A stretch of 64,000 bases of DNA from Candidatus Woesearchaeota archaeon (lineage in GTDB: Archaea > Nanobdellota > Nanobdellia > Woesearchaeales > UBA10216): contig JACPBX010000003.1 in the NCBI GenBank assembly GCA_016180085.1, positions 74,655 through 138,654 on the forward strand, in the 5' to 3' direction. Positions 1-64,000 of this stretch are shown here, piece after piece; the first letter of the stretch is position 1, and every line of letters starts with the position of its first letter. The notes beneath the pieces were generated by a model that ran no database searches, was not told where the DNA came from, and worked only from the letters and a program-made list of their open reading frames with translations. The translations under genes and the position numbers were made by a program.

Positions 1-474
1 TTCTGAATTGTCGCAATCGTAATAGACCGTTGCGTTCACGTCACTTTTCTGAATATTTGACGTATCAACTCCACTACAGCCGTCACATACTCTTTGCGGG
101 ACATCAACTCCTTCCTTGCAATTCGCTTCGATATCGCAACTGGCTTTATTGGCATCGTTCATGTTTTGGGGAATTGAGAAAGAATCACAATCATTTACCC
201 CACAACTCGAACCACAGCCATTCGAATCGTAATAGCAGTTGTCGAATGTTCCGTCATTGTTCCAGTCTAGGCAAACAAAGTCGGCAGAGGCACCAGCAAT
301 ACCGTTCACTTCAAAGGCTATGTCATCATCAGTCCAAATAACACCATCATCTAACCCTGCCCCATTCACAGCCCAATCATCATAATAGTCAATTATAGGT
401 AAAGCCACTGCAAAAAGTGGCAATAGTAACATAAGCAAAGAAAAGTTCAAAATACTAAAGGCTGCCTTGTTCAT
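1..474 (-). CDS. Partial (C-terminus beyond window start) secreted/membrane-anchored hypothetical protein, Asp/Cys/Gly/Asn-rich with N-terminal hydrophobic signal/anchor (MNKAAFSILNFSLLMLLLPLFAVALP...)
   Basis: Minus-strand frame open from ATG at 474..472 to position 1 with no stop (checked codon by codon); not in ORF track because it has no stop in the window; the opposing 30..341 + ORF is low-complexity and is rejected. Confidence 0.4.
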   Translation of the reverse strand, partial: MNKAAFSILNFSLLMLLLPLFAVALPIIDYYDDWAVNGAGLDDGVIWTDDDIAFEVNGIAGASADFVCLDWNNDGTFDNCYYDSNGCGSSCGVNDCDSFSIPQNMNDANKASCDIEANCKEGVDVPQRVCDGCSGVDTSNIQKSDVNATVYYDCDNSE

Positions 475-475
475 T

Positions 476-1132
476 TCATTCACTTGTGCGGTTAATGCTT
501 TCTCTATGGACTTTCATCCTTTCCCACCGAGCAAACGTCCCTTTTTTGATGCACTCATTAGCTGAGCAGGAATCACATTCTTCAACCTGGCCGTAATCTG
601 TGCCGTTACAATAAAGCCAATGCAGGTTTCCATCAACGCATTCGTAATGGTCGGCAAGGCTGCATTCATGATCAGAGCCTACGTAGAATGTATCTATGTT
701 GGAATTAATAACGCCATCTAAGTCTTTGAAATTTCCTCTATGCCTAGTAAGCCATCCAGAAACGTAACTCGTTCCACCAGAAGCAAGGTAAACATCCTCC
801 CCATTTACCTTTAAATGGGTGCCTTGCTGAGTTACAGGTTCAATAAGCTCTACTGAAAGCTCATGTTTTTCAGGTCCCGTCAATTTTTCAAAAACCTGTG
901 ATGTTCTGTTCATTGACAGAAGAACACCGGTAACGTGTTTAACTCTCTCTTCATAAGCGATATGTGATAAGCTCTTTTCTCCCGTCGCTAACCTGTTCAC
1001 GATTTCTTGGATTTCAGTAGCATTCGCAAAAACAAGATAGCTGAGAAAAGTCAAGCTAACTACAAGCGCAATCAAAAGAACAAATAATTGTTTTTTAACT
1101 TTAACCGCCCCATTTAAATATGGCTGCTTCAA
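476..1132 (-). CDS. Hypothetical membrane-anchored protein, N-terminal TM helix, Cys-rich C-terminal domain
   Basis: 218-aa ORF; hydrophobic N-terminus LFVLLIALVVSLTFLSYLVF; C-terminal CxxC-rich segment; no family recognised. Confidence 0.45.
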   Translation of the reverse strand: MKQPYLNGAVKVKKQLFVLLIALVVSLTFLSYLVFANATEIQEIVNRLATGEKSLSHIAYEERVKHVTGVLLSMNRTSQVFEKLTGPEKHELSVELIEPVTQQGTHLKVNGEDVYLASGGTSYVSGWLTRHRGNFKDLDGVINSNIDTFYVGSDHECSLADHYECVDGNLHWLYCNGTDYGQVEECDSCSANECIKKGTFARWERMKVHRESINRTSE

Positions 1133-1270
1133 CAGCCAAATCCCAACTTCAAGCTAACCGACAATGTTGACTATTTAAACCTTTGCGTGGCTTCCGGAAG
1201 TTTTCCGACGAGAAATGGAAGTTTTTCAAAGCATTTCCGTAGTTTTTTGGCTGCTGGTGATTCGTCTTAG

Positions 1271-2380
1271 CTACGGCTTAAAGCTGCGCACCGCAGCTGC
1301 AACAGCCTCAATCTCTTCGTTTGTGAGTTCAGGGAACATTGGGAGCGATAGCACCTCTGCGGCTGCTTTTTCCGCAACAGGGTATCTTTGGCTGTTGTAT
1401 TCTGAGTAGGCCTTTTGCTTGTGTATGGGTATCGGATAGTGTATCAGCGTGTCTATTCCTTTTGCCTTCAAATGCTGCTGGAGCCTGTCCCTCTGTTTGC
1501 TCCTTATTACGTAAAGGTAATATGCGTGTTTTCCGTATTTGGCCTCCATTGGCATTATCACATCAGCCTTGGAAAGTGCGCTGTTGTATTCAGTTGCTAT
1601 TTGCCTTTTTTTCTCCACCCACCTGTCAAGGTGCTTCAGCTTTACGAGCAGGATGGCTGCCTGCAGCTCGTCGAGCCTGCTGTTGAAGCCTTTGGTTATG
1701 TGCTCGTATTTCTTCTTCTCCCCGTAGTTCCTTAACAGGAAAGAGTTCTCGGCAATCTCGCCGTTGTTCGTGACTATAGCCCCGGCGTCTCCATATGCCC
1801 CAAGGTTTTTCGTCGGGTAGAAGCTGTAGCAGGCAACATCGCCAAGAACTTCCCTTTTGCCCTTGTATTCTGCGCCGTGGCTCTGGGCAGCGTCTTCCAC
1901 AACTATTATGTTGCGTTTCTCGGCTATCTCCATTATGGGGCCCATATCTGCGTATTGGCCATACATGTGCACCGGAATAACGGCTTTTGTTTTTGCAGTT
2001 ATTGCTGCCTCTATTTTCTCAGGGTCTATGCAGTAAGTGTCTTCCCTGGCGTCCACAAATACCGGCTTTGCGCCGCAGTAGCTTGCTGCGAGGGCGGTTG
2101 CTATGAATGTGTGCGCAGGCACTATCACCTCATCACCTGGACCTACGCCTGCTGCCCTGAGCGCTATGTGCAGTGCCTCTGTGCCTGAGCCCACGCTTAT
2201 GCACTGTTTCGCTTTGGCATACTTTGCGAAGGCTTTTTCGAATTCCTCAACCTTCTCTCCTAGTATGAACCTGCCTTTTTCCAGCACTTCGCTTATTGCA
2301 GCGTCTATCTCGCGCTTTATGCTGTGGTATTGCCTTTTCAGGTCCAGAAACGGCACAAATACAGACTCATGTTTTCTCAT
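1271..2380 (-). CDS. DegT/DnrJ/EryC1/StrS-family PLP-dependent NDP-sugar aminotransferase (or E1-like dehydratase)
   Basis: 369 aa; family-typical layout (FLDLKRQY..., GxGDEVIVPAHTF..., AKPVFVD..., YSFYPTKNLGAYGDAG); 4-nt overlap with upstream acetyltransferase gene. Confidence 0.85.
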   Translation of the reverse strand: MRKHESVFVPFLDLKRQYHSIKREIDAAISEVLEKGRFILGEKVEEFEKAFAKYAKAKQCISVGSGTEALHIALRAAGVGPGDEVIVPAHTFIATALAASYCGAKPVFVDAREDTYCIDPEKIEAAITAKTKAVIPVHMYGQYADMGPIMEIAEKRNIIVVEDAAQSHGAEYKGKREVLGDVACYSFYPTKNLGAYGDAGAIVTNNGEIAENSFLLRNYGEKKKYEHITKGFNSRLDELQAAILLVKLKHLDRWVEKKRQIATEYNSALSKADVIMPMEAKYGKHAYYLYVIRSKQRDRLQQHLKAKGIDTLIHYPIPIHKQKAYSEYNSQRYPVAEKAAAEVLSLPMFPELTNEEIEAVAAAVRSFKP

Positions 2381-3006
2381 TTGCTTTTGCCGTTTTTGTG
2401 TTTTTCGTACACCGGCTTTCCATATTCGTCTTTTAGGCCGTATATGCTGCAGACAGGCTTTGCCGGGTTTCCGAAGGCTACGGTCTCCTTTGGTATGTCT
2501 TTTGTGACCACGCTTCCGCTGCCAACAAGCGCCCTTTCGCCAATTGTCACGCCAGGCAAAATCGTCACGTTGGCCCCTATTTGCGCCCCTTTTTTTATCC
2601 TGGGTCCGTCCTTTCCGGCAATTTCAGGCGTGCTTAGCCTGCTGCCTGGGTATTTGTCGTTGGTTGTCACTGTGCCTGGCCCTATGAACACGCCATCCTC
2701 TATGGCTGTGCCCTGGGCTATGTAGCAGTTGCAGTGCACCTTTACGTTATCCCCGATTTTGCAGCCATAATCCACAACAGAGTTGTTCCACAGCCTGAAA
2801 TTTTTTCCTATGGCGTTCTCTTCCCTTATTACAGAGTTGTGGCCTATTATCAGCCCATCGCCTATCTTCACGCCCTCATACACGATGCTGCTGCTTAGAA
2901 ATTTTGCGTTCTTCCCTATCCGGGCTGTTTTGTCTTTTACGCTTCTCAGGCTTTTTTCACCTATGGCTGCGTTGCTGCCGATTTTCCATGTAGGGTCAGT
3001 TTTCAT
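2377..3006 (-). CDS. Hexapeptide-repeat (left-handed beta-helix) sugar N-acetyltransferase, PglD/WbpD/NeuD-like
   Basis: 209 aa with repeated [LIV]G-x4 hexapeptides (IGDGLIIGHNSVI, IGDNVKVH, IGANVTILPGVTIG); located between epimerase and aminotransferase genes. Confidence 0.8.
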   Translation of the reverse strand: MKTDPTWKIGSNAAIGEKSLRSVKDKTARIGKNAKFLSSSIVYEGVKIGDGLIIGHNSVIREENAIGKNFRLWNNSVVDYGCKIGDNVKVHCNCYIAQGTAIEDGVFIGPGTVTTNDKYPGSRLSTPEIAGKDGPRIKKGAQIGANVTILPGVTIGERALVGSGSVVTKDIPKETVAFGNPAKPVCSIYGLKDEYGKPVYEKHKNGKSK

Positions 3007-3022
3007 TTCCTTGCTACCAAGG

Positions 3023-4015
3023 CTACCAGTAATGGTGCCTGTTTTGCCTATAAAAAGTGATTGTTGCCTTTATGCCCTGTGCCAGGGCTGTTTTTGGCTT
3101 CCATTGCAGCAGCTTTTTTATTTTAGTGATGTCTGCAACAAAGTTTCCCGGCTCAAGTTGTTTTGTTTCGTTTGGGTATGGGATGAATTTGTAGCTTCCG
3201 CTTCCATTTGCTTTTATCACTTCCTTTGCAAGCTCGGCAAAGCTTGTGCCTTTTCCTGTTGCCACGTTGAGCACTTCGCCAGCCGATTTCCCGTTCTCGG
3301 CTGCTGCCATGGTTGCTATGAAAGCGTCGCAGCAGTCTTCAACGTAAAGGTAATCCCTCAGCGTTTTCCCGTCGCCCATGACTGTTATGGGCATGCCTTC
3401 CATGGCAAGCCTTATGAACCAGTTTACCACGCCGTACGGCTTCCGCATCTGGTGCCTTGGGCCGTATGTGTTCGTTATCCTGAGGCAGCAGGTTTTTATG
3501 CCGTGAAGCCTGTTGTACATGAGCATCATCTGCTCTGCCGCCAGGCTTGTTATGGCGTACATCCCAAGCGGCTTTGTGGGGAATTCCTCTGTTACAGGAA
3601 GCCCTCCAGCAGCCCCGTACTGCGCCCTTGTGCCTGAGTAAATAATCGTTGCTGTGTCGTTGTTTTTCCTGCATTCCTCGAGTAGCGTCAGTGTCCCGTT
3701 GCACCTTATGTCCAGGTCCTCAAAAGGCAGCTCCACGCTCCTGTGGTGGTCCACTTGCCCTGCAAGGTGGAAGATGACGTCCTTCCCTTTAACAGCCTCT
3801 GCAACTATTTTCTTATCCCTGACATCACCGGTTATGACCTTTATTTTATCCTTGACTTTCTGGATGTTGAATTCGTTGCCTCCCAAGCCGGGTATCAGCG
3901 CGTCAATTACTGTTACATCTGCGCCGAGCTTTGCCAGCTGCATTGCCAGGCTGCTTCCTATGAAGCCCAGGCCGCCTGTTATCAGGGCCTTTTTGCCTTT
4001 GAGGCTTTTTTGCAT
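3023..4015 (-). CDS. NAD-dependent epimerase/dehydratase (extended SDR; UDP-sugar 4-epimerase-like)
   Basis: 330 aa; N-terminal Rossmann motif ALITGGLGFIGSSL; YxxxK region; typical length. Confidence 0.8.
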   Translation of the reverse strand: MQKSLKGKKALITGGLGFIGSSLAMQLAKLGADVTVIDALIPGLGGNEFNIQKVKDKIKVITGDVRDKKIVAEAVKGKDVIFHLAGQVDHHRSVELPFEDLDIRCNGTLTLLEECRKNNDTATIIYSGTRAQYGAAGGLPVTEEFPTKPLGMYAITSLAAEQMMLMYNRLHGIKTCCLRITNTYGPRHQMRKPYGVVNWFIRLAMEGMPITVMGDGKTLRDYLYVEDCCDAFIATMAAAENGKSAGEVLNVATGKGTSFAELAKEVIKANGSGSYKFIPYPNETKQLEPGNFVADITKIKKLLQWKPKTALAQGIKATITFYRQNRHHYW

Positions 4016-4018
4016 GCC

Positions 4019-5164
4019 CTATTGCACCCTTGCAGGATTTTTAAACGTTGCCCTGATTGCAGTGTTCAGCTTTTTCCCAAGGCTTTGCCATGTGAAGTCT
4101 GCCAGCATTTTCCTGTAATTCACCTTTTCCATGCCCAACGCAGCTTCAATCTTTGTTGCCATGTCGCCAGCGTCATTCGGCCTGCAAATAAGCTGCTCAT
4201 AGCCCTTCAGCACCTTGCGCATCTCTCCCACGTCTGTGCACACGATTGGCTTGTCAAGCGCCATGTAGTCCATGAGCTTGTATGGCGTGTACATGACCCT
4301 TGTGAATTCGTTGTCTTCATAAGCAACAACCAGCACGTCTGAGGCGTTGAGGTAATATAGCAGCGCTTTGTATGGCACAGAGGCAACTGTGATTATCCTT
4401 CCGCCCGAGGCATCCGCGGCCCTTGAGTATTTGTTTTTCACTTCATTCCCGATGAGCATCAGCATGGCATTTTTGTTTCTCTCCCTGACGGTGTTGAATG
4501 CCTTTATGAGCGTGTCTATTCCTGCGCCCCTTACCCCTCCGCTGTATGTTATTATCTTGTCATTCAGTGGCAGGTCGGTTAGTTTCCTGCATTCTTCCTG
4601 AGGCAGCGGCTTGTACAGCTGCAGGTCTATCCCGTTTGGTATTGTAACTACAGGCCCTCGCCCTTTCCTTGCCTTAAGCGCCGCATGCGCAAGGATATTG
4701 CTCGCGCACGTCACCATGCTGCTTTTCCTCATTACGTGGTTATTTACAAGCCTGCTGGCAAGCTTCTGGATAATGCCTGTTTTCAGCAGCGGGAAATTGC
4801 CGAACTCGTATGTTTCGTAGTTGTCCCTCACGTCATAGACAACCGGCCTTTTTTTCGCTGCAGCAATTGCAACCAGCCCCAAAAGCGGGTGCGAGGTTGC
4901 AACTATAATCTCGTTTTCAGCCGCCATCCTTTTTGCGGCAGCAAGGAAATTTGTTATGCTCGCTATGGCGAAAGGGCATATCTCGACCTTCATTCCGTTG
5001 AGTTTCTTTGTAGCCTTTTCTTTCTTGGCTTGGTCGGCGCACAGGATTGTTACCTGGTGGCCGAGCCTTTGCAGCTCTGACGCCAGCCTGACTTCCCTCC
5101 CGAAGTTCTCCTCTATCTGGTCCTTGCCGGAGGAGAACCTTTTCATCACGACGAGTATTTTCAT
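4019..5164 (-). CDS. Glycosyltransferase, GT-B fold (group 1/GT4-like)
   Basis: 381 aa; C-terminal Glycos_transf_1-like segment (...YKLMDYMALDKPIVCTDVGE...). Confidence 0.65.
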   Translation of the reverse strand: MKILVVMKRFSSGKDQIEENFGREVRLASELQRLGHQVTILCADQAKKEKATKKLNGMKVEICPFAIASITNFLAAAKRMAAENEIIVATSHPLLGLVAIAAAKKRPVVYDVRDNYETYEFGNFPLLKTGIIQKLASRLVNNHVMRKSSMVTCASNILAHAALKARKGRGPVVTIPNGIDLQLYKPLPQEECRKLTDLPLNDKIITYSGGVRGAGIDTLIKAFNTVRERNKNAMLMLIGNEVKNKYSRAADASGGRIITVASVPYKALLYYLNASDVLVVAYEDNEFTRVMYTPYKLMDYMALDKPIVCTDVGEMRKVLKGYEQLICRPNDAGDMATKIEAALGMEKVNYRKMLADFTWQSLGKKLNTAIRATFKNPARVQ

Positions 5165-5228
5165 ATTCTCACATTCTCATGTGGCGGTTGTGTGCCAGAA
5201 TCGTATTTAAAGGTTTGGTAGAACGGGT

Positions 5229-5510
5229 CTAATGGTTCTTTTCTGCCTTCCCTGTTGTTTTGCCGTAATGGTACTTCATAAGTATCAGAGTGATATTTAA
5301 CGCAATGCCTGCTATGTTTGCGGCTATTATGACTATATCTTTCTTGCTGATGCCGTAACTAAGCCAAAGGCTCATTCCCAAAGTAAGCGATGCGTTCATC
5401 AGGTATGATAAGTCCCCGAGGTGTTTTGTTTTGTAGCCCTTTATTATCTGCGGCACAAAGCCGAATGTCGTTAGTATTCCGGCTGCAAACCCGACGATTT
5501 CCCAGTTCAT
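5229..5510 (-). CDS. SemiSWEET-type PQ-loop mini sugar transporter (3 TM)
   Basis: 93 aa; VGFAAGILTTFGFVPQIIKGYKTK...LGMSLWLSYGI closely resembles bacterial SemiSWEETs (e.g. Bradyrhizobium IGFAAATCTTVAYAPQFIKVLKTR...LGLALWLIYGL); ATG at 5510..5508 overlaps the upstream dehydratase stop (ATGA coupling). Confidence 0.7.
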   Translation of the reverse strand: MNWEIVGFAAGILTTFGFVPQIIKGYKTKHLGDLSYLMNASLTLGMSLWLSYGISKKDIVIIAANIAGIALNITLILMKYHYGKTTGKAEKNH

Positions 5511-6493
5511 TCTTCTTCCAGCTTTTTAATAAAATCTCTGTACCACTGCACCGTTTCCTTCAACCCTTCGTCAAGCTTAAACCTTGGTTTCCATCCAAGC
5601 ACTTTTCCGGCCTTTGTCCAGTCAAGGTATTGCTCCTGAAGCTCGTTTTTCGCCTCGTTGAGTATTTGTGGCTCCAGGTTTTTCCCGGCAGCAGCAATAA
5701 TTTTTTTTACCAGTTCCAACACACTAACCGGCTGCTCAGTCCCGAAGTTGAATGCCTCGCCAGCCACTTCTTCCTTGTCAAGCTGCTCTGCAAGCGTAAT
5801 GTAGGCGGCCACAACGTCAAGGACGTAAATGTAATCCCGTATTGGAGTGCCATCGCTGCGGATTATCGGGCTTTCATTGTTCAGCACGGCCTTTATCGTG
5901 CCGGGGATTATCCTGCTCCAGTTCAAATCCCCCCCGCCATAGATGTTGCCGCATCTTGTAACGGCAACCGGCAGGCCGTAAGTCTTTGCGTATGCCCTTG
6001 CAAGCATGTCTGTGCAGCTCTTCGACACTTCGTAAGGGGTTAATCCGTTCAGGCAGAAGTCTTCCATGTACGGCAGCTTTTCATGCTTCCCATATGCCTT
6101 GTCGCTTGACGCAACCACGGTTCTTTTTACGCCGAGCTGCCTGCATGCCTCGAGCACGTTCCATGTTCCTTTTATGTTTGTCTCGAAAGTTTGCAGCGGG
6201 GATTTGTTTGCCACTCCAACTATAGCCTGGGCAGCCAGGTGGAAGCAAACCTCTGCGCCGGTCTCTTTCATCGCCTTCTCAACAGCATTGTAGTCCTCTA
6301 TGGTTCCCTTGACCGTGTTAACCTGGTCAGCTACTCCAATGAACTCAAGGCTTGAGCCCTTGACTGGGTCACGGATTATGCATGTGACGTTTGCTTCCTT
6401 TTTCACGAGGTCGCTGACAAGCCAGCTTCCCACAAAGCCATTCCCGCCTGTTACGAACACGTTCCTGTCTTTCCAGTCAAAAGTCATTTTCAT
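5507..6493 (-). CDS. rfbG: CDP-glucose 4,6-dehydratase (RfbG/DdhB-like)
   Basis: Start moved to internal MKMTFDWKDRNVFVTGGNGFVGSWL (ATG 6493..6491), 7 nt downstream of the rfbF stop; the track's N-terminal extension (MTASGS...RRGRCGNKNK) overlaps rfbF and is low complexity; extended SDR with YxxxK. Confidence 0.75.
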   Translation of the reverse strand: MKMTFDWKDRNVFVTGGNGFVGSWLVSDLVKKEANVTCIIRDPVKGSSLEFIGVADQVNTVKGTIEDYNAVEKAMKETGAEVCFHLAAQAIVGVANKSPLQTFETNIKGTWNVLEACRQLGVKRTVVASSDKAYGKHEKLPYMEDFCLNGLTPYEVSKSCTDMLARAYAKTYGLPVAVTRCGNIYGGGDLNWSRIIPGTIKAVLNNESPIIRSDGTPIRDYIYVLDVVAAYITLAEQLDKEEVAGEAFNFGTEQPVSVLELVKKIIAAAGKNLEPQILNEAKNELQEQYLDWTKAGKVLGWKPRFKLDEGLKETVQWYRDFIKKLEEE

Positions 6494-6500
6494 CTTGTTT

Positions 6501-7265
6501 TTATTTCCACACCTTCCACGGCGCCCCTTTTTCCCACAGCTCGTTGAAGCTCTGGTAATCCTTGAACGTGTCCATGCACTGCCAGAAGCCGTCAAACTGG
6601 TAAGCCGCTATTTCTTTTTTTGCAGCCAGTGTTTCAAACGGCTTCTGCTCGAGGATGTCATTCTCTCCAAGGCAGCTGAAAATCTCTTTCTTGAAAACAA
6701 AAAAACCGCCGTTTATCCAGTAGTCGAGCTTCGGCTTCTCCTTGAAGCTCGTTACCGAGCTGTCGTCAATTTCGACTATGCCGAACTGGGAGTATGGCCT
6801 AAGGCAGGTTATCGTGGCTATTTTTCCTTTCTTCTTATGGAATTCCAGAAGCTCCGGTATGTTTATGTCCGCCAAGCCATCGCCGTATGTTGCGAAGAAG
6901 TCCTCGCCTGCAGGTATGTATTTTTCTATTTTCTTAAGCCTGCCGCCTGTGTTTGTTTCAGTTCCCGTATCTGCGAATGTGATGTTCCAGTCCTCTTCGT
7001 CGCTTGCGTGGGTTACCCTTTTCTTCTCTTTCAGGTTCATTGTAAAGTCTGCTGCCTTCCACTCTTCTTCGATGAAGTATTTTTTTATCATGTCGCCCTT
7101 ATAGCCGAGGCAGAGGATAAAGTCCTTATAGCCGTAATGAGCATAAGTCTTCATTATGTGCCACAGTATCGGCTTGTCACCGATTGGAGCCAGCGGCTTT
7201 GGTATCTCTTCAGGGTATTCCCTGAACCTTGTCCCCTTCCCTCCGCACAATATGACGACTTTCAT
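6501..7265 (-). CDS. rfbF: Glucose-1-phosphate cytidylyltransferase (RfbF/DdhA-like)
   Basis: 254 aa; MKVVILCGGKGTRFREYPEEIPKPLAPIGDKPILWHIMKTYAHYG... is characteristic of RfbF. Confidence 0.85.
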   Translation of the reverse strand: MKVVILCGGKGTRFREYPEEIPKPLAPIGDKPILWHIMKTYAHYGYKDFILCLGYKGDMIKKYFIEEEWKAADFTMNLKEKKRVTHASDEEDWNITFADTGTETNTGGRLKKIEKYIPAGEDFFATYGDGLADINIPELLEFHKKKGKIATITCLRPYSQFGIVEIDDSSVTSFKEKPKLDYWINGGFFVFKKEIFSCLGENDILEQKPFETLAAKKEIAAYQFDGFWQCMDTFKDYQSFNELWEKGAPWKVWK

Positions 7266-7277
7266 CTTTTTGATTTT

Positions 7278-8168
7278 TTATTTCTTAATCATGTCCGCTA
7301 TGAAGCCGAACGTTACAATCTGGACTCCCACGCTCATGAGCAGCACGCTCAGTATCAAGCTCGGTATGTGGCCAACGATGCCTGTTGTGAAGTAGAAGTA
7401 GAGCAGCCTCAGCCCCAGGGCAAAGCCAGCAGCAAAGACCAGCCCTCCAATCATGCCAAAAAACCTTATTGGTTCATAATCGCGGTAGATGCGCAGGATG
7501 TTTATCCACGCCCTTGCAGCGTATTCGAACGGGTTTCGTATGAGCCTGCTTTTCCCTTTTCTCTCTGAAAAATAAACGGGCACCTCAGCAATCCTGAATT
7601 TGTTCTTTACTGCCTTGATTACCTGCTCCTGCGTGTAGGTGTGGTTTGAGATTATGTCTATCTTTTCGGCAACTTCCCTGGTGAATGCCCTGAACCCTGT
7701 CTGGGCGTCTGATATCCTTGCCTTGGCTATCTGGGAAACCACTTTTGAGAACGCCTTGTTCCCGAGCTTTTTTATGAGCGGCATCTTTTCTATTGTGCCC
7801 TTGAACCTTGAGCCAAGCACGAAGTCGTTCCCTTCCTCGATTTTCTTCAGAAGCAATGGTATTTCCTCTGCCTTGTACTGGCCGTCAGCGTCAATGTGCA
7901 CAATGGCTTCTGCCTCGGGCTTTAGCTTCAGGAACTGCTGTATCTCTGTCCTGAATGTTTCAGCAAGGCCGTAGTTTTTCGGGTGGGAGTAAACAACAGC
8001 GCCCTCGCCTTTTGCAGCCTCGGCTGTTTTGTCTGTTGAGCCATCGTCCACAACCAGCACCCTGTAGACGTAGCTGCGGTGCTTTCCTAGGACTTCCTTT
8101 ATGTTCCTTATTACATGGGCTATTGTTGCCTCTTCATTGTATGCTGGTATGCTGACAACTACGTTCAT
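7278..8168 (-). CDS. GT2 polyprenyl-phosphate sugar synthase-like glycosyltransferase with C-terminal TM helices (Dpm1/GtrB/ArnC-like)
   Basis: Start moved to MNVVVSIPAYNEE (ATG 8168..8166, verified); VVDDGSTD, DADGQ motifs; C-terminal membrane span; G5 run upstream. Confidence 0.75.
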   Translation of the reverse strand: MNVVVSIPAYNEEATIAHVIRNIKEVLGKHRSYVYRVLVVDDGSTDKTAEAAKGEGAVVYSHPKNYGLAETFRTEIQQFLKLKPEAEAIVHIDADGQYKAEEIPLLLKKIEEGNDFVLGSRFKGTIEKMPLIKKLGNKAFSKVVSQIAKARISDAQTGFRAFTREVAEKIDIISNHTYTQEQVIKAVKNKFRIAEVPVYFSERKGKSRLIRNPFEYAARAWINILRIYRDYEPIRFFGMIGGLVFAAGFALGLRLLYFYFTTGIVGHIPSLILSVLLMSVGVQIVTFGFIADMIKK

Positions 8169-8285
8169 TTGTTTTTTCCCCCTGCTTCCCCCTCGGTTTC
8201 CACTCCCGGCGGTCTTGATTTTGGCTTTAAATATGTTTCCATCCCTCAAAACTTTTTTATATGGGCTTTTTCCGTGTCTGCAATC

Positions 8286-8990
8286 ATGGTTTCGGTTTCG
8301 GTCATTGTCCCGCTTTATAACGAGGAGCGCCGTTCTACGGGCTTCCTTGCAAGCCTGCTGGCGTTTTGCAGGAAAGGGCTGAAGGATTATGAGATCATTC
8401 TTGTCAATGATGGCTCAGTGGACAATACGCTGGCTATTTTGAGCAACTTGGCGAAGCTGGATAAGCGTGTCAGGGTCGTGAGCTATGTCCAGAACAGGGG
8501 CAAGGGCCATGCCGTGAGGGAGGGCGTTTTTGCCTCCAAAGGAGAAAAGGTTCTTTTCATTGATGCTGACGGCTCCATTGTGCCTGATGAAATCCCTGCG
8601 ATGCTGAAGAACCTTGACGATTATGATGTTGTTGTCGGCACCAGGGCAAGCGCGCAGTCCAATGTTACCCAGCCTTTTCTGAGGAAGTTTATTGGCACCA
8701 GCTTCAACCGCTACGTCAACCTGCTTTACAGGATTAATGTCAGGGACACACTGTGCGGCTTTAAGGGCTTCAGGAGGAATGCTGCTATGGCGTTGTTCAG
8801 GAACCTGATTTCTGAGCGCTGGGTGTTTGATGTTGAGCTTTTTTTCAGGATAAGGAAGATGAATCTGCGCCTCTGCCAGCAGCCAATTACCTGGGTGCAC
8901 AAGGCCGGCAGCAGGTTCAAGGTTTACGACCCTGCCAAGATGGCCCTGGAGCTTCTCAAACTCAGGATTCAGCTCATGTTTTCTTCCTAG
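8286..8990 (+). CDS. GT2 glycosyltransferase (Dpm1-like, soluble)
   Basis: Start moved to MVSVSVIVPLYNEE (ATG 8286 verified); LVNDGSVDNT, IDADGS motifs; divergent from 8168 gene across a 117-bp promoter region. Confidence 0.75.
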   Translation: MVSVSVIVPLYNEERRSTGFLASLLAFCRKGLKDYEIILVNDGSVDNTLAILSNLAKLDKRVRVVSYVQNRGKGHAVREGVFASKGEKVLFIDADGSIVPDEIPAMLKNLDDYDVVVGTRASAQSNVTQPFLRKFIGTSFNRYVNLLYRINVRDTLCGFKGFRRNAAMALFRNLISERWVFDVELFFRIRKMNLRLCQQPITWVHKAGSRFKVYDPAKMALELLKLRIQLMFSS

Positions 8991-9069
8991 GCCGGCAGAG
9001 CATTCCTGACCGCAACCTTTATAAAATTCCGCAAGGTAGCTTTTTTTATGAATTGCGTGGCTGGTTTTT

Positions 9070-9723
9070 ATGGCTGAGATTGACCTTCTTGACCGCTATC
9101 CGAGGACTAAGCGCAATCCTGACGAGAGGGCAGCCTCCCTCACTGATGAGGACAGGAGGGTTGCGAAGCAGTTCGGCAGCGAGTATTTTGACGGGCCCAG
9201 GAACAGGGGCTATGGCGGCTACAGGTACGATGGGAGGTGGGTTCCTGTTGTCAAGCGCTTTGCGGAGCACTACAACCTGACCGGCAGCAGCAGGGTGCTT
9301 GATGTTGGCTGTGCCAAGGGATTCATGCTTCACGACTTCAGGCAGGTTATTCCTGGCATCACGGTTGCAGGCATTGACATTTCGCAATACGCCATTGACA
9401 ATTCCATGGAGGACGTCAGGCCTTTCCTAAAGGTTGGAAATGCAAAAGACCTCTCAATGTTTGGCGACAAGTCGTTTGACCTTGTCATCTCAATTAACAC
9501 AATCCACAACCTGAAGCTTGAGGAGTGCAAGAAGGCTTTGAAAGAGATTCAGCGTGTTGGAAAGCGTGCCTTCATTACCATGGATGCCTGGCGCACTCCC
9601 GAAGAGGAAGTCAGGATGAAGAAGTGGAACATTACAGCAGAGACTTTCATGCACGTTGACGACTGGAAGAGGCTTTTCAATGAAGTCGGGTATACTGGCG
9701 ACTACTACTGGTTTATTCCTTAG
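9070..9723 (+). CDS. Class I SAM-dependent methyltransferase
   Basis: 217 aa; motif I VLDVGCAKG, post-I GIDIS, D-rich loop DLVISINTIHN; TTTATAAA box about 45 nt upstream. Confidence 0.7.
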   Translation: MAEIDLLDRYPRTKRNPDERAASLTDEDRRVAKQFGSEYFDGPRNRGYGGYRYDGRWVPVVKRFAEHYNLTGSSRVLDVGCAKGFMLHDFRQVIPGITVAGIDISQYAIDNSMEDVRPFLKVGNAKDLSMFGDKSFDLVISINTIHNLKLEECKKALKEIQRVGKRAFITMDAWRTPEEEVRMKKWNITAETFMHVDDWKRLFNEVGYTGDYYWFIP

Positions 9724-10776
9724 ATGAGGTTAAGCAAGAAAATGAGAATCAGGGCAGCAGTTCTTTACGGGCAGCACAAGCCTATGGTGGTAGAGGAGCT
9801 TGAAACTCCGGAGCTTGGCAGGGGCCAGGTTCTGGTGAAGGTCCTTTACAGCGGAATCTGCCAGACCCAGCTTAACGAGCTTAAGGGCGTCAAGGGCCCT
9901 GACAGCTTCCTGCCCCACCTGCTTGGCCATGAGGCATCTGGCATCGTTCAGGACATTGGCGGGGGCGTTACCAAGGTTAAGCCTGGTGATTATGTGGTGC
10001 TTTCATGGATGAAAGGGTCAGGGCTTGAAGTTCCTTCTTCGCAATACTCGCTTGGCGGGAAAAAGATAAATGCCGGAGCAGTCACGACTTTTCAAACGCA
10101 TTCTGTTGTTTCAGAAAACCGCATCACAAAAATTCCTGAAAAAGTGCCTGCCGACGTTGCCGCCCTTCTGGGCTGTGCAGTTCCTACAGGTGCGGGGATG
10201 GTCAGGAACACTCTTAAGGCCCAGCCCGGCAGCACTCTTGCGGTCTTTGGCTTGGGAGGAGTGGGCCTCAGTGCAGTGCTTTATGCCGCTTCGGTTGGCT
10301 GCGGAAAGATTATTGGCATTGACATCAGGAAGCAAAAGCTCGGCCTGGCGATGAAGCTGGGCGCAACCCACGCAATAGACGGCTCCGAAGGCAATGTGCT
10401 TGAGAAGATTCGGGAACTCACGCAGGGGCAGGGCGTTGATTTTGCAATAGAGTCCTCAGGCGTAAGGGAGGTCATGGAGCTTTCATTTGAGGCCATAAGG
10501 AATGGTGGCACTGCGGTCCTTGCAGGCAACATCAGGAAGGGAGAGAAAGTGGGCATTGACCCTTACGGCCTGATTTTTGGGAAGAAAATACTTGGGACGC
10601 ATGGAGGAGAAACCCATACTGACGAGGACATCCCGTTCTATGCCGGGCAGTACCTTGCCGGGAAGCTTAAGCTCGAAAAGCTCATCACCCACGTTTTCAC
10701 CCTTGACAAGGTCAATGACGCCTTTGCAGAGCTTGGCAAGGGAAACGTCGGCAGGGCTTTGCTAAGGCTGCACTGA
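9724..10776 (+). CDS. Zinc-binding alcohol/sugar dehydrogenase (MDR superfamily)
   Basis: 350 aa; GICQTQ...GHEASG (zinc ligands), GxGxxG Rossmann (VFGLGGVGL); alternative start at MRIRAAV (9742). Confidence 0.8.
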   Translation: MRLSKKMRIRAAVLYGQHKPMVVEELETPELGRGQVLVKVLYSGICQTQLNELKGVKGPDSFLPHLLGHEASGIVQDIGGGVTKVKPGDYVVLSWMKGSGLEVPSSQYSLGGKKINAGAVTTFQTHSVVSENRITKIPEKVPADVAALLGCAVPTGAGMVRNTLKAQPGSTLAVFGLGGVGLSAVLYAASVGCGKIIGIDIRKQKLGLAMKLGATHAIDGSEGNVLEKIRELTQGQGVDFAIESSGVREVMELSFEAIRNGGTAVLAGNIRKGEKVGIDPYGLIFGKKILGTHGGETHTDEDIPFYAGQYLAGKLKLEKLITHVFTLDKVNDAFAELGKGNVGRALLRLH

Positions 10777-11415
10777 GAAGTCGCTGATGCTTATGCCTGT
10801 GAAGCTGTCAACGGTTTTGTCTGCGATTGAAATGTTCTGGTCTTTTGTGTGCTCTGTGAGCAGGGCTATGCACATCATGCCTGCATTTTTTGCTGCCAGG
10901 ATGCCTGATTCAGAGTCTTCTATGACAGCGCACTCGCCCGGCTTCAGCCTGAGCCTTCCCGCAGTCTCGAGGTAAATGTCCGGCGCAGGCTTGGTTTTTG
11001 CCACGTCTGAGCCCGTGACCACTATTGCGAATGTTTTTTCCAGCTTTAGGAAGCTCAGGACATTCTGGACCTTTGTTTTTGAGCTGCTTGATGCAAGTGC
11101 AATCGCGTAATTGCTTGCCTTGAGTTTTGCCACGAGCTCGTGGAAGCCGGGATTTGGCTGAAGGTTGAGCTCCGCCATGGCGCTTTTCAGGTGCTCTTCG
11201 CGCTTTGCCACGAGTTCTTCAAGATTTGCTGTAATCCCGTGCTGCTTCAGGATTTCGTCGTAAATCTGCTTTCCGGGCTTGCCCGTGTGCCTCAGGTATT
11301 CCTCTTTGCCGATGTTCAGCCCAACGCTGCCCAGCACCTTTGAGTCGGCAACGAAGTTGAGCTGTGCAGTGTCTACAACCACTCCGTCCATGTCAAAGAT
11401 TACAGCTTTTATCAT
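10762..11415 (-). CDS. HAD-superfamily hydrolase, subfamily IA (beta-phosphoglucomutase/sugar-phosphatase-like)
   Basis: 217 aa; motif I AVIFDMDGVVVDT, motif II ALASSSSK, motif III/IV KPAPDIY...EDSESG. Confidence 0.8.
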   Translation of the reverse strand: MIKAVIFDMDGVVVDTAQLNFVADSKVLGSVGLNIGKEEYLRHTGKPGKQIYDEILKQHGITANLEELVAKREEHLKSAMAELNLQPNPGFHELVAKLKASNYAIALASSSSKTKVQNVLSFLKLEKTFAIVVTGSDVAKTKPAPDIYLETAGRLRLKPGECAVIEDSESGILAAKNAGMMCIALLTEHTKDQNISIADKTVDSFTGISISDFSVQP

Positions 11416-11563
11416 GTTAATCCCCTCTTTCCTTTCCTCTCAGGTTTCTGCGGCAATAAAGGGCAATATATAGAGGACTTTGAATAACCGCTCATATTTA
11501 ATTTTTGTTTAAAGTCCTCTCAGCGTATCGCTGAGGGATGTCAGCTCTAAGCTGACATTCTCT

Positions 11564-11605
11564 TAGACAACTTTGCTATACGACGGGGTTAATCAAAGTT
11601 GTCTA
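11564..11605. promoter_or_regulatory. Perfect 12-bp inverted repeat TAGACAACTTTG-N18-CAAAGTTGTCTA followed by TATAAAT; candidate operator / divergent-promoter element
   Basis: Read directly from sequence (arms at 11564-11575 and 11594-11605); lies in the 260-bp non-coding gap between divergent HAD and aminotransferase genes; two shorter hairpins (ctcagcg-tat-cgctgag at about 11517-11533 and tcagc-tctaa-gctga at about 11541-11555) lie just upstream. Confidence 0.4.
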
Positions 11606-11678
11606 TAAATCTTATTTTGCATGCTTGCAACCTGTTTCACTCCCTAACTATCGAAAACTTTAAGTAAGGCTGCTCTGG

Positions 11679-12800
11679 ATGCTTTTGCTATTCACTATGG
11701 CAAACATGAAAAAACTCTTTATTCCCGGGCCGGTTCAGGTGGACAGGCGGGTTCTCGAGGAAATGGCCCGCCCTATGATGCATCACCGTTCTGCTGAATG
11801 CGTTGCTCTAATCAGGGAAATAAACGGGCTGCTGTCAGAGCTCCTTGGGACAAAGGACAGCATATTTCTCCTCACAAGCTCTGCTACCGGCGCCATGGAG
11901 GCCTGCATAAGGAGCTGCGTCATAAGCAGGGTGCTGTGCATTGCCAACGGCGAGTTCGGAAGGCGATGGCATTCTGTGGCAGTTTCAAACGGTAAGGATG
12001 CCAGGCTGCTGGACTTTGGCGATGGCGCGCTGGTTGACTACGGCGCTGTGGCTGATGAGCTGAGGAAAGGCGATTTTGATGCTGTGACCTTCATAATTAA
12101 TGAGACGTCAACAGGCATGGAGAACGACTCAAAGGCGCTGAAAGCAGCTGTCCAGGCTGCTTCAGGGGATGCCGCAAAGGACATTATAATATTGGCAGAT
12201 GGAGTTTCTGCTGTCTTTGGGACAAAGGTTGACATGGCTGACTATGATGCGCTGCTTTTTGCAACGCAGAAATCCCTTGCGCTGCCTCCGGGCATGTCCA
12301 TAATAATTGCGAACAGCCGGGCAATTGGCCGTGCCAAGCTGGTCAAGGGCAGGGGCTACTACTTCGACTTCCTTCTCCTCAAGAAGAGGAGCGATGAGAA
12401 CATGACAACAACAACGCCTGCCCTGCCGATTCTTTATGCCCTGAGGTACAGGCTGCAGGAGATTGGGAAGCAGGGGATTGGCAGCTACATTAACAGGCAT
12501 AAAGCCATGGCCGAGCTTGTCCGCAGCAGAATCAGGGGCATGGGCTTCAGGCTTTTCGTGCCAAGCAGCTACTCAAATACTGTTACTGTCATTTCAAATA
12601 ACCTTGGCGTTGATACTGAAGGGCTGATAAGGCTTCTTTCTGAAAAGGGCTATGTCATTGAAAACGGCTACGGCCCATTGAAGAACAAGACTTTCAGGAT
12701 AAGCCACATGGGCGATATAACCCCTGCTGATACAGGGGAGCTGCTTGCCGAGATGGAGAAAATCGTGAAATCGCAGCTGTCAGCCAGCAGCTTGCCGTGA
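11679..12800 (+). CDS. Class V aminotransferase (AGXT/SGAT/archaeal-SerC family)
   Basis: 373 aa; N-terminal LFIPGPVQV...MMHHRSAEC signature of the class V/AGXT family; true start probably MANMKK/MKK (11700/11706); 4-nt overlap with the downstream kinase gene. Confidence 0.8.
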   Translation: MLLLFTMANMKKLFIPGPVQVDRRVLEEMARPMMHHRSAECVALIREINGLLSELLGTKDSIFLLTSSATGAMEACIRSCVISRVLCIANGEFGRRWHSVAVSNGKDARLLDFGDGALVDYGAVADELRKGDFDAVTFIINETSTGMENDSKALKAAVQAASGDAAKDIIILADGVSAVFGTKVDMADYDALLFATQKSLALPPGMSIIIANSRAIGRAKLVKGRGYYFDFLLLKKRSDENMTTTTPALPILYALRYRLQEIGKQGIGSYINRHKAMAELVRSRIRGMGFRLFVPSSYSNTVTVISNNLGVDTEGLIRLLSEKGYVIENGYGPLKNKTFRISHMGDITPADTGELLAEMEKIVKSQLSASSLP

Positions 12801-13888
12801 ACGGGAATGATGGAAAAGTGGGAAAGGCCAGGGTTTTTGCACCGGCAACAACAGCCAATGTCGGCCCGGGCTTTGACATCTTTGGCGTTGCACTTGATGG
12901 CGTAGGCGATATTGTCGAAGCTGACTTGTCTGATTCTTTCAGTGGTGTAAGGCTGGCGGAGGTTGCTGTCGGTTCAGACAGCGAAAGCTTAAAGGACCTT
13001 CCAATGGATGAGGCAAATCTCGTTTTTCCCGTTGCAAAGGCAGTGTATGATGCGGCTTGCAAAGCTGGCCGCAAAGACACCGGCGTTGAGGTAAGGCTGA
13101 TTAAGAGGATGGGAATAGGCACAGGGCTCGGCAGCAGCGGCTCAAGCTCTGTTGCTGCTGCCGTTGCAGTTAATGAGGCTTTGGGCGGGGTTTTTGCCCG
13201 TGACAGCCCCGAGATGCTTGCTGCTGTCCTGGAAGGCGAATTTGTTGCCTGCGGCTCCAGGCACGCTGATAATGTTTTCCCTGGCCTTCTTGGCGGCTTT
13301 GTCTTCATCGAGGACCCAGCCTCATTCAGGTTCAGGAAGTTTGACGTTGGCAGAGACGTGTTTTTTGTAGTTGTTACGCCTGAAATTGTCGTCAGCACAA
13401 AGGAAGCAAGGGATGCATTAAGGGCTTCGCCATACAACATCGGTGAGCTTGTAAGCCTTTCCAGCTCAGTGGTTAGGCAATACCTTGACTCGGGCAGCCG
13501 CAGCTCAGGCAGTATTCCTGCTTCAGTTGTTGGCACTGGCTCGGCTGATGTTGTTTCAGCTTACCTGGAGGGAACGGTTGAGGTTCTAACAGGCCTGATT
13601 GGCAATGATGCTGAGCTGCTTGGCAGGGGCACGCTGAAAGATGGCATTGTTACCCCAATAAGGGCAGGGCTTATTCCGGGCTATTACGATGTCAAGAAGG
13701 CCGCCCTTGAGGCTGGCGCAAAGGGGTTTTCAATTTCTGGCTCAGGCCCTTCTGTTTTTGCAGTGGCTTATGAGGAAGATGCTGAGGCTGTAAAGAAAGC
13801 CATGATTGGCAGGTTTGAGGGCCTGGGCAAAAGGGCGAGCGGCATCATCTCAGCCGTAAACAACAAAGGCGCCTGCCCGGTTGAGTGA
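12797..13888 (+). CDS. GHMP-family kinase, homoserine-kinase (ThrB)-like
   Basis: 363 aa; N-terminal APATTANVGPGFDIFGVAL (ThrB-type motif 1) and GIGTGLGSSGSSSVAAAVA (GHMP ATP-binding motif 2). Confidence 0.75.
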   Translation: MNGNDGKVGKARVFAPATTANVGPGFDIFGVALDGVGDIVEADLSDSFSGVRLAEVAVGSDSESLKDLPMDEANLVFPVAKAVYDAACKAGRKDTGVEVRLIKRMGIGTGLGSSGSSSVAAAVAVNEALGGVFARDSPEMLAAVLEGEFVACGSRHADNVFPGLLGGFVFIEDPASFRFRKFDVGRDVFFVVVTPEIVVSTKEARDALRASPYNIGELVSLSSSVVRQYLDSGSRSSGSIPASVVGTGSADVVSAYLEGTVEVLTGLIGNDAELLGRGTLKDGIVTPIRAGLIPGYYDVKKAALEAGAKGFSISGSGPSVFAVAYEEDAEAVKKAMIGRFEGLGKRASGIISAVNNKGACPVE

Positions 13889-13936
13889 TTTTATTTTGGA
13901 GAAATTATTTAAAGGAGCGTTTCAGGCAGCCTTTCC

Positions 13937-15184
13937 TTGTTGGAAGTGGAATGCATGATTGATGTTGGCAGGTTCAGGAACATACAATATGGGAAAAGGA
14001 CAAGGTGCATGGCTTGCGGGGCAGCTGTTGGCAAGCCGCTGATAAGCCTGCCTGATTTTCCTTTGAGCGAGATTTACACGGACCGCCCTGTTAAGGAGAA
14101 AGCAGGATTTGTTGACCAGGAGTTCTGCCTTTGCAAAAGCTGCGGCCATGGCCAGCTGCTTAACATAATCCCGCCGGAGCTCCTTTACTTTGGCAGCAGC
14201 TACTTTTTCAGGACTTCGCAGAGCAGGACTGCTGTGCCAGCTGTTGACTTCTTTCTCGACTTTGTCGAGGGCGTTCTTAAAAGCAGGGCTTACGATACCA
14301 TTGCTGACATTGGCTGCAACGACTTGTACATGCTGAAGAAGCTTGACGCTAAGGCAAAAAGGCTTTTGGGGATTGACCCTGTCCTCGCAGGAAGGGAGAA
14401 GGAGCTTTCTGAGGGGAAGACCGTTGTCATTGGGGACTTGTTTGAGAATGCTGTTGCCAATCACAACGTATCTTTCGATAAGGACCTTGTGCTTAGCAGC
14501 CACACCCTGGAGCACGTGAAGGACCCTAAGTGGCTTGTCAAGACTGTGCTTGACAGTTCAACAGATAACACGCTGTTCGGTTTCCAGTTCCCGGGTTTCG
14601 AGAGCCTGGTGAGGGATGCAAGGTTTGATCAGGTGTTCCACCAGCACTATAACTATTTCACTTTGAAGTCAGTCGTCCGCATGCTTACGGACCTGGGCGC
14701 AGAGCTTGTTGCTTACAAGGTGAACCCTTACCACTGGGGTGCGCTGATGATAGTGTTCAGGAAAAACCCCTCAGGCTCAACAGCCTGGCACAAGAGGTTT
14801 GAGCATGATGCTGTGCAGCTCACTGATGAGGCAGTCCTCTCGCAGTACCGGGTTTTTCAGGATGCCATGAAGCTGGCAGGTGAGCGCCTTTCAGCGTGGA
14901 AGGGCAGCACGGTTTACGGCTACGGCGCAGCAAACATGCTTCCCGTCCTGAGCTACCACATGAAGAACGACCTTTCCTGCCTTCAGGCTGTATTGGATGA
15001 TGATGAGCGCAAGCAGGGCATGCACTACATCAACCTTCCTGTTGCCATAAAGTCCCCTTCTGTTGTTAAGGACTTCAAGGATGTTGTGCTGTTCCTTACA
15101 GCCATTGACAATTCCAGGATACTTGTGCCAAAGCTTATCTCGCTCGCACCAAAGAAAATTATCCTTCCCCTTAACATTGTGTAG
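13937..15184 (+). CDS. NDP-hexose C-methyltransferase (TylCIII family; Zn-ribbon + Methyltransf_13/14)
   Basis: 415 aa; N-terminal CMAC...CKSCGHGQL Zn-ribbon, SAM motif DIGCNDLYML, C-terminal C-methyltransferase domain. Confidence 0.75.
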   Translation: MLEVECMIDVGRFRNIQYGKRTRCMACGAAVGKPLISLPDFPLSEIYTDRPVKEKAGFVDQEFCLCKSCGHGQLLNIIPPELLYFGSSYFFRTSQSRTAVPAVDFFLDFVEGVLKSRAYDTIADIGCNDLYMLKKLDAKAKRLLGIDPVLAGREKELSEGKTVVIGDLFENAVANHNVSFDKDLVLSSHTLEHVKDPKWLVKTVLDSSTDNTLFGFQFPGFESLVRDARFDQVFHQHYNYFTLKSVVRMLTDLGAELVAYKVNPYHWGALMIVFRKNPSGSTAWHKRFEHDAVQLTDEAVLSQYRVFQDAMKLAGERLSAWKGSTVYGYGAANMLPVLSYHMKNDLSCLQAVLDDDERKQGMHYINLPVAIKSPSVVKDFKDVVLFLTAIDNSRILVPKLISLAPKKIILPLNIV

Positions 15185-15322
15185 CCATTATGCAGCGCTA
15201 TGTGATTCTCCTCCATAAAATTTCGGGCTATGACGGTAAGAGGGGGTAAAATTTATATACTCTCACGGATTCGGGACAGCTTCCGGAAAACAGCTGCGTG
15301 TTTGCAGCAGTCTTGAAGGGGG

Positions 15323-16117
15323 TTGTTTTTTATGGATTTTGGTCTGACTGGCAAGAAAGCCTTGGTTACTGCAGCGAGCCGCGGCATTGGCGCGTCCATT
15401 GCAATAAACCTGGCAAAGGAAGGCGCGCTGGTTGCTATTACAGCGAGGAGCGAGCCTGACCTTAAGGAAGTCATTGCAAAGATGGGCGGCGAAGGTAAAG
15501 GCCATTACATGGTTGTTGCTGACCTGACTGCCGAGGACGGCCCGAAGAAAGTTTTTGACAAGGTTCTGAAGGATTTTGGCTCCCCTGACATTCTTGTCAA
15601 CAACCTTGGCGATACGCTTGAGCTCCGAGACCCTTTTATCCCAATCAGTGACTGGAGAAAAATCATAAGGCTCAACCTTGAGGTCGCCATTGAGCTGAAC
15701 AATCTTGTTATTCCGCATATGGAGCAGAGGAAATGGGGCAGGATAGTTAATGTTTTGTCAACAGCATCTTACGAGAACAACGGGCCTGTCCCTTACTGCA
15801 CTGCCAAGGCTGCCTTCTCGGCTTATACGAGAAGCATGGCCAGGGTTTTGGCAAAGACAGGCATTGTTATGTCCGGCATTGTGCCTGGCGCTATTTTCAC
15901 AGAGGGCGGTGCCTGGGACATTGCCATGAAGACAAGGCCTGAGCACATCCGCAAATACCTGGAGGAAAGGCTCCCCCTGGGCAGGTTTGGCGAGCCTGAT
16001 GACATAGGTACCATGGCTGTTGTGCTGTGCTCAGAGCAGGCAAAGTTCTGCCAGGGCTCCATTTTCCCTGTTGATGGCGGCCAGAGCAGGCACTATTTTC
16101 GGGCTGCCACTGATTAA
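15323..16117 (+). CDS. Short-chain dehydrogenase/reductase (FabG-like ketoreductase)
   Basis: 264 aa; ALVTAASRGIGASIA (TGxxxGIG), NNLG, YCTAKAA (YxxxK). Confidence 0.85.
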   Translation: MFFMDFGLTGKKALVTAASRGIGASIAINLAKEGALVAITARSEPDLKEVIAKMGGEGKGHYMVVADLTAEDGPKKVFDKVLKDFGSPDILVNNLGDTLELRDPFIPISDWRKIIRLNLEVAIELNNLVIPHMEQRKWGRIVNVLSTASYENNGPVPYCTAKAAFSAYTRSMARVLAKTGIVMSGIVPGAIFTEGGAWDIAMKTRPEHIRKYLEERLPLGRFGEPDDIGTMAVVLCSEQAKFCQGSIFPVDGGQSRHYFRAATD

Positions 16118-16118
16118 A

Positions 16119-17918
16119 ATGAAGCTGTCTGACTATGTTGTGGAGTTTTTGGTTGAGCAGGGCATAAGGCACGTTTTTCTAGTTTCAGGAGGGGCGGTTG
16201 CGCACCTTGTTGATTCAGCAGCAAGAAACCCCAGAATGACTTACGTGTGCCCTGAGCATGAGCAGAACGCAGGCTCTGCTGCTGATGCCTATGCGAGGAT
16301 AACGGGGAAGATGGGTGCCGTGTTCACGACGAGCGGGCCTGGCGCCACCAACCTTGTGACGAGCGTTTGCAACTCATATTTTGACTCAATCCCTGTTATT
16401 TTCATCACAGGCCAGGTTGCGACATTCCGCATAAGGCCCAGCGAGAGGCTTCGCCAGAAGGGCTTTCAGGAAACCGATGTTATTTCCATATTTAAGTCAA
16501 TCACCAAATACTCGATACAGCTCAGGAAAGCAGAGGACATCAAGTTCGTCCTTCAGGAAGCTGTCCATGCAGCCACGTCAGGGAGGATGGGTCCTGTCCT
16601 TGTTGATATTCCTGATGATTTGCAAAGGGTCGAGATTGACCCTGAAAAGCTTCGGGATTTTAAGCCTTTGGCTGCCCAGGCAGGTGCAGTAAACCCGGCA
16701 AATGACCTGTCAGCTGTTAAGGATGTCTTTGCAGCCATAAGGTCTGCGAAAAGGCCTGTGCTTATCCTCGGCGCGGGCATCAGGCTTTCAGGCACAGTTC
16801 CTGAAGCCCTGAAGTTTGCCGAGCATTTCCGCATTCCGTTCCTTTTGACGTGGGGCGCTATGGACATGGTTGAGCACGGCTATGAGCTTAACATGGGCGG
16901 TGTTGGCGTTTGCGGCCCAAGAGGAGGTAATTTTGCAGCCCAGACGTCAGACCTTGTTGTTGCGCTTGGCACAAGGCTTTCCCAGATGATTACAGGCGGC
17001 AAGCAAAACCTTTTCGCTCCCTATGCGAAAAAAATCATGGTTGACGTTGATGCTGAGGAGCTTAACAAGTTCTCGCCAAGCGATGTTGTCCTTGACGTGA
17101 AAATCAGCTGTGGCCTCAGGGATTTTTTTGCAGAATGCGAAAGGCTTTACAGCGGCACCGGCCCTGCCGAAAAGGGCAGGCTGAAGGAGTGGAGGCAGCA
17201 AATCAATGAGTGGAGAATGAAATACCCAATCTGTCCCGGGTCAAACTACGGCAGGAAGGAAAGGGTTGATGCATACGTTTTTATCAGGGAGCTGTCAAAG
17301 GCAGCCAAGGAAGGTGATGTCATTTTCACCGATGCAGGCGGCAACCTGAGCCAGACCATGCAGGCCTTCGAAGTGAAAAAAGGCCAGCGCCTCATCTCAG
17401 CCTGGAACCACTCGCCCATGGGCTATGCGCTTCCTGCAGCCATTGGCGCTGCGTTTGCAATCGGCCAAGGCAGCGGCAAGGACATCCTGTGCATCATCGG
17501 CGATGGCGGCATTATGATGTGCCTTGAGGAGCTTGCGGTTATTGCCAAGCACAACCTTCCAATAAAAATTTTCGTTTTTAACAACCATGGCCATGCAATC
17601 CAGAAGCAGACCATCGATACCTGGCTTAACTCGCATTACGTGGCTGTTGACGAGTCTTCCGGCCTTGCTTTCGCTGATTTTGACAAAATCGGCCCGGCCT
17701 TCGGGCTTCCGGCTGTTGCCATAAGAAACCACGAAGAGCTTAAGGCAAAGCTTGGCAAGGTCCTTGGCGCCAAGGGCCCTGTGCTGTGCAATGTTGAGAT
17801 TGCTGTAGACCAGAGGATTGTTCCGATGCTCAGGTTTGGCGCAGGCATTGAGGACCTGGACCCAAAACTGCCTAAGGAAGAGGTTGAGGCAATCATGGCT
17901 GTTGGCAGGAAAAGGTAA
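16119..17918 (+). CDS. Thiamine-pyrophosphate-dependent enzyme of the acetolactate-synthase/benzoylformate-decarboxylase family (YerE-like candidate)
   Basis: Start moved to MKLSDYVVEFLVEQGIRHVF (ATG 16119, 1 nt after the SDR stop); N-terminal Pyr domain, central domain, C-terminal PP domain with GDGG...N TPP-binding motif (IIGDGGIMMCLEEL...FNN). Confidence 0.8.
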   Translation: MKLSDYVVEFLVEQGIRHVFLVSGGAVAHLVDSAARNPRMTYVCPEHEQNAGSAADAYARITGKMGAVFTTSGPGATNLVTSVCNSYFDSIPVIFITGQVATFRIRPSERLRQKGFQETDVISIFKSITKYSIQLRKAEDIKFVLQEAVHAATSGRMGPVLVDIPDDLQRVEIDPEKLRDFKPLAAQAGAVNPANDLSAVKDVFAAIRSAKRPVLILGAGIRLSGTVPEALKFAEHFRIPFLLTWGAMDMVEHGYELNMGGVGVCGPRGGNFAAQTSDLVVALGTRLSQMITGGKQNLFAPYAKKIMVDVDAEELNKFSPSDVVLDVKISCGLRDFFAECERLYSGTGPAEKGRLKEWRQQINEWRMKYPICPGSNYGRKERVDAYVFIRELSKAAKEGDVIFTDAGGNLSQTMQAFEVKKGQRLISAWNHSPMGYALPAAIGAAFAIGQGSGKDILCIIGDGGIMMCLEELAVIAKHNLPIKIFVFNNHGHAIQKQTIDTWLNSHYVAVDESSGLAFADFDKIGPAFGLPAVAIRNHEELKAKLGKVLGAKGPVLCNVEIAVDQRIVPMLRFGAGIEDLDPKLPKEEVEAIMAVGRKR

Positions 17919-17923
17919 GAAAA

Positions 17924-18967
17924 ATGGGAAATGAAGACGTTATTTCAGCAGTGAAATCAAAGTATCCGCTTTCCAGGCTCAAGGAGATGCTTGAGGGCCT
18001 TGGAAGTGTTAAGGCGATGGTGGTGGGCGATACCATAATTGACGAGTATCACTTCACAATCCCGAAGGGCAGGGCCACGAAGGACCCTATTTTGTCCGTT
18101 GACTACATCAACCACGAGGTTTATGCCGGCGGCATTTTGGCAATTGCCAACCATGTCAGCAACTTTGTTGGCAGCGTTACGTGCGTAACGCTTCTGGGTA
18201 ATAAGGACGACAGGAAGGGCTTTGTTGAAGGCTCGCTTAACAGGAACGTTACCCTGAAATCCTTTATGAAGGAGAACTCACCTACAACTGTTAAAAAGCG
18301 CTATCTGAACTATCTTCGCAACGAAAAGCTGTTTAAGGTTGAGTACATTAACGACAGGCCCATATCTGAAAAGCTTGAGGCTGAACTGATAGCTTTCCTT
18401 AATGTTGAGCTGCCCAGGCACGACCTTGTCCTGGTCGGTGACTTTGGCCACGGCATGATAACCCCGGCAATTATTGAGGTATTGGAGAAAAAGGCGAAAT
18501 ACCTTTGTGTCAATGCGCAGAGCAACAGCTCAAACCTGGGCTTCAACTTTGTGACAAGGTATCATTTGCCCGCTTTTGTGACAATGGACGTCCAGGAGCT
18601 CCAGTACGCTGTTGGCGACAGGTTCAGCCCCATGCCTGTCCTTATTCAGAAGCTGCACGAAAAGGCAGGCTTTAACAAGTTCCTCGTGACTATGGGCAAG
18701 GATGGCGCTGGCTTCTTCAGCAGCGGCAGGCTTTCTTTTTTCCCTGCCTTTGTGACAAGGCCTCAGGACACTGTCGGGGCTGGCGACGCTGTCTTTTCCA
18801 TCGCATCCCTTTTCTCCTACAGCAGCCATGATGAGCTGATTCCCTTCATTGCCAACTGCGTGGGAGGGATTGCTGTTTCGTACATGGGCAACAAGGAGTT
18901 CATAACCAGGAACGCGCTTGTCAGCTTTGTTGAAGAAGTGTATAATGGCAATACGAAGGTGCGGTGA
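17924..18967 (+). CDS. hldE: PfkB-family sugar kinase, HldE/RfaE domain-I-like (heptose 7-phosphate 1-kinase candidate)
   Basis: 347 aa; N-terminal AMVVGDTIIDEY, C-terminal DTVGAGDAV (PfkB motifs); co-occurs with gmhA and an adenylyltransferase-GmhB fusion. Confidence 0.7.
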   Translation: MGNEDVISAVKSKYPLSRLKEMLEGLGSVKAMVVGDTIIDEYHFTIPKGRATKDPILSVDYINHEVYAGGILAIANHVSNFVGSVTCVTLLGNKDDRKGFVEGSLNRNVTLKSFMKENSPTTVKKRYLNYLRNEKLFKVEYINDRPISEKLEAELIAFLNVELPRHDLVLVGDFGHGMITPAIIEVLEKKAKYLCVNAQSNSSNLGFNFVTRYHLPAFVTMDVQELQYAVGDRFSPMPVLIQKLHEKAGFNKFLVTMGKDGAGFFSSGRLSFFPAFVTRPQDTVGAGDAVFSIASLFSYSSHDELIPFIANCVGGIAVSYMGNKEFITRNALVSFVEEVYNGNTKVR

Positions 18968-18991
18968 TTATAGCGCTTATCGCTTACTTCG

Positions 18992-20140
18992 TCATCTTTC
19001 CATTACCTTGTCAAACTCGTTCTTCAGCTCTTCATAGCTTTTGTCTGTGACGTCGATGAATGCAGCATTGGCGTTCCGTGCCATGCCGGCGTCGTCTTCG
19101 CTGTTGCCGATAACGGCTGCCTTGTCAAACTCCTTTATGTTCTTGCCCAGCTGCTGTAAGGCCTGCAGCAGCATCTCGGGGCTCGGCTTCCTTTTTGTTT
19201 TCTTTTTTACAAAATCCGGGTTGAAATTAGCTTCTTTCTGTAAGGCGGCATAGTCCGCATCAGCGTCTGGGCAGTATTGCCAGTTGTTTATTATAACACC
19301 TTTTCTTCTCAATAATTCATGAATGTGCTTGTTTACAGCTTCAACTTTTTCCGCATCAAAATAGCCCCTGGCAACTCCCTGCTGATTTGAAATAACGACC
19401 CTGACAGTGTCGTACTTTGTCTGTATGTAGATGAGCAAGTCAACAACTTCTTTCTTTAGCTTTATCTGATCTCTCCAGTTAGAGTCTTTGCCCAGAAAAT
19501 TAACCTTCTCCACCAATGTGCCGTCCCTGTCAATCACCAGCAGCACTTTTTCGCTCTTTGCATTTTCCTGTATGTGCCTGATGATGGCCGTTGTTGACAT
19601 TTTCTGGTCTGTGGTATACTTTATTTCGCCGCCAACAGCCTTTATCGCTTCTCTCTCGGAAGTGATTCCTGGTGTTGTCTTTTCAGCAAAATCGGGCCCT
19701 TTTATGTAATAGGCAGGTTTTAGCATTTTAATCAGGTCGGTTGCTTTCTCAAAGTCGCTGACAATCACGTAGTCAACATACCGGATGCTTGCAACTGAAT
19801 AAGCCCTTAATGCCTCTGAGAAGATTGGCCTGCCGCTGCCTTTCCTGGCTGCCACAAACCTGTCTGCGGTTACTGCAACAAAAAGGCAGTCGCAAAGCTT
19901 TTTTGCTGATTCCAGGTGCTTTATGTGACCTGGATGAAGAAGGTCAAAGCCGCCGTTGCAAAGCCCGGCTTTCCTTCCCTGCTTCCTCAGCTCCTCGCTT
20001 TTTTCCACAGCCTCGGCAAGGCTTATGACCTTGTCGGACCTGTAGTTTTTGGGTGAGTCTTCCTTTATCATCTGCAATGCAGCCCTATTTGCCGCCTCCG
20101 CCTCCTGCAAGCTTTTTAACCTTCCTGATAATTGCTTCAA
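18992..20140 (-). CDS. Bifunctional cytidylyl/adenylyltransferase (HldE domain-II-like) fused to D,D-heptose-1,7-bisphosphate phosphatase (GmhB-like HAD)
   Basis: N-terminal CNGGFDLLHPGHIKHLESAKKL...LFVAV (HIGH-type nucleotidyltransferase, like HldE-II/TagD); C-terminal LLVIDRDGTL...ISNQQGVARGYF...YCP...RKPSPEML...GNSEDDAGMARNA matches GmhB; start may be the internal ATG at 20071, which would remove the 56-nt overlap with the next gene. Confidence 0.7.
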   Translation of the reverse strand: MKQLSGRLKSLQEAEAANRAALQMIKEDSPKNYRSDKVISLAEAVEKSEELRKQGRKAGLCNGGFDLLHPGHIKHLESAKKLCDCLFVAVTADRFVAARKGSGRPIFSEALRAYSVASIRYVDYVIVSDFEKATDLIKMLKPAYYIKGPDFAEKTTPGITSEREAIKAVGGEIKYTTDQKMSTTAIIRHIQENAKSEKVLLVIDRDGTLVEKVNFLGKDSNWRDQIKLKKEVVDLLIYIQTKYDTVRVVISNQQGVARGYFDAEKVEAVNKHIHELLRRKGVIINNWQYCPDADADYAALQKEANFNPDFVKKKTKRKPSPEMLLQALQQLGKNIKEFDKAAVIGNSEDDAGMARNANAAFIDVTDKSYEELKNEFDKVMER

Positions 20141-20822
20141 GCCAGACTTCGGCGAATAGTTTGGGTATGAAGGCCGTTACCCCTAATATGTTTTTCGCCC
20201 TGAACATCTTTGAGCTGGGCTTCGGCGCTATGTTGACTGGTATTTCCTCATAGCTGTGGCCCCGGCGGAGCAGCCTTACAAGTATTTCCGCCTGGAAGGC
20301 GTAGCTGTTGGTTGTTATCCTTGCCTGCCTTGCGAGGCTTGTTTCATAGCACACCATCCCGAGATAATATTTCAGCCTCAGCCCGAAGAGCACGTTGAGT
20401 GTTGTTGTGAACATTGTTGATATCAGCCTTCTGTCTACTGGCCTTGTTTCCCTGTTGGCAACATATGCTACGATGATGTCTTTTTCGCCAACGTGCTGCA
20501 GGAATGCCTTCACTGATTCGGGTGGTATGCCGCCGCTGCCAGGCAGAATCATGATGTACTTTTTGGCTGCAGCTGTAAGCCCTGCGCGGTAGCTGTAGCC
20601 GACGTTCATGTTTTTCCTGTTGTGGATGACCCTTATCCTGTGGTTTTCCCTTGCAAGCCGGTCTGCCATCTCTGGCGTTTTGTCAGTGCTTCCGTCATCA
20701 AGGATTATTAGTTCGTAGTCGTTGAACACGCTGCCGACAGCTTCAATGATGTTCCTGACCGCTGCTGAAAGGTTTCTTTCCTCGTTATATGCAGAGATTA
20801 GGATGGTTATTGACCTTTCCAT
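20085..20822 (-). CDS. GT2 glycosyltransferase (Dpm1-like)
   Basis: Start taken at MERSITILISAYNEE; ILDDGSTDKT motif. Confidence 0.75.
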   Translation of the reverse strand: MERSITILISAYNEERNLSAAVRNIIEAVGSVFNDYELIILDDGSTDKTPEMADRLARENHRIRVIHNRKNMNVGYSYRAGLTAAAKKYIMILPGSGGIPPESVKAFLQHVGEKDIIVAYVANRETRPVDRRLISTMFTTTLNVLFGLRLKYYLGMVCYETSLARQARITTNSYAFQAEILVRLLRRGHSYEEIPVNIAPKPSSKMFRAKNILGVTAFIPKLFAEVWLEAIIRKVKKLAGGGGGK

Positions 20823-20862
20823 GCTGTCATGCTCCCACATAGCTATGTTATTAATTAAGCTG

Positions 20863-21993
20863 TTAGAATGGCCCCGTGAAGCTCGGGTCTGGCACGTCGG
20901 GCTTGGCAGGCAGCTTCTGCCTCTCTGACTCGGCTATGGCTTTCGCCTGCCCTTCCGGCACATTTGCCAGCTCGCACACCTCTTTTATTATGTCGATGTG
21001 CGATGGATAATAATGCTTGCTCAACGCATGGCTCGTTGGTGTCGGGATGTCCGGCAGCGTCACCCTTTTTGGCGCTGCTTTCAGCCTGCCAAACAAGGAT
21101 TTGTTTTCGCTGACCCTCGCTATGATATCGCCTGCAAGCCCGCCTGAGTAGTAGCCTGAGTCGATGACAAGGAGCTTGCCTGTTTTTTCAACGCTCTGCC
21201 TGATTGTTTCGAAGTCCAGAGGCTTTATCGTCCTTAAGTCTATGATTTCAGGGCTTACTTTCCCGGCCAGTGCATTTGCCGCTTTCATAGCCTGAACAGT
21301 CATGTAAGAGCTTGTTACGATTGTCACGTCTTTTCCTTCCCTGAGCACCTTTGCCTTTCCAATGGGCACTGTGTATGGCTTTTCAGGCACATACCCTGTT
21401 ATGTTGTGCAGCCACCTGTGCTCTATGAATATGACTGGGTTGTTGTCCTTTACGCTTGCGATGAGAAGCCCTTTTGCATCATAGGCGTTGCTTGGCATCA
21501 CGACTTTCAGCCCAGGCGCATGTGCCAGAATGGCTTGCAGGTTTTGCGAATGCTGGGCTCCCTGCCCCCAGCCCTGCCCTATTATTGCCCTTATGACCAT
21601 TGGCACGCTCAGCCTGCCTCCAAACATGTAGTGCCATTTCGCTGCATTGTTTACAATCTGGTCCATGGCAAGGAGGATGAAGTCGAGCCTTTGGTGCACC
21701 ATAATCGGCCTTAGGCCTTTCAGTGCTGCCCCTATGCACACCCCTGTGAGGCCGTTTTCCGATACCGGCATGTCAAGCACCCTGTTTTTGCCGTGCTTTT
21801 CCCGGAGCCCTGTTGTTGTGCCAAAGATGTGCTTCGGGTCAGGCACGCCTTCGCCTATTACGAACACAGAGCTGTCCATCTGCATGCACTGGTCTGTTGC
21901 TTCCAGCACTGCCTCTGCGTAGGTTATCTTTCTCTTCCTTTCATCTTTAGCAGCTTCAGCCGTTGTTTCCATTTTTTCCATTTCCATCAGCAT
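20863..21993 (-). CDS. Pyruvate/2-oxoacid dehydrogenase E1 component beta-subunit-like (transketolase Pyr + C-terminal domains)
   Basis: 376 aa; IGEGV...G, AEN(GL)TGVCIGAAL, HSQN...PGLKVV characteristic of E1-beta; no E2/E3 genes nearby. Confidence 0.8.
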   Translation of the reverse strand: MLMEMEKMETTAEAAKDERKRKITYAEAVLEATDQCMQMDSSVFVIGEGVPDPKHIFGTTTGLREKHGKNRVLDMPVSENGLTGVCIGAALKGLRPIMVHQRLDFILLAMDQIVNNAAKWHYMFGGRLSVPMVIRAIIGQGWGQGAQHSQNLQAILAHAPGLKVVMPSNAYDAKGLLIASVKDNNPVIFIEHRWLHNITGYVPEKPYTVPIGKAKVLREGKDVTIVTSSYMTVQAMKAANALAGKVSPEIIDLRTIKPLDFETIRQSVEKTGKLLVIDSGYYSGGLAGDIIARVSENKSLFGRLKAAPKRVTLPDIPTPTSHALSKHYYPSHIDIIKEVCELANVPEGQAKAIAESERQKLPAKPDVPDPSFTGPF

Positions 21994-22994
21994 TAGTCAG
22001 CGTAAAGGTTGTCTGCCAGGGTTTCCTTTGCAGGGAAAGGGCTCTCCTTTGCGAACCTGAATGCCTCGTTCACTTCTTTCTTTACAGTTTCGTCAATTGC
22101 CTCAAGCTCCTTTTCCGTTGAAACCCTTTTGCCGAGCAGGGTTTCCCTGAGTTTTTTGATTGGGTCTTTTTCCTTCCATTCTGCTATTTCCTGTGCTGTC
22201 CTGTAGCCGAGCTTTGAGTCATCGTTTGGGCCGACGTGCTCAAGCCACCTGTATGTTGCAAACTCAAGGAACGCCGGTCCGGCTCCTGACCGCGCATGCT
22301 CAACCGCTTTTTTCGCTGCTGTGTAGACTGCAATGGCGTCGTTGCCATCCGCTTTGAAAACTGCTATGCCCTGTGCTTTTGCGAGCTGCGTTATTTCGCG
22401 CTCAGGCTGCCTTTCCCTTATGTGCGTCTGGCTTGCGTAGAGGTTGTTTTCGCAGGCAAACAGCACAGGCAGCCTGTGCAGTGCTGCGAAGTTCGTTGCC
22501 TCGTGGAACGCCCCCCCCTCAACAGCCGAATCGCCAAAGAAAGCAACCGAAATTGCGTTCTTCTTTTGCATCCTCGCTGCGAGCGCAGCTCCTACAGCAA
22601 CTGGTATCGTCCCTCCAACCAATGGAGTTGAGGCAACAAAATTTGCTGCCAGGTCAATCAGGTGCATTGAGCCTCCCCTGCCTTTTGCGCAGCCGGTTTC
22701 CTTTCCGTATAGTTCTGCAATCATGGCTTTCAGGCTGCCTCCCTTTGCAAGGTAATGGCCATGAGCCCTGTGGTTGGAGAATGCGCTGTCTTCACTCGTC
22801 AGGTTTTGGCACACGCCCGCAGGCACTGCCTCCTGGCCTATGCAGAGGTGCACCGGGCATCTCATTTCCTGCTCTGGGTAAAGCTCGGCTATCCTTTCCT
22901 CTGTTCTCCTTATCAGGAGCATCGAGCTGTAAAGTCCAAGAAGTATGTTATTGTCAGGCAGATTTTCCATTTTTTCATCATCAGCGTTTTCCAT
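21993..22994 (-). CDS. Pyruvate/2-oxoacid dehydrogenase E1 component alpha-subunit-like (TPP-binding)
   Basis: 333 aa; GQEAV, HRAHGH, FFGDSAVEGGAFHEA...CENNLYA (GDG-x25-NN TPP motif); the beta-subunit gene start (21993) overlaps its first base by 1 nt. Confidence 0.8.
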   Translation of the reverse strand: MENADDEKMENLPDNNILLGLYSSMLLIRRTEERIAELYPEQEMRCPVHLCIGQEAVPAGVCQNLTSEDSAFSNHRAHGHYLAKGGSLKAMIAELYGKETGCAKGRGGSMHLIDLAANFVASTPLVGGTIPVAVGAALAARMQKKNAISVAFFGDSAVEGGAFHEATNFAALHRLPVLFACENNLYASQTHIRERQPEREITQLAKAQGIAVFKADGNDAIAVYTAAKKAVEHARSGAGPAFLEFATYRWLEHVGPNDDSKLGYRTAQEIAEWKEKDPIKKLRETLLGKRVSTEKELEAIDETVKKEVNEAFRFAKESPFPAKETLADNLYAD

Positions 22995-23102
22995 CGTTTT
23001 TCGGGGTTTCGTGGCAGCCGTTGCCTTTAAAAACTTTTTTGAGGTTTGGGGTTTTTGGAATATGGAATAAATTTAAATAATGCATGAGCCGCGCTGCAGC
23101 CA

Positions 23103-25406
23103 ATGGGGTTTGTTCCGGTTTTCGTGTTTTTGGCATGCACCTGGGGCCTTGGGTTCTCTGTCCTGAGGCTCGCCAGGGCTGGGGAGCAGGATAGCTTTCT
23201 TGAGCGCAACGTCATGAGGATAGGCATAGGCCTGTCATCCTTTGTCGTGCTTGGAGTGATATTTAACGCTCTTGGAATCCCCCTGGACTACAGGGTTTTC
23301 CTTGTTTTTTCCGGGTTGATGCCCGCCTACGAGCTTCTGGTAAGGAAGGGCTTCAGGAAAACAAAGGCAACGCCATCAGCAAACTCGCAGGAAAAAACAG
23401 GCGGAAAGGCAGGCATGAAGCTGAAGCTATCTGACATCAACGCTGTTGTTGTCCTGGTGATATTTGCCGCAACACTCATCATGTATCTGTCAGGAGCGTT
23501 CAGGTACCCATATCTTGAGGATGACGACCCGTGGGGGCACGCGTCTGCTGTAAAGTACGTGTCTGTGGAGAAGACAGCCAATGACCCGGCTACGCTTGAT
23601 TTCCATTACATGGACCCGTATCCTCCGGGCTATGACATGGTATTGGGCATTCTGAATCAGGTTTCGTCATCAACAGCATGGACACTGAAGTTCTTCAATG
23701 CGCTTTTCATCTCCCTTAGCATCATGTTCTTTTATTTCTTCACAAAGGAGTTCTTTGGCAACAGGAACAAGGCGCTCTTCGCGGCCTTTGTGCTTGCGTC
23801 AGTGCCTGCCTACCTGAGTCATTTCATATGGGCGCCTGCGCTTGCAATGGCTGTTTTTTCCCAGGCAATGTATTCGTTGGAGATGTTAAAGCATGACAGG
23901 AAGTGGTGGGCTGTTGCAGGCGTCTGCTTTGCAGCAATATTGCTCTCGCATCCAACCCATGCAGTCAAGCTGACAGGGCTTGTGCTGATATATGTTGGCG
24001 TGAAGGCTGTTGCCAACCTTACGTTCAGCACAAAATCTCTGCCTTTGCTGCTGCGTCAGCTGCAGCCGAGCCTCGGCAATTTTGCCGCAGTTGCTTTTGG
24101 TGTTTTCCTGTCCTTGTTCTGGTGGGCAGCCAAGTGGAAAGGCTTTTTCGGCGTGGCAAGGGGAAGCTTCAGGGCAGGGAGCGAGGCTGTAACAGGGGCT
24201 GTTGGAAGCTCAGGCAGCATGCTTGCAAAGCTCCTTTCGCTGCCGGCAAGAATCTTCAACGCAGAAAGCGGCACAGCAACAAGGGTCTATCTGCTGAGGG
24301 ATTTCGCGGTTGTCCAGGGCAACAACATGATAAACAATCCCGTGGGGCTGGGCTTTTTTGCCTTCGTGCTGATGGTTGCAGGGATTGTTTCTGCTGCTTC
24401 AAAAATTGTAATGCATTTGCCAAAGAGGAAAGCCGCAATAGCTGCGGCAGCTGCGGCGGTTATAGTCCTGGCTGTGATTATAGCTTCAAACACTTATGAA
24501 TACCAGACAAACCTGTACGAGACCGGGTCTAGGTTTGCACAGTTTCTGCAGTCGCCGCCAAGCTATGCAAGCGTGTTTCTCATGTCGCTGATGTTAAGCT
24601 CATTGGCGGTCGCTTTTGTTCTTTCAATTGCTGCCATAATTATTTTGAGGCGGAAATCCCACAGCCAAGGCGACCAAGGCGACCAGGAGAATCAGCAAAA
24701 CTGGCAAAGCAGCCTTGTTATAGCAGCGATACTGCTGGGTTGGCTGCTTTTTACATTTTTGGGCGTGAACAGCCGGACGTTCAACCTGCCTGTGGGGCTT
24801 TTTGCATTCAGGTTCTGGATGATTTTTGCCATACCTGCTGCAATGCTGGCTGCCGAGGGGCTTTTTTCCATGCTGGGGCTGGTTAAGGCGCTGAAGCTTG
24901 ATGCCGCAACAGCAACAACAGTGAAACTGGCAATAATAGCTGTTGTTGTCGCGGGAGTGCTTTTCACTTCTGCGAAGCAGAAGTATGACACAAACACTAG
25001 CTGCTGGCCATCCGGTGCGTTCTGGAGCGGGGAGTTTGTGCTTGAGCCAGGCTCTAACTGCCCGGTCCAGGCAGAGCTGCTGTCCTACCAGTGGCTGAAG
25101 ACCCTGCCTGCAGGGACAAAGGTGTTTACTTTTTCCAACCCTGACCAGGTGATAGGGTTTGACAAGTACTCGTGCGGGTGGTGTGCGCCGGAATATGGCA
25201 TGCGGCAGAGGTTCTACAATGTCACAGCATCAGAACTAAACAGCTTCATGGCCGAGAACAGTTACGAATACCTTATTCTGGGAGGAATTGAAGCCAGGAA
25301 CTACGGTCTGAACAGGACAGTCCAGCTCATAAACGAGTTTGCTGAGTCAAGGCTCTTTACTGTTGCCTACAACGGCCAGTCAGCGGTGGTGTTCAGGACA
25401 GCATGA
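23103..25406 (+). CDS. Large polytopic membrane protein, GT-C-fold glycosyltransferase candidate
   Basis: 767 aa, more than 12 predicted TM segments; periplasmic-loop acidic motif YLEDDDPWGH; large C-terminal soluble domain; 4-nt overlap with the next GT-C gene. Confidence 0.55.
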   Translation: MGFVPVFVFLACTWGLGFSVLRLARAGEQDSFLERNVMRIGIGLSSFVVLGVIFNALGIPLDYRVFLVFSGLMPAYELLVRKGFRKTKATPSANSQEKTGGKAGMKLKLSDINAVVVLVIFAATLIMYLSGAFRYPYLEDDDPWGHASAVKYVSVEKTANDPATLDFHYMDPYPPGYDMVLGILNQVSSSTAWTLKFFNALFISLSIMFFYFFTKEFFGNRNKALFAAFVLASVPAYLSHFIWAPALAMAVFSQAMYSLEMLKHDRKWWAVAGVCFAAILLSHPTHAVKLTGLVLIYVGVKAVANLTFSTKSLPLLLRQLQPSLGNFAAVAFGVFLSLFWWAAKWKGFFGVARGSFRAGSEAVTGAVGSSGSMLAKLLSLPARIFNAESGTATRVYLLRDFAVVQGNNMINNPVGLGFFAFVLMVAGIVSAASKIVMHLPKRKAAIAAAAAAVIVLAVIIASNTYEYQTNLYETGSRFAQFLQSPPSYASVFLMSLMLSSLAVAFVLSIAAIIILRRKSHSQGDQGDQENQQNWQSSLVIAAILLGWLLFTFLGVNSRTFNLPVGLFAFRFWMIFAIPAAMLAAEGLFSMLGLVKALKLDAATATTVKLAIIAVVVAGVLFTSAKQKYDTNTSCWPSGAFWSGEFVLEPGSNCPVQAELLSYQWLKTLPAGTKVFTFSNPDQVIGFDKYSCGWCAPEYGMRQRFYNVTASELNSFMAENSYEYLILGGIEARNYGLNRTVQLINEFAESRLFTVAYNGQSAVVFRTA

Positions 25407-26950
25407 ATAAGCTGTATAAGTTATCAAGATTGTTTGGAAACGACAGCTATGCAAAGCTGGCCCTGGCAGTTATAATAATAGGGGCTATAGTGAGGTTCTC
25501 TCTTGCAGCGCTTAGCCATCCTGCCGGTGACAGCTGCTGGCACCTTTCGGTTGCGAGGTTTATCGCCGAAAACGGCAGGATACCGCTTCTTGAGCCGTTC
25601 GGCATAACAGACAGGCAGGTGTTTACAGCCCCTCCCCTGTTTCACCTGATTGCTGCAGCTGTTTACAAGGTTTTCAGCCTGGTAAGCATACCTGCTGCCG
25701 AGCTAGCATACAAGCTCGTCTCTCCGCTATTCGGCGCATTAACGCTGCCTGTGGTTTTCCTGCTTGGCAGGAAGCTGTACAATCCAAAAATTGCGTTCTG
25801 GGCCACGTTCTTCCTGGCGTTCCTGCCGCTGCACATGAACTCCAGCGTTGTGTCGTTTGTTGATTCGCTCACCACTTTGCTTGCTGCTCTGGCTGTTTAT
25901 TTCCTTGTTTCAAGAAGGGTGCTGGCCGCAGCCGTTTTCCTGGGCCTCGGCCTGGCTGCAAAGCAGACCATGATAGCCCTGGTGCCTGTGTTTTTCCTGG
26001 CCCTGGCAGTTTTTTACAGGAAAAACCTGAAAGCCCTCATAGCAAAGTCATTGGCCTCAGCGCTCATAGCCGCAGTGATAGGGCTGCCGTGGCTTATCAG
26101 GAATTACGTGCTGCTCAAAAATCCTGTCTGGCCTTTCCTTTACAAGCTGATAGGAGGCACAGTAGCTCCGGAAGTGGCGGAAGGGTTTTCAGCAGCCTAC
26201 CTGTTCTCAGCTGGCCATGCCCTGAGGTTTTTCCTTGAGCTTATGGGAGCTCCTCTTGGAAGCCTCGGTGCTGTGGCATTTTTGAAGCTGCCGTTTGCTG
26301 GCGCAGTCAGTGTAATGCTTGCAGTATGGCTTGCGCTGGTGATTATTTTTTCCGTGCCTGTTATTGCCGGAGTCCTTGCCAGGGGTGTAAAGCACCGCTG
26401 GCTGCTTTATGCATGGATGGCGGCATTCCTGCTGGTAACCATGGTTTACATAATCAACGTAGGCATGGGGTCTGCAAGGTTTTTCCTTGCATCAGCGCCG
26501 GCACTCGCGATTATATGGGCAGTCGGGATTGACAGGATACTCGGCAAGGCAGGCAGCATTCAAGGCATTGAAGGGATGCGCAGGCTTAGTGTAACAGCAC
26601 TTGTAATTATGGTGGTTGTAGGCAGTGTTGTTGCATTTGCTGCTGTTGAGGCTGCAAAAACAATTACCGGTGCCAATGAGTGGGCAAAGTACGAAGAGGA
26701 CTTCAGCTGGATAAGGCAGAACACGCCCCAAAAAGCGCTCATAGGATACAGGGGGCAGTGCATGAGCTACAACGTGCACCGCTTCTCGAACTTCAAGCTC
26801 GACAAGGTTGACTACCTATGGGTAAACCAGGGCTTCAGGCTTGAGCCTATAAGCATTTTGGAGCCGCAACTGCTTGGGCAGGTTCAGGGTAATTTCACCA
26901 AGGTCTACGATAACAGCGCAACAGGGACCGTGATTTACAAGAGAAAATAG
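25403..26950 (+). CDS. GT-C-fold membrane glycosyltransferase (GT39/GT83 ArnT/PMT-like)
   Basis: 515 aa; first-loop motif HPAGDSCWHLSVARFIAENGRIP matches the D-x-x-x-H...AR...G...P signature of ArnT/PMT_2-family enzymes; multiple TMs. Confidence 0.65.
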   Translation: MNKLYKLSRLFGNDSYAKLALAVIIIGAIVRFSLAALSHPAGDSCWHLSVARFIAENGRIPLLEPFGITDRQVFTAPPLFHLIAAAVYKVFSLVSIPAAELAYKLVSPLFGALTLPVVFLLGRKLYNPKIAFWATFFLAFLPLHMNSSVVSFVDSLTTLLAALAVYFLVSRRVLAAAVFLGLGLAAKQTMIALVPVFFLALAVFYRKNLKALIAKSLASALIAAVIGLPWLIRNYVLLKNPVWPFLYKLIGGTVAPEVAEGFSAAYLFSAGHALRFFLELMGAPLGSLGAVAFLKLPFAGAVSVMLAVWLALVIIFSVPVIAGVLARGVKHRWLLYAWMAAFLLVTMVYIINVGMGSARFFLASAPALAIIWAVGIDRILGKAGSIQGIEGMRRLSVTALVIMVVVGSVVAFAAVEAAKTITGANEWAKYEEDFSWIRQNTPQKALIGYRGQCMSYNVHRFSNFKLDKVDYLWVNQGFRLEPISILEPQLLGQVQGNFTKVYDNSATGTVIYKRK

Positions 26951-26952
26951 GC

Positions 26953-27909
26953 CTAATCTTTCCCGCCTTTCACGCTTCTCGCTATCCTGTCAAGCCATTC
27001 AATGATTTCGTAGCCGCTGTCAATGCCTGTGAGAGGCTTATTCCCGTTTCTGATGCAGCTGATGAAGTGCTCAACCTCGTTCCTCAAGGGCTCTTTGGCT
27101 GTGACTGGAGGCAAATGTTGGGATGGAAAGAGCCTTAGCTTCTCTTTCTCTTCAACATCGTCAAAGACAGCTACGGCCTTGTCACCGACTACGGTCATGA
27201 GCCGCGTCTTTTTGGCTCCAAACCACGTTGTTATCAGCGTTGCTGAAAGGCCGCTCTCAAACCTTACAGTGGCTGCTGTGAAATCGTCAAAGCCGCTTTT
27301 TGCGTCAGATTTCGCACCAGAAACAGCTATGCTTTTCCCGCCAGCCTCCACAATTTTTCCCGGGCTGAGCAGGAATTGGATTAGGGAAAGCTGGTGGGGT
27401 GCAGCATCCCAGAAGCTGCCAATGTCTTTCCTTACAGGGAAGCACATGTGCTCGCCAACAACGTATCTGGCCTTCCCCAGGCCTCCATCGCCTATCAGCT
27501 TTTTCAGGAAGCGGACATAGTCGTTGTAGACGTACTGGTGCCCAACCATAAAAGTTGAGCTGCCCTTCCTGACAATTGCCCTGAGCTGTTTTGCTTCCGC
27601 AAGGCTTGTGGCCATGGGCTTCTCGACAAGGACGTGCTTGCCATGCTCCAGCGCCTCAGCCACAAAAGCGAGGTGGGTTGATGGGGGGGTTGCGATGACA
27701 ACGCAGTCAACATCCCTGTTCCTGAGTACAAGCGAGGCATTTGTGGTGGCAACTGCGGATTTGGGAATCGCATCCTTAATCCCGGCAAGCGACTCATTAG
27801 TCCTTGTGGCAACAGCTGAAAGAACAGCGTCAGGAATGCTTTGGAGAAGTTTGACATAGTTCCTGCCAAAATAGCCAACGCCAATCAAGCCAAAGCGCAG
27901 AGGTTTCAT
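26953..27909 (-). CDS. Gfo/Idh/MocA-family NAD(P)-dependent sugar oxidoreductase
   Basis: 318 aa; N-terminal FGLIGVGYFG Rossmann, EKP motif (VLVEKPMA), typical length. Confidence 0.85.
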   Translation of the reverse strand: MKPLRFGLIGVGYFGRNYVKLLQSIPDAVLSAVATRTNESLAGIKDAIPKSAVATTNASLVLRNRDVDCVVIATPPSTHLAFVAEALEHGKHVLVEKPMATSLAEAKQLRAIVRKGSSTFMVGHQYVYNDYVRFLKKLIGDGGLGKARYVVGEHMCFPVRKDIGSFWDAAPHQLSLIQFLLSPGKIVEAGGKSIAVSGAKSDAKSGFDDFTAATVRFESGLSATLITTWFGAKKTRLMTVVGDKAVAVFDDVEEKEKLRLFPSQHLPPVTAKEPLRNEVEHFISCIRNGNKPLTGIDSGYEIIEWLDRIARSVKGGKD

Positions 27910-27915
27910 TTTGAG

Positions 27916-30219
27916 TCAGCCGGCGTTATCCCGCAGCCAGGCGGCTGTCCTCAGCAGCCCTGCTTTGAGGCTGACCTTGGGTGAATAGCCAACCTCATTC
28001 TTAATCTTGGAAAGGTCAGGGCATCTTCTCCTTGGCTCGTCCTGCGGATAGTTTGCAGGGTAGCTTATCAGCTTTACGTGGACTTTGTTGCTGAAGACCT
28101 CTCCGGCTATTGTTTCTGCAAGGGCAAGCATGTTGATTTCCTCAGCGTCATTGCCAACATTGTAGACCTGGCCAGCCCTCCCGAGGAGCAGGACCTTGAA
28201 AAAGCCTGTGACTGCATCTGTTATGTAGCAGAATGCCCTTGTCTGGTTGCCCTTGTCATAAACAGTCAGCTCCCTGCCCTGAAGTCCCAGGCTCAGCATT
28301 GTTGGTATTACCCTGTAATCCGTGCTTTTCATGCCGGGGCCGTAAACGTTAAACGGCCTGACAATCCTTGCCGGGGTTTTGTGGACGCTGTAATGGGCCA
28401 TGCACATTGTTTCCCCCATGCGCTTTGATTCGTCATAGCAGGACCTCTCGCCGATTGAGGAAACATTGCCTTTGTACGTTTCCGGAGTTGGGATAAAGTT
28501 CGGGTCAGGGTCTCCGTAAATCTCGCTTGAGCTGAAGTACAGGAGGGCATTCACTTTTTTCTGCCCGGCCAGCTCAAGCGCGTTTTTAACCCCAAATATG
28601 GTTCCTTCTATTGTTTCTATGGGGTAGCGCTTGTAATATATGGGTGAGGCGACTCCTGCAGCACTGATTATGTAGTCTATGGGCTCCTCAATGGCAGCAG
28701 GAAATCTGACATCGTGCTTTACAAACTTTATGTGCTTGCTGTTGATTTCCTTCAGCATGTTGTTCCTGGAGTTCTGGCCTGTGATGTGGATGTCCAGGGA
28801 GATGACTTTGCACGGCTTCGCAAGAAACTTTCTGTTGAGGAGGTCAATTGTGGCAACAATGCAGCTGCCTATAAAGCCAGAGCCCCCTGTAATCAGGACA
28901 GTGCTTCCTTCGAGCATGCCAAGCATCCTGGCATCTTCCTTTATTGCCCCTGCAATTGTATCCAGGTCCTGCTCGACAATGCCATTGATAACCTGCGGCT
29001 CCGGAACAGGAATGATAAAGTTGCTGAAATCAGCGCACTTCTTCATTATCGGCTCGGCAAAGTTCCAGGCAAGTATGAGGATGTAGTCCGGCCTGTGCTT
29101 GTAAAGCTCGTCGAACGCAACAACAGGAATGTGCGTGCCCGGGGTGTGCATGCCCTGTTTCCACGGGCTGTCGTCAACAATGTAGTCAAGCACTTCGGGG
29201 CCAATCTGGAAATAATTGAGAAGCGTGTTGCCTTTTGCAGGTGCCCCATAGCCTACAATCTTCTTGCTCCTGGACTTCAGCTCTTTCAGCAGCTCTTTCA
29301 GTTTTACCTTGTTCTGCTCAATCTTCTTCGCGAACTCAGCGTACGTTGCCGCTTTTGAAAGGTGCCTGGCATCTTCCATTTCCGTGAACTTTCCCACAGA
29401 TTCCTCAATCTTGTATGGGCCGCCGGATTTCTGGGCGAACACCCTGAGAGAGCCGCCATGGGTGTCTGTTTCAGAAACATCAAACACCTCCATGCCAAGG
29501 CGGTGCAGCAATTTTGAGGCTGTCTTTGCAGTGAAATACGAGAGGTGCTCATGATAGATTAGGTCAAACAGGTTTTTTTCCAGCAGCTCGTAAAGGTAGT
29601 AGACCTCAATGATAAAAACGCCGTCGTCAGCAAGAAGCTCCTTTACGCCGCTGACAAAGCCATCAAGGTCATCAACGTGGGAGAAGACGCTCGTTGCTGT
29701 TATGGCTTTTGCCTTGCCATACTTTCTGGCAATGTCCTTGGCAATTATGGGTGTGAAAAAAACAGGCAATGTCTCGATGCCGCTTTTGGTTGCCATTGCA
29801 GCTATCTTCTCTGCCGGGTCAATGCCCAGAACCTTCATTCCCTTCTCTTTGAACGGGCGAAGCAATACCCCGTCGTTGCTGCCAACATCAACTACAAGGG
29901 AACTTGGCTTCAGCTTGAAGCGCTTAATAACCGTGTCTGCGAGGTCCCTGAAATGCTGCACAAAGACCGGGGAGGTTGAGGAAACGTAAACATAATCCCT
30001 GAAGAGGAGCTCTGGGGAAACAACGCTGGTAAGCTGGACAAAGCCGCAGTCGCTGCAGAAGGAAAGCCCAAGGGGGAAAAACTGCTCACTATCAGTCGGG
30101 CTCTTGATGAAGGCGTTGGCAGGCGGGGTGGAGCCCAAAGACAGCACATTAGCCAGCTTCCTGCCTGTGCATACCCTGCAGAATGTTTTTTCCTGTACAG
30201 ATTCAGCCATAAAAAACAC
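27916..30219 (-). CDS. Fusion protein: N-terminal TylCIII-type sugar C-methyltransferase + C-terminal UDP-glucuronate decarboxylase (UXS/ArnA-Cterm)-like extended SDR
   Basis: 767 aa; residues 1-400: CRVC...CSDCGF Zn-ribbon + DVGSNDG SAM motif + C-MT C-terminal domain; residues 410-767: LITGGSGFIGS, SSSEIYGDP, CYDESKRMGE (UXS YxxxK region). Confidence 0.75.
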   Translation of the reverse strand: MFFMAESVQEKTFCRVCTGRKLANVLSLGSTPPANAFIKSPTDSEQFFPLGLSFCSDCGFVQLTSVVSPELLFRDYVYVSSTSPVFVQHFRDLADTVIKRFKLKPSSLVVDVGSNDGVLLRPFKEKGMKVLGIDPAEKIAAMATKSGIETLPVFFTPIIAKDIARKYGKAKAITATSVFSHVDDLDGFVSGVKELLADDGVFIIEVYYLYELLEKNLFDLIYHEHLSYFTAKTASKLLHRLGMEVFDVSETDTHGGSLRVFAQKSGGPYKIEESVGKFTEMEDARHLSKAATYAEFAKKIEQNKVKLKELLKELKSRSKKIVGYGAPAKGNTLLNYFQIGPEVLDYIVDDSPWKQGMHTPGTHIPVVAFDELYKHRPDYILILAWNFAEPIMKKCADFSNFIIPVPEPQVINGIVEQDLDTIAGAIKEDARMLGMLEGSTVLITGGSGFIGSCIVATIDLLNRKFLAKPCKVISLDIHITGQNSRNNMLKEINSKHIKFVKHDVRFPAAIEEPIDYIISAAGVASPIYYKRYPIETIEGTIFGVKNALELAGQKKVNALLYFSSSEIYGDPDPNFIPTPETYKGNVSSIGERSCYDESKRMGETMCMAHYSVHKTPARIVRPFNVYGPGMKSTDYRVIPTMLSLGLQGRELTVYDKGNQTRAFCYITDAVTGFFKVLLLGRAGQVYNVGNDAEEINMLALAETIAGEVFSNKVHVKLISYPANYPQDEPRRRCPDLSKIKNEVGYSPKVSLKAGLLRTAAWLRDNAG

Positions 30220-30256
30220 CAGACCTTGCCAATTGCGTATTGCGCGTTATAGCGTG

Positions 30257-30649
30257 CTATATCAGCCTTACCCTGACAGTGTCTTCCTCATAAGCCCGCT
30301 GCGACCTTGACTCGGTGGCGAGAGCCAGAAAAACAGAGTCCTCAACGAACCTCATGGCATGCACAGTCATGGGATGGCTTAGGACCATGTCGCCGGCCTC
30401 AATCACCACTGACTCCTTCTTGCCCTTGAGATTTCCATTGCTGTCAACCGGCTGCTCGGTGTACTCCATTTTGCCTGACAGGAGGTATGCGTAATGCCAG
30501 TCCTTCTTGTGGTAGTGGTTTGCGCGGACAGAGCCTTTCCTGCAGGTTATGAGCAGCACGCTTCTTATCACGGTTTTGCCGTCATCCAGTATTTTGGAAA
30601 TTTCCCCCCTTTCGTCAGCAAACTCAGGCCTGATTCTGAACACTTCCAA
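30257..30649 (-). CDS. Cupin-fold sugar-nucleotide isomerase/epimerase (FdtA/WxcM-C-terminal-like)
   Basis: 130 aa; RANHYHKK resembles the RGxHAHK motif of 3,4-ketoisomerases; the track start is TTG (30649); GTG at 30643 is an alternative. Confidence 0.5.
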   Translation of the reverse strand: MEVFRIRPEFADERGEISKILDDGKTVIRSVLLITCRKGSVRANHYHKKDWHYAYLLSGKMEYTEQPVDSNGNLKGKKESVVIEAGDMVLSHPMTVHAMRFVEDSVFLALATESRSQRAYEEDTVRVRLI

Positions 30650-30855
30650 CGCAGCTCACCGAATCTGGCAGAAAAGCAGGGCGTATTTAAAGTTTTGCGA
30701 ATTTAAGGCTCTGTCCTGAATCTTCAGTTTTGCGTGCTGCCGTGGTGTTTAGCAACACTCCCTTTCTCCCTCCTTCGCCTAAGCGTGGAGGGAGGAAAGT
30801 GACCTTGCGTAGCAAGGCACGGTAGCTAAAACGACTTTTAGGACAGAGTCCGAAT
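30650..30855. other. Highly structured 200-nt intergenic element (candidate small ncRNA or complex terminator/leader)
   Basis: Outer inverted repeat ctctgtcc (30709-30716) / ggacagag (30841-30848); GC-rich extended hairpin ctccctcc-tt-cgc-ctaa-gcg-t-ggagggag (30766-30794); further hairpins gctgccgtg/cacggtagc, gtgtt-tagc-aacac, ccttgc-gta-gcaagg; two TTTAAA boxes at 30686-30703. Confidence 0.35.
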
Positions 30856-31572
30856 CTAATCGAAGAATCTATATTTCAGCAGGTACCAGATGCTGATTAA
30901 GCCGTCCTTCATGCCGATTTTCTTTCCTGCGCCATACCCTCGGTGGCGGAAGTGGATGGGGACTTCAACAAACACCTTTCCCTTCTTTTTCAGCTTAATC
31001 ATCATTTCAAGGTCAAAAACAAAGCGGTTGGCCTTCATGCTGACTTCTTTTAAGTCGCTGAGCCGCATGAGCTTGTAGCACGGGTAAATGTCGGTCAGGT
31101 TATGGCTGAAGAGGAAATTCCAAAGCCACTTTATGGCCATGTTGCCGACGTAGTTCATGAAAAGGACGTTCTTTCTTTTGCCGAAAAGGTGCTGCTTCCT
31201 GCCCAGGAAGCGGGAGCCTATGACGACATCGGCAAGGCCTGATTCCATCAGTGGCAGCATATACCTGAAATCAGCAGGCTCGTATTCCAAATCGGCATCG
31301 TGGAAGACAATGTAATCGCCAGTGGCATGCTTTATGCCTTCTTTCAGGGCTGCGCCCTTGCCCGTGTTTCTTTGCAGAAAAACAGCCTTGACCCCATGAA
31401 TTTTCCTTATCAGGTCAGAAGTCCCGTCACTGGAGCCATCGTCAACGACAATTATTTCCCTGCCGTAATCGCCTATGTCAACCCCTTTGGTGTGCTCGAC
31501 TGCCTCAACAATGGTGTTCCTTTCATTGTATGCGGGAATGACTATGGACAATTTTTTTTGCGATTCTGCCAT
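30856..31572 (-). CDS. GT2 glycosyltransferase (Dpm1-like)
   Basis: 238 aa; LSIVIPAYNE, VVDDGSSDGT, HDADLEY motifs. Confidence 0.8.
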   Translation of the reverse strand: MAESQKKLSIVIPAYNERNTIVEAVEHTKGVDIGDYGREIIVVDDGSSDGTSDLIRKIHGVKAVFLQRNTGKGAALKEGIKHATGDYIVFHDADLEYEPADFRYMLPLMESGLADVVIGSRFLGRKQHLFGKRKNVLFMNYVGNMAIKWLWNFLFSHNLTDIYPCYKLMRLSDLKEVSMKANRFVFDLEMMIKLKKKGKVFVEVPIHFRHRGYGAGKKIGMKDGLISIWYLLKYRFFD

Positions 31573-31779
31573 TGGAAGCCAGCCGCAGACCGAGATTTAT
31601 AAAGTTTACTTCAGCCTCAACATGTTCAAAGCATTAAGTTTATAAAAACTTCAGGCTGCACGTGCAGGAATGGGAAAAGTCAAACTGGCAGCTGCCCTGC
31701 TGTGGATGATAGCAATATTTCTGGCATACTACTGGCTGAAAACATCTGAAATAATAGCCTTTTATCTGGGGGGATAAGC

Positions 31780-33693
31780 GTGGCTCTGCTGGTTATGGCC
31801 CTAAGCCTTCTGATGCTTGCTGTCTTTCTCACGGTAGCTTTTGCCTCTGGCCGGAAGCTGCTTGCATTGTTCCGGGCCGATTTCAATTTTAGCAAGGCCG
31901 AGGAATTCTTAATCAGCGTTGCCCTGGGGGCAGGGCTCCTGATGAACGCCACAATCCTGCTCGGAGTTTTTAAGGTTCTGTACAAGGAAGCCTACATCTT
32001 AATAGCTCTGGCAGTTTTGGTGCTGTGCTTCAGGGAGGTAAGGCGCCTCTGGCAGCTGGCAATGTCTTTTGCCATTCATTTGAGGCAGGTGCTGAAGCCA
32101 ATGAAGCCAAGCGTTGCAGGGTTCCTGACATTGTCCTTCCTGTTCTTTGCGCTGATAAACTTCATACCTGCACTGACTCCTGCTTACGAGTTTGACTCGA
32201 TGGGTTACCACATGGCGTTTGCAAAGGTGTATGCCGGCAGCCACAGCCTTGTTTACCAGCCAAGCCAGTTCTACAGCACCATGCCGCAGGGCATGACCAT
32301 GCTTTATACGATATCAGAGCTTTTCTCAGCGCCAAACCTTTCCCCTCTCATAGCTTACTCGTTCGGCATCCTTGCAAGCCTTGCCATATATGCGCTTGTC
32401 AGGAAAAACCATTCGGAAACAGCGGCAACAGCAGGGGCGCTGCTGTTTTTCACAATGCCTGCCGTGATTGAAAGGCTGCCGCAAACAATGGTTGACATAA
32501 GCGTTGCATACTTCTTCCTGGCTGCAGTAATTGTCCTTTTCAAGTATGCCAGCGAAACCGATAACCGGAAGAGAATTCTGCTGGTGCTGCTGTGCGGCGC
32601 GCTGGTGGGGTTAGCAGCATCCATAAAGCTTACAGGCTTTTTTGTGGCTGCTGCCTTTGTTATTGGAATGGTGCTGTCACGACTCCTGTACGGGAAGGAA
32701 GTCGGATTAAAAGAAAAATCAATCCGAACAGCTGTTGAAATTGCCGTATTCCTTGCTGTTGTGCTGCTGCTTGCAACCCCCTGGCTTGTAAGAAGCTATG
32801 CTTACACAGGCAACCCGGTTTACCCCCTGGCTTACGGCGTCTTCGGAGGGAAGTACCTTTTGCCCTCGCTTGGCACAGCGTATGAAACATATCACAGCAA
32901 TGTCGGCCTTGATAAAAGCATTGCCAGCGTACTTCTTGTGCTTTGGAACATGACATTCAGAAGCGCGGCATTCGGCACAGTAATAGGCATCACGCCGTTT
33001 TTGATGATGCTCCTGCCTCTGGCAGCCCTGTTTTTCAAAGACATTGTGGACTTTAAGAAGTGGCTTGTGCTGTTTGCTATGGGTGCAGCCGTAATCATGA
33101 TAACCTTTTTTGTTCACCCTGTGCTTAGGTACATGTTTGCCGGGCTTGCGCTTCTGAGCGCAGCGGCCGCATTAACGATGGAACCTATGCTGAGGCACAG
33201 GCTGCTAAAGGCAGCAATAGTCCTTATGCTTGCCTTCTCGCTTGCGTTCAGCGCAGCCATATGGTATGGCATAAACGCAAAAAGCGTTTTATACATCGTT
33301 TCTGGGGAGAGCGAAAGCCAGTACTACGGGAAGCTTACCGACCACAACGCCTATGGCGCAGCAGCATGGATAGCTTCCAACACACAGCCGGATGCAGTGG
33401 TGCTCCTGTTCAACGAGCCAAGAGGATACTTCCTTGACAGGGCGTATGTGGTCAGCTCGCCCTTCCAAAACTATATAGACTATTGGAGCATGAATGGCAG
33501 CGAAGGGCTGCTGGCAAGGCTGGAGGAGCTCAGGATAAGCCACATACTAATAAACGATGCGCTGCCTGACACGTACGGCAAGGCAGCCAACGGCACTCAC
33601 GCCATTGAGCTCATGCGCAATCTCACAGAGGATGCTGGCAAGTCAGTGCAGGTTTACAATAAAAGCAATGTCAGGGTGTACGAGCTGAAATAA
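31780..33693 (+). CDS. Large polytopic membrane protein, GT-C-like candidate
   Basis: 637 aa; GTG start at 31780 preceded by GGGGGGAT (alternative ATG at 31795); more than 12 TMs; loop motif YEFDSMGYHMAFAKVYAG. Confidence 0.5.
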   Translation: MALLVMALSLLMLAVFLTVAFASGRKLLALFRADFNFSKAEEFLISVALGAGLLMNATILLGVFKVLYKEAYILIALAVLVLCFREVRRLWQLAMSFAIHLRQVLKPMKPSVAGFLTLSFLFFALINFIPALTPAYEFDSMGYHMAFAKVYAGSHSLVYQPSQFYSTMPQGMTMLYTISELFSAPNLSPLIAYSFGILASLAIYALVRKNHSETAATAGALLFFTMPAVIERLPQTMVDISVAYFFLAAVIVLFKYASETDNRKRILLVLLCGALVGLAASIKLTGFFVAAAFVIGMVLSRLLYGKEVGLKEKSIRTAVEIAVFLAVVLLLATPWLVRSYAYTGNPVYPLAYGVFGGKYLLPSLGTAYETYHSNVGLDKSIASVLLVLWNMTFRSAAFGTVIGITPFLMMLLPLAALFFKDIVDFKKWLVLFAMGAAVIMITFFVHPVLRYMFAGLALLSAAAALTMEPMLRHRLLKAAIVLMLAFSLAFSAAIWYGINAKSVLYIVSGESESQYYGKLTDHNAYGAAAWIASNTQPDAVVLLFNEPRGYFLDRAYVVSSPFQNYIDYWSMNGSEGLLARLEELRISHILINDALPDTYGKAANGTHAIELMRNLTEDAGKSVQVYNKSNVRVYELK

Positions 33694-33694
33694 A

Positions 33695-34048
33695 ATGAAC
33701 GCAATAGCCATTTTCCTCATGCTTCTGTTCACTGTGTTCTCAACAGCTGGCCAGTACTTCTACAAGCTTGGCGCAAGCTCACTGAGCCTTGAGCCTCTGG
33801 CTCTTATCACGAACTACCCTGTCATTATTGGCTTGTTTTTTTACTTTGTTGCGGCAGTGCTGCTCACGTATGCTTTGAAGAAGGCCGAGCTTTCAGTGGT
33901 TTATCCTTTTATAGGCATGGGCTATGTCTGGGTTGCTTTGCTGGCGTTCTTCTTTTTCGGCGAGCAGCTCATGCTGGTTAACTGGCTGGGCATCGGCCTT
34001 ATAGTGGCTGGCGTCAGCTTTGTCGGTTATGGTGCTGAGCATGGTTAG
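33695..34048 (+). CDS. Small multidrug-resistance-fold membrane protein, ArnE/EamA-like (4 TM) - lipid-linked sugar flippase subunit candidate
   Basis: 117 aa, 4 hydrophobic helices, paired with the following paralogous gene. Confidence 0.55.
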   Translation: MNAIAIFLMLLFTVFSTAGQYFYKLGASSLSLEPLALITNYPVIIGLFFYFVAAVLLTYALKKAELSVVYPFIGMGYVWVALLAFFFFGEQLMLVNWLGIGLIVAGVSFVGYGAEHG

Positions 34049-34412
34049 CGAGCTTATCGTTGCAGGGATTGTGGCTGGCTTTACAGTTGTTGCGGCTTTT
34101 GGCGCCCTCTTTTTCAAGAGGGGCTCTGCAAAATTTGCATTGTCGCTTAATCCCCTGAAGCTTGCAGCCGGCATCCTGGGTAACACAAACCTCCTCATTG
34201 GCGTTTTTCTTTACGCAGCGCCCACCCCCGTTTACCTCTGGGCGCTGAAGAATGCAGACCTCTCGTTGATTTACCCTGTCAACTCGCTTACCTACATCTG
34301 GGTTTCCCTGCTTTCTGTCAGGTTTCTTGGCGAGAGGATGAACAGGTTCAAGTGGCTCGGCGTTGCCTGCATAGTCCTTGGCGTAAGCATTCTGGCTTAT
34401 TCGGCTGTTTGA
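34029..34412 (+). CDS. Second SMR-fold membrane protein, ArnF-like partner subunit
   Basis: Track start is TTG at 34020; first ATG at 34029 (overlaps the previous gene by 20 nt); 4 TM. Confidence 0.5.
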   Translation: MVLSMVSELIVAGIVAGFTVVAAFGALFFKRGSAKFALSLNPLKLAAGILGNTNLLIGVFLYAAPTPVYLWALKNADLSLIYPVNSLTYIWVSLLSVRFLGERMNRFKWLGVACIVLGVSILAYSAV

Positions 34413-34419
34413 ATCAGAA

Positions 34420-35436
34420 CTACTTCAGCCTTAATTCATGCATTCTTTTTATGTTGTGGTACATTGGGTTGTTCAGCGGGTCCTTGAGCAGACCTTTCCT
34501 GAATGCATCCGTGAGGGTTTCGATGGCATCCTCAACAGTGTATCGGGCAGTGAAGCCGAGAGCCTTCAGTATCTTGTCTGAGTTTATGTGGTAGGACCTG
34601 TTGTCGTTGGTTGGCACAACTTCAAGCTCTACCTCTTTGCCGAGCGCCTTCTCAACAACCTTCTTTGCAAGCATCGCTATCTCTGTTACCTTCATGTTCT
34701 GGTAGCCCACGTTAAAGGTCTGGTGCCTCAGTTTTTCCCATGGAGCTGCAAGCAAAAGCTCGTATGCCCTTACCATGTCTTTGATGTTTATGTTGGGCCT
34801 TAGCTGGCTTCCGCCAAATATCTTTATCTTTCTGTTAACAAGGGCGTTTATCGTAAGTATGTTGACCACAAGGTCCAGCCTGAGCCTTGGCGCATACCCG
34901 CACACTGTTGCCGGCCTTATCGTTACCCACTCAATGTCTTCCCCTTCCTCTTTCAGCACCTTCTCGCAGTCTGCCTTGTATTTTGAGTAGTCGGTCAGGG
35001 GCTCCAGCATGGCTTCTTCAACCACGTTCTTCTCTGATTTCAGTCCGTAAACGCTGGAAGTGCTTGCATAAATCAGCCTTTTGGCTCTGTTAACCCTTGC
35101 TGCCTCAACTACGTTATAGAATGCGTCGAAGTTGATTGACTTTCCAAGTTCAGGATTGAGCTCGAAGCTTGGGTCGTTGGAGATGCACGCGAGGTGGATT
35201 ATTGCATCACAATCTTTTGCTGCCGCCACTATTTTTTCTTTTTCCCTTATGTCGCCTTTTATCTCGGTCAGCTTTTTGTCTTTAATGCCCTTAAACACAT
35301 CGCCGTAGATGTAGAGGTCGTAAACAACAACCTCATAGCCTTTTGCCAGGAGGCTTGGCACGAGCGCTGAGCCGACGTAGCCGGCACCGCCAGTGATGAA
35401 TACTTTTTTTATGCCAGCATGGTTAATGTTTACCAC
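34420..35436 (-). CDS. NAD-dependent epimerase/dehydratase (extended SDR)
   Basis: Track start 35535 overlaps the upstream gene by 113 nt; GTG at 35436 preceded by GGAAAGGAGAAAG (SD-like) chosen as start; KVFITGGAGYVGSAL Rossmann; YSKYK (YxxxK). Confidence 0.65.
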   Translation of the reverse strand: MVNINHAGIKKVFITGGAGYVGSALVPSLLAKGYEVVVYDLYIYGDVFKGIKDKKLTEIKGDIREKEKIVAAAKDCDAIIHLACISNDPSFELNPELGKSINFDAFYNVVEAARVNRAKRLIYASTSSVYGLKSEKNVVEEAMLEPLTDYSKYKADCEKVLKEEGEDIEWVTIRPATVCGYAPRLRLDLVVNILTINALVNRKIKIFGGSQLRPNINIKDMVRAYELLLAAPWEKLRHQTFNVGYQNMKVTEIAMLAKKVVEKALGKEVELEVVPTNDNRSYHINSDKILKALGFTARYTVEDAIETLTDAFRKGLLKDPLNNPMYHNIKRMHELRLK

Positions 35437-36487
35437 CTTTCTCCTTTCCCAGGTACTCGAACCATTTTTCGGTTGCCTGCCCGATTGATTTTTCGTCCCA
35501 AAGCGGAGCAGCTTTCCAGTAATCAATGTTGTCAATCATAATCTTCACCCCTTCTTCAAATGAAACCTCAGGCTTCCACTTGAGCAGCTTTGTTGCCTTT
35601 GCTATGTCCGCGTGGGTGCTTTCAGGCTCACCCGGCCGTTTTGGAATGTGCATAGTCTTCCCGTCTTTTCCGCCTATGAGCTTTGCCAGGTAGTTCACTG
35701 ACTGGGGTTTGCCTGTGCCTATGTTGATTATCTCCCCAACCACATCGGATTCTGCAGCAATCAGCGTGGCTTTTGCAACGTCAGTTACGAATGTGAAGTC
35801 CCTTGTCTGGGTTCCGTCTCCGACTATTGTCAGGGGCTTGCCGTGAAGCTTTTGCGCGAGGAACACTTTGAACACTGCCCCGTATGTGTCGTTTGTCCTC
35901 GCCCTTGTCCCATACACGTTAAAGTACCTCAATGATATTACGGGGAGGCCGTAGAGCCTGTGCCAGAACATCGTGCAAAGCTCTCCAACGTACTTTGTGA
36001 ACGCGTAAGGGTATTGCGGCCTTATCTCAGCAGTCTCGGGCGTAGGGTACTGGTCCGGTATGCCGTAGCATGACGACGACGCGGCATATATGAATTTTCT
36101 GGCGCCGTATTTTCTTGAAGCTTCCAGCGCCCGTATTGTGCCTGTGACGTTTGCCTCGTGGTACTTCAGGGGCTGTTCAATGGAAGGCACTATGTCTGCG
36201 AGCGCTGCCATGTGGAAGACGTAGGTTGCGTCCTTGAATGTTGAGTCGTTAAACTCCTTTGCGAGGTCTATCCTGTGGAACTCGTAGTCCGGATTGCCTT
36301 TGAACAGGTCGATGTTGTCCTGCTGGCCGTTGGACATGTCGTCTATGGCAATGACGTGGAAGCCCTTGCTGAGCAGCAGCTCCACCATGTGTGAGCCGAT
36401 AAAGCCTGCGCCTCCTGTGACAACAGCTCTCTTTTTGTCCTTCTTCATAGGATTAGGATAACTGCGGGCTTTCTTAAAATTTTCCAT
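35423..36487 (-). CDS. NAD-dependent epimerase/dehydratase (UDP-sugar 4-epimerase/dehydratase-like)
   Basis: 354 aa; AVVTGGAGFIGSHMV; YAFTKYVGE (YxxxK). Confidence 0.8.
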   Translation of the reverse strand: MENFKKARSYPNPMKKDKKRAVVTGGAGFIGSHMVELLLSKGFHVIAIDDMSNGQQDNIDLFKGNPDYEFHRIDLAKEFNDSTFKDATYVFHMAALADIVPSIEQPLKYHEANVTGTIRALEASRKYGARKFIYAASSSCYGIPDQYPTPETAEIRPQYPYAFTKYVGELCTMFWHRLYGLPVISLRYFNVYGTRARTNDTYGAVFKVFLAQKLHGKPLTIVGDGTQTRDFTFVTDVAKATLIAAESDVVGEIINIGTGKPQSVNYLAKLIGGKDGKTMHIPKRPGEPESTHADIAKATKLLKWKPEVSFEEGVKIMIDNIDYWKAAPLWDEKSIGQATEKWFEYLGKEKGGKH

Positions 36488-37092
36488 TACTGTCTGCCGT
36501 GCTGGGAAGATTCAGAATGTTCCTGTATCTTCTTCTGGAGGTAGTAAGTTACCAGGTGGTGCAGCATGTCGTGGCAGTCTTCAACCCTGCCGTAGTTGTT
36601 TGATCTGACGTGGACATGGTGGTCAACTATGTTTTTCAGTTTCCCGCCGTCAAAGCCGAGGAAGGCTATTGTTTTTGCCTTGAATTTTTTTGCCAGCTCG
36701 ACTGCCTTAATGACGTTTGGCGAGTTGCCGCTGCCGGTCAGCGCAATAACAACATCCCCTTCATTCACGTAGTGGTTGAGCTGCTGCGAGAAAACGTCGT
36801 CGTAGGAAAGGTCGTTTGCGAATGCCGTCATAGTTGCAACGTTGTCTGTCAGGGACATGACCCTGAAGCGCTTTTCCAGGTGGTCGTAGACCCTCTGGAG
36901 CGTGCCTTTTGCTATGTCGCAGGCGAAATGCGATGCTGTTGCCGCGCTTCCTCCATTTCCGAATATGAATATCTGCTTGTCGTTCTTCCACGCATCGAAA
37001 AGCACGTCAACTACCTTCGTCACGTCTTCGGGCTTTATTGTGTCTATTTCTTTTTTCAGCTGTTCGATGTATGCTTTGACGAATTCAACCAT
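36487..37092 (-). CDS. gmhA: Sedoheptulose-7-phosphate isomerase (GmhA, SIS domain)
   Basis: 201 aa; FIFGNGGSAATASHFACD, LTGSGNSPNV SIS motifs typical of GmhA. Confidence 0.8.
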   Translation of the reverse strand: MVEFVKAYIEQLKKEIDTIKPEDVTKVVDVLFDAWKNDKQIFIFGNGGSAATASHFACDIAKGTLQRVYDHLEKRFRVMSLTDNVATMTAFANDLSYDDVFSQQLNHYVNEGDVVIALTGSGNSPNVIKAVELAKKFKAKTIAFLGFDGGKLKNIVDHHVHVRSNNYGRVEDCHDMLHHLVTYYLQKKIQEHSESSQHGRQ

Positions 37093-37136
37093 TTTTTGTC
37101 AGGCAGCCGGCAGAAAAGGTGCATATAAAAATTTTG

Positions 37137-38015
37137 TCATAGCCTTAGCCGCTGCGCTTTTCTGCTCGTTTCTTCCCAGTTTACCAGTGGTGCCATGAAG
37201 TCAGAGTGGCAGTGTGTTGCCAGTGAAGGCATGCTTCCAACCAGCTTCCTTTTTGGGGTGGCGAACCAGAATTGCTTTATTCCCTGCACAAAATGCCAGG
37301 CGTTCTGCTCCCAGTTTGGGTAGAGGTAGCCTAAGAAAAGCACAGCATTGACCAGTTTCCTGAAAGTGCCATCCCGCTTTTCAACCCCCAAGCTGAAGAG
37401 CCAGAACTTCCACCAGTCCTTCATGAATGCCTCTGTCCTTCCTCCCCAGGTCATTGTTGCTGAGGAGACTGTGCGCCAGTGGTTGTATTTGCCAACATAA
37501 ACCCGTGCCTCTTTCATGCCTTCTGTGCGTATGTTCGCATACCTGTCCGGGTGGTCGTAAAGGGTTGCGTAGTCTGCATTTTTCATGGTGTTTAAGGCGT
37601 CAAGCATTGAGACGAAGGCGTTGTCAAGGTAAAGGTAGTCGTCCTCCCCGAAGTAGATATAGCCTGTGTCCTGCTTCCTTGCAAGCCCGTATATGAACCT
37701 GCATGACTCGATGTTTCCCTTGCCTCCTGTGTCGAAAATCTTGCCGTATTTTTTCATTAGCGCGAGCCTGTCTTGCGGAATGGGTGAGTCGTTGCAGAAA
37801 TAGAACGTTTTTTTGCACTCATTGCTGCTTAGCCTGTTTGCGGCGTTAAGGAAGCTTTTGAGGCAGGCAAGCTTCGAGAAGTATGGCGGCCTTTTCTTCC
37901 TCAGCATCTGCTCCCTGCTTTCATCTCCTACTGAGCGGTAAATGAATGTTATCGATTGCATCCAGGCATGCAAGCTGGCTGCTGTTAAATATCTTTCGTT
38001 GCCATGCGATAGCAC
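37137..38015 (-). CDS. Hypothetical protein (possible novel GT-A-like glycosyltransferase)
   Basis: 292 aa, soluble; contains a DxD-like GEDDYLY and DHPDRY; no recognised family. Confidence 0.45.
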   Translation of the reverse strand: MLSHGNERYLTAASLHAWMQSITFIYRSVGDESREQMLRKKRPPYFSKLACLKSFLNAANRLSSNECKKTFYFCNDSPIPQDRLALMKKYGKIFDTGGKGNIESCRFIYGLARKQDTGYIYFGEDDYLYLDNAFVSMLDALNTMKNADYATLYDHPDRYANIRTEGMKEARVYVGKYNHWRTVSSATMTWGGRTEAFMKDWWKFWLFSLGVEKRDGTFRKLVNAVLFLGYLYPNWEQNAWHFVQGIKQFWFATPKRKLVGSMPSLATHCHSDFMAPLVNWEETSRKAQRLRL

Positions 38016-38061
38016 GCGACAGAAACATTTAAAAACCTTCTGCCAGCAGCTCCTTTCCTGT

Positions 38062-39051
38062 ATGGCGAAGTTTAGGGTTCTGATTACGGGGGGAGCGGGC
38101 TTTATAGGCCATCATCTGGTTGAGGGAGTTCTGAAGGAAACAGATTGGGAAATCGTAATCATGGACCGGCTGGATGTTTCCGGAAGCCTGGAAAGGTTAA
38201 GGGATATATCCATCTGGGAAAGGGAAAAGCACCGGGTCAAGTTTATCTGGTGGGACTTAAAAGCGCCTGTTAACCAGATTGCAGCAAACCAGATAGGCAA
38301 GCTGGATTATATCTGGCATCTTGCTGCTTCAAGCCATGTAGATCGCAGCATTCAGGACCCATTGTCATTTGTAATGGACAACGTTGTTGGAACGTGCAAT
38401 ATCCTGAACTTTGCCAGGGAAATTAAGGGCTTAAAGCTGTTCATTTACTTCTCCACTGATGAAGTTTTCGGGCCTGCTCCGGAAGGGGTTCTCTATAAGG
38501 AATGGGACAGGTACAAGTCAGGAAACCCTTATGCTGCCACCAAGGCAGGGGCAGAGGAATTATGCGTGGCATTTGAAAACACCTATAAGCTTCCGATTAT
38601 TGTGACCCATACTATGAATTGTTTTGGAGAGCGCCAGCATCCCGAAAAGTTTATCCCGATGTGCATCAGGAAAATCCTGAATGGCGAAACCGTGACAATC
38701 CATTCGGATAAAACCAAAACAAAGTCCGGCTCAAGGTTCTATATACATGCCAGAAATGTTGGCGAGGCATTGCTGTTCCTTACCAAAAAATGCCAAATCG
38801 GGGAGAAATACAACCTGGTTGGGGAAAGGGAAGTTTCAAATCTTGATTTGGCGAAGTTTATAGCCAAGGTAGTCGGGAAAGAGCTGAAGTATGAGATGGT
38901 GGATTTTCATTCTTCCAGGCCCGGGCATGATTTAAGGTATGCGTTGGATGGCACAAAATTAAAGGAACTGGGCTTTGAATATCCTAAAACGTTTGAAGAA
39001 TCCATGGCAAAAACAGTTAAGTGGACCTTGGAACACAAGGAATGGCTTTAA
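38062..39051 (+). CDS. dTDP-glucose (NDP-hexose) 4,6-dehydratase, RmlB-like
   Basis: Start moved to MAKFRVLITGGAGFIGHHL (ATG 38062 verified); STDEVFG, YAATKAGAE, RPGHDLRYALD motifs. Confidence 0.8.
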   Translation: MAKFRVLITGGAGFIGHHLVEGVLKETDWEIVIMDRLDVSGSLERLRDISIWEREKHRVKFIWWDLKAPVNQIAANQIGKLDYIWHLAASSHVDRSIQDPLSFVMDNVVGTCNILNFAREIKGLKLFIYFSTDEVFGPAPEGVLYKEWDRYKSGNPYAATKAGAEELCVAFENTYKLPIIVTHTMNCFGERQHPEKFIPMCIRKILNGETVTIHSDKTKTKSGSRFYIHARNVGEALLFLTKKCQIGEKYNLVGEREVSNLDLAKFIAKVVGKELKYEMVDFHSSRPGHDLRYALDGTKLKELGFEYPKTFEESMAKTVKWTLEHKEWL

Positions 39052-39075
39052 ACAAGTGTGCAATTCTCTGATGTA

Positions 39076-40542
39076 TTACTTTCTTCCCGTTATTCTTCCA
39101 AGCATAGTTTTTGTAAGGTTCAGCTCATCCTTCCCTATGCCTTTCAGCATTGCGAGCACTGAGAAGTAGGCTGCCGCTGCGATTGGCACAACCATCAGGA
39201 GATGAAGCTGCTTAAGCGAGGTTATCACAGCTGCCATTGCTGCGGCAGCTATTAGCGGCTTGTACAGGAGCCTTGGAAGGCTGAGGCCGTAGCCGTTTTT
39301 CGTGCAGTAATAGTAAAGCATCACTACAGCAATAAGCTGTGTTGCGACTGCTGCTGCCGCTGCTCCGATGTAGCTGTACTTCGGTATCAGGAAAAGGTTT
39401 AGCGCGATGTTCACGCCAGCATACGCTGCTGTGACTCCTGTGAATATGTGCTGTTTGTTGATTGCGTTCATCAGGAAGCCCATGAGGTAGTGCAGGAATA
39501 TGAGAGCCTCAGCCCAGATAAGGAGCCTCAGGACAGTAATTGATGCCGTGAAGCCGGGGCCGTAAAAAAGAAGTATGACCCTGTCCGCAATGAGGGTGAG
39601 GCCTATGGCAGAGGGTATTGCTGCAACAAGTAAGTAGTAGAATGTTTTTTCATACAGCGCCTTAACAGACCCTTTTGCCTGGGCGTGCAGCCTGCTCATC
39701 GTGGGAAATGATGCAGTGACTATGACCAGGGGTATGAGCCTCAGCGCTTCTGTTATCTTGTAGGCTGCGCCATACCACCCTGTTGCGGCGAATCCCTGCA
39801 TGGCGCTGAGCATTATCGTGTCTGCCCTTTGGTAAACCATTCTCAGGAAGCCCGCTGCCCAGAACTGCATTGAGTTTCTGACTATGTGCAGCACAACTGC
39901 CTTGTCAAACCTTGGCGCGAAGCTGAAGAACTTTTTCCTGACAATGTATGCGTTCGTGGCGAATGCCGCAAGCTGTGAAACTATGTATGCGAGTATAACG
40001 TACTTGAGGCCGTATCCTGAAACCAGCAGCCAGAGTCCTGCGCCTGTGAACAGCAGCCTTTCGAAAATCAGCAGCCCGGAATAGTACGAGCCTTTCTCAT
40101 GTGACATGAAAACGCTCCTGAACGGCTCTGTCGCGAAGTTCAGCGCCATGCCCACTGTTGCCATGACTGTTATTAGGAGTGTTTCAGGCGTTATGAAATT
40201 CAGGAAGAACGCCGCTGTTGCCGCTAATGTGCCTATGGCGAGTGCAAGCGGCGCCATCATGAGGCGCAGCCCCAGCACGTTGCTCAGGTAAGAGCTTGCC
40301 AGTGCCCTGTTCTTGGCCATCTCCCTGTTGATGTACATCGGTATGCCAAGGTCGATAAAGTTCAGTATGAGGTCTATGAATGCAAATGCGAAGGCGTAGG
40401 CGCCCAGCCCGATATTGCCAAGGTATCGCGCTATTGCAAATACTAACAGAAGAGAAAGGGCTCTGGTTGTTACCTCTCCCACGAACAGGAAGCCGGTATT
40501 GCCAATTACTATTTCGGAGTCTGTCCTGTGTTGCTCAGCCAT
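39076..40542 (-). CDS. Wzx-type oligosaccharide flippase (MOP superfamily polysaccharide biosynthesis protein)
   Basis: About 488 aa from ATG 40542 (verified; overlaps the upstream methyltransferase stop by 8 nt); 12-14 TMs. Confidence 0.7.
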   Translation of the reverse strand: MAEQHRTDSEIVIGNTGFLFVGEVTTRALSLLLVFAIARYLGNIGLGAYAFAFAFIDLILNFIDLGIPMYINREMAKNRALASSYLSNVLGLRLMMAPLALAIGTLAATAAFFLNFITPETLLITVMATVGMALNFATEPFRSVFMSHEKGSYYSGLLIFERLLFTGAGLWLLVSGYGLKYVILAYIVSQLAAFATNAYIVRKKFFSFAPRFDKAVVLHIVRNSMQFWAAGFLRMVYQRADTIMLSAMQGFAATGWYGAAYKITEALRLIPLVIVTASFPTMSRLHAQAKGSVKALYEKTFYYLLVAAIPSAIGLTLIADRVILLFYGPGFTASITVLRLLIWAEALIFLHYLMGFLMNAINKQHIFTGVTAAYAGVNIALNLFLIPKYSYIGAAAAAVATQLIAVVMLYYYCTKNGYGLSLPRLLYKPLIAAAAMAAVITSLKQLHLLMVVPIAAAAYFSVLAMLKGIGKDELNLTKTMLGRITGRK

Positions 40543-41302
40543 TTTTATCGCTGTTTTCCGTTTTCTTTTTCCTGCCATTCAGCTTTATTTCCTTTTTTGC
40601 ATTTTTGGCCAATGTTTCTTTTACGCACAGCAGCTGGAAGGCGTATTCCGGATGGTTTCCTGTGAACAGCTGCGTTAAGTCTGAAAGCAGGCTCCAGGCA
40701 AATTTAGGCTTTAGCCTTATCGCAGCATAAGCCCCCCTTAGGGGTTTCCAGCCGTTGATGCCTGTGACTTTGTAGCCAAGCCTTTTCATCTCTTCTGCGT
40801 TCCATCCTGACTTGTGAAGCTGCCACGGGTTGCTCTCAAACTCGCCTTGCGGCAGGAAGCCGTTTGGCGTGAACACAATCACTTTTTCCCTTGCAATTTT
40901 TTCCATCATTGCCAAAAGCCTTAGTCCCTCCTCTTTGGTTAGGTGCTCTATGGCGTCTGAGGCAAGCACGCAGTCGAAAGAGTTCGGCTTGAATTTTCTT
41001 CCTATTTCGAGTATGTCCATCTTATAATACCTGTCGTGTATGCCTTCTGCCTTGCTTTTCCTGATGCTTGGCTCAAACGCGTCCACGCCAACGCAGTATG
41101 GTTTATTGGAGAAATGCCTGACTGGTGAGTTCTCCCCGCAGCCAACATCAAGCAGTGTATAGGCGGCATTCGGCCGCCTATACGCATCGGCTTTTGCCGA
41201 TGCTGTTTTGCAGCCTCCAACTGCTTTTTCAAGCTCTTTTGGGTAGTCCGGGAATATTTTCCTGTATATCGACTTAGCGATGCTGTTGTGCAGGTTTACC
41301 AT
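40535..41302 (-). CDS. Class I SAM-dependent methyltransferase
   Basis: Start moved to MVNLHNS (ATG 41302..41300 verified), overlapping the upstream GT2 by 7 nt; LLDVGCGEN motif I. Confidence 0.7.
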   Translation of the reverse strand: MVNLHNSIAKSIYRKIFPDYPKELEKAVGGCKTASAKADAYRRPNAAYTLLDVGCGENSPVRHFSNKPYCVGVDAFEPSIRKSKAEGIHDRYYKMDILEIGRKFKPNSFDCVLASDAIEHLTKEEGLRLLAMMEKIAREKVIVFTPNGFLPQGEFESNPWQLHKSGWNAEEMKRLGYKVTGINGWKPLRGAYAAIRLKPKFAWSLLSDLTQLFTGNHPEYAFQLLCVKETLAKNAKKEIKLNGRKKKTENSDKNG

Positions 41303-42216
41303 GGCATCTTTCCGGAAAGGCTTTTCCTGTACATAATGCCTTGAATAAAGCCCAAAATTGCGGCTTTCGCGGCTGCGCTGTCCCTCTTCAGCAGCTTGTA
41401 CGCTACAAGGGCTGCCAGCTCTGCAAGGTAAAAGGCGGCGAAGCTTGGCCAATGGCACCATCTTGCATTCTTCCGCATGAATATTAGCCTGTTTCTCATA
41501 TTTTGCCTTATCATGAGCGGGCTCCCCTTCCTGATTGATGCGGACACCTTATGCCATATTTTTGAGGCTGGCACGACTTTTATGCCGTAGCCCTGCCTTT
41601 TTGCCCTTGTGCAGAAGTCAGCCTCTTCATAGTAGAGGAAGAAGTATGCGTCCAGGACTCCGATTTTTTCAAATACTTCCCTTCTCACAAGCATTGCGCA
41701 TCCTGAGCCGTAATCTGTATCTGTGACTTCTTTGAACTGGCCTTTGTCAATCTCGTTGAGGTGCTGGTGCCTTGCATCCCCATGCCAGAAGTTGAACGAA
41801 GCTCCGGCATACCAGACCCTTTTTGGCTCGTCATAATAGTATATTAGCGGCGACACTATGCCTGCCCGCTTGTCCCTTTCAGCTTCGGCAACGAGGTGGC
41901 CGAGGAACTCCTGATGGACTACAGTGTCATTGTTCAGCAGCAGGATATAGTCTGCCTTATCCTCAAGCGCGCGCCTTATCCCGACGTTGTTGCCTTCTGC
42001 GAAGCCGAGGTTTTTGCTGTTCTCTATCAGCGTGAAGCTAAAGCCTTTTTTCCTGAGCGCCTTCAGCTTTGGCGCATCATTTGCCGAGCCGTTGTCAACC
42101 ACAACAATTTTGAAATTTTGGTAGCTTATCTTTTCCAGCGACTCAAGGCAGTCTTTTGTCAGATCGTAGTTGTTCCAGTTCAGCAGAATTATGCTGACAA
42201 GCGGCTTTCGCATCAT
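41296..42216 (-). CDS. GT2 glycosyltransferase (WbbL/rhamnosyltransferase-like)
   Basis: 306 aa; VSIILLNWNN, VVVDNGSAND, NNDT motifs. Confidence 0.8.
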   Translation of the reverse strand: MMRKPLVSIILLNWNNYDLTKDCLESLEKISYQNFKIVVVDNGSANDAPKLKALRKKGFSFTLIENSKNLGFAEGNNVGIRRALEDKADYILLLNNDTVVHQEFLGHLVAEAERDKRAGIVSPLIYYYDEPKRVWYAGASFNFWHGDARHQHLNEIDKGQFKEVTDTDYGSGCAMLVRREVFEKIGVLDAYFFLYYEEADFCTRAKRQGYGIKVVPASKIWHKVSASIRKGSPLMIRQNMRNRLIFMRKNARWCHWPSFAAFYLAELAALVAYKLLKRDSAAAKAAILGFIQGIMYRKSLSGKMPW

Positions 42217-42261
42217 GCCAATAAAAATTTCGGCTTGTTTTTAATGCTTTCCTTGATACTG

Positions 42262-43653
42262 TCAAGACCCGATTAGGGCCCTGATGAGGGTTCCCGGTAT
42301 CTCTGAAAGGGGCACTTTTGATGTGACCTCCTTCAGCATTACAGCGAGCATGTTCACGAAGTTAGCAGCCACAAGTATGGCTACTGCCGCATAGACCGGC
42401 TTCATCCCGGCTTTTATCCTTGCAATCCTGATGAGCTCTGCTGTTCCAAGGGCGAAGAAGACACTCATCCCAAGCAAAAATCTCAGCCCGTAGCCGTTTA
42501 GCCATGCCGACCAGCTCGTGGTCAGCAACAGCTGTGCTGCAACAGGCACGAGGAAGTACCATGCCGCTCCCTTTATCCTTTTTGCAAACAGGAACAGCCC
42601 CACCATTGAGAGCGGCAGGAGAGGCACCCTCCACAGGCCTGCCTCTGTCGAAAGCAACAGTGGCAGCAGCTGCGGAGCTGTCCACTGGTAGAAATTGTAT
42701 TTGACTGAGCTGGCGTAGGTGTTCACAATGTAGCTTCCGTACATTTCTTTCCACAGGAGCATCTGCGGGAAGATCATTCCAAGGAAGCCAATGCCAAGCA
42801 GGCCAGAGTTAATGACGGTTTTCCTTAAGTTGGCAAAGCTGAGTTTTCCCGCCAGGCTTTTGAGCAGCTCGAGTCCGGGCAAAAACCCTATCAGCGCGTC
42901 CTGCTGCCTGATAAGGTAAACAAGCCCAAGGAGCACTCCAAGAAGCAGCCATTGCAGCTTTGTCCTTTTCCCCAGCCCCAGCGTGGTGTACCAGATGTAC
43001 ACAAACAATGTGACTGTAAGCATTGAGTTGATGTGTGACATGCTTGGCTCAATGCTCTGGTACCAGAAAAAGGCTGTTCCGTACCAAACCGCGACAGTGG
43101 CAAGCAGGGCTGTTTTTTTCTCGAACCATTTTCTGCATAGCTTGTAAATCAGCAATGCCCCCAGAAGCCCGTAAACAAGGCTTGCAATGCCAATGCCCGC
43201 CTCATACAGGAAGCCAAAGCCATCTGCCCTTACATGGAGTCCGGCAATGTTCAAAAGCAGCGCAAGCGCATGCGCGGCCAAAAAGAAGGGGGCCCACATT
43301 ATGGCATTTCCTATCAGGTAAATATTCTCCAGGTAACCTTTTTTTGTTTTCACTGATGGAATATTCTCAACCCTCTGGATGGCTGAGAACTTGCTGTAAG
43401 TGGTGTTATAATAAGTCCATTCGTTAGTGAAATTGATGTCCTTGTCAATTACCATTGACCTCAGGTATGAGTAATAGCCCCTGCCGTCATTATATACGAC
43501 AAACCCCGTTACCATATAATGAAGAATCATTATCACAGCAACAGGCACCAAAAACACCAGCATAAGCTTGGTTTCAGCGCTTATTCTCCCCATGCGCATG
43601 AACACCTCCGGATTATTTAAAAAGTTTTTTCTCACAGAAAGATATTTAAACAA
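42262..43653 (-). CDS. Polytopic integral membrane protein (polymerase/GT-C-like), hypothetical
   Basis: 463 aa, more than 10 TMs, no recognised motif. Confidence 0.45.
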   Translation of the reverse strand: MFKYLSVRKNFLNNPEVFMRMGRISAETKLMLVFLVPVAVIMILHYMVTGFVVYNDGRGYYSYLRSMVIDKDINFTNEWTYYNTTYSKFSAIQRVENIPSVKTKKGYLENIYLIGNAIMWAPFFLAAHALALLLNIAGLHVRADGFGFLYEAGIGIASLVYGLLGALLIYKLCRKWFEKKTALLATVAVWYGTAFFWYQSIEPSMSHINSMLTVTLFVYIWYTTLGLGKRTKLQWLLLGVLLGLVYLIRQQDALIGFLPGLELLKSLAGKLSFANLRKTVINSGLLGIGFLGMIFPQMLLWKEMYGSYIVNTYASSVKYNFYQWTAPQLLPLLLSTEAGLWRVPLLPLSMVGLFLFAKRIKGAAWYFLVPVAAQLLLTTSWSAWLNGYGLRFLLGMSVFFALGTAELIRIARIKAGMKPVYAAVAILVAANFVNMLAVMLKEVTSKVPLSEIPGTLIRALIGS

Positions 43654-43674
43654 TCTGTCAGAGGCTTTTTTATC

Positions 43675-44379
43675 ATGAAGCTGTCAATTATTATGCCGGT
43701 TTATAACGAAGCCCGCTATATAGATAAAATCCTTGCCAAGATTTTTTCAGTGGAGCTCGGTAATGTGGAAAAGGAAATAATAGTTGTTGACGATTTTTCA
43801 ACTGATGGCAGCCGCGAAAAGCTTGCAGAACTTGCCAAAGCCAAGCATGAGGACGTGAGGGTTGTTCTTCATGACAGGAACAAAGGCAAGGGCAGTGCCC
43901 TGAGGACAGGGCTGGCTTATTCTACCGGCGATATTGTGCTTTTTCAGGATGCTGACCTTGAATATGACCCCCAGGATTATGAAAAGCTCATTCAGCCCAT
44001 TATTGAAAACCGCGCTGATGTTGTTTACGGCTCGCGTTTCCTTGGCTCGACATGGCGCAATAAGCTTGCGTTGCCAACCCACTTTTTGGGAAACAAGATT
44101 TTAAGCCTTCTCACAACCCTCTTTTACCGGAAGTGGATCAGTGACATGGAAACAGGGTATAAGGTTTTCAGGAGCAGCGTTATAAAGGGCCTTAGCCTGA
44201 CTGCCCGGCGTTTTGAGATTGAGCCGGAGATAACTGCAAAGCTTTTAAAAAAGAACGTCAGGCTGTGTGAAGTGCCGGTTAGCTATTCTGCCCGCAAGTT
44301 TAGCGAGGGAAAGAAGATTACGTGGAAGGATGGCGTTAAGGCTGCATGGTGGCTGGTGAAGTGCAGGTTTAAGGGTTGA
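43675..44379 (+). CDS. GT2 glycosyltransferase (Dpm1-like)
   Basis: 234 aa; LSIIMPVYNE, VVDDFSTDGS, QDADLEYDP; TTTAAA box about 35 nt upstream. Confidence 0.8.
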   Translation: MKLSIIMPVYNEARYIDKILAKIFSVELGNVEKEIIVVDDFSTDGSREKLAELAKAKHEDVRVVLHDRNKGKGSALRTGLAYSTGDIVLFQDADLEYDPQDYEKLIQPIIENRADVVYGSRFLGSTWRNKLALPTHFLGNKILSLLTTLFYRKWISDMETGYKVFRSSVIKGLSLTARRFEIEPEITAKLLKKNVRLCEVPVSYSARKFSEGKKITWKDGVKAAWWLVKCRFKG

Positions 44380-44399
44380 GGTGCTGGGGTCTTCTGCAA

Positions 44400-45128
44400 A
44401 TGGCAACGCGTTACTCTGACGCAGGGTATGAAATCATTGACTGCATACACGTGGCTCAGCGCTTTGTCAGCTGGATGTACGCCGTGGTAAGGCCCCATCT
44501 TTACGGGAACATCCTGGAAATAGGTTCGGGAAGAGGCACATACTCTGAGAGGCTTACAAGGGATTTTCCCGGCAGTAAGCTGATTTTTTCCGACATAGAT
44601 CCCGATTATGTCAGGCAGTTAAGGCAAAAGTTCCGGTCAAACAAGGATGTGACTGTGCTTCTGCTTGACATGGGGAAGCCCGCTGATTACGGGAAAATCC
44701 GCCAGAGGGTCGACTCTGTTTTCGCTTTAAACGTCCTTGAGCATATTAAAGACGATGTCGCAGCTTTGAAGCACATTTATGGCATTCTGCCAAAAAACGG
44801 CAGATGCGTTATCTTAGTCCCAGCCCATAAGATGCTTTACAACACAATTGATGTTGCACTCCGCCACTACCGCCGTTATTCGAAAAGAGAGGTCGTGGAA
44901 AAGGCGAAGCTGGCGAATTTCCGTATCAGGCACTTGTCCTATTTCAATTTCGTGGCAGTGCTTGGCTGGTTTGTTAATGGCAATCTGATGAGGAAAAAAG
45001 TTTTCAGCTATACCGGCATGCAAACGCTTAATGCCCTGGTCCCTGTGCTGCAGTTCATTGAAAAGCACATTTTGAGGAATAGCTTCGGGATTTCCATACT
45101 TGCCGTGCTTGAAAAGCCTGGCGATTAA
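44400..45128 (+). CDS. Class I SAM-dependent methyltransferase
   Basis: Track start 44376 is TTG; first ATG at 44400; ILEIGSGRG motif I. Confidence 0.7.
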   Translation: MATRYSDAGYEIIDCIHVAQRFVSWMYAVVRPHLYGNILEIGSGRGTYSERLTRDFPGSKLIFSDIDPDYVRQLRQKFRSNKDVTVLLLDMGKPADYGKIRQRVDSVFALNVLEHIKDDVAALKHIYGILPKNGRCVILVPAHKMLYNTIDVALRHYRRYSKREVVEKAKLANFRIRHLSYFNFVAVLGWFVNGNLMRKKVFSYTGMQTLNALVPVLQFIEKHILRNSFGISILAVLEKPGD

Positions 45129-46270
45129 GTTGGGGAGGATTCTTCTGCAAGATCATCTGCAATTTTCTCTGCCAGTTCCGCCTTCCTTCTTTTTTCCTCT
45201 TCAATCACGCCATGGGTCTCGTAATATTCCTGCAGCGTTTCATCGTAAATTTCAGCATGCCTTTTTGCGATTTTTTCAAGGTTGGCATCCTGCCGGTATT
45301 TTTCCACTCCTCTCTGGTAAATGCCGTAGCTGCTGTGCACCTTCCTTATCCCGGCTGCTATCGCTTTTGGGCTGCGTGGCTCAACAACAACCCCGCATCT
45401 GAACTCTTTCACTATTTCTGCAAGTGCGCCTACGTCACTAACCACAACCGGTATTCCATAGGCAAACGCATTATGCAGTGTTCCTGACTGGTAAGGCGCC
45501 CAGATATAGGGGAAAACCATTATGTCTGCCTTATCAAGGTATTTCAGTTTCTCATTTTCAGGCACCCACCTTATGTCGAGCCTTACATTGCCCAGCTTGT
45601 TCTCTGAAGCGCTTTCCCTCAGCAGATTTTCGTAGTCTGCCGTTACTGCCTTTCCTGCAATAGTAAGGTTGAAGCCTGGCAGCTCATTCATCGCCCTTAT
45701 GAGGTATTCAGCTCCCTTGCCGTGGCTGAGCATTCCGAATAGCAGAATGTTTTTGCCTTTGGTGATGTGCATTGGCATAAGCTTTGTGATGAGGTGGTGG
45801 TAAACTGCATATGCCTGCTTTTTCTTGTACTTTAGCTGCAGGAACTCCTTCTGCTGCCTTGTGTGCGCTATGGCTGCAGACGCTTTTTTTGTTATCCACT
45901 TCTGCAGGAAGGACAGCGCTTTTTCCTTTAGCGTTTCTGTTGCTGTATGCACCTCATGGAACGTCACCACAACCGGGACTTTTTGGCTTAGCGCCACGAG
46001 GAGGTTGAGGTTCAGCGTCAGCTTTCCGAAATGGGGTGCTATGTATTGTATGTGCAGCAGGTCAAGCTTCTCTTCTTCGGCTATCCGCTTCAGCTGCGAT
46101 TTCAAGGAGAACGACTTGAAATCAATCCTGTGGTGCGCTGTTGTTGACTCCCTGTCCCCAATCTTTACTACTGTGATGCCCGCCTCTTCAAGCCCCTCGC
46201 ACAGGGCCGCAGAGTAAAGCGCTATGCCGTCCTGCTGCTCAGGGTATTTGCTTACCATTCCGATTTTCAT
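45125..46270 (-). CDS. Glycosyltransferase, GT-B fold (group 1/GT4-like)
   Basis: 381 aa; C-terminal ...FAYGIPVVVSDVGALAEIV... Glycos_transf_1-like. Confidence 0.7.
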   Translation of the reverse strand: MKIGMVSKYPEQQDGIALYSAALCEGLEEAGITVVKIGDRESTTAHHRIDFKSFSLKSQLKRIAEEEKLDLLHIQYIAPHFGKLTLNLNLLVALSQKVPVVVTFHEVHTATETLKEKALSFLQKWITKKASAAIAHTRQQKEFLQLKYKKKQAYAVYHHLITKLMPMHITKGKNILLFGMLSHGKGAEYLIRAMNELPGFNLTIAGKAVTADYENLLRESASENKLGNVRLDIRWVPENEKLKYLDKADIMVFPYIWAPYQSGTLHNAFAYGIPVVVSDVGALAEIVKEFRCGVVVEPRSPKAIAAGIRKVHSSYGIYQRGVEKYRQDANLEKIAKRHAEIYDETLQEYYETHGVIEEEKRRKAELAEKIADDLAEESSPT

Positions 46271-46316
46271 TTTTGGTTTCCCTTGCTTTCCCCTTTTCCC
46301 CTGCCTTTTCCGCTTT

Positions 46317-48377
46317 CTAGCACTGCTTTAAAAGCGTTCTGCCTTTGTCGCCAAGTGCTTTGCCGAGGTCTACCCTCACAGCAGCAGCTGTTGATGTTTT
46401 GAAGTAGCTGTCCAGCCTGCACAGCCCTTCGCCGTAGCTGCTGCCTTTTTTGAACAGCGCATAAGAGTCTTCCAGCGCCACAAGGCCGTAGTTGCTGTTG
46501 TCTAAAAATTTGGCAACAAATGCCGTGTATTGTTCAGCGTTATAAGTCGGCCCTGCCATGCTTAAGTCCATTATCACGTATTCAACGTCGCCAGTGCCGC
46601 TGCCATAATCGCTGTTGTTTCCAGCGGTTCCATTCCCTTTCCCGAACATCAGCCTGATAAACGGGTTAGGGAACATGTAAGCCTCTTTCCTGTGGGCCAG
46701 GTGCGGCAGCATCTGCGGGTCTGCTGATACAGAAGCAGCATCCGGAATCTCTTTCAGCAGCTTGTTTCCAACTGCGGCGTGCTGGCTTGGCGCAAAGTCT
46801 TTTACGTCGTATAGCGTTGAAAATGGCCCGTATGCAAATGCTGCTGCAATCGTTGAAACCAGCACAAATGCCGAGACTGCAACCCTGCTGTTGTATAGCT
46901 TTAGCATTGCCGGTAGCTTTGCCAGGCGCTGTGCCCCTGCTATCGTTGCCATATATAAGAACGGTATCAGTTCCGCATTGTACTGGTAGATGAGTGCTGT
47001 GGTTATGTCCTGCCCCCTCAGGAAGTTTATGGTGAAAAATGGTGCCCCAAGCAGCAGGTAAGGAAAGCCAAGCAGTGCAACAGCCGCCCCTCCCAGGGGA
47101 AGCAGCAGCAGCGCAGCATAAGAGAATGTGTCAGCCGAGAGCAGCCTGCCTATCAGCAGCTGCGGGTGCAGTATGGCATTCCTTGCAGCCTCCGGCAGGC
47201 TGTTGCCCAGGTAGCTGTACCAGGACACATAGCCATACCCCTGGCCGCTCGAGAAGTGAGGCAGCAGCACTCCGAAGTTGAGCGCCAGCCAGGCAATCCC
47301 TGCAGCAGCCATTGCGCTTCCGATAAACTTTTTCTTCTGGAGCACGAAAATATAGGCCCCGAATGCAACCAGGGCAAGTGGAAGGTGCTCCTTGCTCATT
47401 CCGGTGAGAACCAGCATGGCAGCAGCAGGAAGATATTTCCTCGCTTCAACGAAATAAATCGCGAACAGCAGCAGCGGTGTTGCCAGAGCTTCAGGGTGGA
47501 AATCAAACAGGTTCATGTACTGCAGCGAAGGGTACAAGAGGTAAGAGAAAGCGATCACTGCAGCGGCTGCCGCATTTAGCCGCTTTTTAGCCAGCCAGTA
47601 AACAGGAAATGCCCCAAGGGCTAAAGCCAGTGATTGCAGCACAAGGAGGGCATCTGGCATTGGCAAAAGCTTGTAGAGTGGTGAGAAAATAAATAGTATG
47701 GGGTGCAGGTGGTCGCCGAGCAGCACGAGGCCTCTTACAGTGTTAAAAAAGCCAGGGCCATAGCCCTGTGAGTATCCCCACATGGTCTGGTCGAATATTG
47801 CAAGGTCGAAAGCAGTTGTGTTGAAGCTGTTGTGCTTCATAACCGAAACGATGGAGAAGAACAGGAAGTAAGAAACGACCGAAGCAACAACGGCAAGCCC
47901 GATTATTTTTTTAATGGTCTCGCTGTTAAGGGTTTCCTCAAGGCTTTTCGGGAATAAAACCGCCTTGCCTGCAATGTTTGCAGCTATCGCAATGCCGAAT
48001 GCCATTGCTACAGGTATGTTTCCCAAATTGCCGTACCTTCCGGTGTCAATTCCTGCTGCAGCTGTGGCTATTTTCGCGATTAGCGGGAGAAGCATTGGCA
48101 GGTATGTGAGGGAGTCAAGGAAAAGGGTTTTGTGCAATGCCCCTCCGAATCCCCTTCCAAAACCATCCCTGCCAAAAAAAGCTGCGGCAGCAGCAGAATA
48201 CGCCATCCATGATGCAAAAAATATTGCGGCAACAGCAAGAAAGCTGAAGGCCTTAAGTACGGACACCTGCACAGCTGCTGCCGCTGCCCCGATTACGAGA
48301 AGCGAGAAGGCCAGGTGCGCCATTCTCATTTCGCCCTTGGCAACAGCTCCGAGGTACTTAGCACTCAACATAGTCAA
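46317..48377 (-). CDS. DUF2079-family polytopic membrane protein
   Basis: 686 aa; LLGDHLHPILF matches the GDHFHP signature of DUF2079. Confidence 0.55.
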   Translation of the reverse strand: MTMLSAKYLGAVAKGEMRMAHLAFSLLVIGAAAAAVQVSVLKAFSFLAVAAIFFASWMAYSAAAAAFFGRDGFGRGFGGALHKTLFLDSLTYLPMLLPLIAKIATAAAGIDTGRYGNLGNIPVAMAFGIAIAANIAGKAVLFPKSLEETLNSETIKKIIGLAVVASVVSYFLFFSIVSVMKHNSFNTTAFDLAIFDQTMWGYSQGYGPGFFNTVRGLVLLGDHLHPILFIFSPLYKLLPMPDALLVLQSLALALGAFPVYWLAKKRLNAAAAAVIAFSYLLYPSLQYMNLFDFHPEALATPLLLFAIYFVEARKYLPAAAMLVLTGMSKEHLPLALVAFGAYIFVLQKKKFIGSAMAAAGIAWLALNFGVLLPHFSSGQGYGYVSWYSYLGNSLPEAARNAILHPQLLIGRLLSADTFSYAALLLLPLGGAAVALLGFPYLLLGAPFFTINFLRGQDITTALIYQYNAELIPFLYMATIAGAQRLAKLPAMLKLYNSRVAVSAFVLVSTIAAAFAYGPFSTLYDVKDFAPSQHAAVGNKLLKEIPDAASVSADPQMLPHLAHRKEAYMFPNPFIRLMFGKGNGTAGNNSDYGSGTGDVEYVIMDLSMAGPTYNAEQYTAFVAKFLDNSNYGLVALEDSYALFKKGSSYGEGLCRLDSYFKTSTAAAVRVDLGKALGDKGRTLLKQC

Positions 48378-49122
48378 CTTTTGCCCTTTTCCTGTTATGG
48401 GTTATTTTGTAAGCAGCGAATGCCAGCAGGTTTCTCAGGTAATTGATGTATTCTGTGAATGTCAGCTTGCTTTTCCCGTAAAACCTGTTTCTGAACACGT
48501 AGGGCACTTCGCACACTTTGCGGTAATTTCCCTTCACAAGGACTTCCAGCCCGATTTTGTAGCCTTTGGCGTTCAGGCTTATTCCATCAATTACGCCTTT
48601 TCTGAGGAAGAACAGCCCGCTCATTGTGTCTTTCACTGGCGTTAACGGCTTTGCCAGCAGGGTTGCAACCTTGCTCACTATCCTTCGGTGGAACGGCCAT
48701 ACCTCAACACCACCGCCCTTCACATACCTGCTTCCAACGGCAATGTCCGCCTTGCCGTTGAGCAGCGGCGTTATAAGCCTTGGCAGGACCTCTGCCGGAT
48801 GGCTGCGGTCAGCGTCCATTGCTCCCAGGATTTTGCTTTTCGATTCCTCAAAGCCCTTTATTACTGCAGAAGCCAGCCCGAGTTTTCCAGTGCGGTGGAT
48901 GACCTTTACGTTGTATTTTTTTGCCAGCCCCTCAGCTACGCCTCCTGTGCCGTCCGGGGAGTTGTCATCCACGATAACGACTTCAATATCCGCGTTCAGC
49001 CCGCTGCAGCTTCTGAAAATCTCCGGCACCAGTTTCTCGATGTTGCCGCGCTCGTTGAACGTCGGTATCACAATTGATACTTCTGTTTTCCTTGCTGTTT
49101 TTCTGCCCATTTTCCTGCCCAT
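48358..49122 (-). CDS. GT2 dolichyl/polyprenyl-phosphate sugar synthase (Dpm1-like)
   Basis: 254 aa; VSIVIPTFNE, VVDDNSPDGT, MDADRSHP. Confidence 0.8.
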   Translation of the reverse strand: MGRKMGRKTARKTEVSIVIPTFNERGNIEKLVPEIFRSCSGLNADIEVVIVDDNSPDGTGGVAEGLAKKYNVKVIHRTGKLGLASAVIKGFEESKSKILGAMDADRSHPAEVLPRLITPLLNGKADIAVGSRYVKGGGVEVWPFHRRIVSKVATLLAKPLTPVKDTMSGLFFLRKGVIDGISLNAKGYKIGLEVLVKGNYRKVCEVPYVFRNRFYGKSKLTFTEYINYLRNLLAFAAYKITHNRKRAKVDYVEC

Positions 49123-49223
49123 CTATTGCGGGATTGAATGCGCAGCGTATTTAAAAATATGGTTGTTTTGCAGCCGGCACACCGCAGCATAGTTTTTTAT
49201 AGTGCACGTGCTCCTTCCTTTTT

Positions 49224-50054
49224 ATGGATGGCAGTGTTCGTTACGTTTACAGGTCGGGCAGGCTGGAAGCGGAAGCAGAATCCATCTCTGGGCTGCGGCA
49301 GCGTCTTTCAAAAGCTCCAGCCACTGCATGGAAAAGGTCTGTTTCCATTATAGTTCCAACCTACAACGAATCCGGCAACATAGGCAGATTGGTTGAGGCA
49401 CTGGCTTCAAGCCTGAAAAGCACTGGCAGTTCTGATTTTGAAATAGTTGTTGTTGATGACGATTCAAGGGATAAGACGCCTGAGGTAATTGACCGGTATG
49501 CTGCTGCAGGGAAAGTTTCCGCCATCCACCGCTACGGCATAAGGGGAATATTCTCCGCCATAATGGACGGCGTAAAAATGGCAAGGAGCGGTACTGTTGT
49601 CATAATGGATGCTGATTTTTCCCATCCGCCATCAAAGGTCCCTGAGCTTCTTCGCAGGATGGGCGAAGGCGGCTTTGACATGGTTTCAGGCTCTCGGTTC
49701 AAGAAAGGCGGCGGGATTGAAGCGCCCTTTTTCAGGAAATCCGCAACTGTCCTGTTTAATTTTATAATCCGCTTCGTTATGGGCAGCAGCATAACCGACT
49801 GGACCGGCGGGTTTCACGCTGCCAAAAGGGAAAAGCTTCTGGGCCTTGATTTCCGCTACCGCGCCAAGTGGGGTGAGTTTGACCTCGAGATGCTTTACAG
49901 GGCAAAGAGGGCAGGCCTTAAAATTGCCGAGGTCCCGTTCATTTACAACTTCAGGGAAGAGGGCCAGTCAAAGTCTGCCGAGCGCTTCAGTTTCCTGCTT
50001 GGTTACGCTTGGCTTTATGGCAAAAGGGCATTCCAGCTTCGGTTTTTGGATTGA
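49224..50054 (+). CDS. GT2 glycosyltransferase (Dpm1-like)
   Basis: 276 aa; VSIIVPTYNE, VVDDDSRDKT, MDADFSHPP; divergent from the 49122 gene across a 100-bp region. Confidence 0.7.
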   Translation: MDGSVRYVYRSGRLEAEAESISGLRQRLSKAPATAWKRSVSIIVPTYNESGNIGRLVEALASSLKSTGSSDFEIVVVDDDSRDKTPEVIDRYAAAGKVSAIHRYGIRGIFSAIMDGVKMARSGTVVIMDADFSHPPSKVPELLRRMGEGGFDMVSGSRFKKGGGIEAPFFRKSATVLFNFIIRFVMGSSITDWTGGFHAAKREKLLGLDFRYRAKWGEFDLEMLYRAKRAGLKIAEVPFIYNFREEGQSKSAERFSFLLGYAWLYGKRAFQLRFLD

Positions 50055-50142
50055 ACCTTTTTTCGAAAAAGGGTCATGCAGCTGCGGTTTTTGCCGTAAA
50101 CCATCGTAAACTATTTAAGCCAAATGGTGAGCTTCTGCCGGA

Positions 50143-51360
50143 ATGGTGTCTGGGTTTGCCAAGAGGCTGCTGCTGTTCGTTGCCATTGTCCTTCTTTGTT
50201 TACTGGCTCTTGAGTTTGCCAGCAGGCTTCTCTTCCCCCAGTACAGCGAAACTGTAAGCTATGATGACCGCTACCTCTATAAGTACCTTCCCCACGCTGA
50301 GCGGGTCTTTGTAAACCCTCTTGAGAGCGATGGCAAGCACCACCTTCTTAAGGTTAACAGCTTTGGCTTCCGTGATGAGGAATTCAGTGCTGAGAAAAAG
50401 GGCAAGGTGAGGATTATTGTCTATGGCGACTCGTTCATTGCAGGCGACTTCTTCGACCTGAATGCAACATTTGCCAAGGAGCTCGAGTCTGTGCTGAATA
50501 AGGCGAATAAAGACGTGGGCAGGGCTGGTGTTGAGGTGCTGAATGGCGGCGTTACAGGCTACGGCCCTGACCAGGTAAGCCTGCGCATGGAGGATGAGAT
50601 TGGCTTGTTTAATCCGGATGCAGTCATAGTTTCCATTTTTGTTGGTAATGACTTTGGGGATAACATCCGCGATAAGATATACCGGCTGGATGCATCAGGC
50701 AACGCAGTTCTGAATAACTATTTCCTGAGCCCTTCAATGAAAGCCAAAAAAGCCATATACCAGCGTTCCCACCTTATCAGGGTTCTGCTTGCGTTGTCTG
50801 ACACCCTAAGATGGTCTTCCGCGAGCAGCATGGAACTGTCTTACAGCCAGAACCTTGCCAAGAACAGGGAGGAGTGCACTGATTTTGTTGTGAACATGAG
50901 CAATGTTGTCACGAACCTGTTTGCTGACACGTTTGATGTGGACATTTCAGTGGAGCCTGAGAGCCCCTGTGTTGAGTATAAGATGAATCTGATGGCCGGC
51001 ATCATCAGGCGGATGAAGGAAGTGGCTGATGCGAAAGGCGTCCACCTGCTTTTGCTGGTTATTCCTTCAAAATACGAAGTGGAAGAGCCTGACTTCAGCG
51101 AGGCTGTTGCTTCTTTGAATGCTTCACTGAATCTGAACAATGCTGGCTATGACAGGGAGTCCCGTTACCTGTTCCTTGACAATGTTGCCAGGGCAAGCAA
51201 CATCTCTTACGTTGACCTCTTCCCCATTTTCCTTGAGCGCTCCAGAGCCGAGCAATTATTCTGGGAGAATGGAGGCCATTGGAACGTGGCTGGCCAGAGC
51301 CTTGCGGTTCAGCTGGTAAAAGAAGAGCTTATGCTGAGCAATTTAAGCTGGTTAAGCTGA
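50143..51360 (+). CDS. SGNH/GDSL-family hydrolase, N-terminal membrane anchor (glycan O-acetylation or esterase candidate)
   Basis: 405 aa; block I VYGDSF, block V-like GGHWN. Confidence 0.55.
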   Translation: MVSGFAKRLLLFVAIVLLCLLALEFASRLLFPQYSETVSYDDRYLYKYLPHAERVFVNPLESDGKHHLLKVNSFGFRDEEFSAEKKGKVRIIVYGDSFIAGDFFDLNATFAKELESVLNKANKDVGRAGVEVLNGGVTGYGPDQVSLRMEDEIGLFNPDAVIVSIFVGNDFGDNIRDKIYRLDASGNAVLNNYFLSPSMKAKKAIYQRSHLIRVLLALSDTLRWSSASSMELSYSQNLAKNREECTDFVVNMSNVVTNLFADTFDVDISVEPESPCVEYKMNLMAGIIRRMKEVADAKGVHLLLLVIPSKYEVEEPDFSEAVASLNASLNLNNAGYDRESRYLFLDNVARASNISYVDLFPIFLERSRAEQLFWENGGHWNVAGQSLAVQLVKEELMLSNLSWLS

Positions 51361-51406
51361 TTGGGAAACTGAAAGATTTTTAAATCCGGGGGAGTGCGTT
51401 CTGCAT

Positions 51407-52552
51407 ATGGGTAATGGGCGTAGTGGGCAGAGTGGGCAGCCTGTCAGGCGAATTCCGGTCTCAGAGCCGTCCCTGTCAGGCAATGAGGAAAAGTATGTTC
51501 TTGAATGCATCAGTACTAACTGGATTAGCTCACTTGGGAAATTTATCCCGGAATTTGAAGGAGGTTTTGCAGGGTTTTGCGGCAGCAAATACGGCGTTGC
51601 TGTGATGAACGGCACTGTGGCCCTGCAGCTTGCCCTTGCGGCATTGGGCATCAAAGAGGGCGATGAGGTAATCATTCCTGACTTAACCTTTGTTGCAACA
51701 GCCAATGCTGTCCGCTACCTGGGCGCAAAGCCGGTGTTTGTCGACTCAGAGCCTGCCACGTGGAATATTGATGCCGGCAAGATTGAGTCTGCTGTCACAA
51801 AAAAGACTAAAGCCATCATTCCAGTCCACCTTTATGGCCATCCATGTGACATGGATGTTATTATGGAAGTGGCCGAAAAGCATAGCCTGTCTGTTATTGA
51901 AGATGCTGCCGAAGCCCACGGGGCGGAGTACAAGGGCAAGAGGGTTGGCTCAATCGGCAGCATAGGGTGTTTCTCTTTTTACGGCAACAAGATAATTACC
52001 ACAGGTGAAGGCGGAATGTGCGTAACCAGTGATGCCAAGCTGGCTGAGAGAATGCATTTTCTTAAAGACCACGCCATGGACAAGGTTAGGAAATACTGGC
52101 ATCCCGAGCTTGGCTACAATTTCCGCATGACAAACATCCAGGCAGCTGTTGGCGTTGCGCAGCTTGAGCAGATTGACAAGTTCATTGCTGCAAAAATAAG
52201 AAATGCAAAGCTTTATCGCACCCTGCTGCAAAACGTTAAAGGCCTGGCATTTCAGCCACAGATGACCTGGGCAAAAAGCGTTTACTGGATGCATTCTGTT
52301 CTGGTTGATGAGAAGGAATTCGGCTGCAGCCGCGATGCCCTGATTTTGGGGCTGAAGGAAAAGGGTGTTGACTCAAGGCCGTTCTTTTGCCCGATGCACC
52401 AGCTTCCGCCTTACAAGGGCAGCGGCTCTGACAAGGATTTTCCTGTTGCCGCGCAGCTTTCCCGGGCAGGCATTAACCTTCCTTCCTCTGTAAGGCTTTC
52501 CGAGTCAGACATCAGGTTTGTCTGTGACGCTATCAGGAGCATCCAAAAATGA
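51407..52552 (+). CDS. DegT/DnrJ/EryC1-family PLP-dependent NDP-sugar aminotransferase
   Basis: 381 aa; very similar architecture to the 1271-2380 gene (GDEVIIPDLTFVATANA, AKPVFVD, FSFYGNKIITTGEGG). Confidence 0.85.
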   Translation: MGNGRSGQSGQPVRRIPVSEPSLSGNEEKYVLECISTNWISSLGKFIPEFEGGFAGFCGSKYGVAVMNGTVALQLALAALGIKEGDEVIIPDLTFVATANAVRYLGAKPVFVDSEPATWNIDAGKIESAVTKKTKAIIPVHLYGHPCDMDVIMEVAEKHSLSVIEDAAEAHGAEYKGKRVGSIGSIGCFSFYGNKIITTGEGGMCVTSDAKLAERMHFLKDHAMDKVRKYWHPELGYNFRMTNIQAAVGVAQLEQIDKFIAAKIRNAKLYRTLLQNVKGLAFQPQMTWAKSVYWMHSVLVDEKEFGCSRDALILGLKEKGVDSRPFFCPMHQLPPYKGSGSDKDFPVAAQLSRAGINLPSSVRLSESDIRFVCDAIRSIQK

Positions 52553-52992
52553 GAAAAGCGCTTGATTCTGTTGAGATGTTCTTTTCCTATTTTGTGCCCT
52601 CGCCCCTGAAGAGGTATTATTTCCTGGCTGCCAGTTACTTCATCTTTGTCTTTGGCGGCCTTATCGGCTGGCTTATTCTCATAGGCTCCGAGCAGTTCCT
52701 GCTTGGCTTTGGAATATGGAAAGGCATTGGATACGGCATTGGGCTTGTGCTGGCAATACTTTTCACGTTCGCCTATCACCGCCACGTTACTTTCGGGGTG
52801 AAGTCAGAAACCAAGGAACGCTTTGCAAAGTTTGCACCGCTCCAGGTTTTCATTGCAGCTGCCAACTGGCTGTTGTTTGTGGCAGCAACCCATTACTTCG
52901 GCTTTCCTGATGTGCAGGCAAGCTTTGTGATAACCTTTGTTTTGTCGCTTGTCAACTTCGCAGCGAATAAGCTGTTTATTTTCATCAAATGA
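52549..52992 (+). CDS. GtrA-family membrane protein (polyprenol-linked sugar translocation)
   Basis: 147 aa, 4 TM; C-terminal NFAANKLFIF typical of GtrA; ATGA overlap with the aminotransferase gene. Confidence 0.7.
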   Translation: MRKALDSVEMFFSYFVPSPLKRYYFLAASYFIFVFGGLIGWLILIGSEQFLLGFGIWKGIGYGIGLVLAILFTFAYHRHVTFGVKSETKERFAKFAPLQVFIAAANWLLFVAATHYFGFPDVQASFVITFVLSLVNFAANKLFIFIK

Positions 52993-53028
52993 ACAAAAAA
53001 TGAGCGAAAGGTCCAGAACTGATTAAGA

Positions 53029-53781
53029 ATGAAGACTCTGCTGAAGGGATATTTCAAATACCTGTACAGTTCTGTAACAAGGCGTTACATGAAAGCCCTT
53101 TTTCTGCTTCTGGAAAAGAACCCCGAAGCTGTCCTCGTTGATGCAGGGTGCTGGAGTGGCGGCAATACTGCCGATTATGGAAAAGCGGTTGGCACAACAA
53201 GGCTGATAGGGCTGGAGCTTGTGCGTAGTGCTGCAAAAAAAGCGATGGAAAAAGGCATTAGTGTCCTTATTGCCGACCTCAACAGGAAAATCCCTATGAA
53301 GCCTGCAACAGCTGACGTGGTTGTAGCCAATCACGTAATAGAGCACCTTTACAACGTTGACGGCTTTGCAGGGGAGCTTTACCGCATCCTGAAGCCAAAC
53401 GGTTACGTTCTGGTTGGCACTCCGAACCTTGCAAGCTGGCACAACCTGTTTGCGCTGCTTATCGGGAAGCAGCCTTACAGCGGGCCAACCGTAAAGCTGC
53501 AGTCAGCCGATGGCGGTATGGTCTCTGAAATGAAAAGCGAAAAGAAGGAATGCCTGTTATCAGAAGTTGAAAACAAGGCAGAGGGAGAGCACGCCCTTGG
53601 CCATATCGTCGTGATGACTTACAAAACACTTGTGAGCCTGCTTAAGTCAAAGGGCTTCATAATAGAGGAATCACGCTGCTTTGGCTACCATCCCTTCCCT
53701 CCTTTTATTGCAAATGTTCTGGCAAGGCTTGACAAAAGCCATTCCCATTACGTTTTGGTGAAGGCGAGAAAGCCTGGTTAG
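53029..53781 (+). CDS. Class I SAM-dependent methyltransferase (Methyltransf_11-like)
   Basis: 250 aa; LVDAGCWSG motif I, VVVANHVIEH. Confidence 0.75.
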   Translation: MKTLLKGYFKYLYSSVTRRYMKALFLLLEKNPEAVLVDAGCWSGGNTADYGKAVGTTRLIGLELVRSAAKKAMEKGISVLIADLNRKIPMKPATADVVVANHVIEHLYNVDGFAGELYRILKPNGYVLVGTPNLASWHNLFALLIGKQPYSGPTVKLQSADGGMVSEMKSEKKECLLSEVENKAEGEHALGHIVVMTYKTLVSLLKSKGFIIEESRCFGYHPFPPFIANVLARLDKSHSHYVLVKARKPG

Positions 53782-53828
53782 CGACGCTTTGCAAATATTT
53801 ATAAGTCTCGTTTATTGGCACTGGGTGG

Positions 53829-55640
53829 ATGGGGGAGAGTAAGGATGAGGAAGGGGTCAGTGTAAATGCTGCCTCGGTTGGTCCGGCTGGCTCCGGTGCT
53901 GGCCTCAGTAGTCTCCGTGTAAGTCCTAAGGTTCTCACTGTTGCAGCCGTTGCAGCGCTCTTTATTGTTTCGCTTTATCTCTGGACTCTGCCTTTCCGGG
54001 AGAACAGGCTGCCTTTTGGAGAGGGCGATTCAGCTTGGCACTTCGCTATTGGCGATGAGATATCATCATCTGATAAGGCAACCTTCAGGCTTCCTTACTA
54101 TGTTGGGGTGTGGTATTATGGCTTCAACAGAATCCTGGGGCCTTTCGCCCTGGAATACCCTCCCCCAAACCATGTCAACTACGCCCTGATGCAGTTTTTT
54201 GGGGGTGAGCGCTTCATTCCTGTCTTCATTTACAGGGCAGTGGCAAGCTTCCTTGGCGTGTTTTCCGTTTTTTTCCTTTTGTCAAGGCTTTTTGGCGTGT
54301 TGCCTGCTTTCATTGCAGGGCTGGGCCTGGTCTTCTCTTTTAGGGAGCAGATGATCTTCCTCTGGGGGCAGCAGCCCACCCTTGTATCCCTGATAATTAT
54401 GCCTGTCGTGCTTTACTCGTGGTATAGCTATTTGGTCTCTTATTACGCAGCAGGCGAAAGGGGTGAAAGAAGGGTTTACCTTTATCTCGCCTTTGCCCTT
54501 CTTGCTTCCCAGTTCATGCTGCACATTCAGGGCTTCCTTGCAAGCCTGTTGGTTCTCGGCATTTTTACTGCAGTGATGGCTGCGAAGTTCAGGAAGCTTC
54601 CTGTTTCTAGGAGCAACCTTGTCCCCTTTGCTGCTGCTTTGGTGGCTTTCTCAGCTGTCGTTGCCCCTTTCGCCCCGATTTACTTGGGAGCGCCTTCTGA
54701 TGTTCCACCGGTTTCATCGGTTGAAAGGCTGATGCAGTGGAACATTCCACACAACCTTGTTTCCGGCAGCTTCCCTGAGCCTTTCGTGCTTTTTTCACAT
54801 GAGTATGCGTTTCCTGTCAGGCTTTTCCTTTTTGCGGGAATACTGCTGCTTATTGCAAGGGCATTTCTCATCAGGCCCAATTACAGGGAGCTGATGCTTG
54901 TCAGCTGGCTTGCTGGGCTGTACATCATTTTCCACCTTGATGTTTTTGGCATACTTGACCAGGGCAGGGTCGCCAGGATGCAGGTGATAGAACCCGCATT
55001 GTTCTTCTCACTGGCTGCCTTAAGCGTTGTATGGCTTCCGCAGACCGTTTCCTCTATTCTGAAGCTGGGCGCCAGGTTTGTTCCTGCTGCAAATGCAGCG
55101 AAATACATCCTTGCCGCTGTCCTGGTTCTTGCTTTGTTAGGCGGCGGGTGGAGTTCCACTCAGGCAAGGCTGAAGGGCGCTTACGGCGGCCTTGAAAGGA
55201 TTACGCCTCTCCAGGCAGAGTTTGCAGCTGGAGTCCTTCATTCGCTTCCGGAAAAAGCATTCATCTACGACCCTGTTCTGCCGAATGTTGGCAGCTTTTC
55301 TTACACCACCTGGCGCTATCCGAAGATGAGGTGGATGCTGGCCATCAGCCAGCGTTATGTGGGCAGGGATTTCCCTGATGAGTTTCCGCATAAAATTGCC
55401 GACCCGAGCGAGGTTTATGTCCTGTTTGACTACTCTGACCTTGCCCTTCTGGCATCCTCTTCGGACCAGGGCACCAAGCAGCTTGGGCTGGCCTTGGCCA
55501 ATGAGCTGCAGGCTGTTGAGCTTCGCCTGTTCAACAACAGCATTCCATTGTATGATGGCAATAACATGCGCCTTTACAAGTACCCTTACGAACGCCTTAC
55601 CAACAGCAGCATTAGCAGTTCGGAGGCAGCTTCAGCATGA
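53829..55640 (+). CDS. Polytopic membrane protein, GT-C-like candidate
   Basis: 603 aa; loop motif GEGDSAWHFAIGDEI parallels AGDSCWHLSVARFI of the 25403 gene. Confidence 0.5.
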   Translation: MGESKDEEGVSVNAASVGPAGSGAGLSSLRVSPKVLTVAAVAALFIVSLYLWTLPFRENRLPFGEGDSAWHFAIGDEISSSDKATFRLPYYVGVWYYGFNRILGPFALEYPPPNHVNYALMQFFGGERFIPVFIYRAVASFLGVFSVFFLLSRLFGVLPAFIAGLGLVFSFREQMIFLWGQQPTLVSLIIMPVVLYSWYSYLVSYYAAGERGERRVYLYLAFALLASQFMLHIQGFLASLLVLGIFTAVMAAKFRKLPVSRSNLVPFAAALVAFSAVVAPFAPIYLGAPSDVPPVSSVERLMQWNIPHNLVSGSFPEPFVLFSHEYAFPVRLFLFAGILLLIARAFLIRPNYRELMLVSWLAGLYIIFHLDVFGILDQGRVARMQVIEPALFFSLAALSVVWLPQTVSSILKLGARFVPAANAAKYILAAVLVLALLGGGWSSTQARLKGAYGGLERITPLQAEFAAGVLHSLPEKAFIYDPVLPNVGSFSYTTWRYPKMRWMLAISQRYVGRDFPDEFPHKIADPSEVYVLFDYSDLALLASSSDQGTKQLGLALANELQAVELRLFNNSIPLYDGNNMRLYKYPYERLTNSSISSSEAASA

Positions 55641-55987
55641 CTGGCATCAGGGTTAATCAGCAAGGCGTTGCATGGCTTTTTGCCCTGGCAGCCATAGCTG
55701 TGGCCGCATTTGCCCTCTTGGGCATTGCCGGCTTTCGCACAATTCTTGCGATTGCAGTTTTGTTTGTCATTCCCCCTTTGCTTATCCTGAAAAATGCCAA
55801 TTTGGATATTGAAGAAAAAATATTCTTTTCCCTGTTTATTGGGATTGGCATGTTTCCTTTGCTTGCATGGGCGGTTAACCAGGTCCTGCCATCATTGAGG
55901 CTTTCGGTCATTGCGGCTTTTGCCCTTGTTGTTGCTGGCTTTTTCGCGCCCAGAATTTTGAGGAAAGGGCAAGCGAGAGCGCAATGA
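55637..55987 (+). CDS. Small hydrophobic membrane protein, hypothetical
   Basis: 116 aa, 3-4 TMs; ATGA overlap with the upstream gene; its 3' end overlaps a convergent minus-strand ORF by 80 nt. Confidence 0.35.
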   Translation: MTGIRVNQQGVAWLFALAAIAVAAFALLGIAGFRTILAIAVLFVIPPLLILKNANLDIEEKIFFSLFIGIGMFPLLAWAVNQVLPSLRLSVIAAFALVVAGFFAPRILRKGQARAQ

Positions 55988-56315
55988 CTGCAGCTGGGAG
56001 CAGTATTGTCTGGTTCTGTATTTTCAGCCCTGCAAGCCCCAGGTAATAGCTTGCTACTCCGCTTACCGCCATGGCAGCAACAGTGCCTGCAACAGTCCTT
56101 TCCACAAAGCCAAGCTTTTCCCTCCAGTAAAAGGTCAGTGCGTAGCCTGGAATCACAAACAGCCAGAAGAGGGATGCTGTTGTTTTTACTACTTCAATCA
56201 GCCCTTCTTTGTAGTAGGCTATCTTGAAAATGATTGTCGCAGCAATGAACGCAGCAACGGCAAATTTCGCTTCCCTTTTTAGCTCAGCCAGGCCGTAGTC
56301 AGGCAATGCAGTCAC
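55908..56315 (-). CDS. Small membrane protein, hypothetical
   Basis: 135 aa, 4 TMs; 17-nt overlap with the upstream 56299-58044 gene suggests co-transcription. Confidence 0.35.
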   Translation of the reverse strand: MTALPDYGLAELKREAKFAVAAFIAATIIFKIAYYKEGLIEVVKTTASLFWLFVIPGYALTFYWREKLGFVERTVAGTVAAMAVSGVASYYLGLAGLKIQNQTILLPAAVIALSLALSSKFWARKSQQQQGQKPQ

Positions 56316-58044
56316 CCCCGATGCCGTTGTTCCTGAGCACAGTCAGGTACTGGTTTTCATATTCGGCGCTCATGTTTGCATTGAGGAACTGTTGTATCAG
56401 GTAAAGGCTTGCCTGCTGCAGCGCAGGCTGTGGTGAAGACCTGTCTATCAGGTAATAGTCTGCGCTGCAAATGTCCACAGGGCCCCTGATTACGGTGTCC
56501 TGCGTGTGCTGCCCGAAGCTGAACAGGCCTTTCCTGTACGGCAGGCCTGAGCCGCTGTCTGAGGTATAAGTTACTGTCAGCATTCTGTCAAACTTTCCTG
56601 TAGTGATGAGCTTATTTATGGCCTCTGCAAACTCCGGTATGTCAAGGAAGTAGTTTTTTCTTTCAGTGTTGTATAGAACAGATGTCTGGCTGTACATCAG
56701 GCTAAATGGGACATACACTGTTGCCTCCTTTGGCGTGTTGTCCGCAATCCACCTCATCGCTTCCCAGTGCTCCTTCGTCATGCCGCCGCCTGATGTTGGC
56801 TCATAGTAAACAGCCAGGACAGCTGCGCCCAGCAATGCTGTGATTGCAGCTGCAGCAATAAACATGTTAAACTTTTTCAGGACAGGGCTTAGGAACAGCC
56901 GCACCAGCTGGTAGATGCCAAACCCTGCGAGAGGCGCGAGTGTTATTGGCCAGAAAAGCCTTGTCTGGAATGACCTGAGCCCGAATCCCGCATAAGTTCC
57001 CAGGCCGGCCAGTAGCATGTAGCCCGAAAAAAGCAGCGCCAAAAGCTTCGGGCTTGAAAATACCCTTTCAAGCTCGTCCCTTTTTTGCAGGACAAACAGC
57101 ACAGCAAAAACAAGCCCTGCAATGATTGCAATCAGCATAAACCCGAAAGTAGTCGGGAAAACAGTGGCTGCCGGGAAGCTTGCACTTACGGTTTCAACAT
57201 TGAAGCGGTAGCCTTGCATTTTTAGCCAGATGCCTATGAACAGCGGCCAGAAATAAAGCGTGGGTATTATCGCCAGGATGAGGCCTGTAAGGATTTTCCT
57301 GTTCTCCTGGAAGAAAATCTTCAGCCCTGCAAGCTTGTGTTTTGCTAAATTTGCTGCCAAAAGCACAGCAAAGGCTGCAGAAAGCAGTATGCCTAAAAAA
57401 AGCGTTTCTGACGTGTGCGTCATTATCGTTCCTGCGAGCGGCATTGCCAGCAGAAGGTAGCCCCTCGGCAGCTCGAGCTTGGTCAGCGCCCAGGCTGTTG
57501 TTGCCAAAAAAAGGCTTGAGAATGCAAAGGGCATTTGCCCGAAAGTCGCCATGCCAAGAAACGGCTTTCCTGTTGCTGCGAACAGTGTTAGTGGCAGAGC
57601 AAGCATGCCGACATGCCTGCCCAGGCTTTTGGCAATGTGGTAGGCCACAAGTGCCGCAAGTGCAAGGGCCAGGCCTATGACAAGCATCAGCGAATCATAA
57701 CTTGCCTGTCCGCTAAGGTTTGACAAAAGAGCTGTTACGTGGTAAGTTACCGGCGGGTAAAACCCGAGCACATCCTTGAGCCCGGCCATCATGTACGGCG
57801 CTTCTGCCCTGTACTGCCCCATCTGCTTTATGGCTTCAGCCCTTGCCTGGTGCTGGTAGGAATCGCTTGCCCCATACCCAACAGGATAGTCATGGTTTAT
57901 TTTGTGCCCTGAAGCGGTTCCAACCCCAAGAAAAAGTATTGCAGTGAAGAACGCAGCAAGGATGGCAACCTCAATAAGGCCTTCTACCCCTTTCGCGTTG
58001 CCTGCCGTATTGCCTGCTTCTCCTGCTTTTTCCTCTTCAGCCAT
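56299..58044 (-). CDS. Polytopic membrane protein, GT-C-like candidate
   Basis: 581 aa; loop motif YGASDSYQHQARAE (D-x-x-x-H...AR). Confidence 0.5.
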   Translation of the reverse strand: MAEEEKAGEAGNTAGNAKGVEGLIEVAILAAFFTAILFLGVGTASGHKINHDYPVGYGASDSYQHQARAEAIKQMGQYRAEAPYMMAGLKDVLGFYPPVTYHVTALLSNLSGQASYDSLMLVIGLALALAALVAYHIAKSLGRHVGMLALPLTLFAATGKPFLGMATFGQMPFAFSSLFLATTAWALTKLELPRGYLLLAMPLAGTIMTHTSETLFLGILLSAAFAVLLAANLAKHKLAGLKIFFQENRKILTGLILAIIPTLYFWPLFIGIWLKMQGYRFNVETVSASFPAATVFPTTFGFMLIAIIAGLVFAVLFVLQKRDELERVFSSPKLLALLFSGYMLLAGLGTYAGFGLRSFQTRLFWPITLAPLAGFGIYQLVRLFLSPVLKKFNMFIAAAAITALLGAAVLAVYYEPTSGGGMTKEHWEAMRWIADNTPKEATVYVPFSLMYSQTSVLYNTERKNYFLDIPEFAEAINKLITTGKFDRMLTVTYTSDSGSGLPYRKGLFSFGQHTQDTVIRGPVDICSADYYLIDRSSPQPALQQASLYLIQQFLNANMSAEYENQYLTVLRNNGIGGDCIA

Positions 58045-58094
58045 TGGGCGAAAGTGTGAATGGCAGGATTATAAAGCTTTTGCCGCCATTTGCG

Positions 58095-60500
58095 TCACTT
58101 GCCTGCGCTTTTAACAATCTTGACTGTGGCAGCAGCGAACTCATTCACTTTCCCTTTTTCCACAAGGATTCCCTTCTTTAGCACCTCAGGGTGTGAGCCA
58201 ATCCTGAACGCAATTGCAGGCTTTCCGACAGCGTTTGCCTCGCAATTATGTATTGCACCTTGTAACGTTGTATAACTTCGGTCTTTGCTTACTTCTATGT
58301 TGCAAACAGGACCATTGTAGGCCTTGTCCTGTATGCGGCGGATTTGGGTGTAGAAGTACCTGTCATCAAGCCAGTAACGGTTATGTGCCCCTCGGGCTTT
58401 ATTAGTTTGGCACCTTTCTCCCAGGATGTTGCAAAAAGCATGTTTGTATTGTCCGGTCACGCTTAAATTGTACTCTATGCCTTTATCTCCCCTGTTGGCA
58501 ACATGAATATTGCAACCAATTCCTAATCGGAAAAGCACGTCCCGTATCTGTTCCGCTAATTTTTGTGAAGCTGTGCTAAATGAAACAATCGTATTGCCTT
58601 TGGCATCGTTGAAAACGCAGCCGTCTCCTCTCCACAACCCCTTGACAAGCTCTTTTAGTTTATGTGGTGGCAGCCTAAGGAACTCGGCAGGAATCTGTTT
58701 GTTTTTAGCACCAGTCTCTCCTAAAGCTGAGAAAAGCCTGTTGAGCAGTTGTGAGGTGAAGAATATGCGGCAGCCGTTCTTTTTTATCTCACGATAACCT
58801 TCTATATCAAAAATTCTTTTTACCAGTGTTAAGACGTCATTTTGGTATGTTTGCTCGCCTGCATGAAACGAAAAGATTAGTGTTGATTTTGTCTTTGAAG
58901 CGTGTCCTTCAGACAGGTAGTAGCCAAACAAGCGAAGGAAGTCACCATTAACTCTTACTTTGGTTGGTACAGAAATTTTTGCTCGTGGAACGTACCTCGC
59001 CTTTTTTAAATAAGCGCTGATTAAGAAACGTTTGGATAGGCTTAGTTGGTTGGGAATATTATTTAGGTAGCGATATATTGCATTCTTACTTAGGCGCAAT
59101 TTTTTCCCGATCGCTTCGTAGGTTTCTTTACCACGTTCGGTCTTCCTGCTGTATCTATAAAAAAGCCTGTCGTTTCCCTCAATTGTGCCGGGCAAATACC
59201 GTTTTAGATTTAAATATGTCTTATCAACTATTTTGTTGTTATACGGGTAAATAAGTACATCCTTCTCATTTAATTGTTCTGCTTCTATCCATTCAGGCCG
59301 ATACAGCAAATGGTACTTTTTTAAGCACTTATGATTTGGTTTGCAAGTTCTGTTTGACTTGCACATCTTTGTTCGTAGCGCATAAATCCTGTGCTCTGGA
59401 GTTATTTCGAGCGGTATGTTACAGCCATACACCCTGATGCTTTTTAACTTTCCTCTGTAAGCTCTTCTTGAGACAGCAGTAATAAGTTCTTCTCTGCCAA
59501 GGTGTGTAGTTACCTTATCTCCTGCTTTAAGGTTGCCTATTGCAGTATAGCCGTCATAGCATTTAATCAGGGATTTTGGCGTAAGACAAAGTGGAATATT
59601 GAACCCTTCCCACATGCTTGCAGTCACATATGCATCGCATGCGCCGTAGTAAGCTGGCAGTTCTTTGTCAGCAACAAATCCCGTGAATGCCACTCCTCCG
59701 ATTTCCGCAGCCGTTTTTTGCAGCTGCCTTGAATATTTCGGAAAGGTATGCTTTCCGACAACAACCAGGGTTGCGGCAGGGATTTTCTCTTTTACCAGCT
59801 TAAACGCCTGAAGCAGCAGGTGAACTCCTTTATGGGGTGATATCCTTCCAACGTATAACAGCACCGGCTTCCTCAGGTTGTGTTTTTTCACAACCGCAGC
59901 AATCTCTTTTTTATATTTCGCAGCCGCATTTTTATTGAACCTTTTTGTGTCTATCTTCACATACTTGACCTGGCTGTTGAGGCCGGTTTCCTTTTTCAGC
60001 TCGCTGCCGCAGAACTTGCTTATCGATATTGCCGCATCAGCATTCTTAACGGTTATTTTTGTGAATGCAGCGAATATCTTCATGTAAACCCTCTCAAAAA
60101 ACCCGTCAAAAAGCTGCGGGTAGGCAACTCCAACATCATAATAAACGTATTTCAGCCTCTGCCCCATTCTTTTCCTTGCCAGCATCGCAGGCAATGTCAT
60201 CGGGTAAAGAAAGCTGATTGCCTTATCAAACCCGCTCAGCCTGTTGACAATTCTTATTACCTTCGCAGCATCAAGGAAGAAGAGTAATCTGTAAATTCTC
60301 TCCAGCAGCGGCTGCTTTGGCATTCCCAGCACTTCAACAGCTATGCCTTTCTTTTGCAGCTGCAGCGTATCAAAATCGGTTTTGAAAGTTATTACTGTAA
60401 CATCATTCTTGCCTGCTGCCAGCTCTGTCGCTTCATTGTAAACTACCCTGTCAGGACCGGAGAACTTCGAGAAGGTTGGAGTGAGTATTGCGATGTTCAT
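58095..60500 (-). CDS. GT4 (group 1) glycosyltransferase interrupted by a 448-aa intein; extein = residues 1-304 + 753-801 (353 aa)
   Basis: ATG 60500..60498 verified; extein junction ...SMWEGFNIPL | CEANAVGKPAIAF... reconstitutes the GT4 E-X7-E motif (compare EGFGYTAAEAAAMGKPIVAS in the 62955 gene). Confidence 0.85.
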   Translation of the reverse strand: MNIAILTPTFSKFSGPDRVVYNEATELAAGKNDVTVITFKTDFDTLQLQKKGIAVEVLGMPKQPLLERIYRLLFFLDAAKVIRIVNRLSGFDKAISFLYPMTLPAMLARKRMGQRLKYVYYDVGVAYPQLFDGFFERVYMKIFAAFTKITVKNADAAISISKFCGSELKKETGLNSQVKYVKIDTKRFNKNAAAKYKKEIAAVVKKHNLRKPVLLYVGRISPHKGVHLLLQAFKLVKEKIPAATLVVVGKHTFPKYSRQLQKTAAEIGGVAFTGFVADKELPAYYGACDAYVTASMWEGFNIPLCLTPKSLIKCYDGYTAIGNLKAGDKVTTHLGREELITAVSRRAYRGKLKSIRVYGCNIPLEITPEHRIYALRTKMCKSNRTCKPNHKCLKKYHLLYRPEWIEAEQLNEKDVLIYPYNNKIVDKTYLNLKRYLPGTIEGNDRLFYRYSRKTERGKETYEAIGKKLRLSKNAIYRYLNNIPNQLSLSKRFLISAYLKKARYVPRAKISVPTKVRVNGDFLRLFGYYLSEGHASKTKSTLIFSFHAGEQTYQNDVLTLVKRIFDIEGYREIKKNGCRIFFTSQLLNRLFSALGETGAKNKQIPAEFLRLPPHKLKELVKGLWRGDGCVFNDAKGNTIVSFSTASQKLAEQIRDVLFRLGIGCNIHVANRGDKGIEYNLSVTGQYKHAFCNILGERCQTNKARGAHNRYWLDDRYFYTQIRRIQDKAYNGPVCNIEVSKDRSYTTLQGAIHNCEANAVGKPAIAFRIGSHPEVLKKGILVEKGKVNEFAAATVKIVKSAGK
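58245..59588 (-). mobile_element. Class-1 intein with nested LAGLIDADG homing endonuclease
   Basis: Block A CLTPKSLIKCYDG (Cys1 codon 59588..59586 verified as TGT), block B LEITPEHRIYAL, LAGLIDADG motifs LRLFGYYLSEGHA and LVKGLWRGDGCV, block F VCNIEVSKDRSY, block G GAIHN followed by the +1 Cys. Confidence 0.8.
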
Positions 60501-60524
60501 GGCTTTGCACCGGTTTCTGCTATT

Positions 60525-61445
60525 TTAAAACGTTTTCGGTGCCGGCATTACTTCCTGCTTGGCAAGGTCTTCCAAAGTAACATTTCTCAGGTAATTCCTG
60601 ATTTCGCCGTCAGAAGCGCCGGCCTTCAGTTTGACATCCACAGAGTCTCCTACCATGTAGGCAACCTGCAGCGTTCTTTCTATCCCTCTGTTGTTCAGGT
60701 ACACGAACGGCCCTGACAGAGCTATGCTGAAGCCAAGCATAGGACTGAAGTACGAGAGCATGACTGCCACAAAGTCCAACAACAAATTTCTTCTATTTAT
60801 TACCTCTTCCGGTGTGGGGCGCGCACCCAGAAGCAGGTTTTTCTCGTGAACGGGCATATACCTGTTAATGCCGTATCGTATGAAGCGCGGATCATTGAGA
60901 GCCTGTGCGACGCGTACGGTTGAAAAGTTGTCGGCTATTCTGCTCACTAGGGCTGCACCAGCCGAAAGCAGCAAAAGTCTTCTGGTGGAAGAGGGTTTTC
61001 GCGCACGATAAACGTCCCATAAAGTTGAGTATGTCCTCGCTAAAATCCTTCCTGATTGCGGAGTTTTTTCTGAAAATTGTCTTGGCGGCAGTTTCTTATC
61101 TCTTCTCATGGTAAGCTCTGCCCCAACTATCGCCCCAGTGTAGAGGGTGGCTCCTATCACCCTATCATAATAATCAAAATCTTCTATTCTGCTCAGCAGT
61201 CTTCGGGCGGCAACTATTATTCTCGGTGCATACTTTGCGGCAGGGCTCTCTTCTCCTTTGAGCTGCGCAATCTCCTGTTCCCTTTCCCCGCTCTCCAGTA
61301 AATCTCCCCGGGCTGCTGCTAATGCCGCCAGCCCGCCAAACGAAACATATATCCAAGCCCTTCTTACAAATTCTCTTCTGGTAATCAGGGCGTTCTCAAT
61401 CTCGTCTGCGGCTTTTTTGGTTACATCATCCAATGGCATACGCAC
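60525..61445 (-). CDS. Hypothetical exported protein with twin-arginine (Tat) signal peptide
   Basis: 306 aa; TRREFVRRAWIYVSFGGLAALAAA resembles the S/T-R-R-x-F-L-K + h-region Tat consensus. Confidence 0.45.
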   Translation of the reverse strand: MRMPLDDVTKKAADEIENALITRREFVRRAWIYVSFGGLAALAAARGDLLESGEREQEIAQLKGEESPAAKYAPRIIVAARRLLSRIEDFDYYDRVIGATLYTGAIVGAELTMRRDKKLPPRQFSEKTPQSGRILARTYSTLWDVYRARKPSSTRRLLLLSAGAALVSRIADNFSTVRVAQALNDPRFIRYGINRYMPVHEKNLLLGARPTPEEVINRRNLLLDFVAVMLSYFSPMLGFSIALSGPFVYLNNRGIERTLQVAYMVGDSVDVKLKAGASDGEIRNYLRNVTLEDLAKQEVMPAPKTF

Positions 61446-61500
61446 TGCTAATTCGCAATCGTTTATAAGTTTTTTGTAGAATTACCTCTGAATAGTAGTG

Positions 61501-61875
61501 TCACTTTTTGAGTATCTCGTCAACCTTCTTCTCTATCCTGTCCAGCTTTTTAGAGATATCATTCCAGGCGTCAATCACTATTTCGTGCGGCGGCTTGGGC
61601 CTTAAATGCAGTGGCACTGGCTTATGCCCGCGTAAAAAATCCAAAATCCTCTTGTCTTTCAGAAAGTAATACTTTTTGCCTTCCTTCCACTCGCTTTCTA
61701 CCAAGCCGATTTCTTCCAATAAGTTAAGGTGAAAATCCACTGTTTGCGGTTTTTTACTGACCTCTGCAGAAATCTCGCTTAGGTACTTTTCTTTTTTCGC
61801 CAGGCTAATCAGTATTCCCCTTCTTATGTCCGAAGAGAGAGCTTTGTGGAATATCTCGTCATGCAAAGGAGGCAT
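61501..61875 (-). CDS. Winged-helix transcription regulator (ArsR/SmtB-like HTH)
   Basis: 124 aa; SDIRRGILISLAKKEKYLSEISAEVSKKPQTVDFHLNLLEEIGLV has helix-turn-helix/wing character. Confidence 0.6.
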   Translation of the reverse strand: MPPLHDEIFHKALSSDIRRGILISLAKKEKYLSEISAEVSKKPQTVDFHLNLLEEIGLVESEWKEGKKYYFLKDKRILDFLRGHKPVPLHLRPKPPHEIVIDAWNDISKKLDRIEKKVDEILKK

Positions 61876-62007
61876 AGTGCTGTTTGACTTCGATATTACT
61901 ATTAAAACCTTTTCATTCTATTTTACTAGAAAAGTCGAAACATTTATATACTTGCCCTACTTTCCACTATACTAGGAAACCCGAAAGAGTTTCTGTGGAG
62001 GTAAAAA

Positions 62008-62316
62008 ATGACAACTGTTGATGAATGCGTAAGGATGGCTCAAGAAGCCCAAGGCGATAATGCCTACGTAGCTGTCTTCATGCACTACAGGAGCGCGGTT
62101 GAAGAAGCGGGATACAGCTCAAATGCCGCACCTGTGCTATTGGCTGCGGTGCAATATGCGCAGGGGTTAAAGAAGGGCATGGACCGCACAGCTGTAGCAG
62201 CTTGGGGAACTAAAGCCATGACTATGATGGCTTTAAATCCGGATTTGGAGGGAGTAATAGGCAAGGAAATCACAAAACTCCAAGCAAAGGGTGATGCAAA
62301 TGCCGCCTCACCATGA
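62008..62316 (+). CDS. Hypothetical small soluble protein
   Basis: 102 aa; perfect SD GGAGGT 8 nt upstream of the ATG; TTTATATAC box about 60 nt upstream. Confidence 0.45.
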   Translation: MTTVDECVRMAQEAQGDNAYVAVFMHYRSAVEEAGYSSNAAPVLLAAVQYAQGLKKGMDRTAVAAWGTKAMTMMALNPDLEGVIGKEITKLQAKGDANAASP

Positions 62317-62530
62317 TTTCGCCATGCCGCCGCACGCATTGCCTGTAAGGCTGGAAAACAGAATAAAATTCCTCTTTGCCAGCTTTATCATCTCGTCATT
62401 GTTTACACTTACTTTTGCCTCGGTGCTAAAGTTTTTCGGCATACCAGTTAACGTCATAATTCCGTCAAGCGCTCCAATATGGATTGGGACATTGACCATC
62501 GGCTATATGGTTCAAGTAGAAAATAATTAA
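62291..62530 (+). CDS. Hypothetical small membrane protein
   Basis: 79 aa, one or two TMs; overlaps the end of the previous ORF. Confidence 0.3.
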   Translation: MMQMPPHHDFAMPPHALPVRLENRIKFLFASFIISSLFTLTFASVLKFFGIPVNVIIPSSAPIWIGTLTIGYMVQVENN

Positions 62531-62551
62531 AGTGAAACTGAGGTGAGAAAA

Positions 62552-62674
62552 ATGCCAAGACTACCGCACGAGTTTAATGAAAGGCACTATGAACGGCTGC
62601 CTCATGAAGAAATCTTAGAAAGACTCGATAGAATTGAAGGCATGTTGAGGAGGATGGAGGATAAATCAAGGTAA
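62552..62674 (+). CDS. Putative 40-aa small protein (MPRLPHEFNERHYERLPHEEILERLDRIEGMLRRMEDKSR)
   Basis: Not in ORF track (too short); ATG 62552 preceded by GAGGTGA 7 nt upstream; T-rich tract after the stop. Confidence 0.3.
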   Translation: MPRLPHEFNERHYERLPHEEILERLDRIEGMLRRMEDKSR

Positions 62675-62929
62675 TTTATTTTTTTTCTTTTCCACGGCAG
62701 CCTTGAACATGCGTGCTTCCCTTTTAATGTCTATCATGTCAAATATCTTTATTTTTGGGATGAGGGGCAGCAGCATGAGCACGAACAGCAGGGCTATGAG
62801 GTATCTTGCGAAGAAGTCTGACTGGAGGGGGTATAGGTTGAAGATGTAAATGCCAAGTATCAGCAGTATGAGCAGTAGCAGCGCGAAATAAAGGGCTATT
62901 GCTATCTTACTGCCTCTTTTTTTTGGCAT
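62666..62929 (-). CDS. Small membrane protein, hypothetical
   Basis: 87 aa, 2 TMs (IAIALYFALLLLILLILGIYIF..., LIALLFVLMLLPLIP). Confidence 0.4.
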   Translation of the reverse strand: MPKKRGSKIAIALYFALLLLILLILGIYIFNLYPLQSDFFARYLIALLFVLMLLPLIPKIKIFDMIDIKREARMFKAAVEKKKNKLP

Positions 62930-62954
62930 GTTGCCCTACTCTGTTGCTGCGTTT

Positions 62955-64000
62955 TTAAAGCTTTTTGTATAGCAGCCCCGTGTAAGCGGACAGGTAATTT
63001 CTCACGTTTTCCTCAATCGTGAACTTTCTCAGCTTTGTCCTGTGGCACTTGCCATGAAACATGCCCACAACAGCATCTGCTATCTCCATGCTGTTATTTG
63101 GCTCAACAAGGATGTGCTTTCCGCTGACAACTTCGGGCAATGATGTGGTGTTGCTTGCGACGATTGGCTTTCCCATAGCAGCCGCTTCAGCAGCAGTGTA
63201 GCCAAACCCTTCGCTTATTGATGGCACAACAACGCAGTCTGCCGCCTTTATGTAGCTTGGCAGTTCGGAATGGGCGACAGGCTCAACGTTTATTATTCTG
63301 CCCTCAAGTTGCAGTTTTTTTATCAGTTGCATCAGCTGCGAATATTTTTTCGCGTATTGTTTGTCGCGGCTTAGCAGCAGCATCATTCTCGCATTTGGAA
63401 TTTTTTGGCTTATATCCTTCATCGCAGTTATTGCATGCTCGATTCCCTTGCTTGTGCCCGGCCTTCCGTAAACGAGCAGCACATAATTTCCCAAGTCGCC
63501 TTTGGCGACTGGGCCCAATCGTGCTTTTGCACGATTTGGGTTCTGCAGCGAGTATTTTTTCCTTATCTTTTCGCCGCTGTATTTTTTAGGGTTAAAGTGC
63601 CCATAATCTACGCCGTTGTATATGGTGATGGCGTTTTTCTTCCCTATCCTCAATAGTTGTTGCCGTGTTGAGTTTGAGACTGCAACGTACTTATCGACGG
63701 CAGGAAGCAGGTAGAGGAATCTTTCGAACATGTCGTGAAGGAAAACCTTGACTGGGTTAAAGTCCGTGTACTCCCTCCATTTACCGACCCATACCTCATG
63801 AACAGTCACAATGAGGGGCTTTCGTGCAAATTTTGCAGCCACCCATGCGGGAAAGAAGCCGTTAAAGGTTGTTGTGTGCACGATGTCCGCTTTTTTGGCA
63901 GAGGCAATGGCAGCCGGTATAGAAAAAAACGTGAACAGCTCCCTGCTTCCGAAGCAGCTCACCCTTTTCACTTTCACCCCATTGATTGTTTCCTCTGCAG
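62955..64000 (-). CDS. GT4 glycosyltransferase, N-terminus truncated by the window end
   Basis: Canonical EGFGYTAAEAAAMGKPIVAS (E-X7-E); the frame remains open upstream of the track's GTG start (63977) to position 64000. Confidence 0.8.
   Translation of the reverse strand, partial: AEETINGVKVKRVSCFGSRELFTFFSIPAAIASAKKADIVHTTTFNGFFPAWVAAKFARKPLIVTVHEVWVGKWREYTDFNPVKVFLHDMFERFLYLLPAVDKYVAVSNSTRQQLLRIGKKNAITIYNGVDYGHFNPKKYSGEKIRKKYSLQNPNRAKARLGPVAKGDLGNYVLLVYGRPGTSKGIEHAITAMKDISQKIPNARMMLLLSRDKQYAKKYSQLMQLIKKLQLEGRIINVEPVAHSELPSYIKAADCVVVPSISEGFGYTAAEAAAMGKPIVASNTTSLPEVVSGKHILVEPNNSMEIADAVVGMFHGKCHRTKLRKFTIEENVRNYLSAYTGLLYKKL

Follow-up and report, generated by a model that had tools for sequence, protein, structure and literature searches.

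We analyzed a 64-kb stretch of DNA (hereafter, the window) from the genome of a Candidatus Woesearchaeota, a DPANN archaeon. The archaeal host is backed by 2 database proteins, P0001 and P0121, which are named as Woesearchaeota and are 100% identical to proteins of the window, and by the neighborhood of a related locus, L002, in which the heptose cluster adjoins a block of genes for ribosomal proteins and RNA polymerase subunits, including an RpoN-type subunit (PF01194). The window as a whole is a glycan island; neither tRNAs nor Rfam elements were found in its 64 kb. In the list of open reading frames (ORFs) of the window, a gene for a PfkB kinase (347 aa) converges on an ORF that encodes an N-terminal nucleotidyltransferase (NT) domain followed by a HAD phosphatase domain, and a gmhA-like isomerase gene is located 16 kb from both (Table 1). 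The 2 ORFs had been recognized in a sequence-only reading of this DNA and are confirmed here, the fusion occupying a single uninterrupted frame. That reading took the fusion in its maximal form (18992..20140, minus strand; 382 aa counted from a TTG), an ORF that does exist, but the TTG at 20140 sits within the upstream glycosyltransferase (GT2) gene. The true start is the ATG at 20071, 13 nt past the GT2 stop codon, yielding a protein of 359 aa that is identical to NCBI model P0001 and whose Met1 is common to 103 of the 120 listed homologues in the alignment. The gmhA gene is likewise real and lies where it had been placed, with its strand corrected to minus.

Table 1. Positions of the genes and domains discussed in the text, numbered from the first nucleotide of the window
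Feature	Position	Strand	Remarks
TylC3-type sugar C-methyltransferase	13937..15184	+	Upstream of kinase
SDR	15323..16117	+	Upstream of kinase
Acetolactate-synthase-like ThDP enzyme	about 16119..17918	+	Upstream of kinase
Stand-alone PfkB kinase, HldA/HldE-domain-I-like	17924..18967	+	Predicted step 2; HMM, PDB search, GAGD motif
Fusion protein, HAD-IIIA phosphatase domain, GmhB/HisB-N group	18992..19561	-	Residues 171-359 and stop codon; predicted heptose-1,7-bisphosphate 7-phosphatase, step 3
Fusion protein, NT domain, HldC/HldE-domain-II-like	19562..20071	-	Residues 1-170; predicted step 4; HMM, PDB, fold, motifs
GT2 glycosyltransferase	20085..20840	-	Glycos_transf_2; directly upstream of fusion gene, co-transcribed
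ThDP pair, E1-beta and E1-alpha	20863..21993 and 21993..22994	-	Opens the operon; GT2 and fusion genes close it
GT-C membrane glycosyltransferase	31780..33693	+	PMT_2
Two small EamA-type membrane proteins	33695..34048 and 34020..34412	+	After GT-C gene
Two NAD-dependent sugar epimerase/dehydratases	34420..36487	-	Downstream of gmhA, translationally coupled
GmhA-like SIS isomerase	36487..37092	-	Predicted sedoheptulose-7-phosphate isomerase, step 1; HMM, PDB search

The NT domain is most similar to HldC and to domain II of HldE. In hidden Markov model (HMM) comparisons, it matched TIGR02199 (rfaE_dom_II) with 120.1 bits (E = 6.5e-35; equivalog cut-off, 181.5 bits) and the TagD model with only 45.7 bits. 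The HldE-II model thus leads by 74 bits, which answers in the negative the question, set in advance, of whether the domain is closer to TagD. Burkholderia pseudomallei HldC (5x9q/5xf2) headed the matches of this domain both by PDB sequence (52.6 bits) and by fold, and the highest whole-sequence PDB score, 57 bits over 2 stretches, was obtained with human ethanolamine-phosphate cytidylyltransferase (3elb). The HIGH-type motif reads GGFDLLHPGH (H46, H49) and the xSTT motif KMSTT (S159, T161); across the 120 homologues, H46 and H52 are invariant, and H49, S159, T160, and T161 are conserved in at least 95%. According to PMC11573728 and PMC11461863, the promiscuous STTR5-type heptose nucleotidyltransferases of Tang et al. 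(Science 2024) carry Arg at position 5 of (F/L)xxGxSTT. The window protein has no Arg there (T154-D-Q-K-M158-S-T-T), and position 158 of the family is occupied by Leu in 84, Met in 18, and Phe in 15 of the 120 homologues. We predict that the domain is a heptose-1-phosphate nucleotidyltransferase, which would form NDP-heptose from beta-heptose 1-phosphate and an NTP.

The kinase matched TIGR02198 (rfaE_dom_I) with 107.7 bits (E = 5.9e-31), about 80 bits ahead of all other PfkB models (28 bits or less) and below the equivalog cut-off of 345 bits. The PDB sequence search agrees, with B. cenocepacia HldA (4e84) as the best match (E = 2.9e-16) and ribokinases at E values of about 8e-3 to 1e-2, so that the protein is not closer to ribokinases or fructokinases, the second comparison set in advance. 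The catalytic GAGD motif is present (VGAGDAV). The best NCBIfam models for the SIS protein were those of GmhA, namely TIGR00441 (111 bits, E = 4.7e-32; cut-off, 209) and PRK13936 (113 bits, also under its cut-off), and its 11 best PDB matches were all phosphoheptose isomerases (E values from 6e-25 to 1e-19), followed by DiaA. The catalytic and metal-binding residues of E. coli GmhA are H61, E65, Q172, and H180; in the alignment with 1tk9, the SIS protein keeps both His, with Asp replacing E65 and Glu replacing Q172.

The C-terminal domain of the fusion passed the cut-off of TIGR01656, the GmhB/HisB-N phosphatase domain model (94.4 bits, E = 6.1e-27; cut-off, 84.15), and matched 2o2x, 3l8h, and 2gmw in the PDB sequence search and E. 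coli GmhB (2gmw/3l8e), 3l8h, and 2o2x in the fold search. HAD motifs I to III are kept (D181-R-D183-G-T, S228-N229-Q230, and R294-K295-P296) and are invariant or nearly so among the 120 homologues, in all of which D181, D183, Q230, R294, K295, and D327 are present. The earlier description of this domain as clearly GmhB-type is nevertheless too strong. GmhB-specific models were matched below their cut-offs (PRK08942, 60.5 versus 178 bits; TIGR00213, 47 versus 149.6 bits). The zinc-binding cap CxH...CxC, a hallmark of GmhB and HisB-N (PMC9798254), is absent, C267, D269, K291, and K293 being aligned to C92, H94, C107, and C109 of the E. coli enzyme, and the cap loop is about 9 residues longer than that of GmhB and contains conserved aromatic residues. 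Motif IV reads N323-S-E-D-D327, with Asn in place of the first Asp of DxxxD, and S324 is aligned with K137 of E. coli GmhB. Therefore, with N323 and S324 in these positions, full phosphatase competence, or action on the same substrate, is not assured.

The same pathway might accordingly operate with an impaired or retargeted HAD domain: loss of the 7-phosphate would occur at a different point, with NDP-heptose 7-phosphate or a lipid-linked heptose phosphate as conceivable substrates, or would fall to another phosphatase, or the domain would act on a modified heptose. Apart from the zinc-less cap, S324, and the replacement of the presumed Mg-binding Asp by N323, this is suggested by a relative, L007, in which a HAD domain of the same GNSEDD type is fused C-terminally to a YfhO-like membrane glycosyltransferase, which puts phosphatases of this kind at the membrane, and by a separate HAD-IA hydrolase encoded in the window (10762..11415). 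The HAD-IA protein, however, represents a different subfamily and is not matched by the fusion-family HMM, and the remaining catalytic residues of the fusion, D327 included, are invariant. Furthermore, Asp (78 homologues) and Asn (42 homologues) interchange at position 323 within one close family, and no other alignment column co-varies with the change, which points to a tolerated variant, and divergent NT-HAD fusions elsewhere retain fully canonical GmhB motifs (CPH..CxCRKP in the cap and GDxxxD). We consider an impaired or retargeted domain unlikely and favor the assignment of the domain as the predicted 7-phosphatase.

Domain HMMs and fold both support the proposal that a GmhB-type phosphatase, not the kinase, is the fusion partner of the nucleotidyltransferase. 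The AlphaFold2 model of the fusion protein depicts one two-domain chain (pLDDT, 93.7; pTM, 0.73). In the Foldseek search, HldC 5xf2 ranked first (E = 7e-11 and target TM of 0.78 to 0.82 for its chains), followed by E. coli GmhB, B. bronchiseptica GmhB, and HisB-N; none of the matches was a solved chain spanning both domains. Adjacent genes can mimic a fusion in tblastn, as illustrated by L076 (Rhizomicrobium), a candidate bacterial fusion that was rejected since it consists of an ordinary HldE and a separate, overlapping gmhB. That the two-domain ORF of the window is likewise an assembly or gene-calling artefact joining adjacent hldC and gmhB genes is effectively refuted by the uninterrupted reading frame, the single confident chain of the model, the conservation of the linker between the domains in the homologue alignment, and the recurrence of the same NT-HAD architecture, about 355 aa in length, in at least 418 independent sequence clusters (90% identity) from NCBI, JGI, ENA, Logan, and Tara assemblies.

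Nearly all named clusters of the fusion belong to Woesearchaeota or Nanoarchaeota. The suggestion that the pathway was acquired horizontally is unsupported, given that the family is widespread and diverse in these archaea and that GC content around the locus is ordinary. A scan of genome contigs recovered mostly bacterial HldE and HldC, matched through the NT domain, and a full-length fusion in L005 only. Existing database labels for the family are generic (“HAD-IIIA family hydrolase” or “hypothetical protein”), and no description of an NT/phosphatase fusion was found in the open-access literature on Woesearchaeota, DPANN, HldC/GmhB, or a bifunctional archaeal enzyme.

The fusion gene usually adjoins SIS and PfkB genes. 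In L002, L003, L085, and the P0118 locus, it converges directly on both, and it lies 4 kb from a PfkB::SIS fusion in L001 and 4 kb from PfkB in L004; furthermore, 24 listed fusion homologues match a listed kinase homologue in the exact length of the longest contig. Orthologues of gmhA adjoin PfkB and fusion genes in L002, L003, L085, and L006. Among the relatives, neither a SIS nor a PfkB gene is present within 7 kb of the fusion gene in L086, and in L006, from Woesearchaeota, the NT is unfused and a phosphatase gene is absent from the 10.7-kb locus examined. The 4 domain types (SIS, PfkB, NT, and HAD) are repeatedly fused to one another, and only to one another: PfkB::SIS fusions account for 39 of the 120 listed kinase homologues, NT::PfkB fusions occur in 31 loci, P0320 has the architecture PfkB-NT-HAD, and P0330 has the architecture NT-HAD-SIS. 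These fusions tie all 4 domains into one pathway.

Comparison with characterized systems places the locus among beta-anomer routes. HldE (RfaE) of E. coli and other Gram-negatives relies on the same PfkB kinase and HxGH nucleotidyltransferase families and gives the best HMM scores with the kinase and the NT domain alike, although the scores fall well under its equivalog cut-offs. In HldE, the kinase (step 2) precedes the NT (step 4) within one protein, whereas the window encodes a lone kinase and an NT followed by a C-terminal phosphatase (steps 4 and 3). Setting aside the two-stretch match to ethanolamine-phosphate cytidylyltransferase, the closest solved relatives are the split pair of Burkholderia and Neisseria, HldA (4e84), which is monofunctional like the window kinase, and HldC (5x9q/5xf2), which, unlike the fusion, has a single domain. 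In addition, Burkholderia HldC carries the STTR5 Arg (FEHDRSTT; PMC11573728), whereas the fusion family shows TDQKMSTT, the corresponding residue being Leu or Met. The HAD domain shares with GmhB (2gmw/3l8e, 3l8h) and HisB-N the fold, DxDGT, (S/T)NQxG(I/V)ARG, RKP, and the second Asp of DxxxD, but lacks their zinc site CxH...CxC and is fused to an NT. Tang et al. (Science 2024; via PMC11573728 and PMC11461863) reported functional NDP-heptose enzymes from archaea and described 3 architectures of heptose nucleotidyltransferases (HENases), namely mono-domain NT, kinase/NT, and isomerase/kinase/NT. These share the pathway and the NT family with the window, but the list, as given there, includes neither the NT/phosphatase fusion nor PfkB::SIS, NT-HAD-SIS, or PfkB-NT-HAD. 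The alpha-type pathway follows the same four-step logic with different kinase and nucleotidyltransferase families; at the P0118 locus, a HAD::NTP_transferase fusion beside a GHMP kinase represents the same fusion of steps 3 and 4 in a pathway of this type. The possibility that a GHMP kinase of the window (12797..13888) is a heptose kinase of the HddA type was rejected, as it is a homoserine kinase that exceeds the cut-off for its family. The fusion, as originally proposed, is indeed a solution different from the bacterial kinase-NT type, but it is not peculiar to this genome, being shared by a large family in the databases. The locus consists of known parts rearranged into an uncharacterized architecture and is not a new kind of system.

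Several neighboring genes bear on the fate of the sugar. Matches of the GT2 protein to PgfS, dolichyl-phosphate hexose transferase, and ArnC are weak, and it is a candidate polyprenyl-phosphate heptosyltransferase; a GT2 gene is also found ahead of the fusion gene in L001, L002, L003, and L085, the L002 copy being 41% identical to that of the window. The GT-C gene together with the EamA pair resembles ArnT/ArnE/ArnF, and the pair is 44% to 50% identical to the pair beside the GT2 and fusion genes in L002. The best matches of the 2 epimerase/dehydratases are GalE, TviC, and RmlB, and both score under the cut-off of heptose_epim (130 and 77 bits versus 274.6); the product of the gene at 34420..35535 is 55% identical to the epimerase beside PfkB in L004. 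These enzymes possibly modify NDP-heptose. A clear HldD 6-epimerase was not found among the 3 SDR candidates, which are under the heptose_epim cut-off and closer to GalE or RmlB. A C-methyltransferase gene and an adh_short gene adjoin PfkB in L002, L003, and L085, and the E1 pair of the window is 55% to 56% identical to that of L004, which adjoins PfkB and the epimerase.

Such neighbors suggest unusual branched or C-methylated sugars and could be accommodated by a cluster that activates another sugar or polyol phosphate, through CDP-alcohol synthesis of the TagD/ECT type or through SIS and PfkB enzymes acting on a hexulose or octulose phosphate, in which case the likeness to heptose enzymes would reflect ancestry only. 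All 4 activities do score under the NCBIfam equivalog cut-offs (108 of 345, 120 of 181.5, 60 of 178, and 111 of 209 bits), and 3elb heads the whole-sequence PDB scores. Nevertheless, the best HMM match of every pathway protein is a heptose enzyme by a wide margin, including the leads over TagD and over other PfkB models; HldC ranks first among single-domain PDB matches as well as in the fold search, GmhA structures head the SIS search, and the 4 domain types are fused exclusively with one another. We regard activation of another substrate as very unlikely.

A four-step NDP-heptose pathway with a phosphatase-NT fusion is, in our assessment, the probable explanation of the locus, in line with the original proposal that the window covers all 4 steps; the predicted activities are of the HldE type (beta-anomer, PfkB kinase). 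The GmhA-like isomerase would produce heptose 7-phosphate, which the HldA-like kinase would phosphorylate at O1 to the beta-1,7-bisphosphate. The GmhB-like domain of the fusion would then take off the 7-phosphate, and the HldC-like domain would condense heptose 1-phosphate with an NTP, of which ATP is the likeliest because the fusion family lacks the STTR5 arginine. With phosphatase and nucleotidyltransferase in one polypeptide, the fusion joins the consecutive steps 3 and 4, between which the intermediate may be channelled from domain to domain. The NDP-heptose probably feeds the co-transcribed GT2, and the sugar may reach a surface glycan by way of a polyprenyl-phosphate intermediate, the ArnE/F-like EamA pair, and GT-C transferases, possibly after modification by the nearby C-methyltransferase, SDR, and ThDP enzymes. 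Use in surface glycans, also proposed earlier, is plausible in a glycan island in which the GT2 and fusion genes are co-transcribed.

More tentatively, Woesearchaeota and their DPANN relatives, along with some CPR bacteria, might have an NDP-beta-heptose lineage of their own, an extension that we regard as possible rather than probable. It would be marked by fusions of consecutive steps (PfkB::SIS, steps 2 and 1; NT::HAD, steps 4 and 3) and by a zinc-less, often Asn-variant phosphatase with changed specificity, and a new C-methylated or branched heptose would reach the cell surface with the help of a polyprenyl-phosphate carrier, a flippase resembling ArnE/F, and GT-C enzymes. Heptosylation of this ArnC/ArnT-like or Gtr-like kind would be hitherto undescribed for archaea, and the lineage could be an environmental source of ALPK1-active NDP-heptose.

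NDP-heptoses are building blocks of lipopolysaccharide and S-layer glycans and potent agonists of ALPK1 in innate immunity, and functional enzymes for their biosynthesis have recently been extended to archaea, viruses, and eukaryotes. Our analysis indicates that a large uncultured archaeal group has the pathway in an architecture outside the published three-type scheme and offers a concrete annotation for hundreds of proteins currently carrying the generic labels. The fusion is a compact enzyme, with 2 predicted activities, for enzymatic NDP-heptose synthesis, and the family provides a natural test of the need of GmhB for its zinc cap and the first aspartate of motif IV. Finally, the locus points to heptose-derived sugars on the cell surfaces of DPANN archaea.

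Both open reading frames (ORFs) of the sequence-only reading and its gmhA gene exist in the window, but the strand of gmhA and the start of the fusion gene, which joins an N-terminal nucleotidyltransferase (NT) domain to a C-terminal HAD phosphatase domain, needed correcting. The longest reading would begin at a TTG that falls within the upstream GT2 gene. Across this junction the minus strand reads ...GGCGGCAAATAG ggctgcattgcag ATGATAAAGGAA..., and because it places the GT2 stop codon at 20085-20087, we assign the start to the ATG at 20071, 13 nt downstream. The resulting 359-aa protein is identical to the NCBI model (P0001), and 103 of 120 homologues share its Met at residue 1.

Coordinates of the heptose-type genes and neighbouring features (window positions, except the two L007 rows, which are numbered on that locus)
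Feature	Position	Strand	Description
Glycan-biosynthesis island	1..64000		nearly the entire window
HAD-IA (HAD_2) hydrolase	10762..11415	-	217 aa; separate, 7.5 kb from the fusion gene; not GmhB type
Module block 1	13.9-23.0 kb		C-methyltransferase, SDR, ThDP enzyme, PfkB facing fusion, GT2, E1-beta, E1-alpha
Acetolactate-synthase-like ThDP enzyme	~16119..17918	+	inside the sugar cluster
Kinase ORF (stand-alone PfkB)	17924..18967	+	347 aa; convergent with fusion ORF
Fusion ORF, longest reading	18992..20140	-	382 aa if TTG is the start
E1-alpha/E1-beta pair (ThDP)	20863..22994	-	inside the sugar cluster
C-methyltransferase-epimerase fusion	27916..30219	-	767 aa; TylC3-type sugar C-methyltransferase (Methyltransf_13/23/14) fused to NAD-dependent epimerase/dehydratase
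GT-C and EamA pair	31780..34412	+	PMT_2 membrane glycosyltransferase, then a pair of small EamA-type genes that overlap (117 and 130 aa)
Module block 2	31.8-37.1 kb		GT-C, EamA, EamA facing epimerase, epimerase, GmhA
gmhA	36487..37092	-	strand corrected
GT4 glycosyltransferase	58095..60500	-	801 aa; split by ~460-aa intein with LAGLIDADG homing-endonuclease domain
YfhO-like glycosyltransferase with HAD (L007)	5892..8564		890 aa; membrane protein, C-terminal zinc-less GNSEDD-type HAD phosphatase
Reverse-order NT::PfkB fusion (L007)	10632..12179		515 aa; near the YfhO-HAD gene

Profile comparison against NCBIfam models gave a heptose enzyme as the top model for every protein of the set. The kinase matched TIGR02198 (rfaE_dom_I; 107.7 bits, E 5.9e-31; next unrelated model 1-phosphofructokinase, 28.2 bits), fusion residues 49-191 (382-aa numbering) matched TIGR02199 (rfaE_dom_II; 120.1 bits, E 6.5e-35; TagD, 45.7 bits) and GmhA matched PRK13936 and TIGR00441 (113 and 111 bits; DiaA, 74.6 bits). 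Fusion residues 201-361 (same numbering) scored 94.4 bits with the GmhB/HisB-N domain model TIGR01656, above its cut-off of 84.15, and 60.5 and 47.5 bits with the narrower GmhB (PRK08942) and HisB models. None of the four NCBIfam equivalog cut-offs was reached; the four proteins are divergent relatives rather than textbook orthologues. Among PDB sequences, the kinase matched HldA 4e84 (E 2.9e-16; ribokinases, ~1e-2), the first 11 matches of the SIS protein were GmhA structures, and the fusion C-domain matched 2o2x, 3l8h and 2gmw. The top single-domain match of the N-domain was B. pseudomallei HldC 5x9q, which human ethanolamine-phosphate cytidylyltransferase 3elb outscores over the whole fusion sequence when its two stretches are summed. 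An N-domain closer to TagD than to HldE-II, or a kinase closer to ribokinases or fructokinases, either of which would have undermined the heptose assignment, is thus contradicted by the scores.

An AlphaFold2 model of the fusion built from a 58-sequence alignment (pLDDT 93.7, pTM 0.73) retrieved HldC 5xf2 first in a Foldseek search of the PDB, followed by E. coli GmhB, B. bronchiseptica GmhB, M. loti 2o2x and HisB-N; no single solved chain in the PDB spanned both halves (query TM ≤0.39). Across 120 homologues (359-aa numbering), HxGH (H46, H49) and S159-T-T of the NT domain and D181-x-D183-G-T, N229-Q230, R294-K295-P296 and D327 of the HAD domain are invariant or nearly so. The first Asp of the HAD DxxxD is a Mg2+ ligand. 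When E. coli GmhB (100% identical to 2gmw/3l8e) is aligned to the fusion C-domain, this residue (D136) corresponds to Asn323, and K137 to Ser324; position 323 is Asp in 78 and Asn in 42 family members, with no co-varying columns in the family alignment. Given Asn323, it is likely but not certain that the HAD domain retains phosphatase competence. The zinc cap, a feature ascribed to GmhB and HisB-N alone (PMC9798254), is missing: E. coli C92, H94, C107 and C109 align with C267, D269, K291 and K293, and the cap loop, in which Y274, F283 and F287 are conserved, is longer by ~9 residues. The "clear GmhB-type" C-terminus of the sequence-only reading needs qualifying for the cap and for Asn323 and Ser324. 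Since divergent two-domain NT-HAD proteins (27-34% identity, including an "uncultured bacterium" sequence of an ACD aquifer) mostly carry the canonical cap CPH..CxCRKP, and all carry GDxxxD, the C-domain derives from GmhB, with the Woesearchaeota family as a subfamily in which the zinc site was lost. The zinc-less cap type also occurs on stand-alone HAD proteins. Two commentaries (PMC11573728, PMC11461863) present the STTR5 arginine as the hallmark of CTP/UTP-promiscuous heptose nucleotidyltransferases, although the motif is noted not to be strictly predictive; this residue is Met in the window fusion and either Leu or Met across the family, which weakly favours ATP.

A survey of database architectures showed the NT-HAD fusion to be recurrent (at least 418 clusters at 90% identity, ~355 aa), alongside related NT/HAD/PfkB/SIS combinations; the architecture is widespread and not confined to this genome. 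PF01467 is present in all 120 listed homologues (51% to 100% identity), many with HAD matches as well, and nearly all of the named ones among the matches listed are Candidatus Woesearchaeota or Nanoarchaeota. These proteins are long-standing public database entries with generic labels ("HAD-IIIA family hydrolase" at NCBI, [quoted passage not shown] at JGI); the window kinase is entered as [quoted passage not shown]. For 24 listed fusion homologues, the longest contig is exactly the same size as that of a listed kinase homologue, and a Tara contig carries the pair in convergent orientation with a 4-nt overlap. The suggested horizontal acquisition finds no support, because the family runs deep within DPANN and is diverse there, and GC is 0.48 locally versus ~0.50 for the window.

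HMMs built for each of the four domains and run over 85 sources found NT-HAD confined to the window and L001-L005, together with 31 NT-PfkB proteins, reversed in order relative to HldE (many bacterial phyla, Thermoplasmatota and Nanoarchaeota), 19 classical PfkB-NT and one PfkB-SIS; PfkB::SIS accounts for 39 of the 120 listed kinase homologues. A HMMER scan of 1.84 billion representatives, with Pfam on the resulting proteins, added PfkB-NT-HAD (P0320), NT-HAD-SIS (P0330), the divergent two-domain NT-HAD proteins and, outside the window, four ~610-aa NT-HAD-HATPase_c proteins with a histidine-kinase-like ATPase domain (P0293, P0329, P0344, P0372). At the P0118 locus (JGI 3300072015), where SIS and PfkB face the fusion gene, a few kb separate these genes from a 433-aa HAD::NTP_transferase (PF00483) and the GHMP kinase that comes after it, which look like a step 3+4 fusion counterpart in a GDP-alpha-heptose-type pathway. 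L007, on a contig binned as Gammaproteobacteria, encodes several YfhO-like membrane proteins and heptose-type fusions, a gene content nearer the fusion loci than a typical gammaproteobacterial heptose locus.

In L002, L003 and L085, one or two EamA genes, a ~626-aa membrane protein gene, GT2 and the fusion gene lie in this order and are faced by SIS, PfkB, C-methyltransferase, adh_short, DUF6016, C-methyltransferase and epimerase genes. Ribosomal-protein and RNA-polymerase-subunit genes, the RpoN-type subunit (PF01194) among them, form a block adjoining the L002 cluster, which confirms an archaeal host. In L001 the fusion gene follows GT2 and a PfkB::SIS gene lies close by, and in L004 (labelled Gottesmanbacteria) YfhO genes flank the fusion gene, with PfkB, epimerase, E1-alpha, E1-beta and DegT 4 kb away. 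L086 is the exception, lacking SIS and PfkB within 7 kb. The window carries the module as two separate blocks; its EamA pair is homologous to that beside the GT2-fusion genes in L002, and its E1 pair is 55-56% identical to that beside PfkB in L004.

The glycan-biosynthesis island encodes at least eight GT2/GT4 transferases, five GT-C-like or large membrane proteins (PMT_2, DUF6541, DUF2079), a Wzx-type flippase, two DegT aminotransferases, several SDR epimerases/dehydratases and several methyltransferases; tRNA and Rfam matches were absent from the 64-kb window. The C-methyltransferase-epimerase protein is a further unusual sugar-pathway fusion, and the GT4 intein interrupts the conserved EGF..P..EA motif (...WEGFNIPL|CLTPKS...GAIHN|CEANAVGKPAI).

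The interpretation as an NDP-heptose pathway with the nucleotidyltransferase fused to the phosphatase is largely supported. On the best-supported reading, the GmhA-like isomerase would catalyze step 1, the HldA-like kinase would form the beta-1,7-bisphosphate (step 2), the HAD domain would act as the 7-phosphatase (step 3) and the NT domain would yield NDP-beta-heptose (step 4); no clear HldD was found in the window. The GT2 co-transcribed with the fusion gene is weakly similar to polyprenyl-phosphate glycosyltransferases, the GT-C and EamA genes resemble ArnT with ArnE/ArnF, and GT2, the EamA pair and GT-C enzymes together resemble ArnC/ArnE-F/ArnT or GtrA/B/C systems; from conserved synteny, we infer that they use the NDP-heptose downstream. 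C-methyltransferases, SDRs, the ALS-like ThDP enzyme and the E1 pair suggest that the sugar is modified further, and the embedded ThDP enzymes, with no E2 or E3 partner for the E1 pair in the sugar cluster, hint at two-carbon branched-chain sugar chemistry.

A published survey of heptose nucleotidyltransferases, as relayed in two commentaries (PMC11573728, PMC11461863), lists three architectures, namely NT alone, kinase/NT and isomerase/kinase/NT, and the open-access literature searched describes neither an NT/phosphatase fusion nor heptose synthesis in DPANN archaea. Whereas bacterial HldE unites the non-consecutive steps 2 and 4, the window fusion unites consecutive steps (3 and 4), as does its sister PfkB::SIS (2 and 1), an arrangement that could allow direct passage of the intermediate between domains. 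The fusion is an uncharacterized, new architectural variant of the known NDP-heptose pathway.

What the first reader, a model, noticed from the sequence alone, without database searches (positions are those of the whole stretch)
27916..30219. Single polypeptide fusing a TylCIII-type sugar C-methyltransferase to a UDP-glucuronate-decarboxylase-like SDR
Residues 1-400 have the Zn-ribbon/SAM/C-terminal architecture of NDP-hexose C-methyltransferases, which act on 3- or 4-keto sugar intermediates. Residues 410-767 are an extended SDR with UXS/ArnA-decarboxylase-like motifs (GGSGFIGS, SSSEIYGDP, CYDESKR); such enzymes generate a transient UDP-4-keto-pentose. Fusing a keto-sugar generator to a C-methyltransferase would channel the keto intermediate directly into C-methylation, which points to a branched-chain (C-methyl) pentose or hexose. 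I do not recall this fusion being described.
Basis: partly seen in the sequence, partly recalled or inferred. Interest (0 to 1): 0.7.

Follow-up and report, generated by a model that had tools for sequence, protein, structure and literature searches.

The report
Fused sugar C-methyltransferase and UDP-glucuronate decarboxylase
A DPANN archaeon encodes one protein that joins a sugar C-methyltransferase to a UDP-glucuronate-decarboxylase-like enzyme; the same two genes sit side by side in at least 66 species across many phyla, within an uncharacterised gene cassette that probably builds a methyl-branched pentose for the cell surface.

Summary
Window 27916-30210 (-) is one uninterrupted gene (764 aa from the ATG). 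Its N-terminal half is a TylC3/TcaB9/MtmC-type NDP-sugar C-methyltransferase. Its C-terminal half matches human UDP-xylose synthase best and keeps the decarboxylase residues. It is not an artefact: more than 100 diverged homologues are fused.

The fusion is a lineage-specific form of something wider. In about 64 of 80 species-level genomes the two parts are separate, abutting genes (MT then SDR). The same pair is also fused in the reverse order in another clade.

The pair sits in a conserved cassette: an ArnC-like GT2, a CapF/FdtA-like cupin, MT, SDR and a Gfo/Idh/MocA oxidoreductase, often beside a GT-C membrane transferase.

The best reading (inferred, not shown) is this. UDP-GlcA is decarboxylated to UDP-4-keto-pentose and C-methylated with SAM. 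The product is then tailored and reduced, loaded on polyprenyl phosphate and transferred outside the cell, as in the Arn pathway. The methylated position, the product and any channelling are unknown.

I found no literature on this. GenBank names the protein only "NAD-dependent epimerase/dehydratase". I rate it a new variant of a known kind, of moderate to high interest.

The parts
27916..30210 (-). Fusion gene (764 aa from ATG 30210; alternative GTG at 30219 gives 767 aa); identical to GenBank MBI2140915.1
29002..30180 (-). NDP-sugar C-methyltransferase half (aa 14-406): Cys4 zinc ribbon (C14, C17, C55, C58), SAM-binding domain and C-terminal Methyltransf_14 domain; Y76, H181, Y222, E224 and H225 align with the TcaB9 active-site residues
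   Evidence: TM 0.94-0.95 to MtmC/TcaB9/KijD1
28903..29001 (-). Junction (aa 407-439): the MT tail 'FIIPVPEPQV' runs straight into a roughly 30-aa helical N-terminal extension of the SDR. This extension is also present in the split SDR genes. It is modelled as ordered helices (pLDDT 87-95), with no flexible linker
27919..28902 (-). UXS-like extended SDR half (aa 440-767): GGSGFIGS; S564/E566 (hUXS1 T118/E120), Y595/K599 (Y147/K151), N624 (N176), R732 (R277)
30257..30649 (-). 130-aa cupin directly upstream, related to nucleotide-sugar 4-keto epimerases and 3,4-ketoisomerases (CapF cupin, FdtA/QdtA, RmlC); adjacent to the MT-SDR pair in 48 of 60 loci
26953..27909 (-). Gfo/Idh/MocA oxidoreductase starting 6 nt after the fusion stop; adjacent in 37 of 55 loci; orthologous to PDB 3c1a (no assigned function)
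30856..31572 (-). 238-aa GT2 whose best solved relatives are ArnC and dolichol-P-mannose synthase (polyprenyl-phosphate sugar transferases); within 3 kb of the pair in 20 of 43 loci
31780..33693 (+). PMT_2 (ArnT-type GT-C) membrane glycosyltransferase, divergent from the GT2
   Evidence: (orthologue in L003)
25403..26950 (+). Second PMT_2/GT87-like GT-C, convergent with the Gfo gene; orthologues lie beside the cassette in L066 and L075

Best explanation
The gene encodes a bifunctional nucleotide-sugar enzyme that is the fused form of a widespread MT+SDR gene pair. Proposed pathway: (1) the UXS-like SDR half oxidises UDP-glucuronate at C4 with NAD+ and decarboxylates it to UDP-4-keto-pentose; (2) the TylC3/TcaB9-type half removes a proton from a carbon next to the ketone and transfers a methyl group from SAM, at C3 by analogy with all solved relatives; (3) the neighbouring cupin (an epimerase or 3,4-ketoisomerase type) and the Gfo/Idh/MocA oxidoreductase set the stereochemistry and reduce the ketone, giving a UDP-C-methyl-pentose; (4) the ArnC-like GT2 loads the sugar on a polyprenyl phosphate, and a PMT_2/ArnT-like GT-C transfers it to a surface acceptor outside the membrane. 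Shown here: the domain identities, retention of the catalytic residues, gene linkage, repeated fusion and cassette conservation. Inferred: the substrate, release of the keto intermediate, the methylated position, the order of the cupin and MT steps, the roles of the cupin and Gfo, and the lipid-linked delivery. In the minimal contexts that lack cupin and Gfo (the reversed fusions), the SDR may itself re-reduce the methylated ketone with its retained NADH.
For: Domains and residues. The SDR is closest to UXS1 (3e-51) and next to a decarboxylase (8vr2). It has S-x-E rather than the T-D-E of RmlB dehydratases, and it keeps the equivalents of hUXS1 E120, N176 and R277. Linkage: MT and SDR are adjacent in 66 species-level loci from Woesearchaeota, CPR, Alphaproteobacteria, Myxococcota, Mycobacterium, Elusimicrobia, Chloroflexota, Nitrospinaceae and Omnitrophota. 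The same UXS-like subfamily is fused as MT-SDR and as SDR-MT. Cupin-MT, MT-cupin and MT-GT2 fusions also exist, as does an MT fused to an RmlB-type dehydratase (STDEVYG), a parallel case of a keto-sugar generator joined to a C-MT. The cupin is related to CapF, FdtA and RmlC. The GT2 is closest to ArnC and DPMS, and GT-C genes flank the cassette in archaeal, CPR and alphaproteobacterial loci. A UDP-glucose-6-dehydrogenase-like gene abuts the cassette in L021 and lies nearby in L025 and L007. There is precedent for a UXS-family enzyme releasing UDP-4-keto-xylose for C-branching or amination: EvdS6, ArnA, CalS9 and RsU4kpxs (PMC10338323). The AF2 model is rigid (pTM 0.81) with an ordered junction.
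Against: There is no biochemical evidence. No UGDH gene is present in the 64-kb window, and only 3 of 80 loci have one nearby. UXS1-type enzymes normally keep the keto intermediate and release UDP-xylose, and sequence cannot tell whether this one releases it. A 3,4-ketoisomerase cannot act after C3-methylation, so the order of steps and the methylated carbon (C3 versus C2/C4) are ambiguous. No natural C-methyl pentose of this origin was found in the literature. The loci were chosen by similarity to both halves, so the adjacency frequency is biased upward. The protein falls far below the NCBIfam cut-offs for ArnA and for the Ralstonia UDP-4-keto-pentose synthase.
Confidence: 0.6

Rival explanations
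1. Two independent activities are fused only for co-expression. The SDR half is an ordinary UDP-xylose synthase, the MT half methylates a different 4-keto sugar nucleotide made by another dehydratase, and both sugars end up in the same glycan.
For: The SDR is closest to UXS1, which normally releases UDP-xylose. The window holds several other extended SDRs that could be 4,6-dehydratases. All solved relatives of the MT use dTDP-4-keto-deoxyhexoses.
Against: The pair stays adjacent across about ten phyla and was fused in both orders. In the minimal contexts (P0113, L083) the SDR is the only candidate keto-sugar generator beside the MT. The cassette SDR has a conserved N-terminal helical extension absent from UXS1 that sits at the junction.
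Confidence: 0.15
2. The SDR half is not the generator but the finisher. It acts as a C4-ketoreductase or epimerase on the methylated keto-sugar, and the substrate comes from an unlinked dehydratase.
For: C-MT pathways usually end with an SDR 4-ketoreductase. MtmC, the closest solved MT, is described from memory as bifunctional with ketoreductase activity. Other MT-SDR fusions in the library carry SDRs that are not UXS-like.
Against: The decarboxylase-type residues (E566, N624, R732) are invariant. The best relatives are decarboxylases, 20 or more orders of magnitude ahead of reductases and epimerases. A separate oxidoreductase (Gfo) is already present in the cassette.
Confidence: 0.12
3. The fusion is an assembly or frameshift artefact that joins two neighbouring genes.
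For: Most orthologues, including one with an MT 78% identical (L083), are split with a stop codon at the boundary.
Against: More than 100 fused cluster representatives at 42-81% identity come from NCBI, ENA, JGI and Logan assemblies. The identical ORF occurs in two assemblies. The split relative differs by a clean 36-nt spacer containing AAGGAGG and a GTG start, a multiple of three. The junction is conserved and modelled as ordered.
Confidence: 0.01

Closest known systems
TylC3 / TcaB9 / MtmC / KijD1 NDP-hexose C3-methyltransferases
   Same: Same three-domain architecture, Cys4 zinc site and Y76/H181/Y222/E224/H225 active-site set; 34-38% identity; TM 0.94-0.95.
   Different: The known enzymes are stand-alone and act on dTDP-4-keto-(di)deoxyhexoses made by RmlB-type dehydratases, in actinomycete antibiotic pathways. 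This one is fused or adjacent to a UXS-like decarboxylase in surface-glycan clusters of archaea, CPR and Proteobacteria.
UDP-xylose synthase (human UXS1 and bacterial UXS)
   Same: Best-scoring relative (3e-51, about 35-40% identity, TM 0.88). The equivalents of E120, Y147, K151, N176 and R277 are retained.
   Different: The triad Thr is an invariant Ser here. There is an extra conserved helical N-terminal extension of about 30 aa. The enzyme is always partnered with a C-MT. Whether it releases the 4-keto intermediate is unknown.
ArnA and the Arn (L-Ara4N) pathway
   Same: A bifunctional fusion containing a UDP-GlcA decarboxylase whose 4-keto-pentose is tailored, then passed to an ArnC-type GT2 and an ArnT-type GT-C.
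   Different: ArnA's partner domain is a formyltransferase, and the tailoring is transamination plus formylation, not C-methylation. The cassette has no ArnB-like aminotransferase. The ArnA SDR is only distantly related (1e-9; NCBIfam 50 bits against a cut-off of 777).
EvdS6 / eurekanate branch of everninomicin (PMC10338323)
   Same: A UXS-family enzyme shown to release UDP-4-keto-xylose, proposed as the substrate for C-branching of a pentose.
   Different: Branching there is proposed to be a TPP-dependent two-carbon addition, not SAM methylation. EvdS6 is only about 22% identical and is not fused.
Uncharacterised MT-RmlB-type fusion (P0250) and cupin-MT / MT-cupin / MT-GT2 fusions
   Same: The same C-MT family is fused to a keto-sugar generator or to other cassette members.
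   Different: P0250 carries a 4,6-dehydratase signature (STDEVYG), implying a hexose substrate. None of these proteins is characterised.

Membership tests
NDP-sugar C-methyltransferase (TylC3/TcaB9 family) | Zn-ribbon + class I SAM MT + Methyltransf_14 C-terminal domain | tested here: met
   All three Pfam models score above their gathering cut-offs; Foldseek TM 0.94-0.95.
NDP-sugar C-methyltransferase (TylC3/TcaB9 family) | Four zinc-binding cysteines | tested here: met
   C14, C17, C55 and C58 are invariant in 17 and in 49 fused homologues.
NDP-sugar C-methyltransferase (TylC3/TcaB9 family) | Active-site Tyr76, His181, Tyr222, Glu224, His225 (TcaB9 numbering) | tested here: met
   Aligned residue for residue. 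The residues are named in PDB mutant titles. Their catalytic roles come from my memory of the Holden-lab papers, which are not in the library.
NDP-sugar C-methyltransferase (TylC3/TcaB9 family) | SAM-dependent C-methylation of a 4-keto sugar nucleotide | not testable with these tools
   Needs an enzyme assay.
UDP-glucuronate decarboxylase (UXS/ArnA clade of extended SDRs) | GxxGxxG motif, S/T-Y-K triad and extended SDR fold | tested here: met
   GGSGFIGS; S564, Y595 and K599, with Ser replacing the usual Thr.
UDP-glucuronate decarboxylase (UXS/ArnA clade of extended SDRs) | Decarboxylase-associated Glu (hUXS1 E120), Asn176 and the conserved Arg (hUXS1 R277 / ArnA R619); no dehydratase Asp-Glu pair | tested here: met
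   E566, N624 and R732 align and are invariant; the motif is SSSE, not TDE.
UDP-glucuronate decarboxylase (UXS/ArnA clade of extended SDRs) | Closest to decarboxylases rather than epimerases or dehydratases | tested here: met
   UXS1 3e-51 and 8vr2 decarboxylase 9e-31, against RmlB-type 1e-25 or weaker and GalE 5e-13 (NCBIfam).
UDP-glucuronate decarboxylase (UXS/ArnA clade of extended SDRs) | [quoted passage not shown] | tested here: not met
   PRK11908 scores 66.5 bits against a cut-off of 294; ArnA scores 50.3 against 777. It is therefore not an orthologue of either and forms a distinct UXS-like subfamily.
UDP-glucuronate decarboxylase (UXS/ArnA clade of extended SDRs) | Oxidative decarboxylation of UDP-GlcA | not testable with these tools
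   There is indirect support only: UGDH-like genes lie next to the cassette in L021, L025 and L007.
Arn-type lipid-linked pentose modification system | Decarboxylase + ArnC-like GT2 + ArnT-like GT-C in one cluster | tested here: met
Arn-type lipid-linked pentose modification system | ArnB aminotransferase and a formyltransferase domain | tested here: not met
   Neither is present in the cassette. The DegT-family genes in the window are more than 20 kb away. The system works like Arn but is not a member of that family.

The most novel reading that the evidence does not exclude
A previously unrecognised monosaccharide, a SAM-derived C-methyl-branched pentose made from UDP-glucuronate, is displayed on the surfaces of DPANN archaea, CPR bacteria, magnetotactic and other Alphaproteobacteria, myxobacteria and some mycobacteria. 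It would be delivered by an Arn-like polyprenyl-phosphate route. The MT-SDR fusion, with its rigid and ordered junction, would hand the labile UDP-4-keto-pentose directly from one active site to the other. This would be the first C-methylation of a UDP-pentose.
Probability: 0.4. Interest if true: 0.7.

Novelty: new variant of a known kind. Interest (0 to 1): 0.55.

Why it matters
If correct, this defines a new nucleotide-sugar pathway and a new branched sugar. It would be present in many uncultured lineages whose cell surfaces are essentially unknown, and also in cultured, tractable bacteria such as the Magnetospirillum group, Sorangium and a Mycobacterium isolate. It would extend TylC3-type C-methylation from actinomycete antibiotic deoxysugars to primary surface glycans and to UDP-pentoses. 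It would also assign a function to an orphan structural-genomics structure (3c1a) and correct the generic "epimerase/dehydratase" annotation carried by those homologues that have a source name.

Tried and rejected
1. Frameshift or assembly artefact: rejected.
2. Stop-codon recoding or readthrough to explain the many same-frame split pairs: rejected, because the stop codons are mixed (TGA 32, TAA 23, TAG 9), the relative frames are spread 25/23/16, and start codons and an RBS are present.
3. SDR as a plain 4-epimerase or 4,6-dehydratase: rejected on scores and motifs.
4. Predicting keto release versus reduction from the EvdS6 mutagenesis residues: the paper itself says structure does not explain product choice. 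The invariant Thr-to-Ser change is noted but cannot be interpreted.
5. UGDH in the window: none found.
7. Literature searches for the fusion, the cassette, C-methyl pentoses, 8VR2/Pcryo_0617 and TcaB9: nothing relevant apart from the EvdS6 paper.
8. AFDB fold search: the library was unavailable.
9. A common channel between the active sites: not assessable, because the tool returns no coordinates or PAE.
10. tRNA scan of the window: none found.
Full report
**Observation**

Window 27916-30219 (-) is a single uninterrupted ORF of 767 aa from a GTG. The identical GenBank protein, MBI2140915.1 from a Candidatus Woesearchaeota MAG, is 764 aa, so the ATG at 30210 is the likely start. The neighbouring cupin is 100% identical to HYU16_00680 of the same MAG. 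The window therefore comes from a DPANN archaeon.

Pfam gives Methyltransf_13, Methyltransf_23 and Methyltransf_14 over aa 14-406, and Epimerase/GDP_Man_Dehyd over aa 441-755. The N-terminal half matches the solved C3-methyltransferases MtmC (1e-90), TcaB9 (2e-71) and KijD1 (4e-69). The C-terminal half matches human UDP-xylose synthase at 3e-51. Next comes the Psychrobacter oxidoreductase/decarboxylase 8vr2 (9e-31), then RmlB-type dehydratases (1e-25 or weaker), then a PDB UDP-glucose 4-epimerase (1e-13) and ArnA (1e-9); the NCBIfam GalE model scores 5e-13.

**Catalytic equipment**

In the MT half, four cysteines (C14, C17, C55, C58) are invariant. Y76, H181, Y222, E224 and H225 align residue for residue with the TcaB9 positions that were mutated in PDB entries 4e2w to 4e31. 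The catalytic roles of those residues come from my memory of the Holden-lab work, because no TcaB9 paper is in the library.

In the SDR half:
- GGSGFIGS is the NAD-binding motif.
- S564 and E566 align with hUXS1 T118 and E120.
- Y595 and K599 align with Y147 and K151.
- N624 aligns with N176, and R732 with R277 (ArnA R619).

All of these are invariant in 49 fused homologues. The motif is SSSE, not the T-D-E of RmlB dehydratases. [quoted passage not shown] It is therefore a distinct UXS-like subfamily and not an orthologue of either enzyme.

**Artefact or real fusion?**

The fusion is real. More than 100 cluster representatives of 757-795 aa, at 42-81% identity and from NCBI, ENA, JGI and Logan assemblies, have the same architecture.

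A scan of species-representative genomes changed the picture, however. In about 64 of 80 loci the MT and the SDR are separate genes. They abut or overlap by 4 nt. Their stop codons are mixed (TGA 32, TAA 23, TAG 9) and their relative frames are spread 25/23/16, so they are true gene pairs and not recoding events.

A relative with an MT 78% identical (L083) is split. It differs from the window by a clean 36-nt spacer that carries AAGGAGG and a GTG start.

An NJ tree of the MT domains places MT-SDR fusions in at least two groups, each with split forms as near neighbours. A separate clade has the same UXS-like subfamily fused in the reverse order, SDR-MT. Fusion has therefore happened at least twice and probably three times. 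The NJ tree has no support values, so the count is tentative.

**The real unit is a cassette**

On the window's minus strand the gene order is:

| Gene | Coordinates |
|---|---|
| GT2 | 31572-30856 |
| Cupin | 30649-30257 |
| MT-SDR fusion | 30210-27916 |
| Gfo/Idh/MocA | 27909-26953 |

PMT_2-type GT-C genes flank this block.

Among 66 loci with an adjacent MT and SDR:
- the cupin is adjacent in 48 of 60;
- the Gfo gene is adjacent in 37 of 55;
- both are adjacent in 23 of 43;
- the window-type GT2 lies within 3 kb in 20 of 43.

Taxa with the cassette include Woesearchaeota, many CPR lineages, Rhodospirillaceae and the Magnetospirillum group, Elusimicrobia, Chloroflexota, Nitrospinaceae and Omnitrophota. 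Sorangium and Mycobacterium sp. E796 carry the MT-SDR pair with a partial cassette or none. These loci were selected for similarity to both halves, so the adjacency frequencies are upper estimates.

Several alphaproteobacterial loci show the order large membrane protein, GT2, cupin, MT, SDR, Gfo. The membrane protein scores as PMT_2 in L070 and L019, and as DUF6044 with a weak YfhO-like match in L048.

The 50%-identity representative library also contains cupin-MT, MT-cupin, MT-GT2 and GT2-MT fusions. It holds an SDR-cupin-MT protein whose SDR is not UXS-like. It also holds an MT fused to an RmlB-type dehydratase (STDEVYG), a parallel case of a keto-sugar generator joined to a C-MT.

**The partner genes**

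- **Gfo protein.** It is a generic family member by sequence. Its best PDB hit, 3c1a, is 61-78% identical to the gene at the cassette position in L048, L053 and L050, so an orthologue already has a solved structure without an assigned function.
- **GT2.** It is closest to ArnC (7e-16) and Pyrococcus dolichol-P-mannose synthase (1e-14).

**Mechanism**

The best-supported reading is as follows.
1. UDP-GlcA is oxidised and decarboxylated by the SDR half to UDP-4-keto-pentose.
2. The MT half methylates a carbon next to the ketone, at C3 by analogy with every solved relative.
3. The cupin and the Gfo protein epimerise or isomerise the sugar and reduce the ketone.
4. The ArnC-like GT2 makes a polyprenyl-phosphate sugar.
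5. A GT-C transfers it to a surface acceptor.

The logic parallels the Arn pathway, but with C-methylation in place of amination and formylation.

Support for UDP-GlcA as the precursor is indirect. The SDR has the UXS signature. UDP-glucose-dehydrogenase-like genes lie directly upstream of the cupin in L021 and near the cassette in L025 and L007. The window itself has no UGDH gene.

There is precedent for UXS-family enzymes releasing UDP-4-keto-xylose to downstream tailoring enzymes: ArnA, CalS9, AtmS9, RsU4kpxs and EvdS6. The last is proposed to feed a C-branched pentose (PMC10338323). The same paper states that active-site structure does not explain product choice. Release of the intermediate here is therefore an inference.

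The order of the cupin and MT steps is unresolved. If the cupin is a 3,4-ketoisomerase acting first, methylation would fall on C2 or C4, and the Gfo protein would be a C3-ketoreductase like KijD10. The reversed fusion P0113 has neither cupin nor Gfo nearby. This suggests that the SDR-MT pair is the functional core, and that the SDR may itself re-reduce the methylated ketone in such systems.

**Structure**

The AF2 model of the fusion has mean pLDDT 88.3 and pTM 0.81. The junction (aa 401-440 of the 764-aa form) is modelled at pLDDT 87-95 as two helices. These helices are the N-terminal extension that split SDRs also carry and that UXS1 lacks. This is consistent with a rigid two-domain enzyme, and with pre-existing association of the split proteins. 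No coordinates or PAE were available, so the shared-channel idea could not be tested. No solved structure spans both halves (best TM normalised to the query is 0.52).

**Novelty**

I found no paper on this fusion, this cassette, or a C-methyl pentose of this origin. The library omits many subscription-journal papers, so absence is not proof. The sequences are public but are named only "NAD-dependent epimerase/dehydratase family protein" or "UDP-glucuronate decarboxylase".

Both enzyme families and the pathway logic are known. The combination and the predicted product are not. I therefore rate this a new variant of a known kind, with interest 0.55. The main value lies in a widely distributed and testable orphan pathway that also occurs in cultured bacteria.

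Noticed in passing
window 13937-17918 (+): A second, divergent C-MT-like gene (415 aa, 24% identical to the fusion's MT half, with motif FHQH in place of YHEH) is followed by a classical SDR and a 632-aa ALS/YerE-like TPP enzyme. This may be a second branched-sugar route that adds a two-carbon branch.
   Followed up: partly
window 20863-22994 (-): A pyruvate-dehydrogenase E1 alpha/beta-like pair lies inside the glycan island, next to a GT2 and a cytidylyltransferase-HAD fusion. The EvdS6 paper proposes that such a heterodimer (EvdU5/EvdS3) adds the branch to UDP-4-keto-xylose.
   Followed up: no
window 17924-20140 and 36487-37092: A PfkB kinase, a cytidylyltransferase+HAD fusion and a SIS (GmhA-like) isomerase look like parts of an NDP-heptose pathway. 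Three further extended SDRs lie at 34420-36487 and 37942-39051.
   Followed up: no
window 42262-44379, 46317-49122, 30856-33693: There are repeated pairs of a small GT2 of about 235-255 aa and a GT-C membrane protein (PMT_2 or DUF2079). This suggests several lipid-linked monosaccharide donors for glycosylation outside the cell. Nearly every ORF scanned across the 64 kb (to about 58 kb) is a glycan gene, and there are no tRNA genes.
   Followed up: partly
L048 12308-13054, L053 12305-13057, L050 12308-13060: PDB 3c1a, a structural-genomics 'putative oxidoreductase', is 61-78% identical to the Gfo/Idh/MocA gene at the cassette position. It is therefore an orthologue with a solved structure and no assigned function.
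   Followed up: yes
P0250, P0244, P0262, P0336, P0343, P0320, P0309 (representative library): The same C-MT family occurs in other fusions: with an RmlB-type dehydratase, with cupins on either side, with GT2 domains, and in an SDR-cupin-MT triple fusion.
   Followed up: partly
window 53829-55640, 56299-58044, 37137-38015, 58095-60500: Three large ORFs have no Pfam hit (603, 581 and 292 aa), and one of 801 aa was not scanned. GC content drops to 0.43-0.46 at 58-64 kb and at 1-2 kb, against about 0.50 elsewhere.
   Followed up: no
L070 2444-4210, L022 3294-4997: Heparinase II/III-like genes lie upstream of the GT-C-GT2-cassette block in two alphaproteobacterial loci.
   Followed up: no

Follow-up and report, generated by a model that had tools for sequence, protein, structure and literature searches.

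MITEs have been found in 20% of archaeal genomes, and one genome of the Woesearchaeota is among the densest of them, with 105 per Mb (PMC11602168). ISfinder holds two MITEs assigned to the IS6 family, MITEBth2 and MITEHarch3, the latter under an archaeal-style name (PMC6807381). The terminal consensus of the IS6 family is GGTTCTGTTGCAAA, which hardly varies at G1, G2 and G7 and varies most at positions 3-4 (PMC6807381); the end motif of IS6/IS26 has also been given as 'GG...cTGTt...caaa', and the archaeal members keep the GG tip and G7 and have no G10 (PMC6807381; PMC7986276). An ISL3 end, that of ISArsp7, has been described with the inverted repeat GGCTCTTCGCGG... and an 8-bp direct repeat (PMC6305408). 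We describe here a woesearchaeal locus with a 145-bp palindromic element whose ends resemble those of the IS6 family. We give about an even chance to the reading of this element as a solitary, IS6-like, non-autonomous MITE, solitary in that one copy was seen in the window (by which we mean the whole stretch of DNA analysed, 64,000 nucleotides long) and in about 0.9 Mb of related contigs.

The cupin protein encoded beside the element is identical to the NCBI protein HYU16_00680 of a Candidatus Woesearchaeota archaeon. The host is thus an archaeon, and archaeal rules apply, with BRE/TATA promoters and oligo-T termination. The window as a whole is one large glycan-biosynthesis island, holding many GT2, GT4 and PMT_2-like transferases together with sugar aminotransferases, epimerases, C-methyltransferases and a flippase. 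From the stop codon of a GT2 glycosyltransferase gene (TAG, 30858-30856) to the start of the cupin gene, which is preceded by a Shine-Dalgarno-like GGTGA at 30660-30656, runs a spacer of 206 nt (30650-30855). The next two gaps in the same string of genes measure 37 and 6 nt, and in this respect the original prediction of an unusually long spacer was right. It had also described the gap as dense in hairpins and as holding nested inverted repeats. The outer arms, the GC-rich hairpin and the further hairpins could all be located by coordinates (Table 1), and the structure is real, although the structured part is an element of 145 nt, not the whole gap.

Table 1. Positions in the 64-kb window of the element, its ends and flanking repeats, and the neighbouring promoter and genes
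Feature	Positions	Strand	Remarks
Element	30707-30851	unassigned (.)	145-bp nested palindrome; basis: fold, helix coordinates, absence from syntenic relatives
Closing stem, 5' half	30707-30744	+	P1 30707-20, P2 30724-32, P3 30736-44
Closing stem, 3' half	30818-30850	+	P3 30818-26, P2 30827-34, P1 30837-50
Three junction hairpins	30745-30817	+	30745-58 (5 bp), 30759-30802 (GC-rich, 17 bp in total), 30803-17 (6 bp)
Terminal inverted repeat, promoter side	30707-30716	+	GGCTCTGTCC (on the - strand ...GGACAGAGCC); first 8 nt equal the IS6100 terminus
Terminal inverted repeat, GT2 side	30841-30851	-	reads GGACTCTGTCC; has one A more than the other arm
Possible target-site duplication, copy 1	30852-30859	-	TTAGATTC; includes the stop codon TAG of GT2
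Possible target-site duplication, copy 2	30699-30706	-	TTAAATTC; alternatively part of an older second TATA-like box
Predicted cupin promoter, outside the element	30665-30699	-	BRE-like CGCAAAAC 30699-30692, TATA box TTTAAATA 30691-30684, initially transcribed block to CTGCCAG
GT2 glycosyltransferase, 238 aa	30856-31572	-	PF00535, E = 6e-34; upstream gene
Cupin, 130 aa	30257-30649	-	TTG start at 30649; N-terminus aligns with homologues; downstream gene

The element has the architecture of a four-way junction, made of an interrupted closing stem of about 31 bp and three abutting hairpins, which adjoin each other and the closing stem without any unpaired linker. The outer arms (P1) pair over 14 bp on the + strand, two G.U pairs counted, around the perfect core CTCTGTCCT/AGGACAGAG, and the inner segments of the stem form helices of 9 bp and 6 bp. 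The core of the GC-rich hairpin pairs 30763-73 with 30787-97 (TTTCTCCCTCC/GGAGGGAGGAA). In all, the + strand fold contains 59 pairs, of which five are G.U, and the - strand fold contains 54 bp.

This structure stands far apart from shuffled controls on both strands. As RNA, the 144-nt core has a folding energy of -73.7 kcal/mol on the + strand (z -7.7) and of -61.9 kcal/mol on the - strand (z -5.7), and 0 of 200 shuffles were as stable; folded as DNA, the same core gives z scores of -8.3 and -7.1. The inner 72 nt alone reach -4.4 (+) and -3.1 (-). When the 64-kb window was scanned with 150-nt sliding folds, the element came first among about 3,200 such stretches of the + strand (GC-corrected z -5.5); its GC content is 53%. 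The open reading frames lying wholly within it, of 22-42 aa, are spurious, and none is credible. A second hairpin cluster of the window was considered as a replication origin and dropped, its neighbours being a HAD hydrolase and an aminotransferase gene.

We compared the spacer with the described classes of structured RNA and of palindromic DNA. The Rfam scan that had been proposed for it gave no match to the element: Rfam 15 at gathering thresholds matched nothing in the whole window, and at E<=10 over 30400-31100 (701 nt) there was only a spurious 18-nt match, outside the element. ARAGORN found no tRNA or tmRNA. An archaeal C/D-box sRNA was rejected for want of a C box (RUGAUGA; the D box is CUGA) on either strand, an H/ACA sRNA for want of an ACA box after the stem, and a hammerhead ribozyme because CUGAAGA is present, but no GAAA, helix II context or Rfam match. 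The element is like an integron attC site in being an imperfect palindrome just past a stop codon, and attC sites sometimes have a branched centre; it is unlike one in having no R'/R'' core sites (GTTRRRY/RYYYAAC) on either strand and no integron context, and its host is archaeal. An archaeal intrinsic terminator needs a run of at least five T, and the longest runs at 30650-30860 are of four on both strands, in keeping with the earlier remark that this is no simple T-tract terminator. The spacer is not a riboswitch, a leader or a known RNA. With no Rfam family, tRNA-like gene, C/D box, attC site or ribozyme core in it, we treat an RNA-level function as possible but unsupported.

The nearby regulatory signal of note is a strongly conserved BRE/TATA block ahead of the cupin gene. 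Its predicted TATA box stands about 34 nt from the TTG start codon, and the promoter block AAACTTTAAATA, after which come a T-rich stretch and CTGCCAG, is found at the same distance from the cupin start in all of the close relatives examined (loci L006, L008, L010/L011, L016, L017, L018, L021, L217, L219 and L221). Two TTTAAA boxes had been noted in the spacer; one is exact, and is this TATA box, but the other reads TTAAAT (30706-30701). Over the 30 nt at 30694-30665, identity with L010/L011/L012 is 100%, whereas the genes flanking this 30-mer are only 72% and 69% identical to theirs at the DNA level. The breaks that Logan contigs show beside the element were considered as a repeat signature and rejected as such, because this 30-mer is common to a co-occurring relative, which accounts for the breaks. 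Since the BRE/TATA promoter lies between the element and the start codon, the element would not be part of the cupin 5' UTR. A role as riboswitch or leader of the cupin operon is thus not supported, as judged from a predicted and conserved promoter, and the suggestion of a cis-regulatory leader of the cupin/C-MT-UXS operon does not survive the comparison with relatives, where the same promoter serves genes with no such element upstream.

Six syntenic relatives do not have the element, and in these the GT2 stop codon lies 3-40 nt from the promoter. In L010/L011, L017 and L018 the stop codon is a TAA that overlaps the promoter block (GACTAAAACTTTAAATACGCC; GAC TAA AACTTTAAATACGCC), and in L008, L217 and L221 the distance from the stop codon to the TATA box is 9-40 nt; L221 has two tandem TATA-like boxes. 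Across 75 loci, nearly all of the co-directional upstream gaps are shorter than 130 nt. L006 has an unrelated insert of 590 nt at the same site, carrying a small reverse ORF. The absence of the element from syntenic relatives, with their stop codons near the promoter, points to a lineage-specific insertion. When the element and one copy of the flanking repeat are removed in silico, what is left is GAT TAG ATTCGCAAAAC TTTAAATA, a spacer like those of the relatives. No relative of the element was found by blastn, nhmmer or covariance model in about 0.9 Mb of related contigs. The covariance model, built from the + strand fold and run on the window and 86 related loci (0.9 Mb), matched only the element itself, with no match outside the window at E<=10. 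With nothing related to it in these contigs, the element is not a conserved feature of the cupin operon.

The ends of the element resemble those of the IS6 family. The tips read GGCTCTGT...ACAGAGCC, and the terminal inverted repeats (GGCTCTGTCCTGAA on the + strand, GG(A)CTCTGTCCTAAA on the - strand) agree at 13/14 positions, with a single indel. Measured against the IS6 motif, which belongs to a terminal repeat of 14-20 bp, they have the GG tip, G7, CTGT at 5-8 and AA(A) at 12-14, and G10 is absent. GG, G7 and CTGT are all present on the + strand arm, while the second arm conforms only without its inserted A, and through this indel G7 holds at one end only; positions 11-14 are tgAA in one arm and tAAA in the other. 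Agreement with IS6100 is at 10/14 and 11/14 positions for the two arms, the 8 nt of the tip being identical at both ends. For this comparison the ends of IS6100 are those in plasmid pTET3, where GGCTCTGTTGCAAA precedes the annotated transposase gene by 47 nt and the 880-bp element ends in TTTGCAACAGAGCC.

The tips are abutted by the 8-mers TTAGATTC and TTAAATTC, which match at 7/8 positions (p = 6.5e-4 in a simulation of abutting repeats with local base composition). Eight base pairs is the length of the IS6 target duplication, here with one mismatch, and the pair may be such a duplication. The right copy is perhaps part of an older TATA-like box, though: it lies within the 16 nt after the element, which are a 75% tandem copy of the promoter core, and given also the tandem TATA-like boxes of L221, the apparent duplication could be older sequence.

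Some further small repeats were seen around the site. The sequence CGCAAAACT occurs both within the 3' arm and in the promoter, AGATTCGG flanks the element and the promoter, and ACAGAGCC occurs 10 nt upstream of the same promoter in L006, where it could be the remnant of a related insertion at the same site. Each of these coincidences has a p of about 0.001-0.02 and was found post hoc.

The original prediction offered three readings of the spacer, a small RNA, a leader and a MITE, and the last is the best supported, by the empty sites, the IS6-type terminal inverted repeats and the abutting 7/8 repeat. As to the property that defines MITEs, several copies per genome with different flanks, neither the window nor the 0.9 Mb or so from relatives yielded a second copy. 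The element is of MITE size at 145 bp, intergenic and without a transposase, its folds as DNA and as RNA lie far below those of shuffled sequences, and its presence is polymorphic, the six syntenic relatives being without it. Against this reading, the deletion of an IS would leave an interior far less self-complementary than this one, and the likeness to IS6 extends over only 8-11 nt.

If the element is an IS6-like MITE, it would have inserted, in the ancestor of this Woesearchaeota lineage, into the short stretch that separated the stop codon of GT2 from the cupin BRE/TATA promoter. An IS6-like DDE transposase acting in trans would have recognised the GGCTCTGT... termini; staggered cuts 8 bp apart in the target TTAGATTC would have been repaired with duplication of the 8-mer, and the route expected of the IS6 family would be a replicative cointegrate, then resolution by recombination. 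Both the stop codon, which lies within the left duplicate, and the promoter, which starts from the last base of the right duplicate, would have been kept, and with neither disrupted the insertion could persist. The dense hairpins would in that case be a property of the element's DNA, arising from its terminal repeats and internal palindromes. RNA reading through from GT2 would fold as a very stable four-way junction, and this junction may incidentally stabilise or insulate the 3' end of GT2, or shield the cupin promoter from read-through.

Searches were made for further copies of the element and for a parent insertion sequence. By blastn there was no second copy in the 64-kb window and none in the phage and plasmid collections, and word scans of IMG/VR gave chance matches only, inside coding regions. 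Logan contigs from at least six samples run unbroken through the element, which would argue against other near-identical copies in those communities. A Pfam scan found a transposase or integrase domain in 0 of the 48 window ORFs that it covered, and no IS with the same ends was found in about 1 Mb (the window and related loci); a candidate pair of ends in L032/L036 was rejected as coding sequence. In the genome collection, the matches listed for the pattern CTCTGTCCTRN{105,135}YAGGACAGAG were those of a palindromic repeat of about 144 bp in the Rhizobiales.

The element can be set beside several described systems. With the MITEs of IS6/IS26 and with IS6100 it shares the GG tips, G7, CTGT at 5-8 and the A-run at 12-14, as well as a small size, the lack of a transposase gene and an abutting 8-bp repeat. 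It differs from them in being single-copy as seen, with no partner transposase found in the window or the related loci, in being off consensus at positions 9-12, in the 1-nt indel of one arm, in an interior that is wholly nested palindrome, and in an 8-bp duplication that has one mismatch and an alternative explanation. MITEBth2 and MITEHarch3 are likened to it by family, not by their own sequences. The ends of ISL3 have the GGCTCT tip and the same length of duplication, but T instead of G at position 7, and agree with the element at 6/8 of the first nucleotides, compared to 8/8 for IS6100.

The Correia/NEMIS, ERIC, RUP and REP/BIME repeats are bacterial, transcribed, hairpin-forming and multi-copy by definition. 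Like the element, they are about 100-160 bp long, are intergenic near stop codons or promoters and form a stable hairpin over their whole length if co-transcribed; unlike it, they are bacterial where its host is a DPANN archaeon, and they have no sequence similarity to it. The Rhizobiales repeat, found in Mesorhizobium and its relatives, is of the same length class, also has long terminal complementarity, and shares with the element the 10-mer CTCTGTCCTG, which, with its complement, stands close to both ends. The covariance model scored this repeat at 18-36 bits, at loci that had been chosen by the shared 10-mer, and the scores are thus biased by the shared ends and by generic palindromy and do not speak for homology. 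The repeat has no other blastn similarity to the element, a GC content of 60-68% as against 53%, and another internal architecture, and we regard the likeness as coincidence. A literature search on the terminal sequence of the element and on the Rhizobiales repeat returned only unrelated primer matches.

We considered the possibility that the palindrome is of local origin, neither mobile nor functional, and arose by template switching or by inverted or tandem duplication of the spacer and promoter-proximal sequence. Several of the repeats involve the 3' arm, such as CGCAAAACT, shared by the arm and the promoter; the tandem copy of the promoter core after the element, the occurrence of ACAGAGCC upstream of the same promoter in L006, and an inner ACGCAAAACT identical to the promoter block of L006/L016 would all fit such an origin, as would a site that is generally variable, with its unrelated 590-nt insert in L006. 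However, local-alignment scores against the spacers of relatives are not above those of shuffled controls, except marginally for L018, and a stretch of 300 nt can almost be expected to hold exact 8-9-nt repeats by chance. Several separate events would have to be assumed for the inner hairpins, which are three, independent and perfect, and the IS6-type tips and the abutting 8-bp repeat would be left unexplained. We consider a local origin unlikely.

An unlikely explanation, in our estimate, is a lineage-specific, cis-acting RNA on the GT2 transcript, that is on the - strand, serving as a stabiliser (intercistronic or of the 3' end), as a roadblock, or as an insulator that keeps GT2 read-through from the cupin promoter, and under selection whatever its origin. 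The element starts 5 nt past the GT2 stop codon, so GT2 transcripts must enter it, and the - strand folds well below its shuffled controls, as given above. In most relatives the last GT2 codons contain a T6-7 run, a plausible archaeal terminator, where the window has TTCTTC, so that read-through into the element would be likelier. Yet L018 and L217 have neither the T-run nor the element, the relatives in general manage without it, and no T-tract follows the structure. The near-pairs also point the other way: 5/5 are A.C in the - strand RNA but G.U in that of the + strand, and selection on the - strand would leave the reverse.

The same asymmetry bears on a further reading, which we think improbable: that the element is a small non-coding RNA gene in its own right, of a new class, most likely encoded on the + strand and antisense to the string of genes. 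The + strand has the fuller and more stable fold, with its 59 bp against 54, the four-way junction is compact, and there are TATA-like boxes just upstream on that strand. The A-rich BRE, however, is on the cupin side, and with its spacing a + strand transcript would begin within the 5' arm; no T-tract is found on the + strand, helices abutting without linkers are unusual for natural RNA junctions, and the 5:0 asymmetry of G.U pairs has a two-sided p of only 0.06. With no Rfam match and no homologue in the 0.9 Mb or so from relatives, each at E<=10, and with no suitably placed promoter of its own, the structured small RNA of the original prediction finds no support. There is likewise only a slim chance that the element represents a new Woesearchaeota four-way-junction RNA with a stem of about 31 bp, whether as a + strand antisense transcript or as an IS6-type MITE exapted at the RNA level as an insulator or stabiliser from GT2 to the cupin promoter. 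If a new RNA were the true reading, selection on the + strand RNA would account for the one-sided G.U pattern.

It is very improbable that the element is a riboswitch or leader for the cupin/C-MT-UXS operon or that it intrinsically terminates GT2, for only the intergenic position and the strong structure favour this, whereas the promoter lies downstream of the element, no riboswitch or leader of Rfam matches it, and neither strand offers the run of at least five T that archaeal oligo-T termination uses.

The solitary IS6-like MITE would, if confirmed, be a concrete annotated example of an IS6-type MITE in a DPANN (Woesearchaeota) genome. Compared to known MITEs, only its solitary state and an interior that is nested palindrome throughout would set it apart. 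The element lies in a surface-glycan island in which gene order and spacers vary between co-occurring strains, and in a group whose genomes are small and for one of whose members, within the Woesearchaeota, a high density of MITEs has been reported (PMC11602168). A defined example, together with the comparison to empty sites, would help annotation and help to avoid mistaking such elements for regulatory RNAs.

Hairpin-dense DNA occurs a second time in the window, in a spacer between divergent HAD-hydrolase and aminotransferase genes that ranks second in the fold scan across the whole window (RNA fold z of -5.2). This spacer holds four hairpins in tandem, two of which belong to a small hairpin family in which an arm AGAGRACTTTGA is followed by a loop of 16-25 nt and then by TCAAAGTYCTCT, with conservation confined to the arms and none in the loops. 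Five matches to the family were found in the 0.92 Mb searched, and its members may be palindromes to which a protein binds, or else REP-like repeats. The hairpins of this spacer are unrelated in sequence to the element at 30.7 kb, the 145-bp nested palindrome between the stop codon of the glycosyltransferase gene GT2 and the promoter of the cupin gene.

A palindromic repeat of about 144 bp is abundant in Mesorhizobium and other Rhizobiales, among the matches listed (L096-L214) from the genome-collection scan with the arm-core 10-mers of the element. It reads GCCCCCCTCTGTCCTGCCGGACATCTCCCCC...GGGGGAGATGTCCGGCAGGACAGAGGGGGGC and is present in several copies per genome among these same matches. 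The repeat matched no Rfam family, and a text search of a collection of papers found no mention of it. Its only link to the element of the window is one common 10-mer.

Coordinates of features in the window and in related or compared loci
Feature	Position	Strand	Sequence or remark
Second hairpin-dense spacer	window 11416-11678		
Hairpin family, further sites	L008 12721-12810; L036 about 240-329		Woesearchaeota-like contigs, contexts unrelated
Promoter-like motif	window 11654-11671; window 30684-30699		(C)GMAAAACTTTAARTA
C-methyltransferase-UXS-like fusion	window 27916-30219		767 aa
Unfused, adjacent genes	L218 1473-3793; L221 5412-7741		418-421 + 355 aa
Shared promoter and initially transcribed block	window 30665-30694; L010 about 9937-9966; also L011, L012		AACTTTAAATACGCCCTGCTTTTCTGCCAG
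Unrelated 590-nt insert at the GT2-cupin site of one relative	L006 9409-10000; L007 3162-3753		
Intein-interrupted GT4/GT1 glycosyltransferase, 801 aa	window 58095-60500	-	domain matches
Rhizobiales repeat, example copies	L109 264-407; L109 4164-4309		about 144 bp

In the window, a C-methyltransferase and a UXS-like NAD-dependent epimerase/dehydratase are fused into one protein, as they also are in several relatives, and in two related loci the same two proteins are encoded by separate neighboring genes; within this clade, the two genes have undergone either fusion or fission. In the intein-bearing glycosyltransferase, the Glycos_transf_1 domain is split, and the protein also contains Hint_2 at aa 305-368 and the homing endonuclease domain LAGLIDADG_3 at aa 617-694. 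This is the sole selfish element recognised among the proteins of the window, and the intein-bearing product is also found in Logan contigs. A GT4/GT1 glycosyltransferase is an uncommon host protein for an intein.

Two island genes with no relation to each other, the aminotransferase gene (11679) and the cupin gene (30649), each have the promoter-like motif in front of them, which may be the local BRE/TATA consensus. At the cupin promoter, the 30-nt shared block is 100% identical between the window genome and the co-occurring relative of the HYU17 type, with DNA identity beside it of 72% in GT2 and 69% in cupin for the same pair, reflecting either very strong constraint or recent exchange. Because the block is common to both genomes, the Logan contigs break there.

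We also compared the end of GT2 (window 30859-30870) with L010, L008, L006, L017 and L221. The final codons, Arg-Phe-Phe-Asp, contain a run of 6-7 T in most relatives, plausibly an archaeal terminator within the coding end. In the window these codons include TTC TTC, and thus the T-run is missing where the element is present; the link between the two is weak, however, since the related loci L018 and L217 have neither the run nor the element.

Within the 590-nt insert of one relative lies a small ORF on the reverse strand; its N-terminus is hydrophobic and lipoprotein-like, and it has its own TATA-like promoter. About 10 nt 5' of the cupin promoter, L006 has ACAGAGCC and L016 (about 2000-2330) has ACCGAGCC, each including an 8-mer identical to the terminus of the element in the window. 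The GT2-cupin site appears to be a hot spot for rearrangement.
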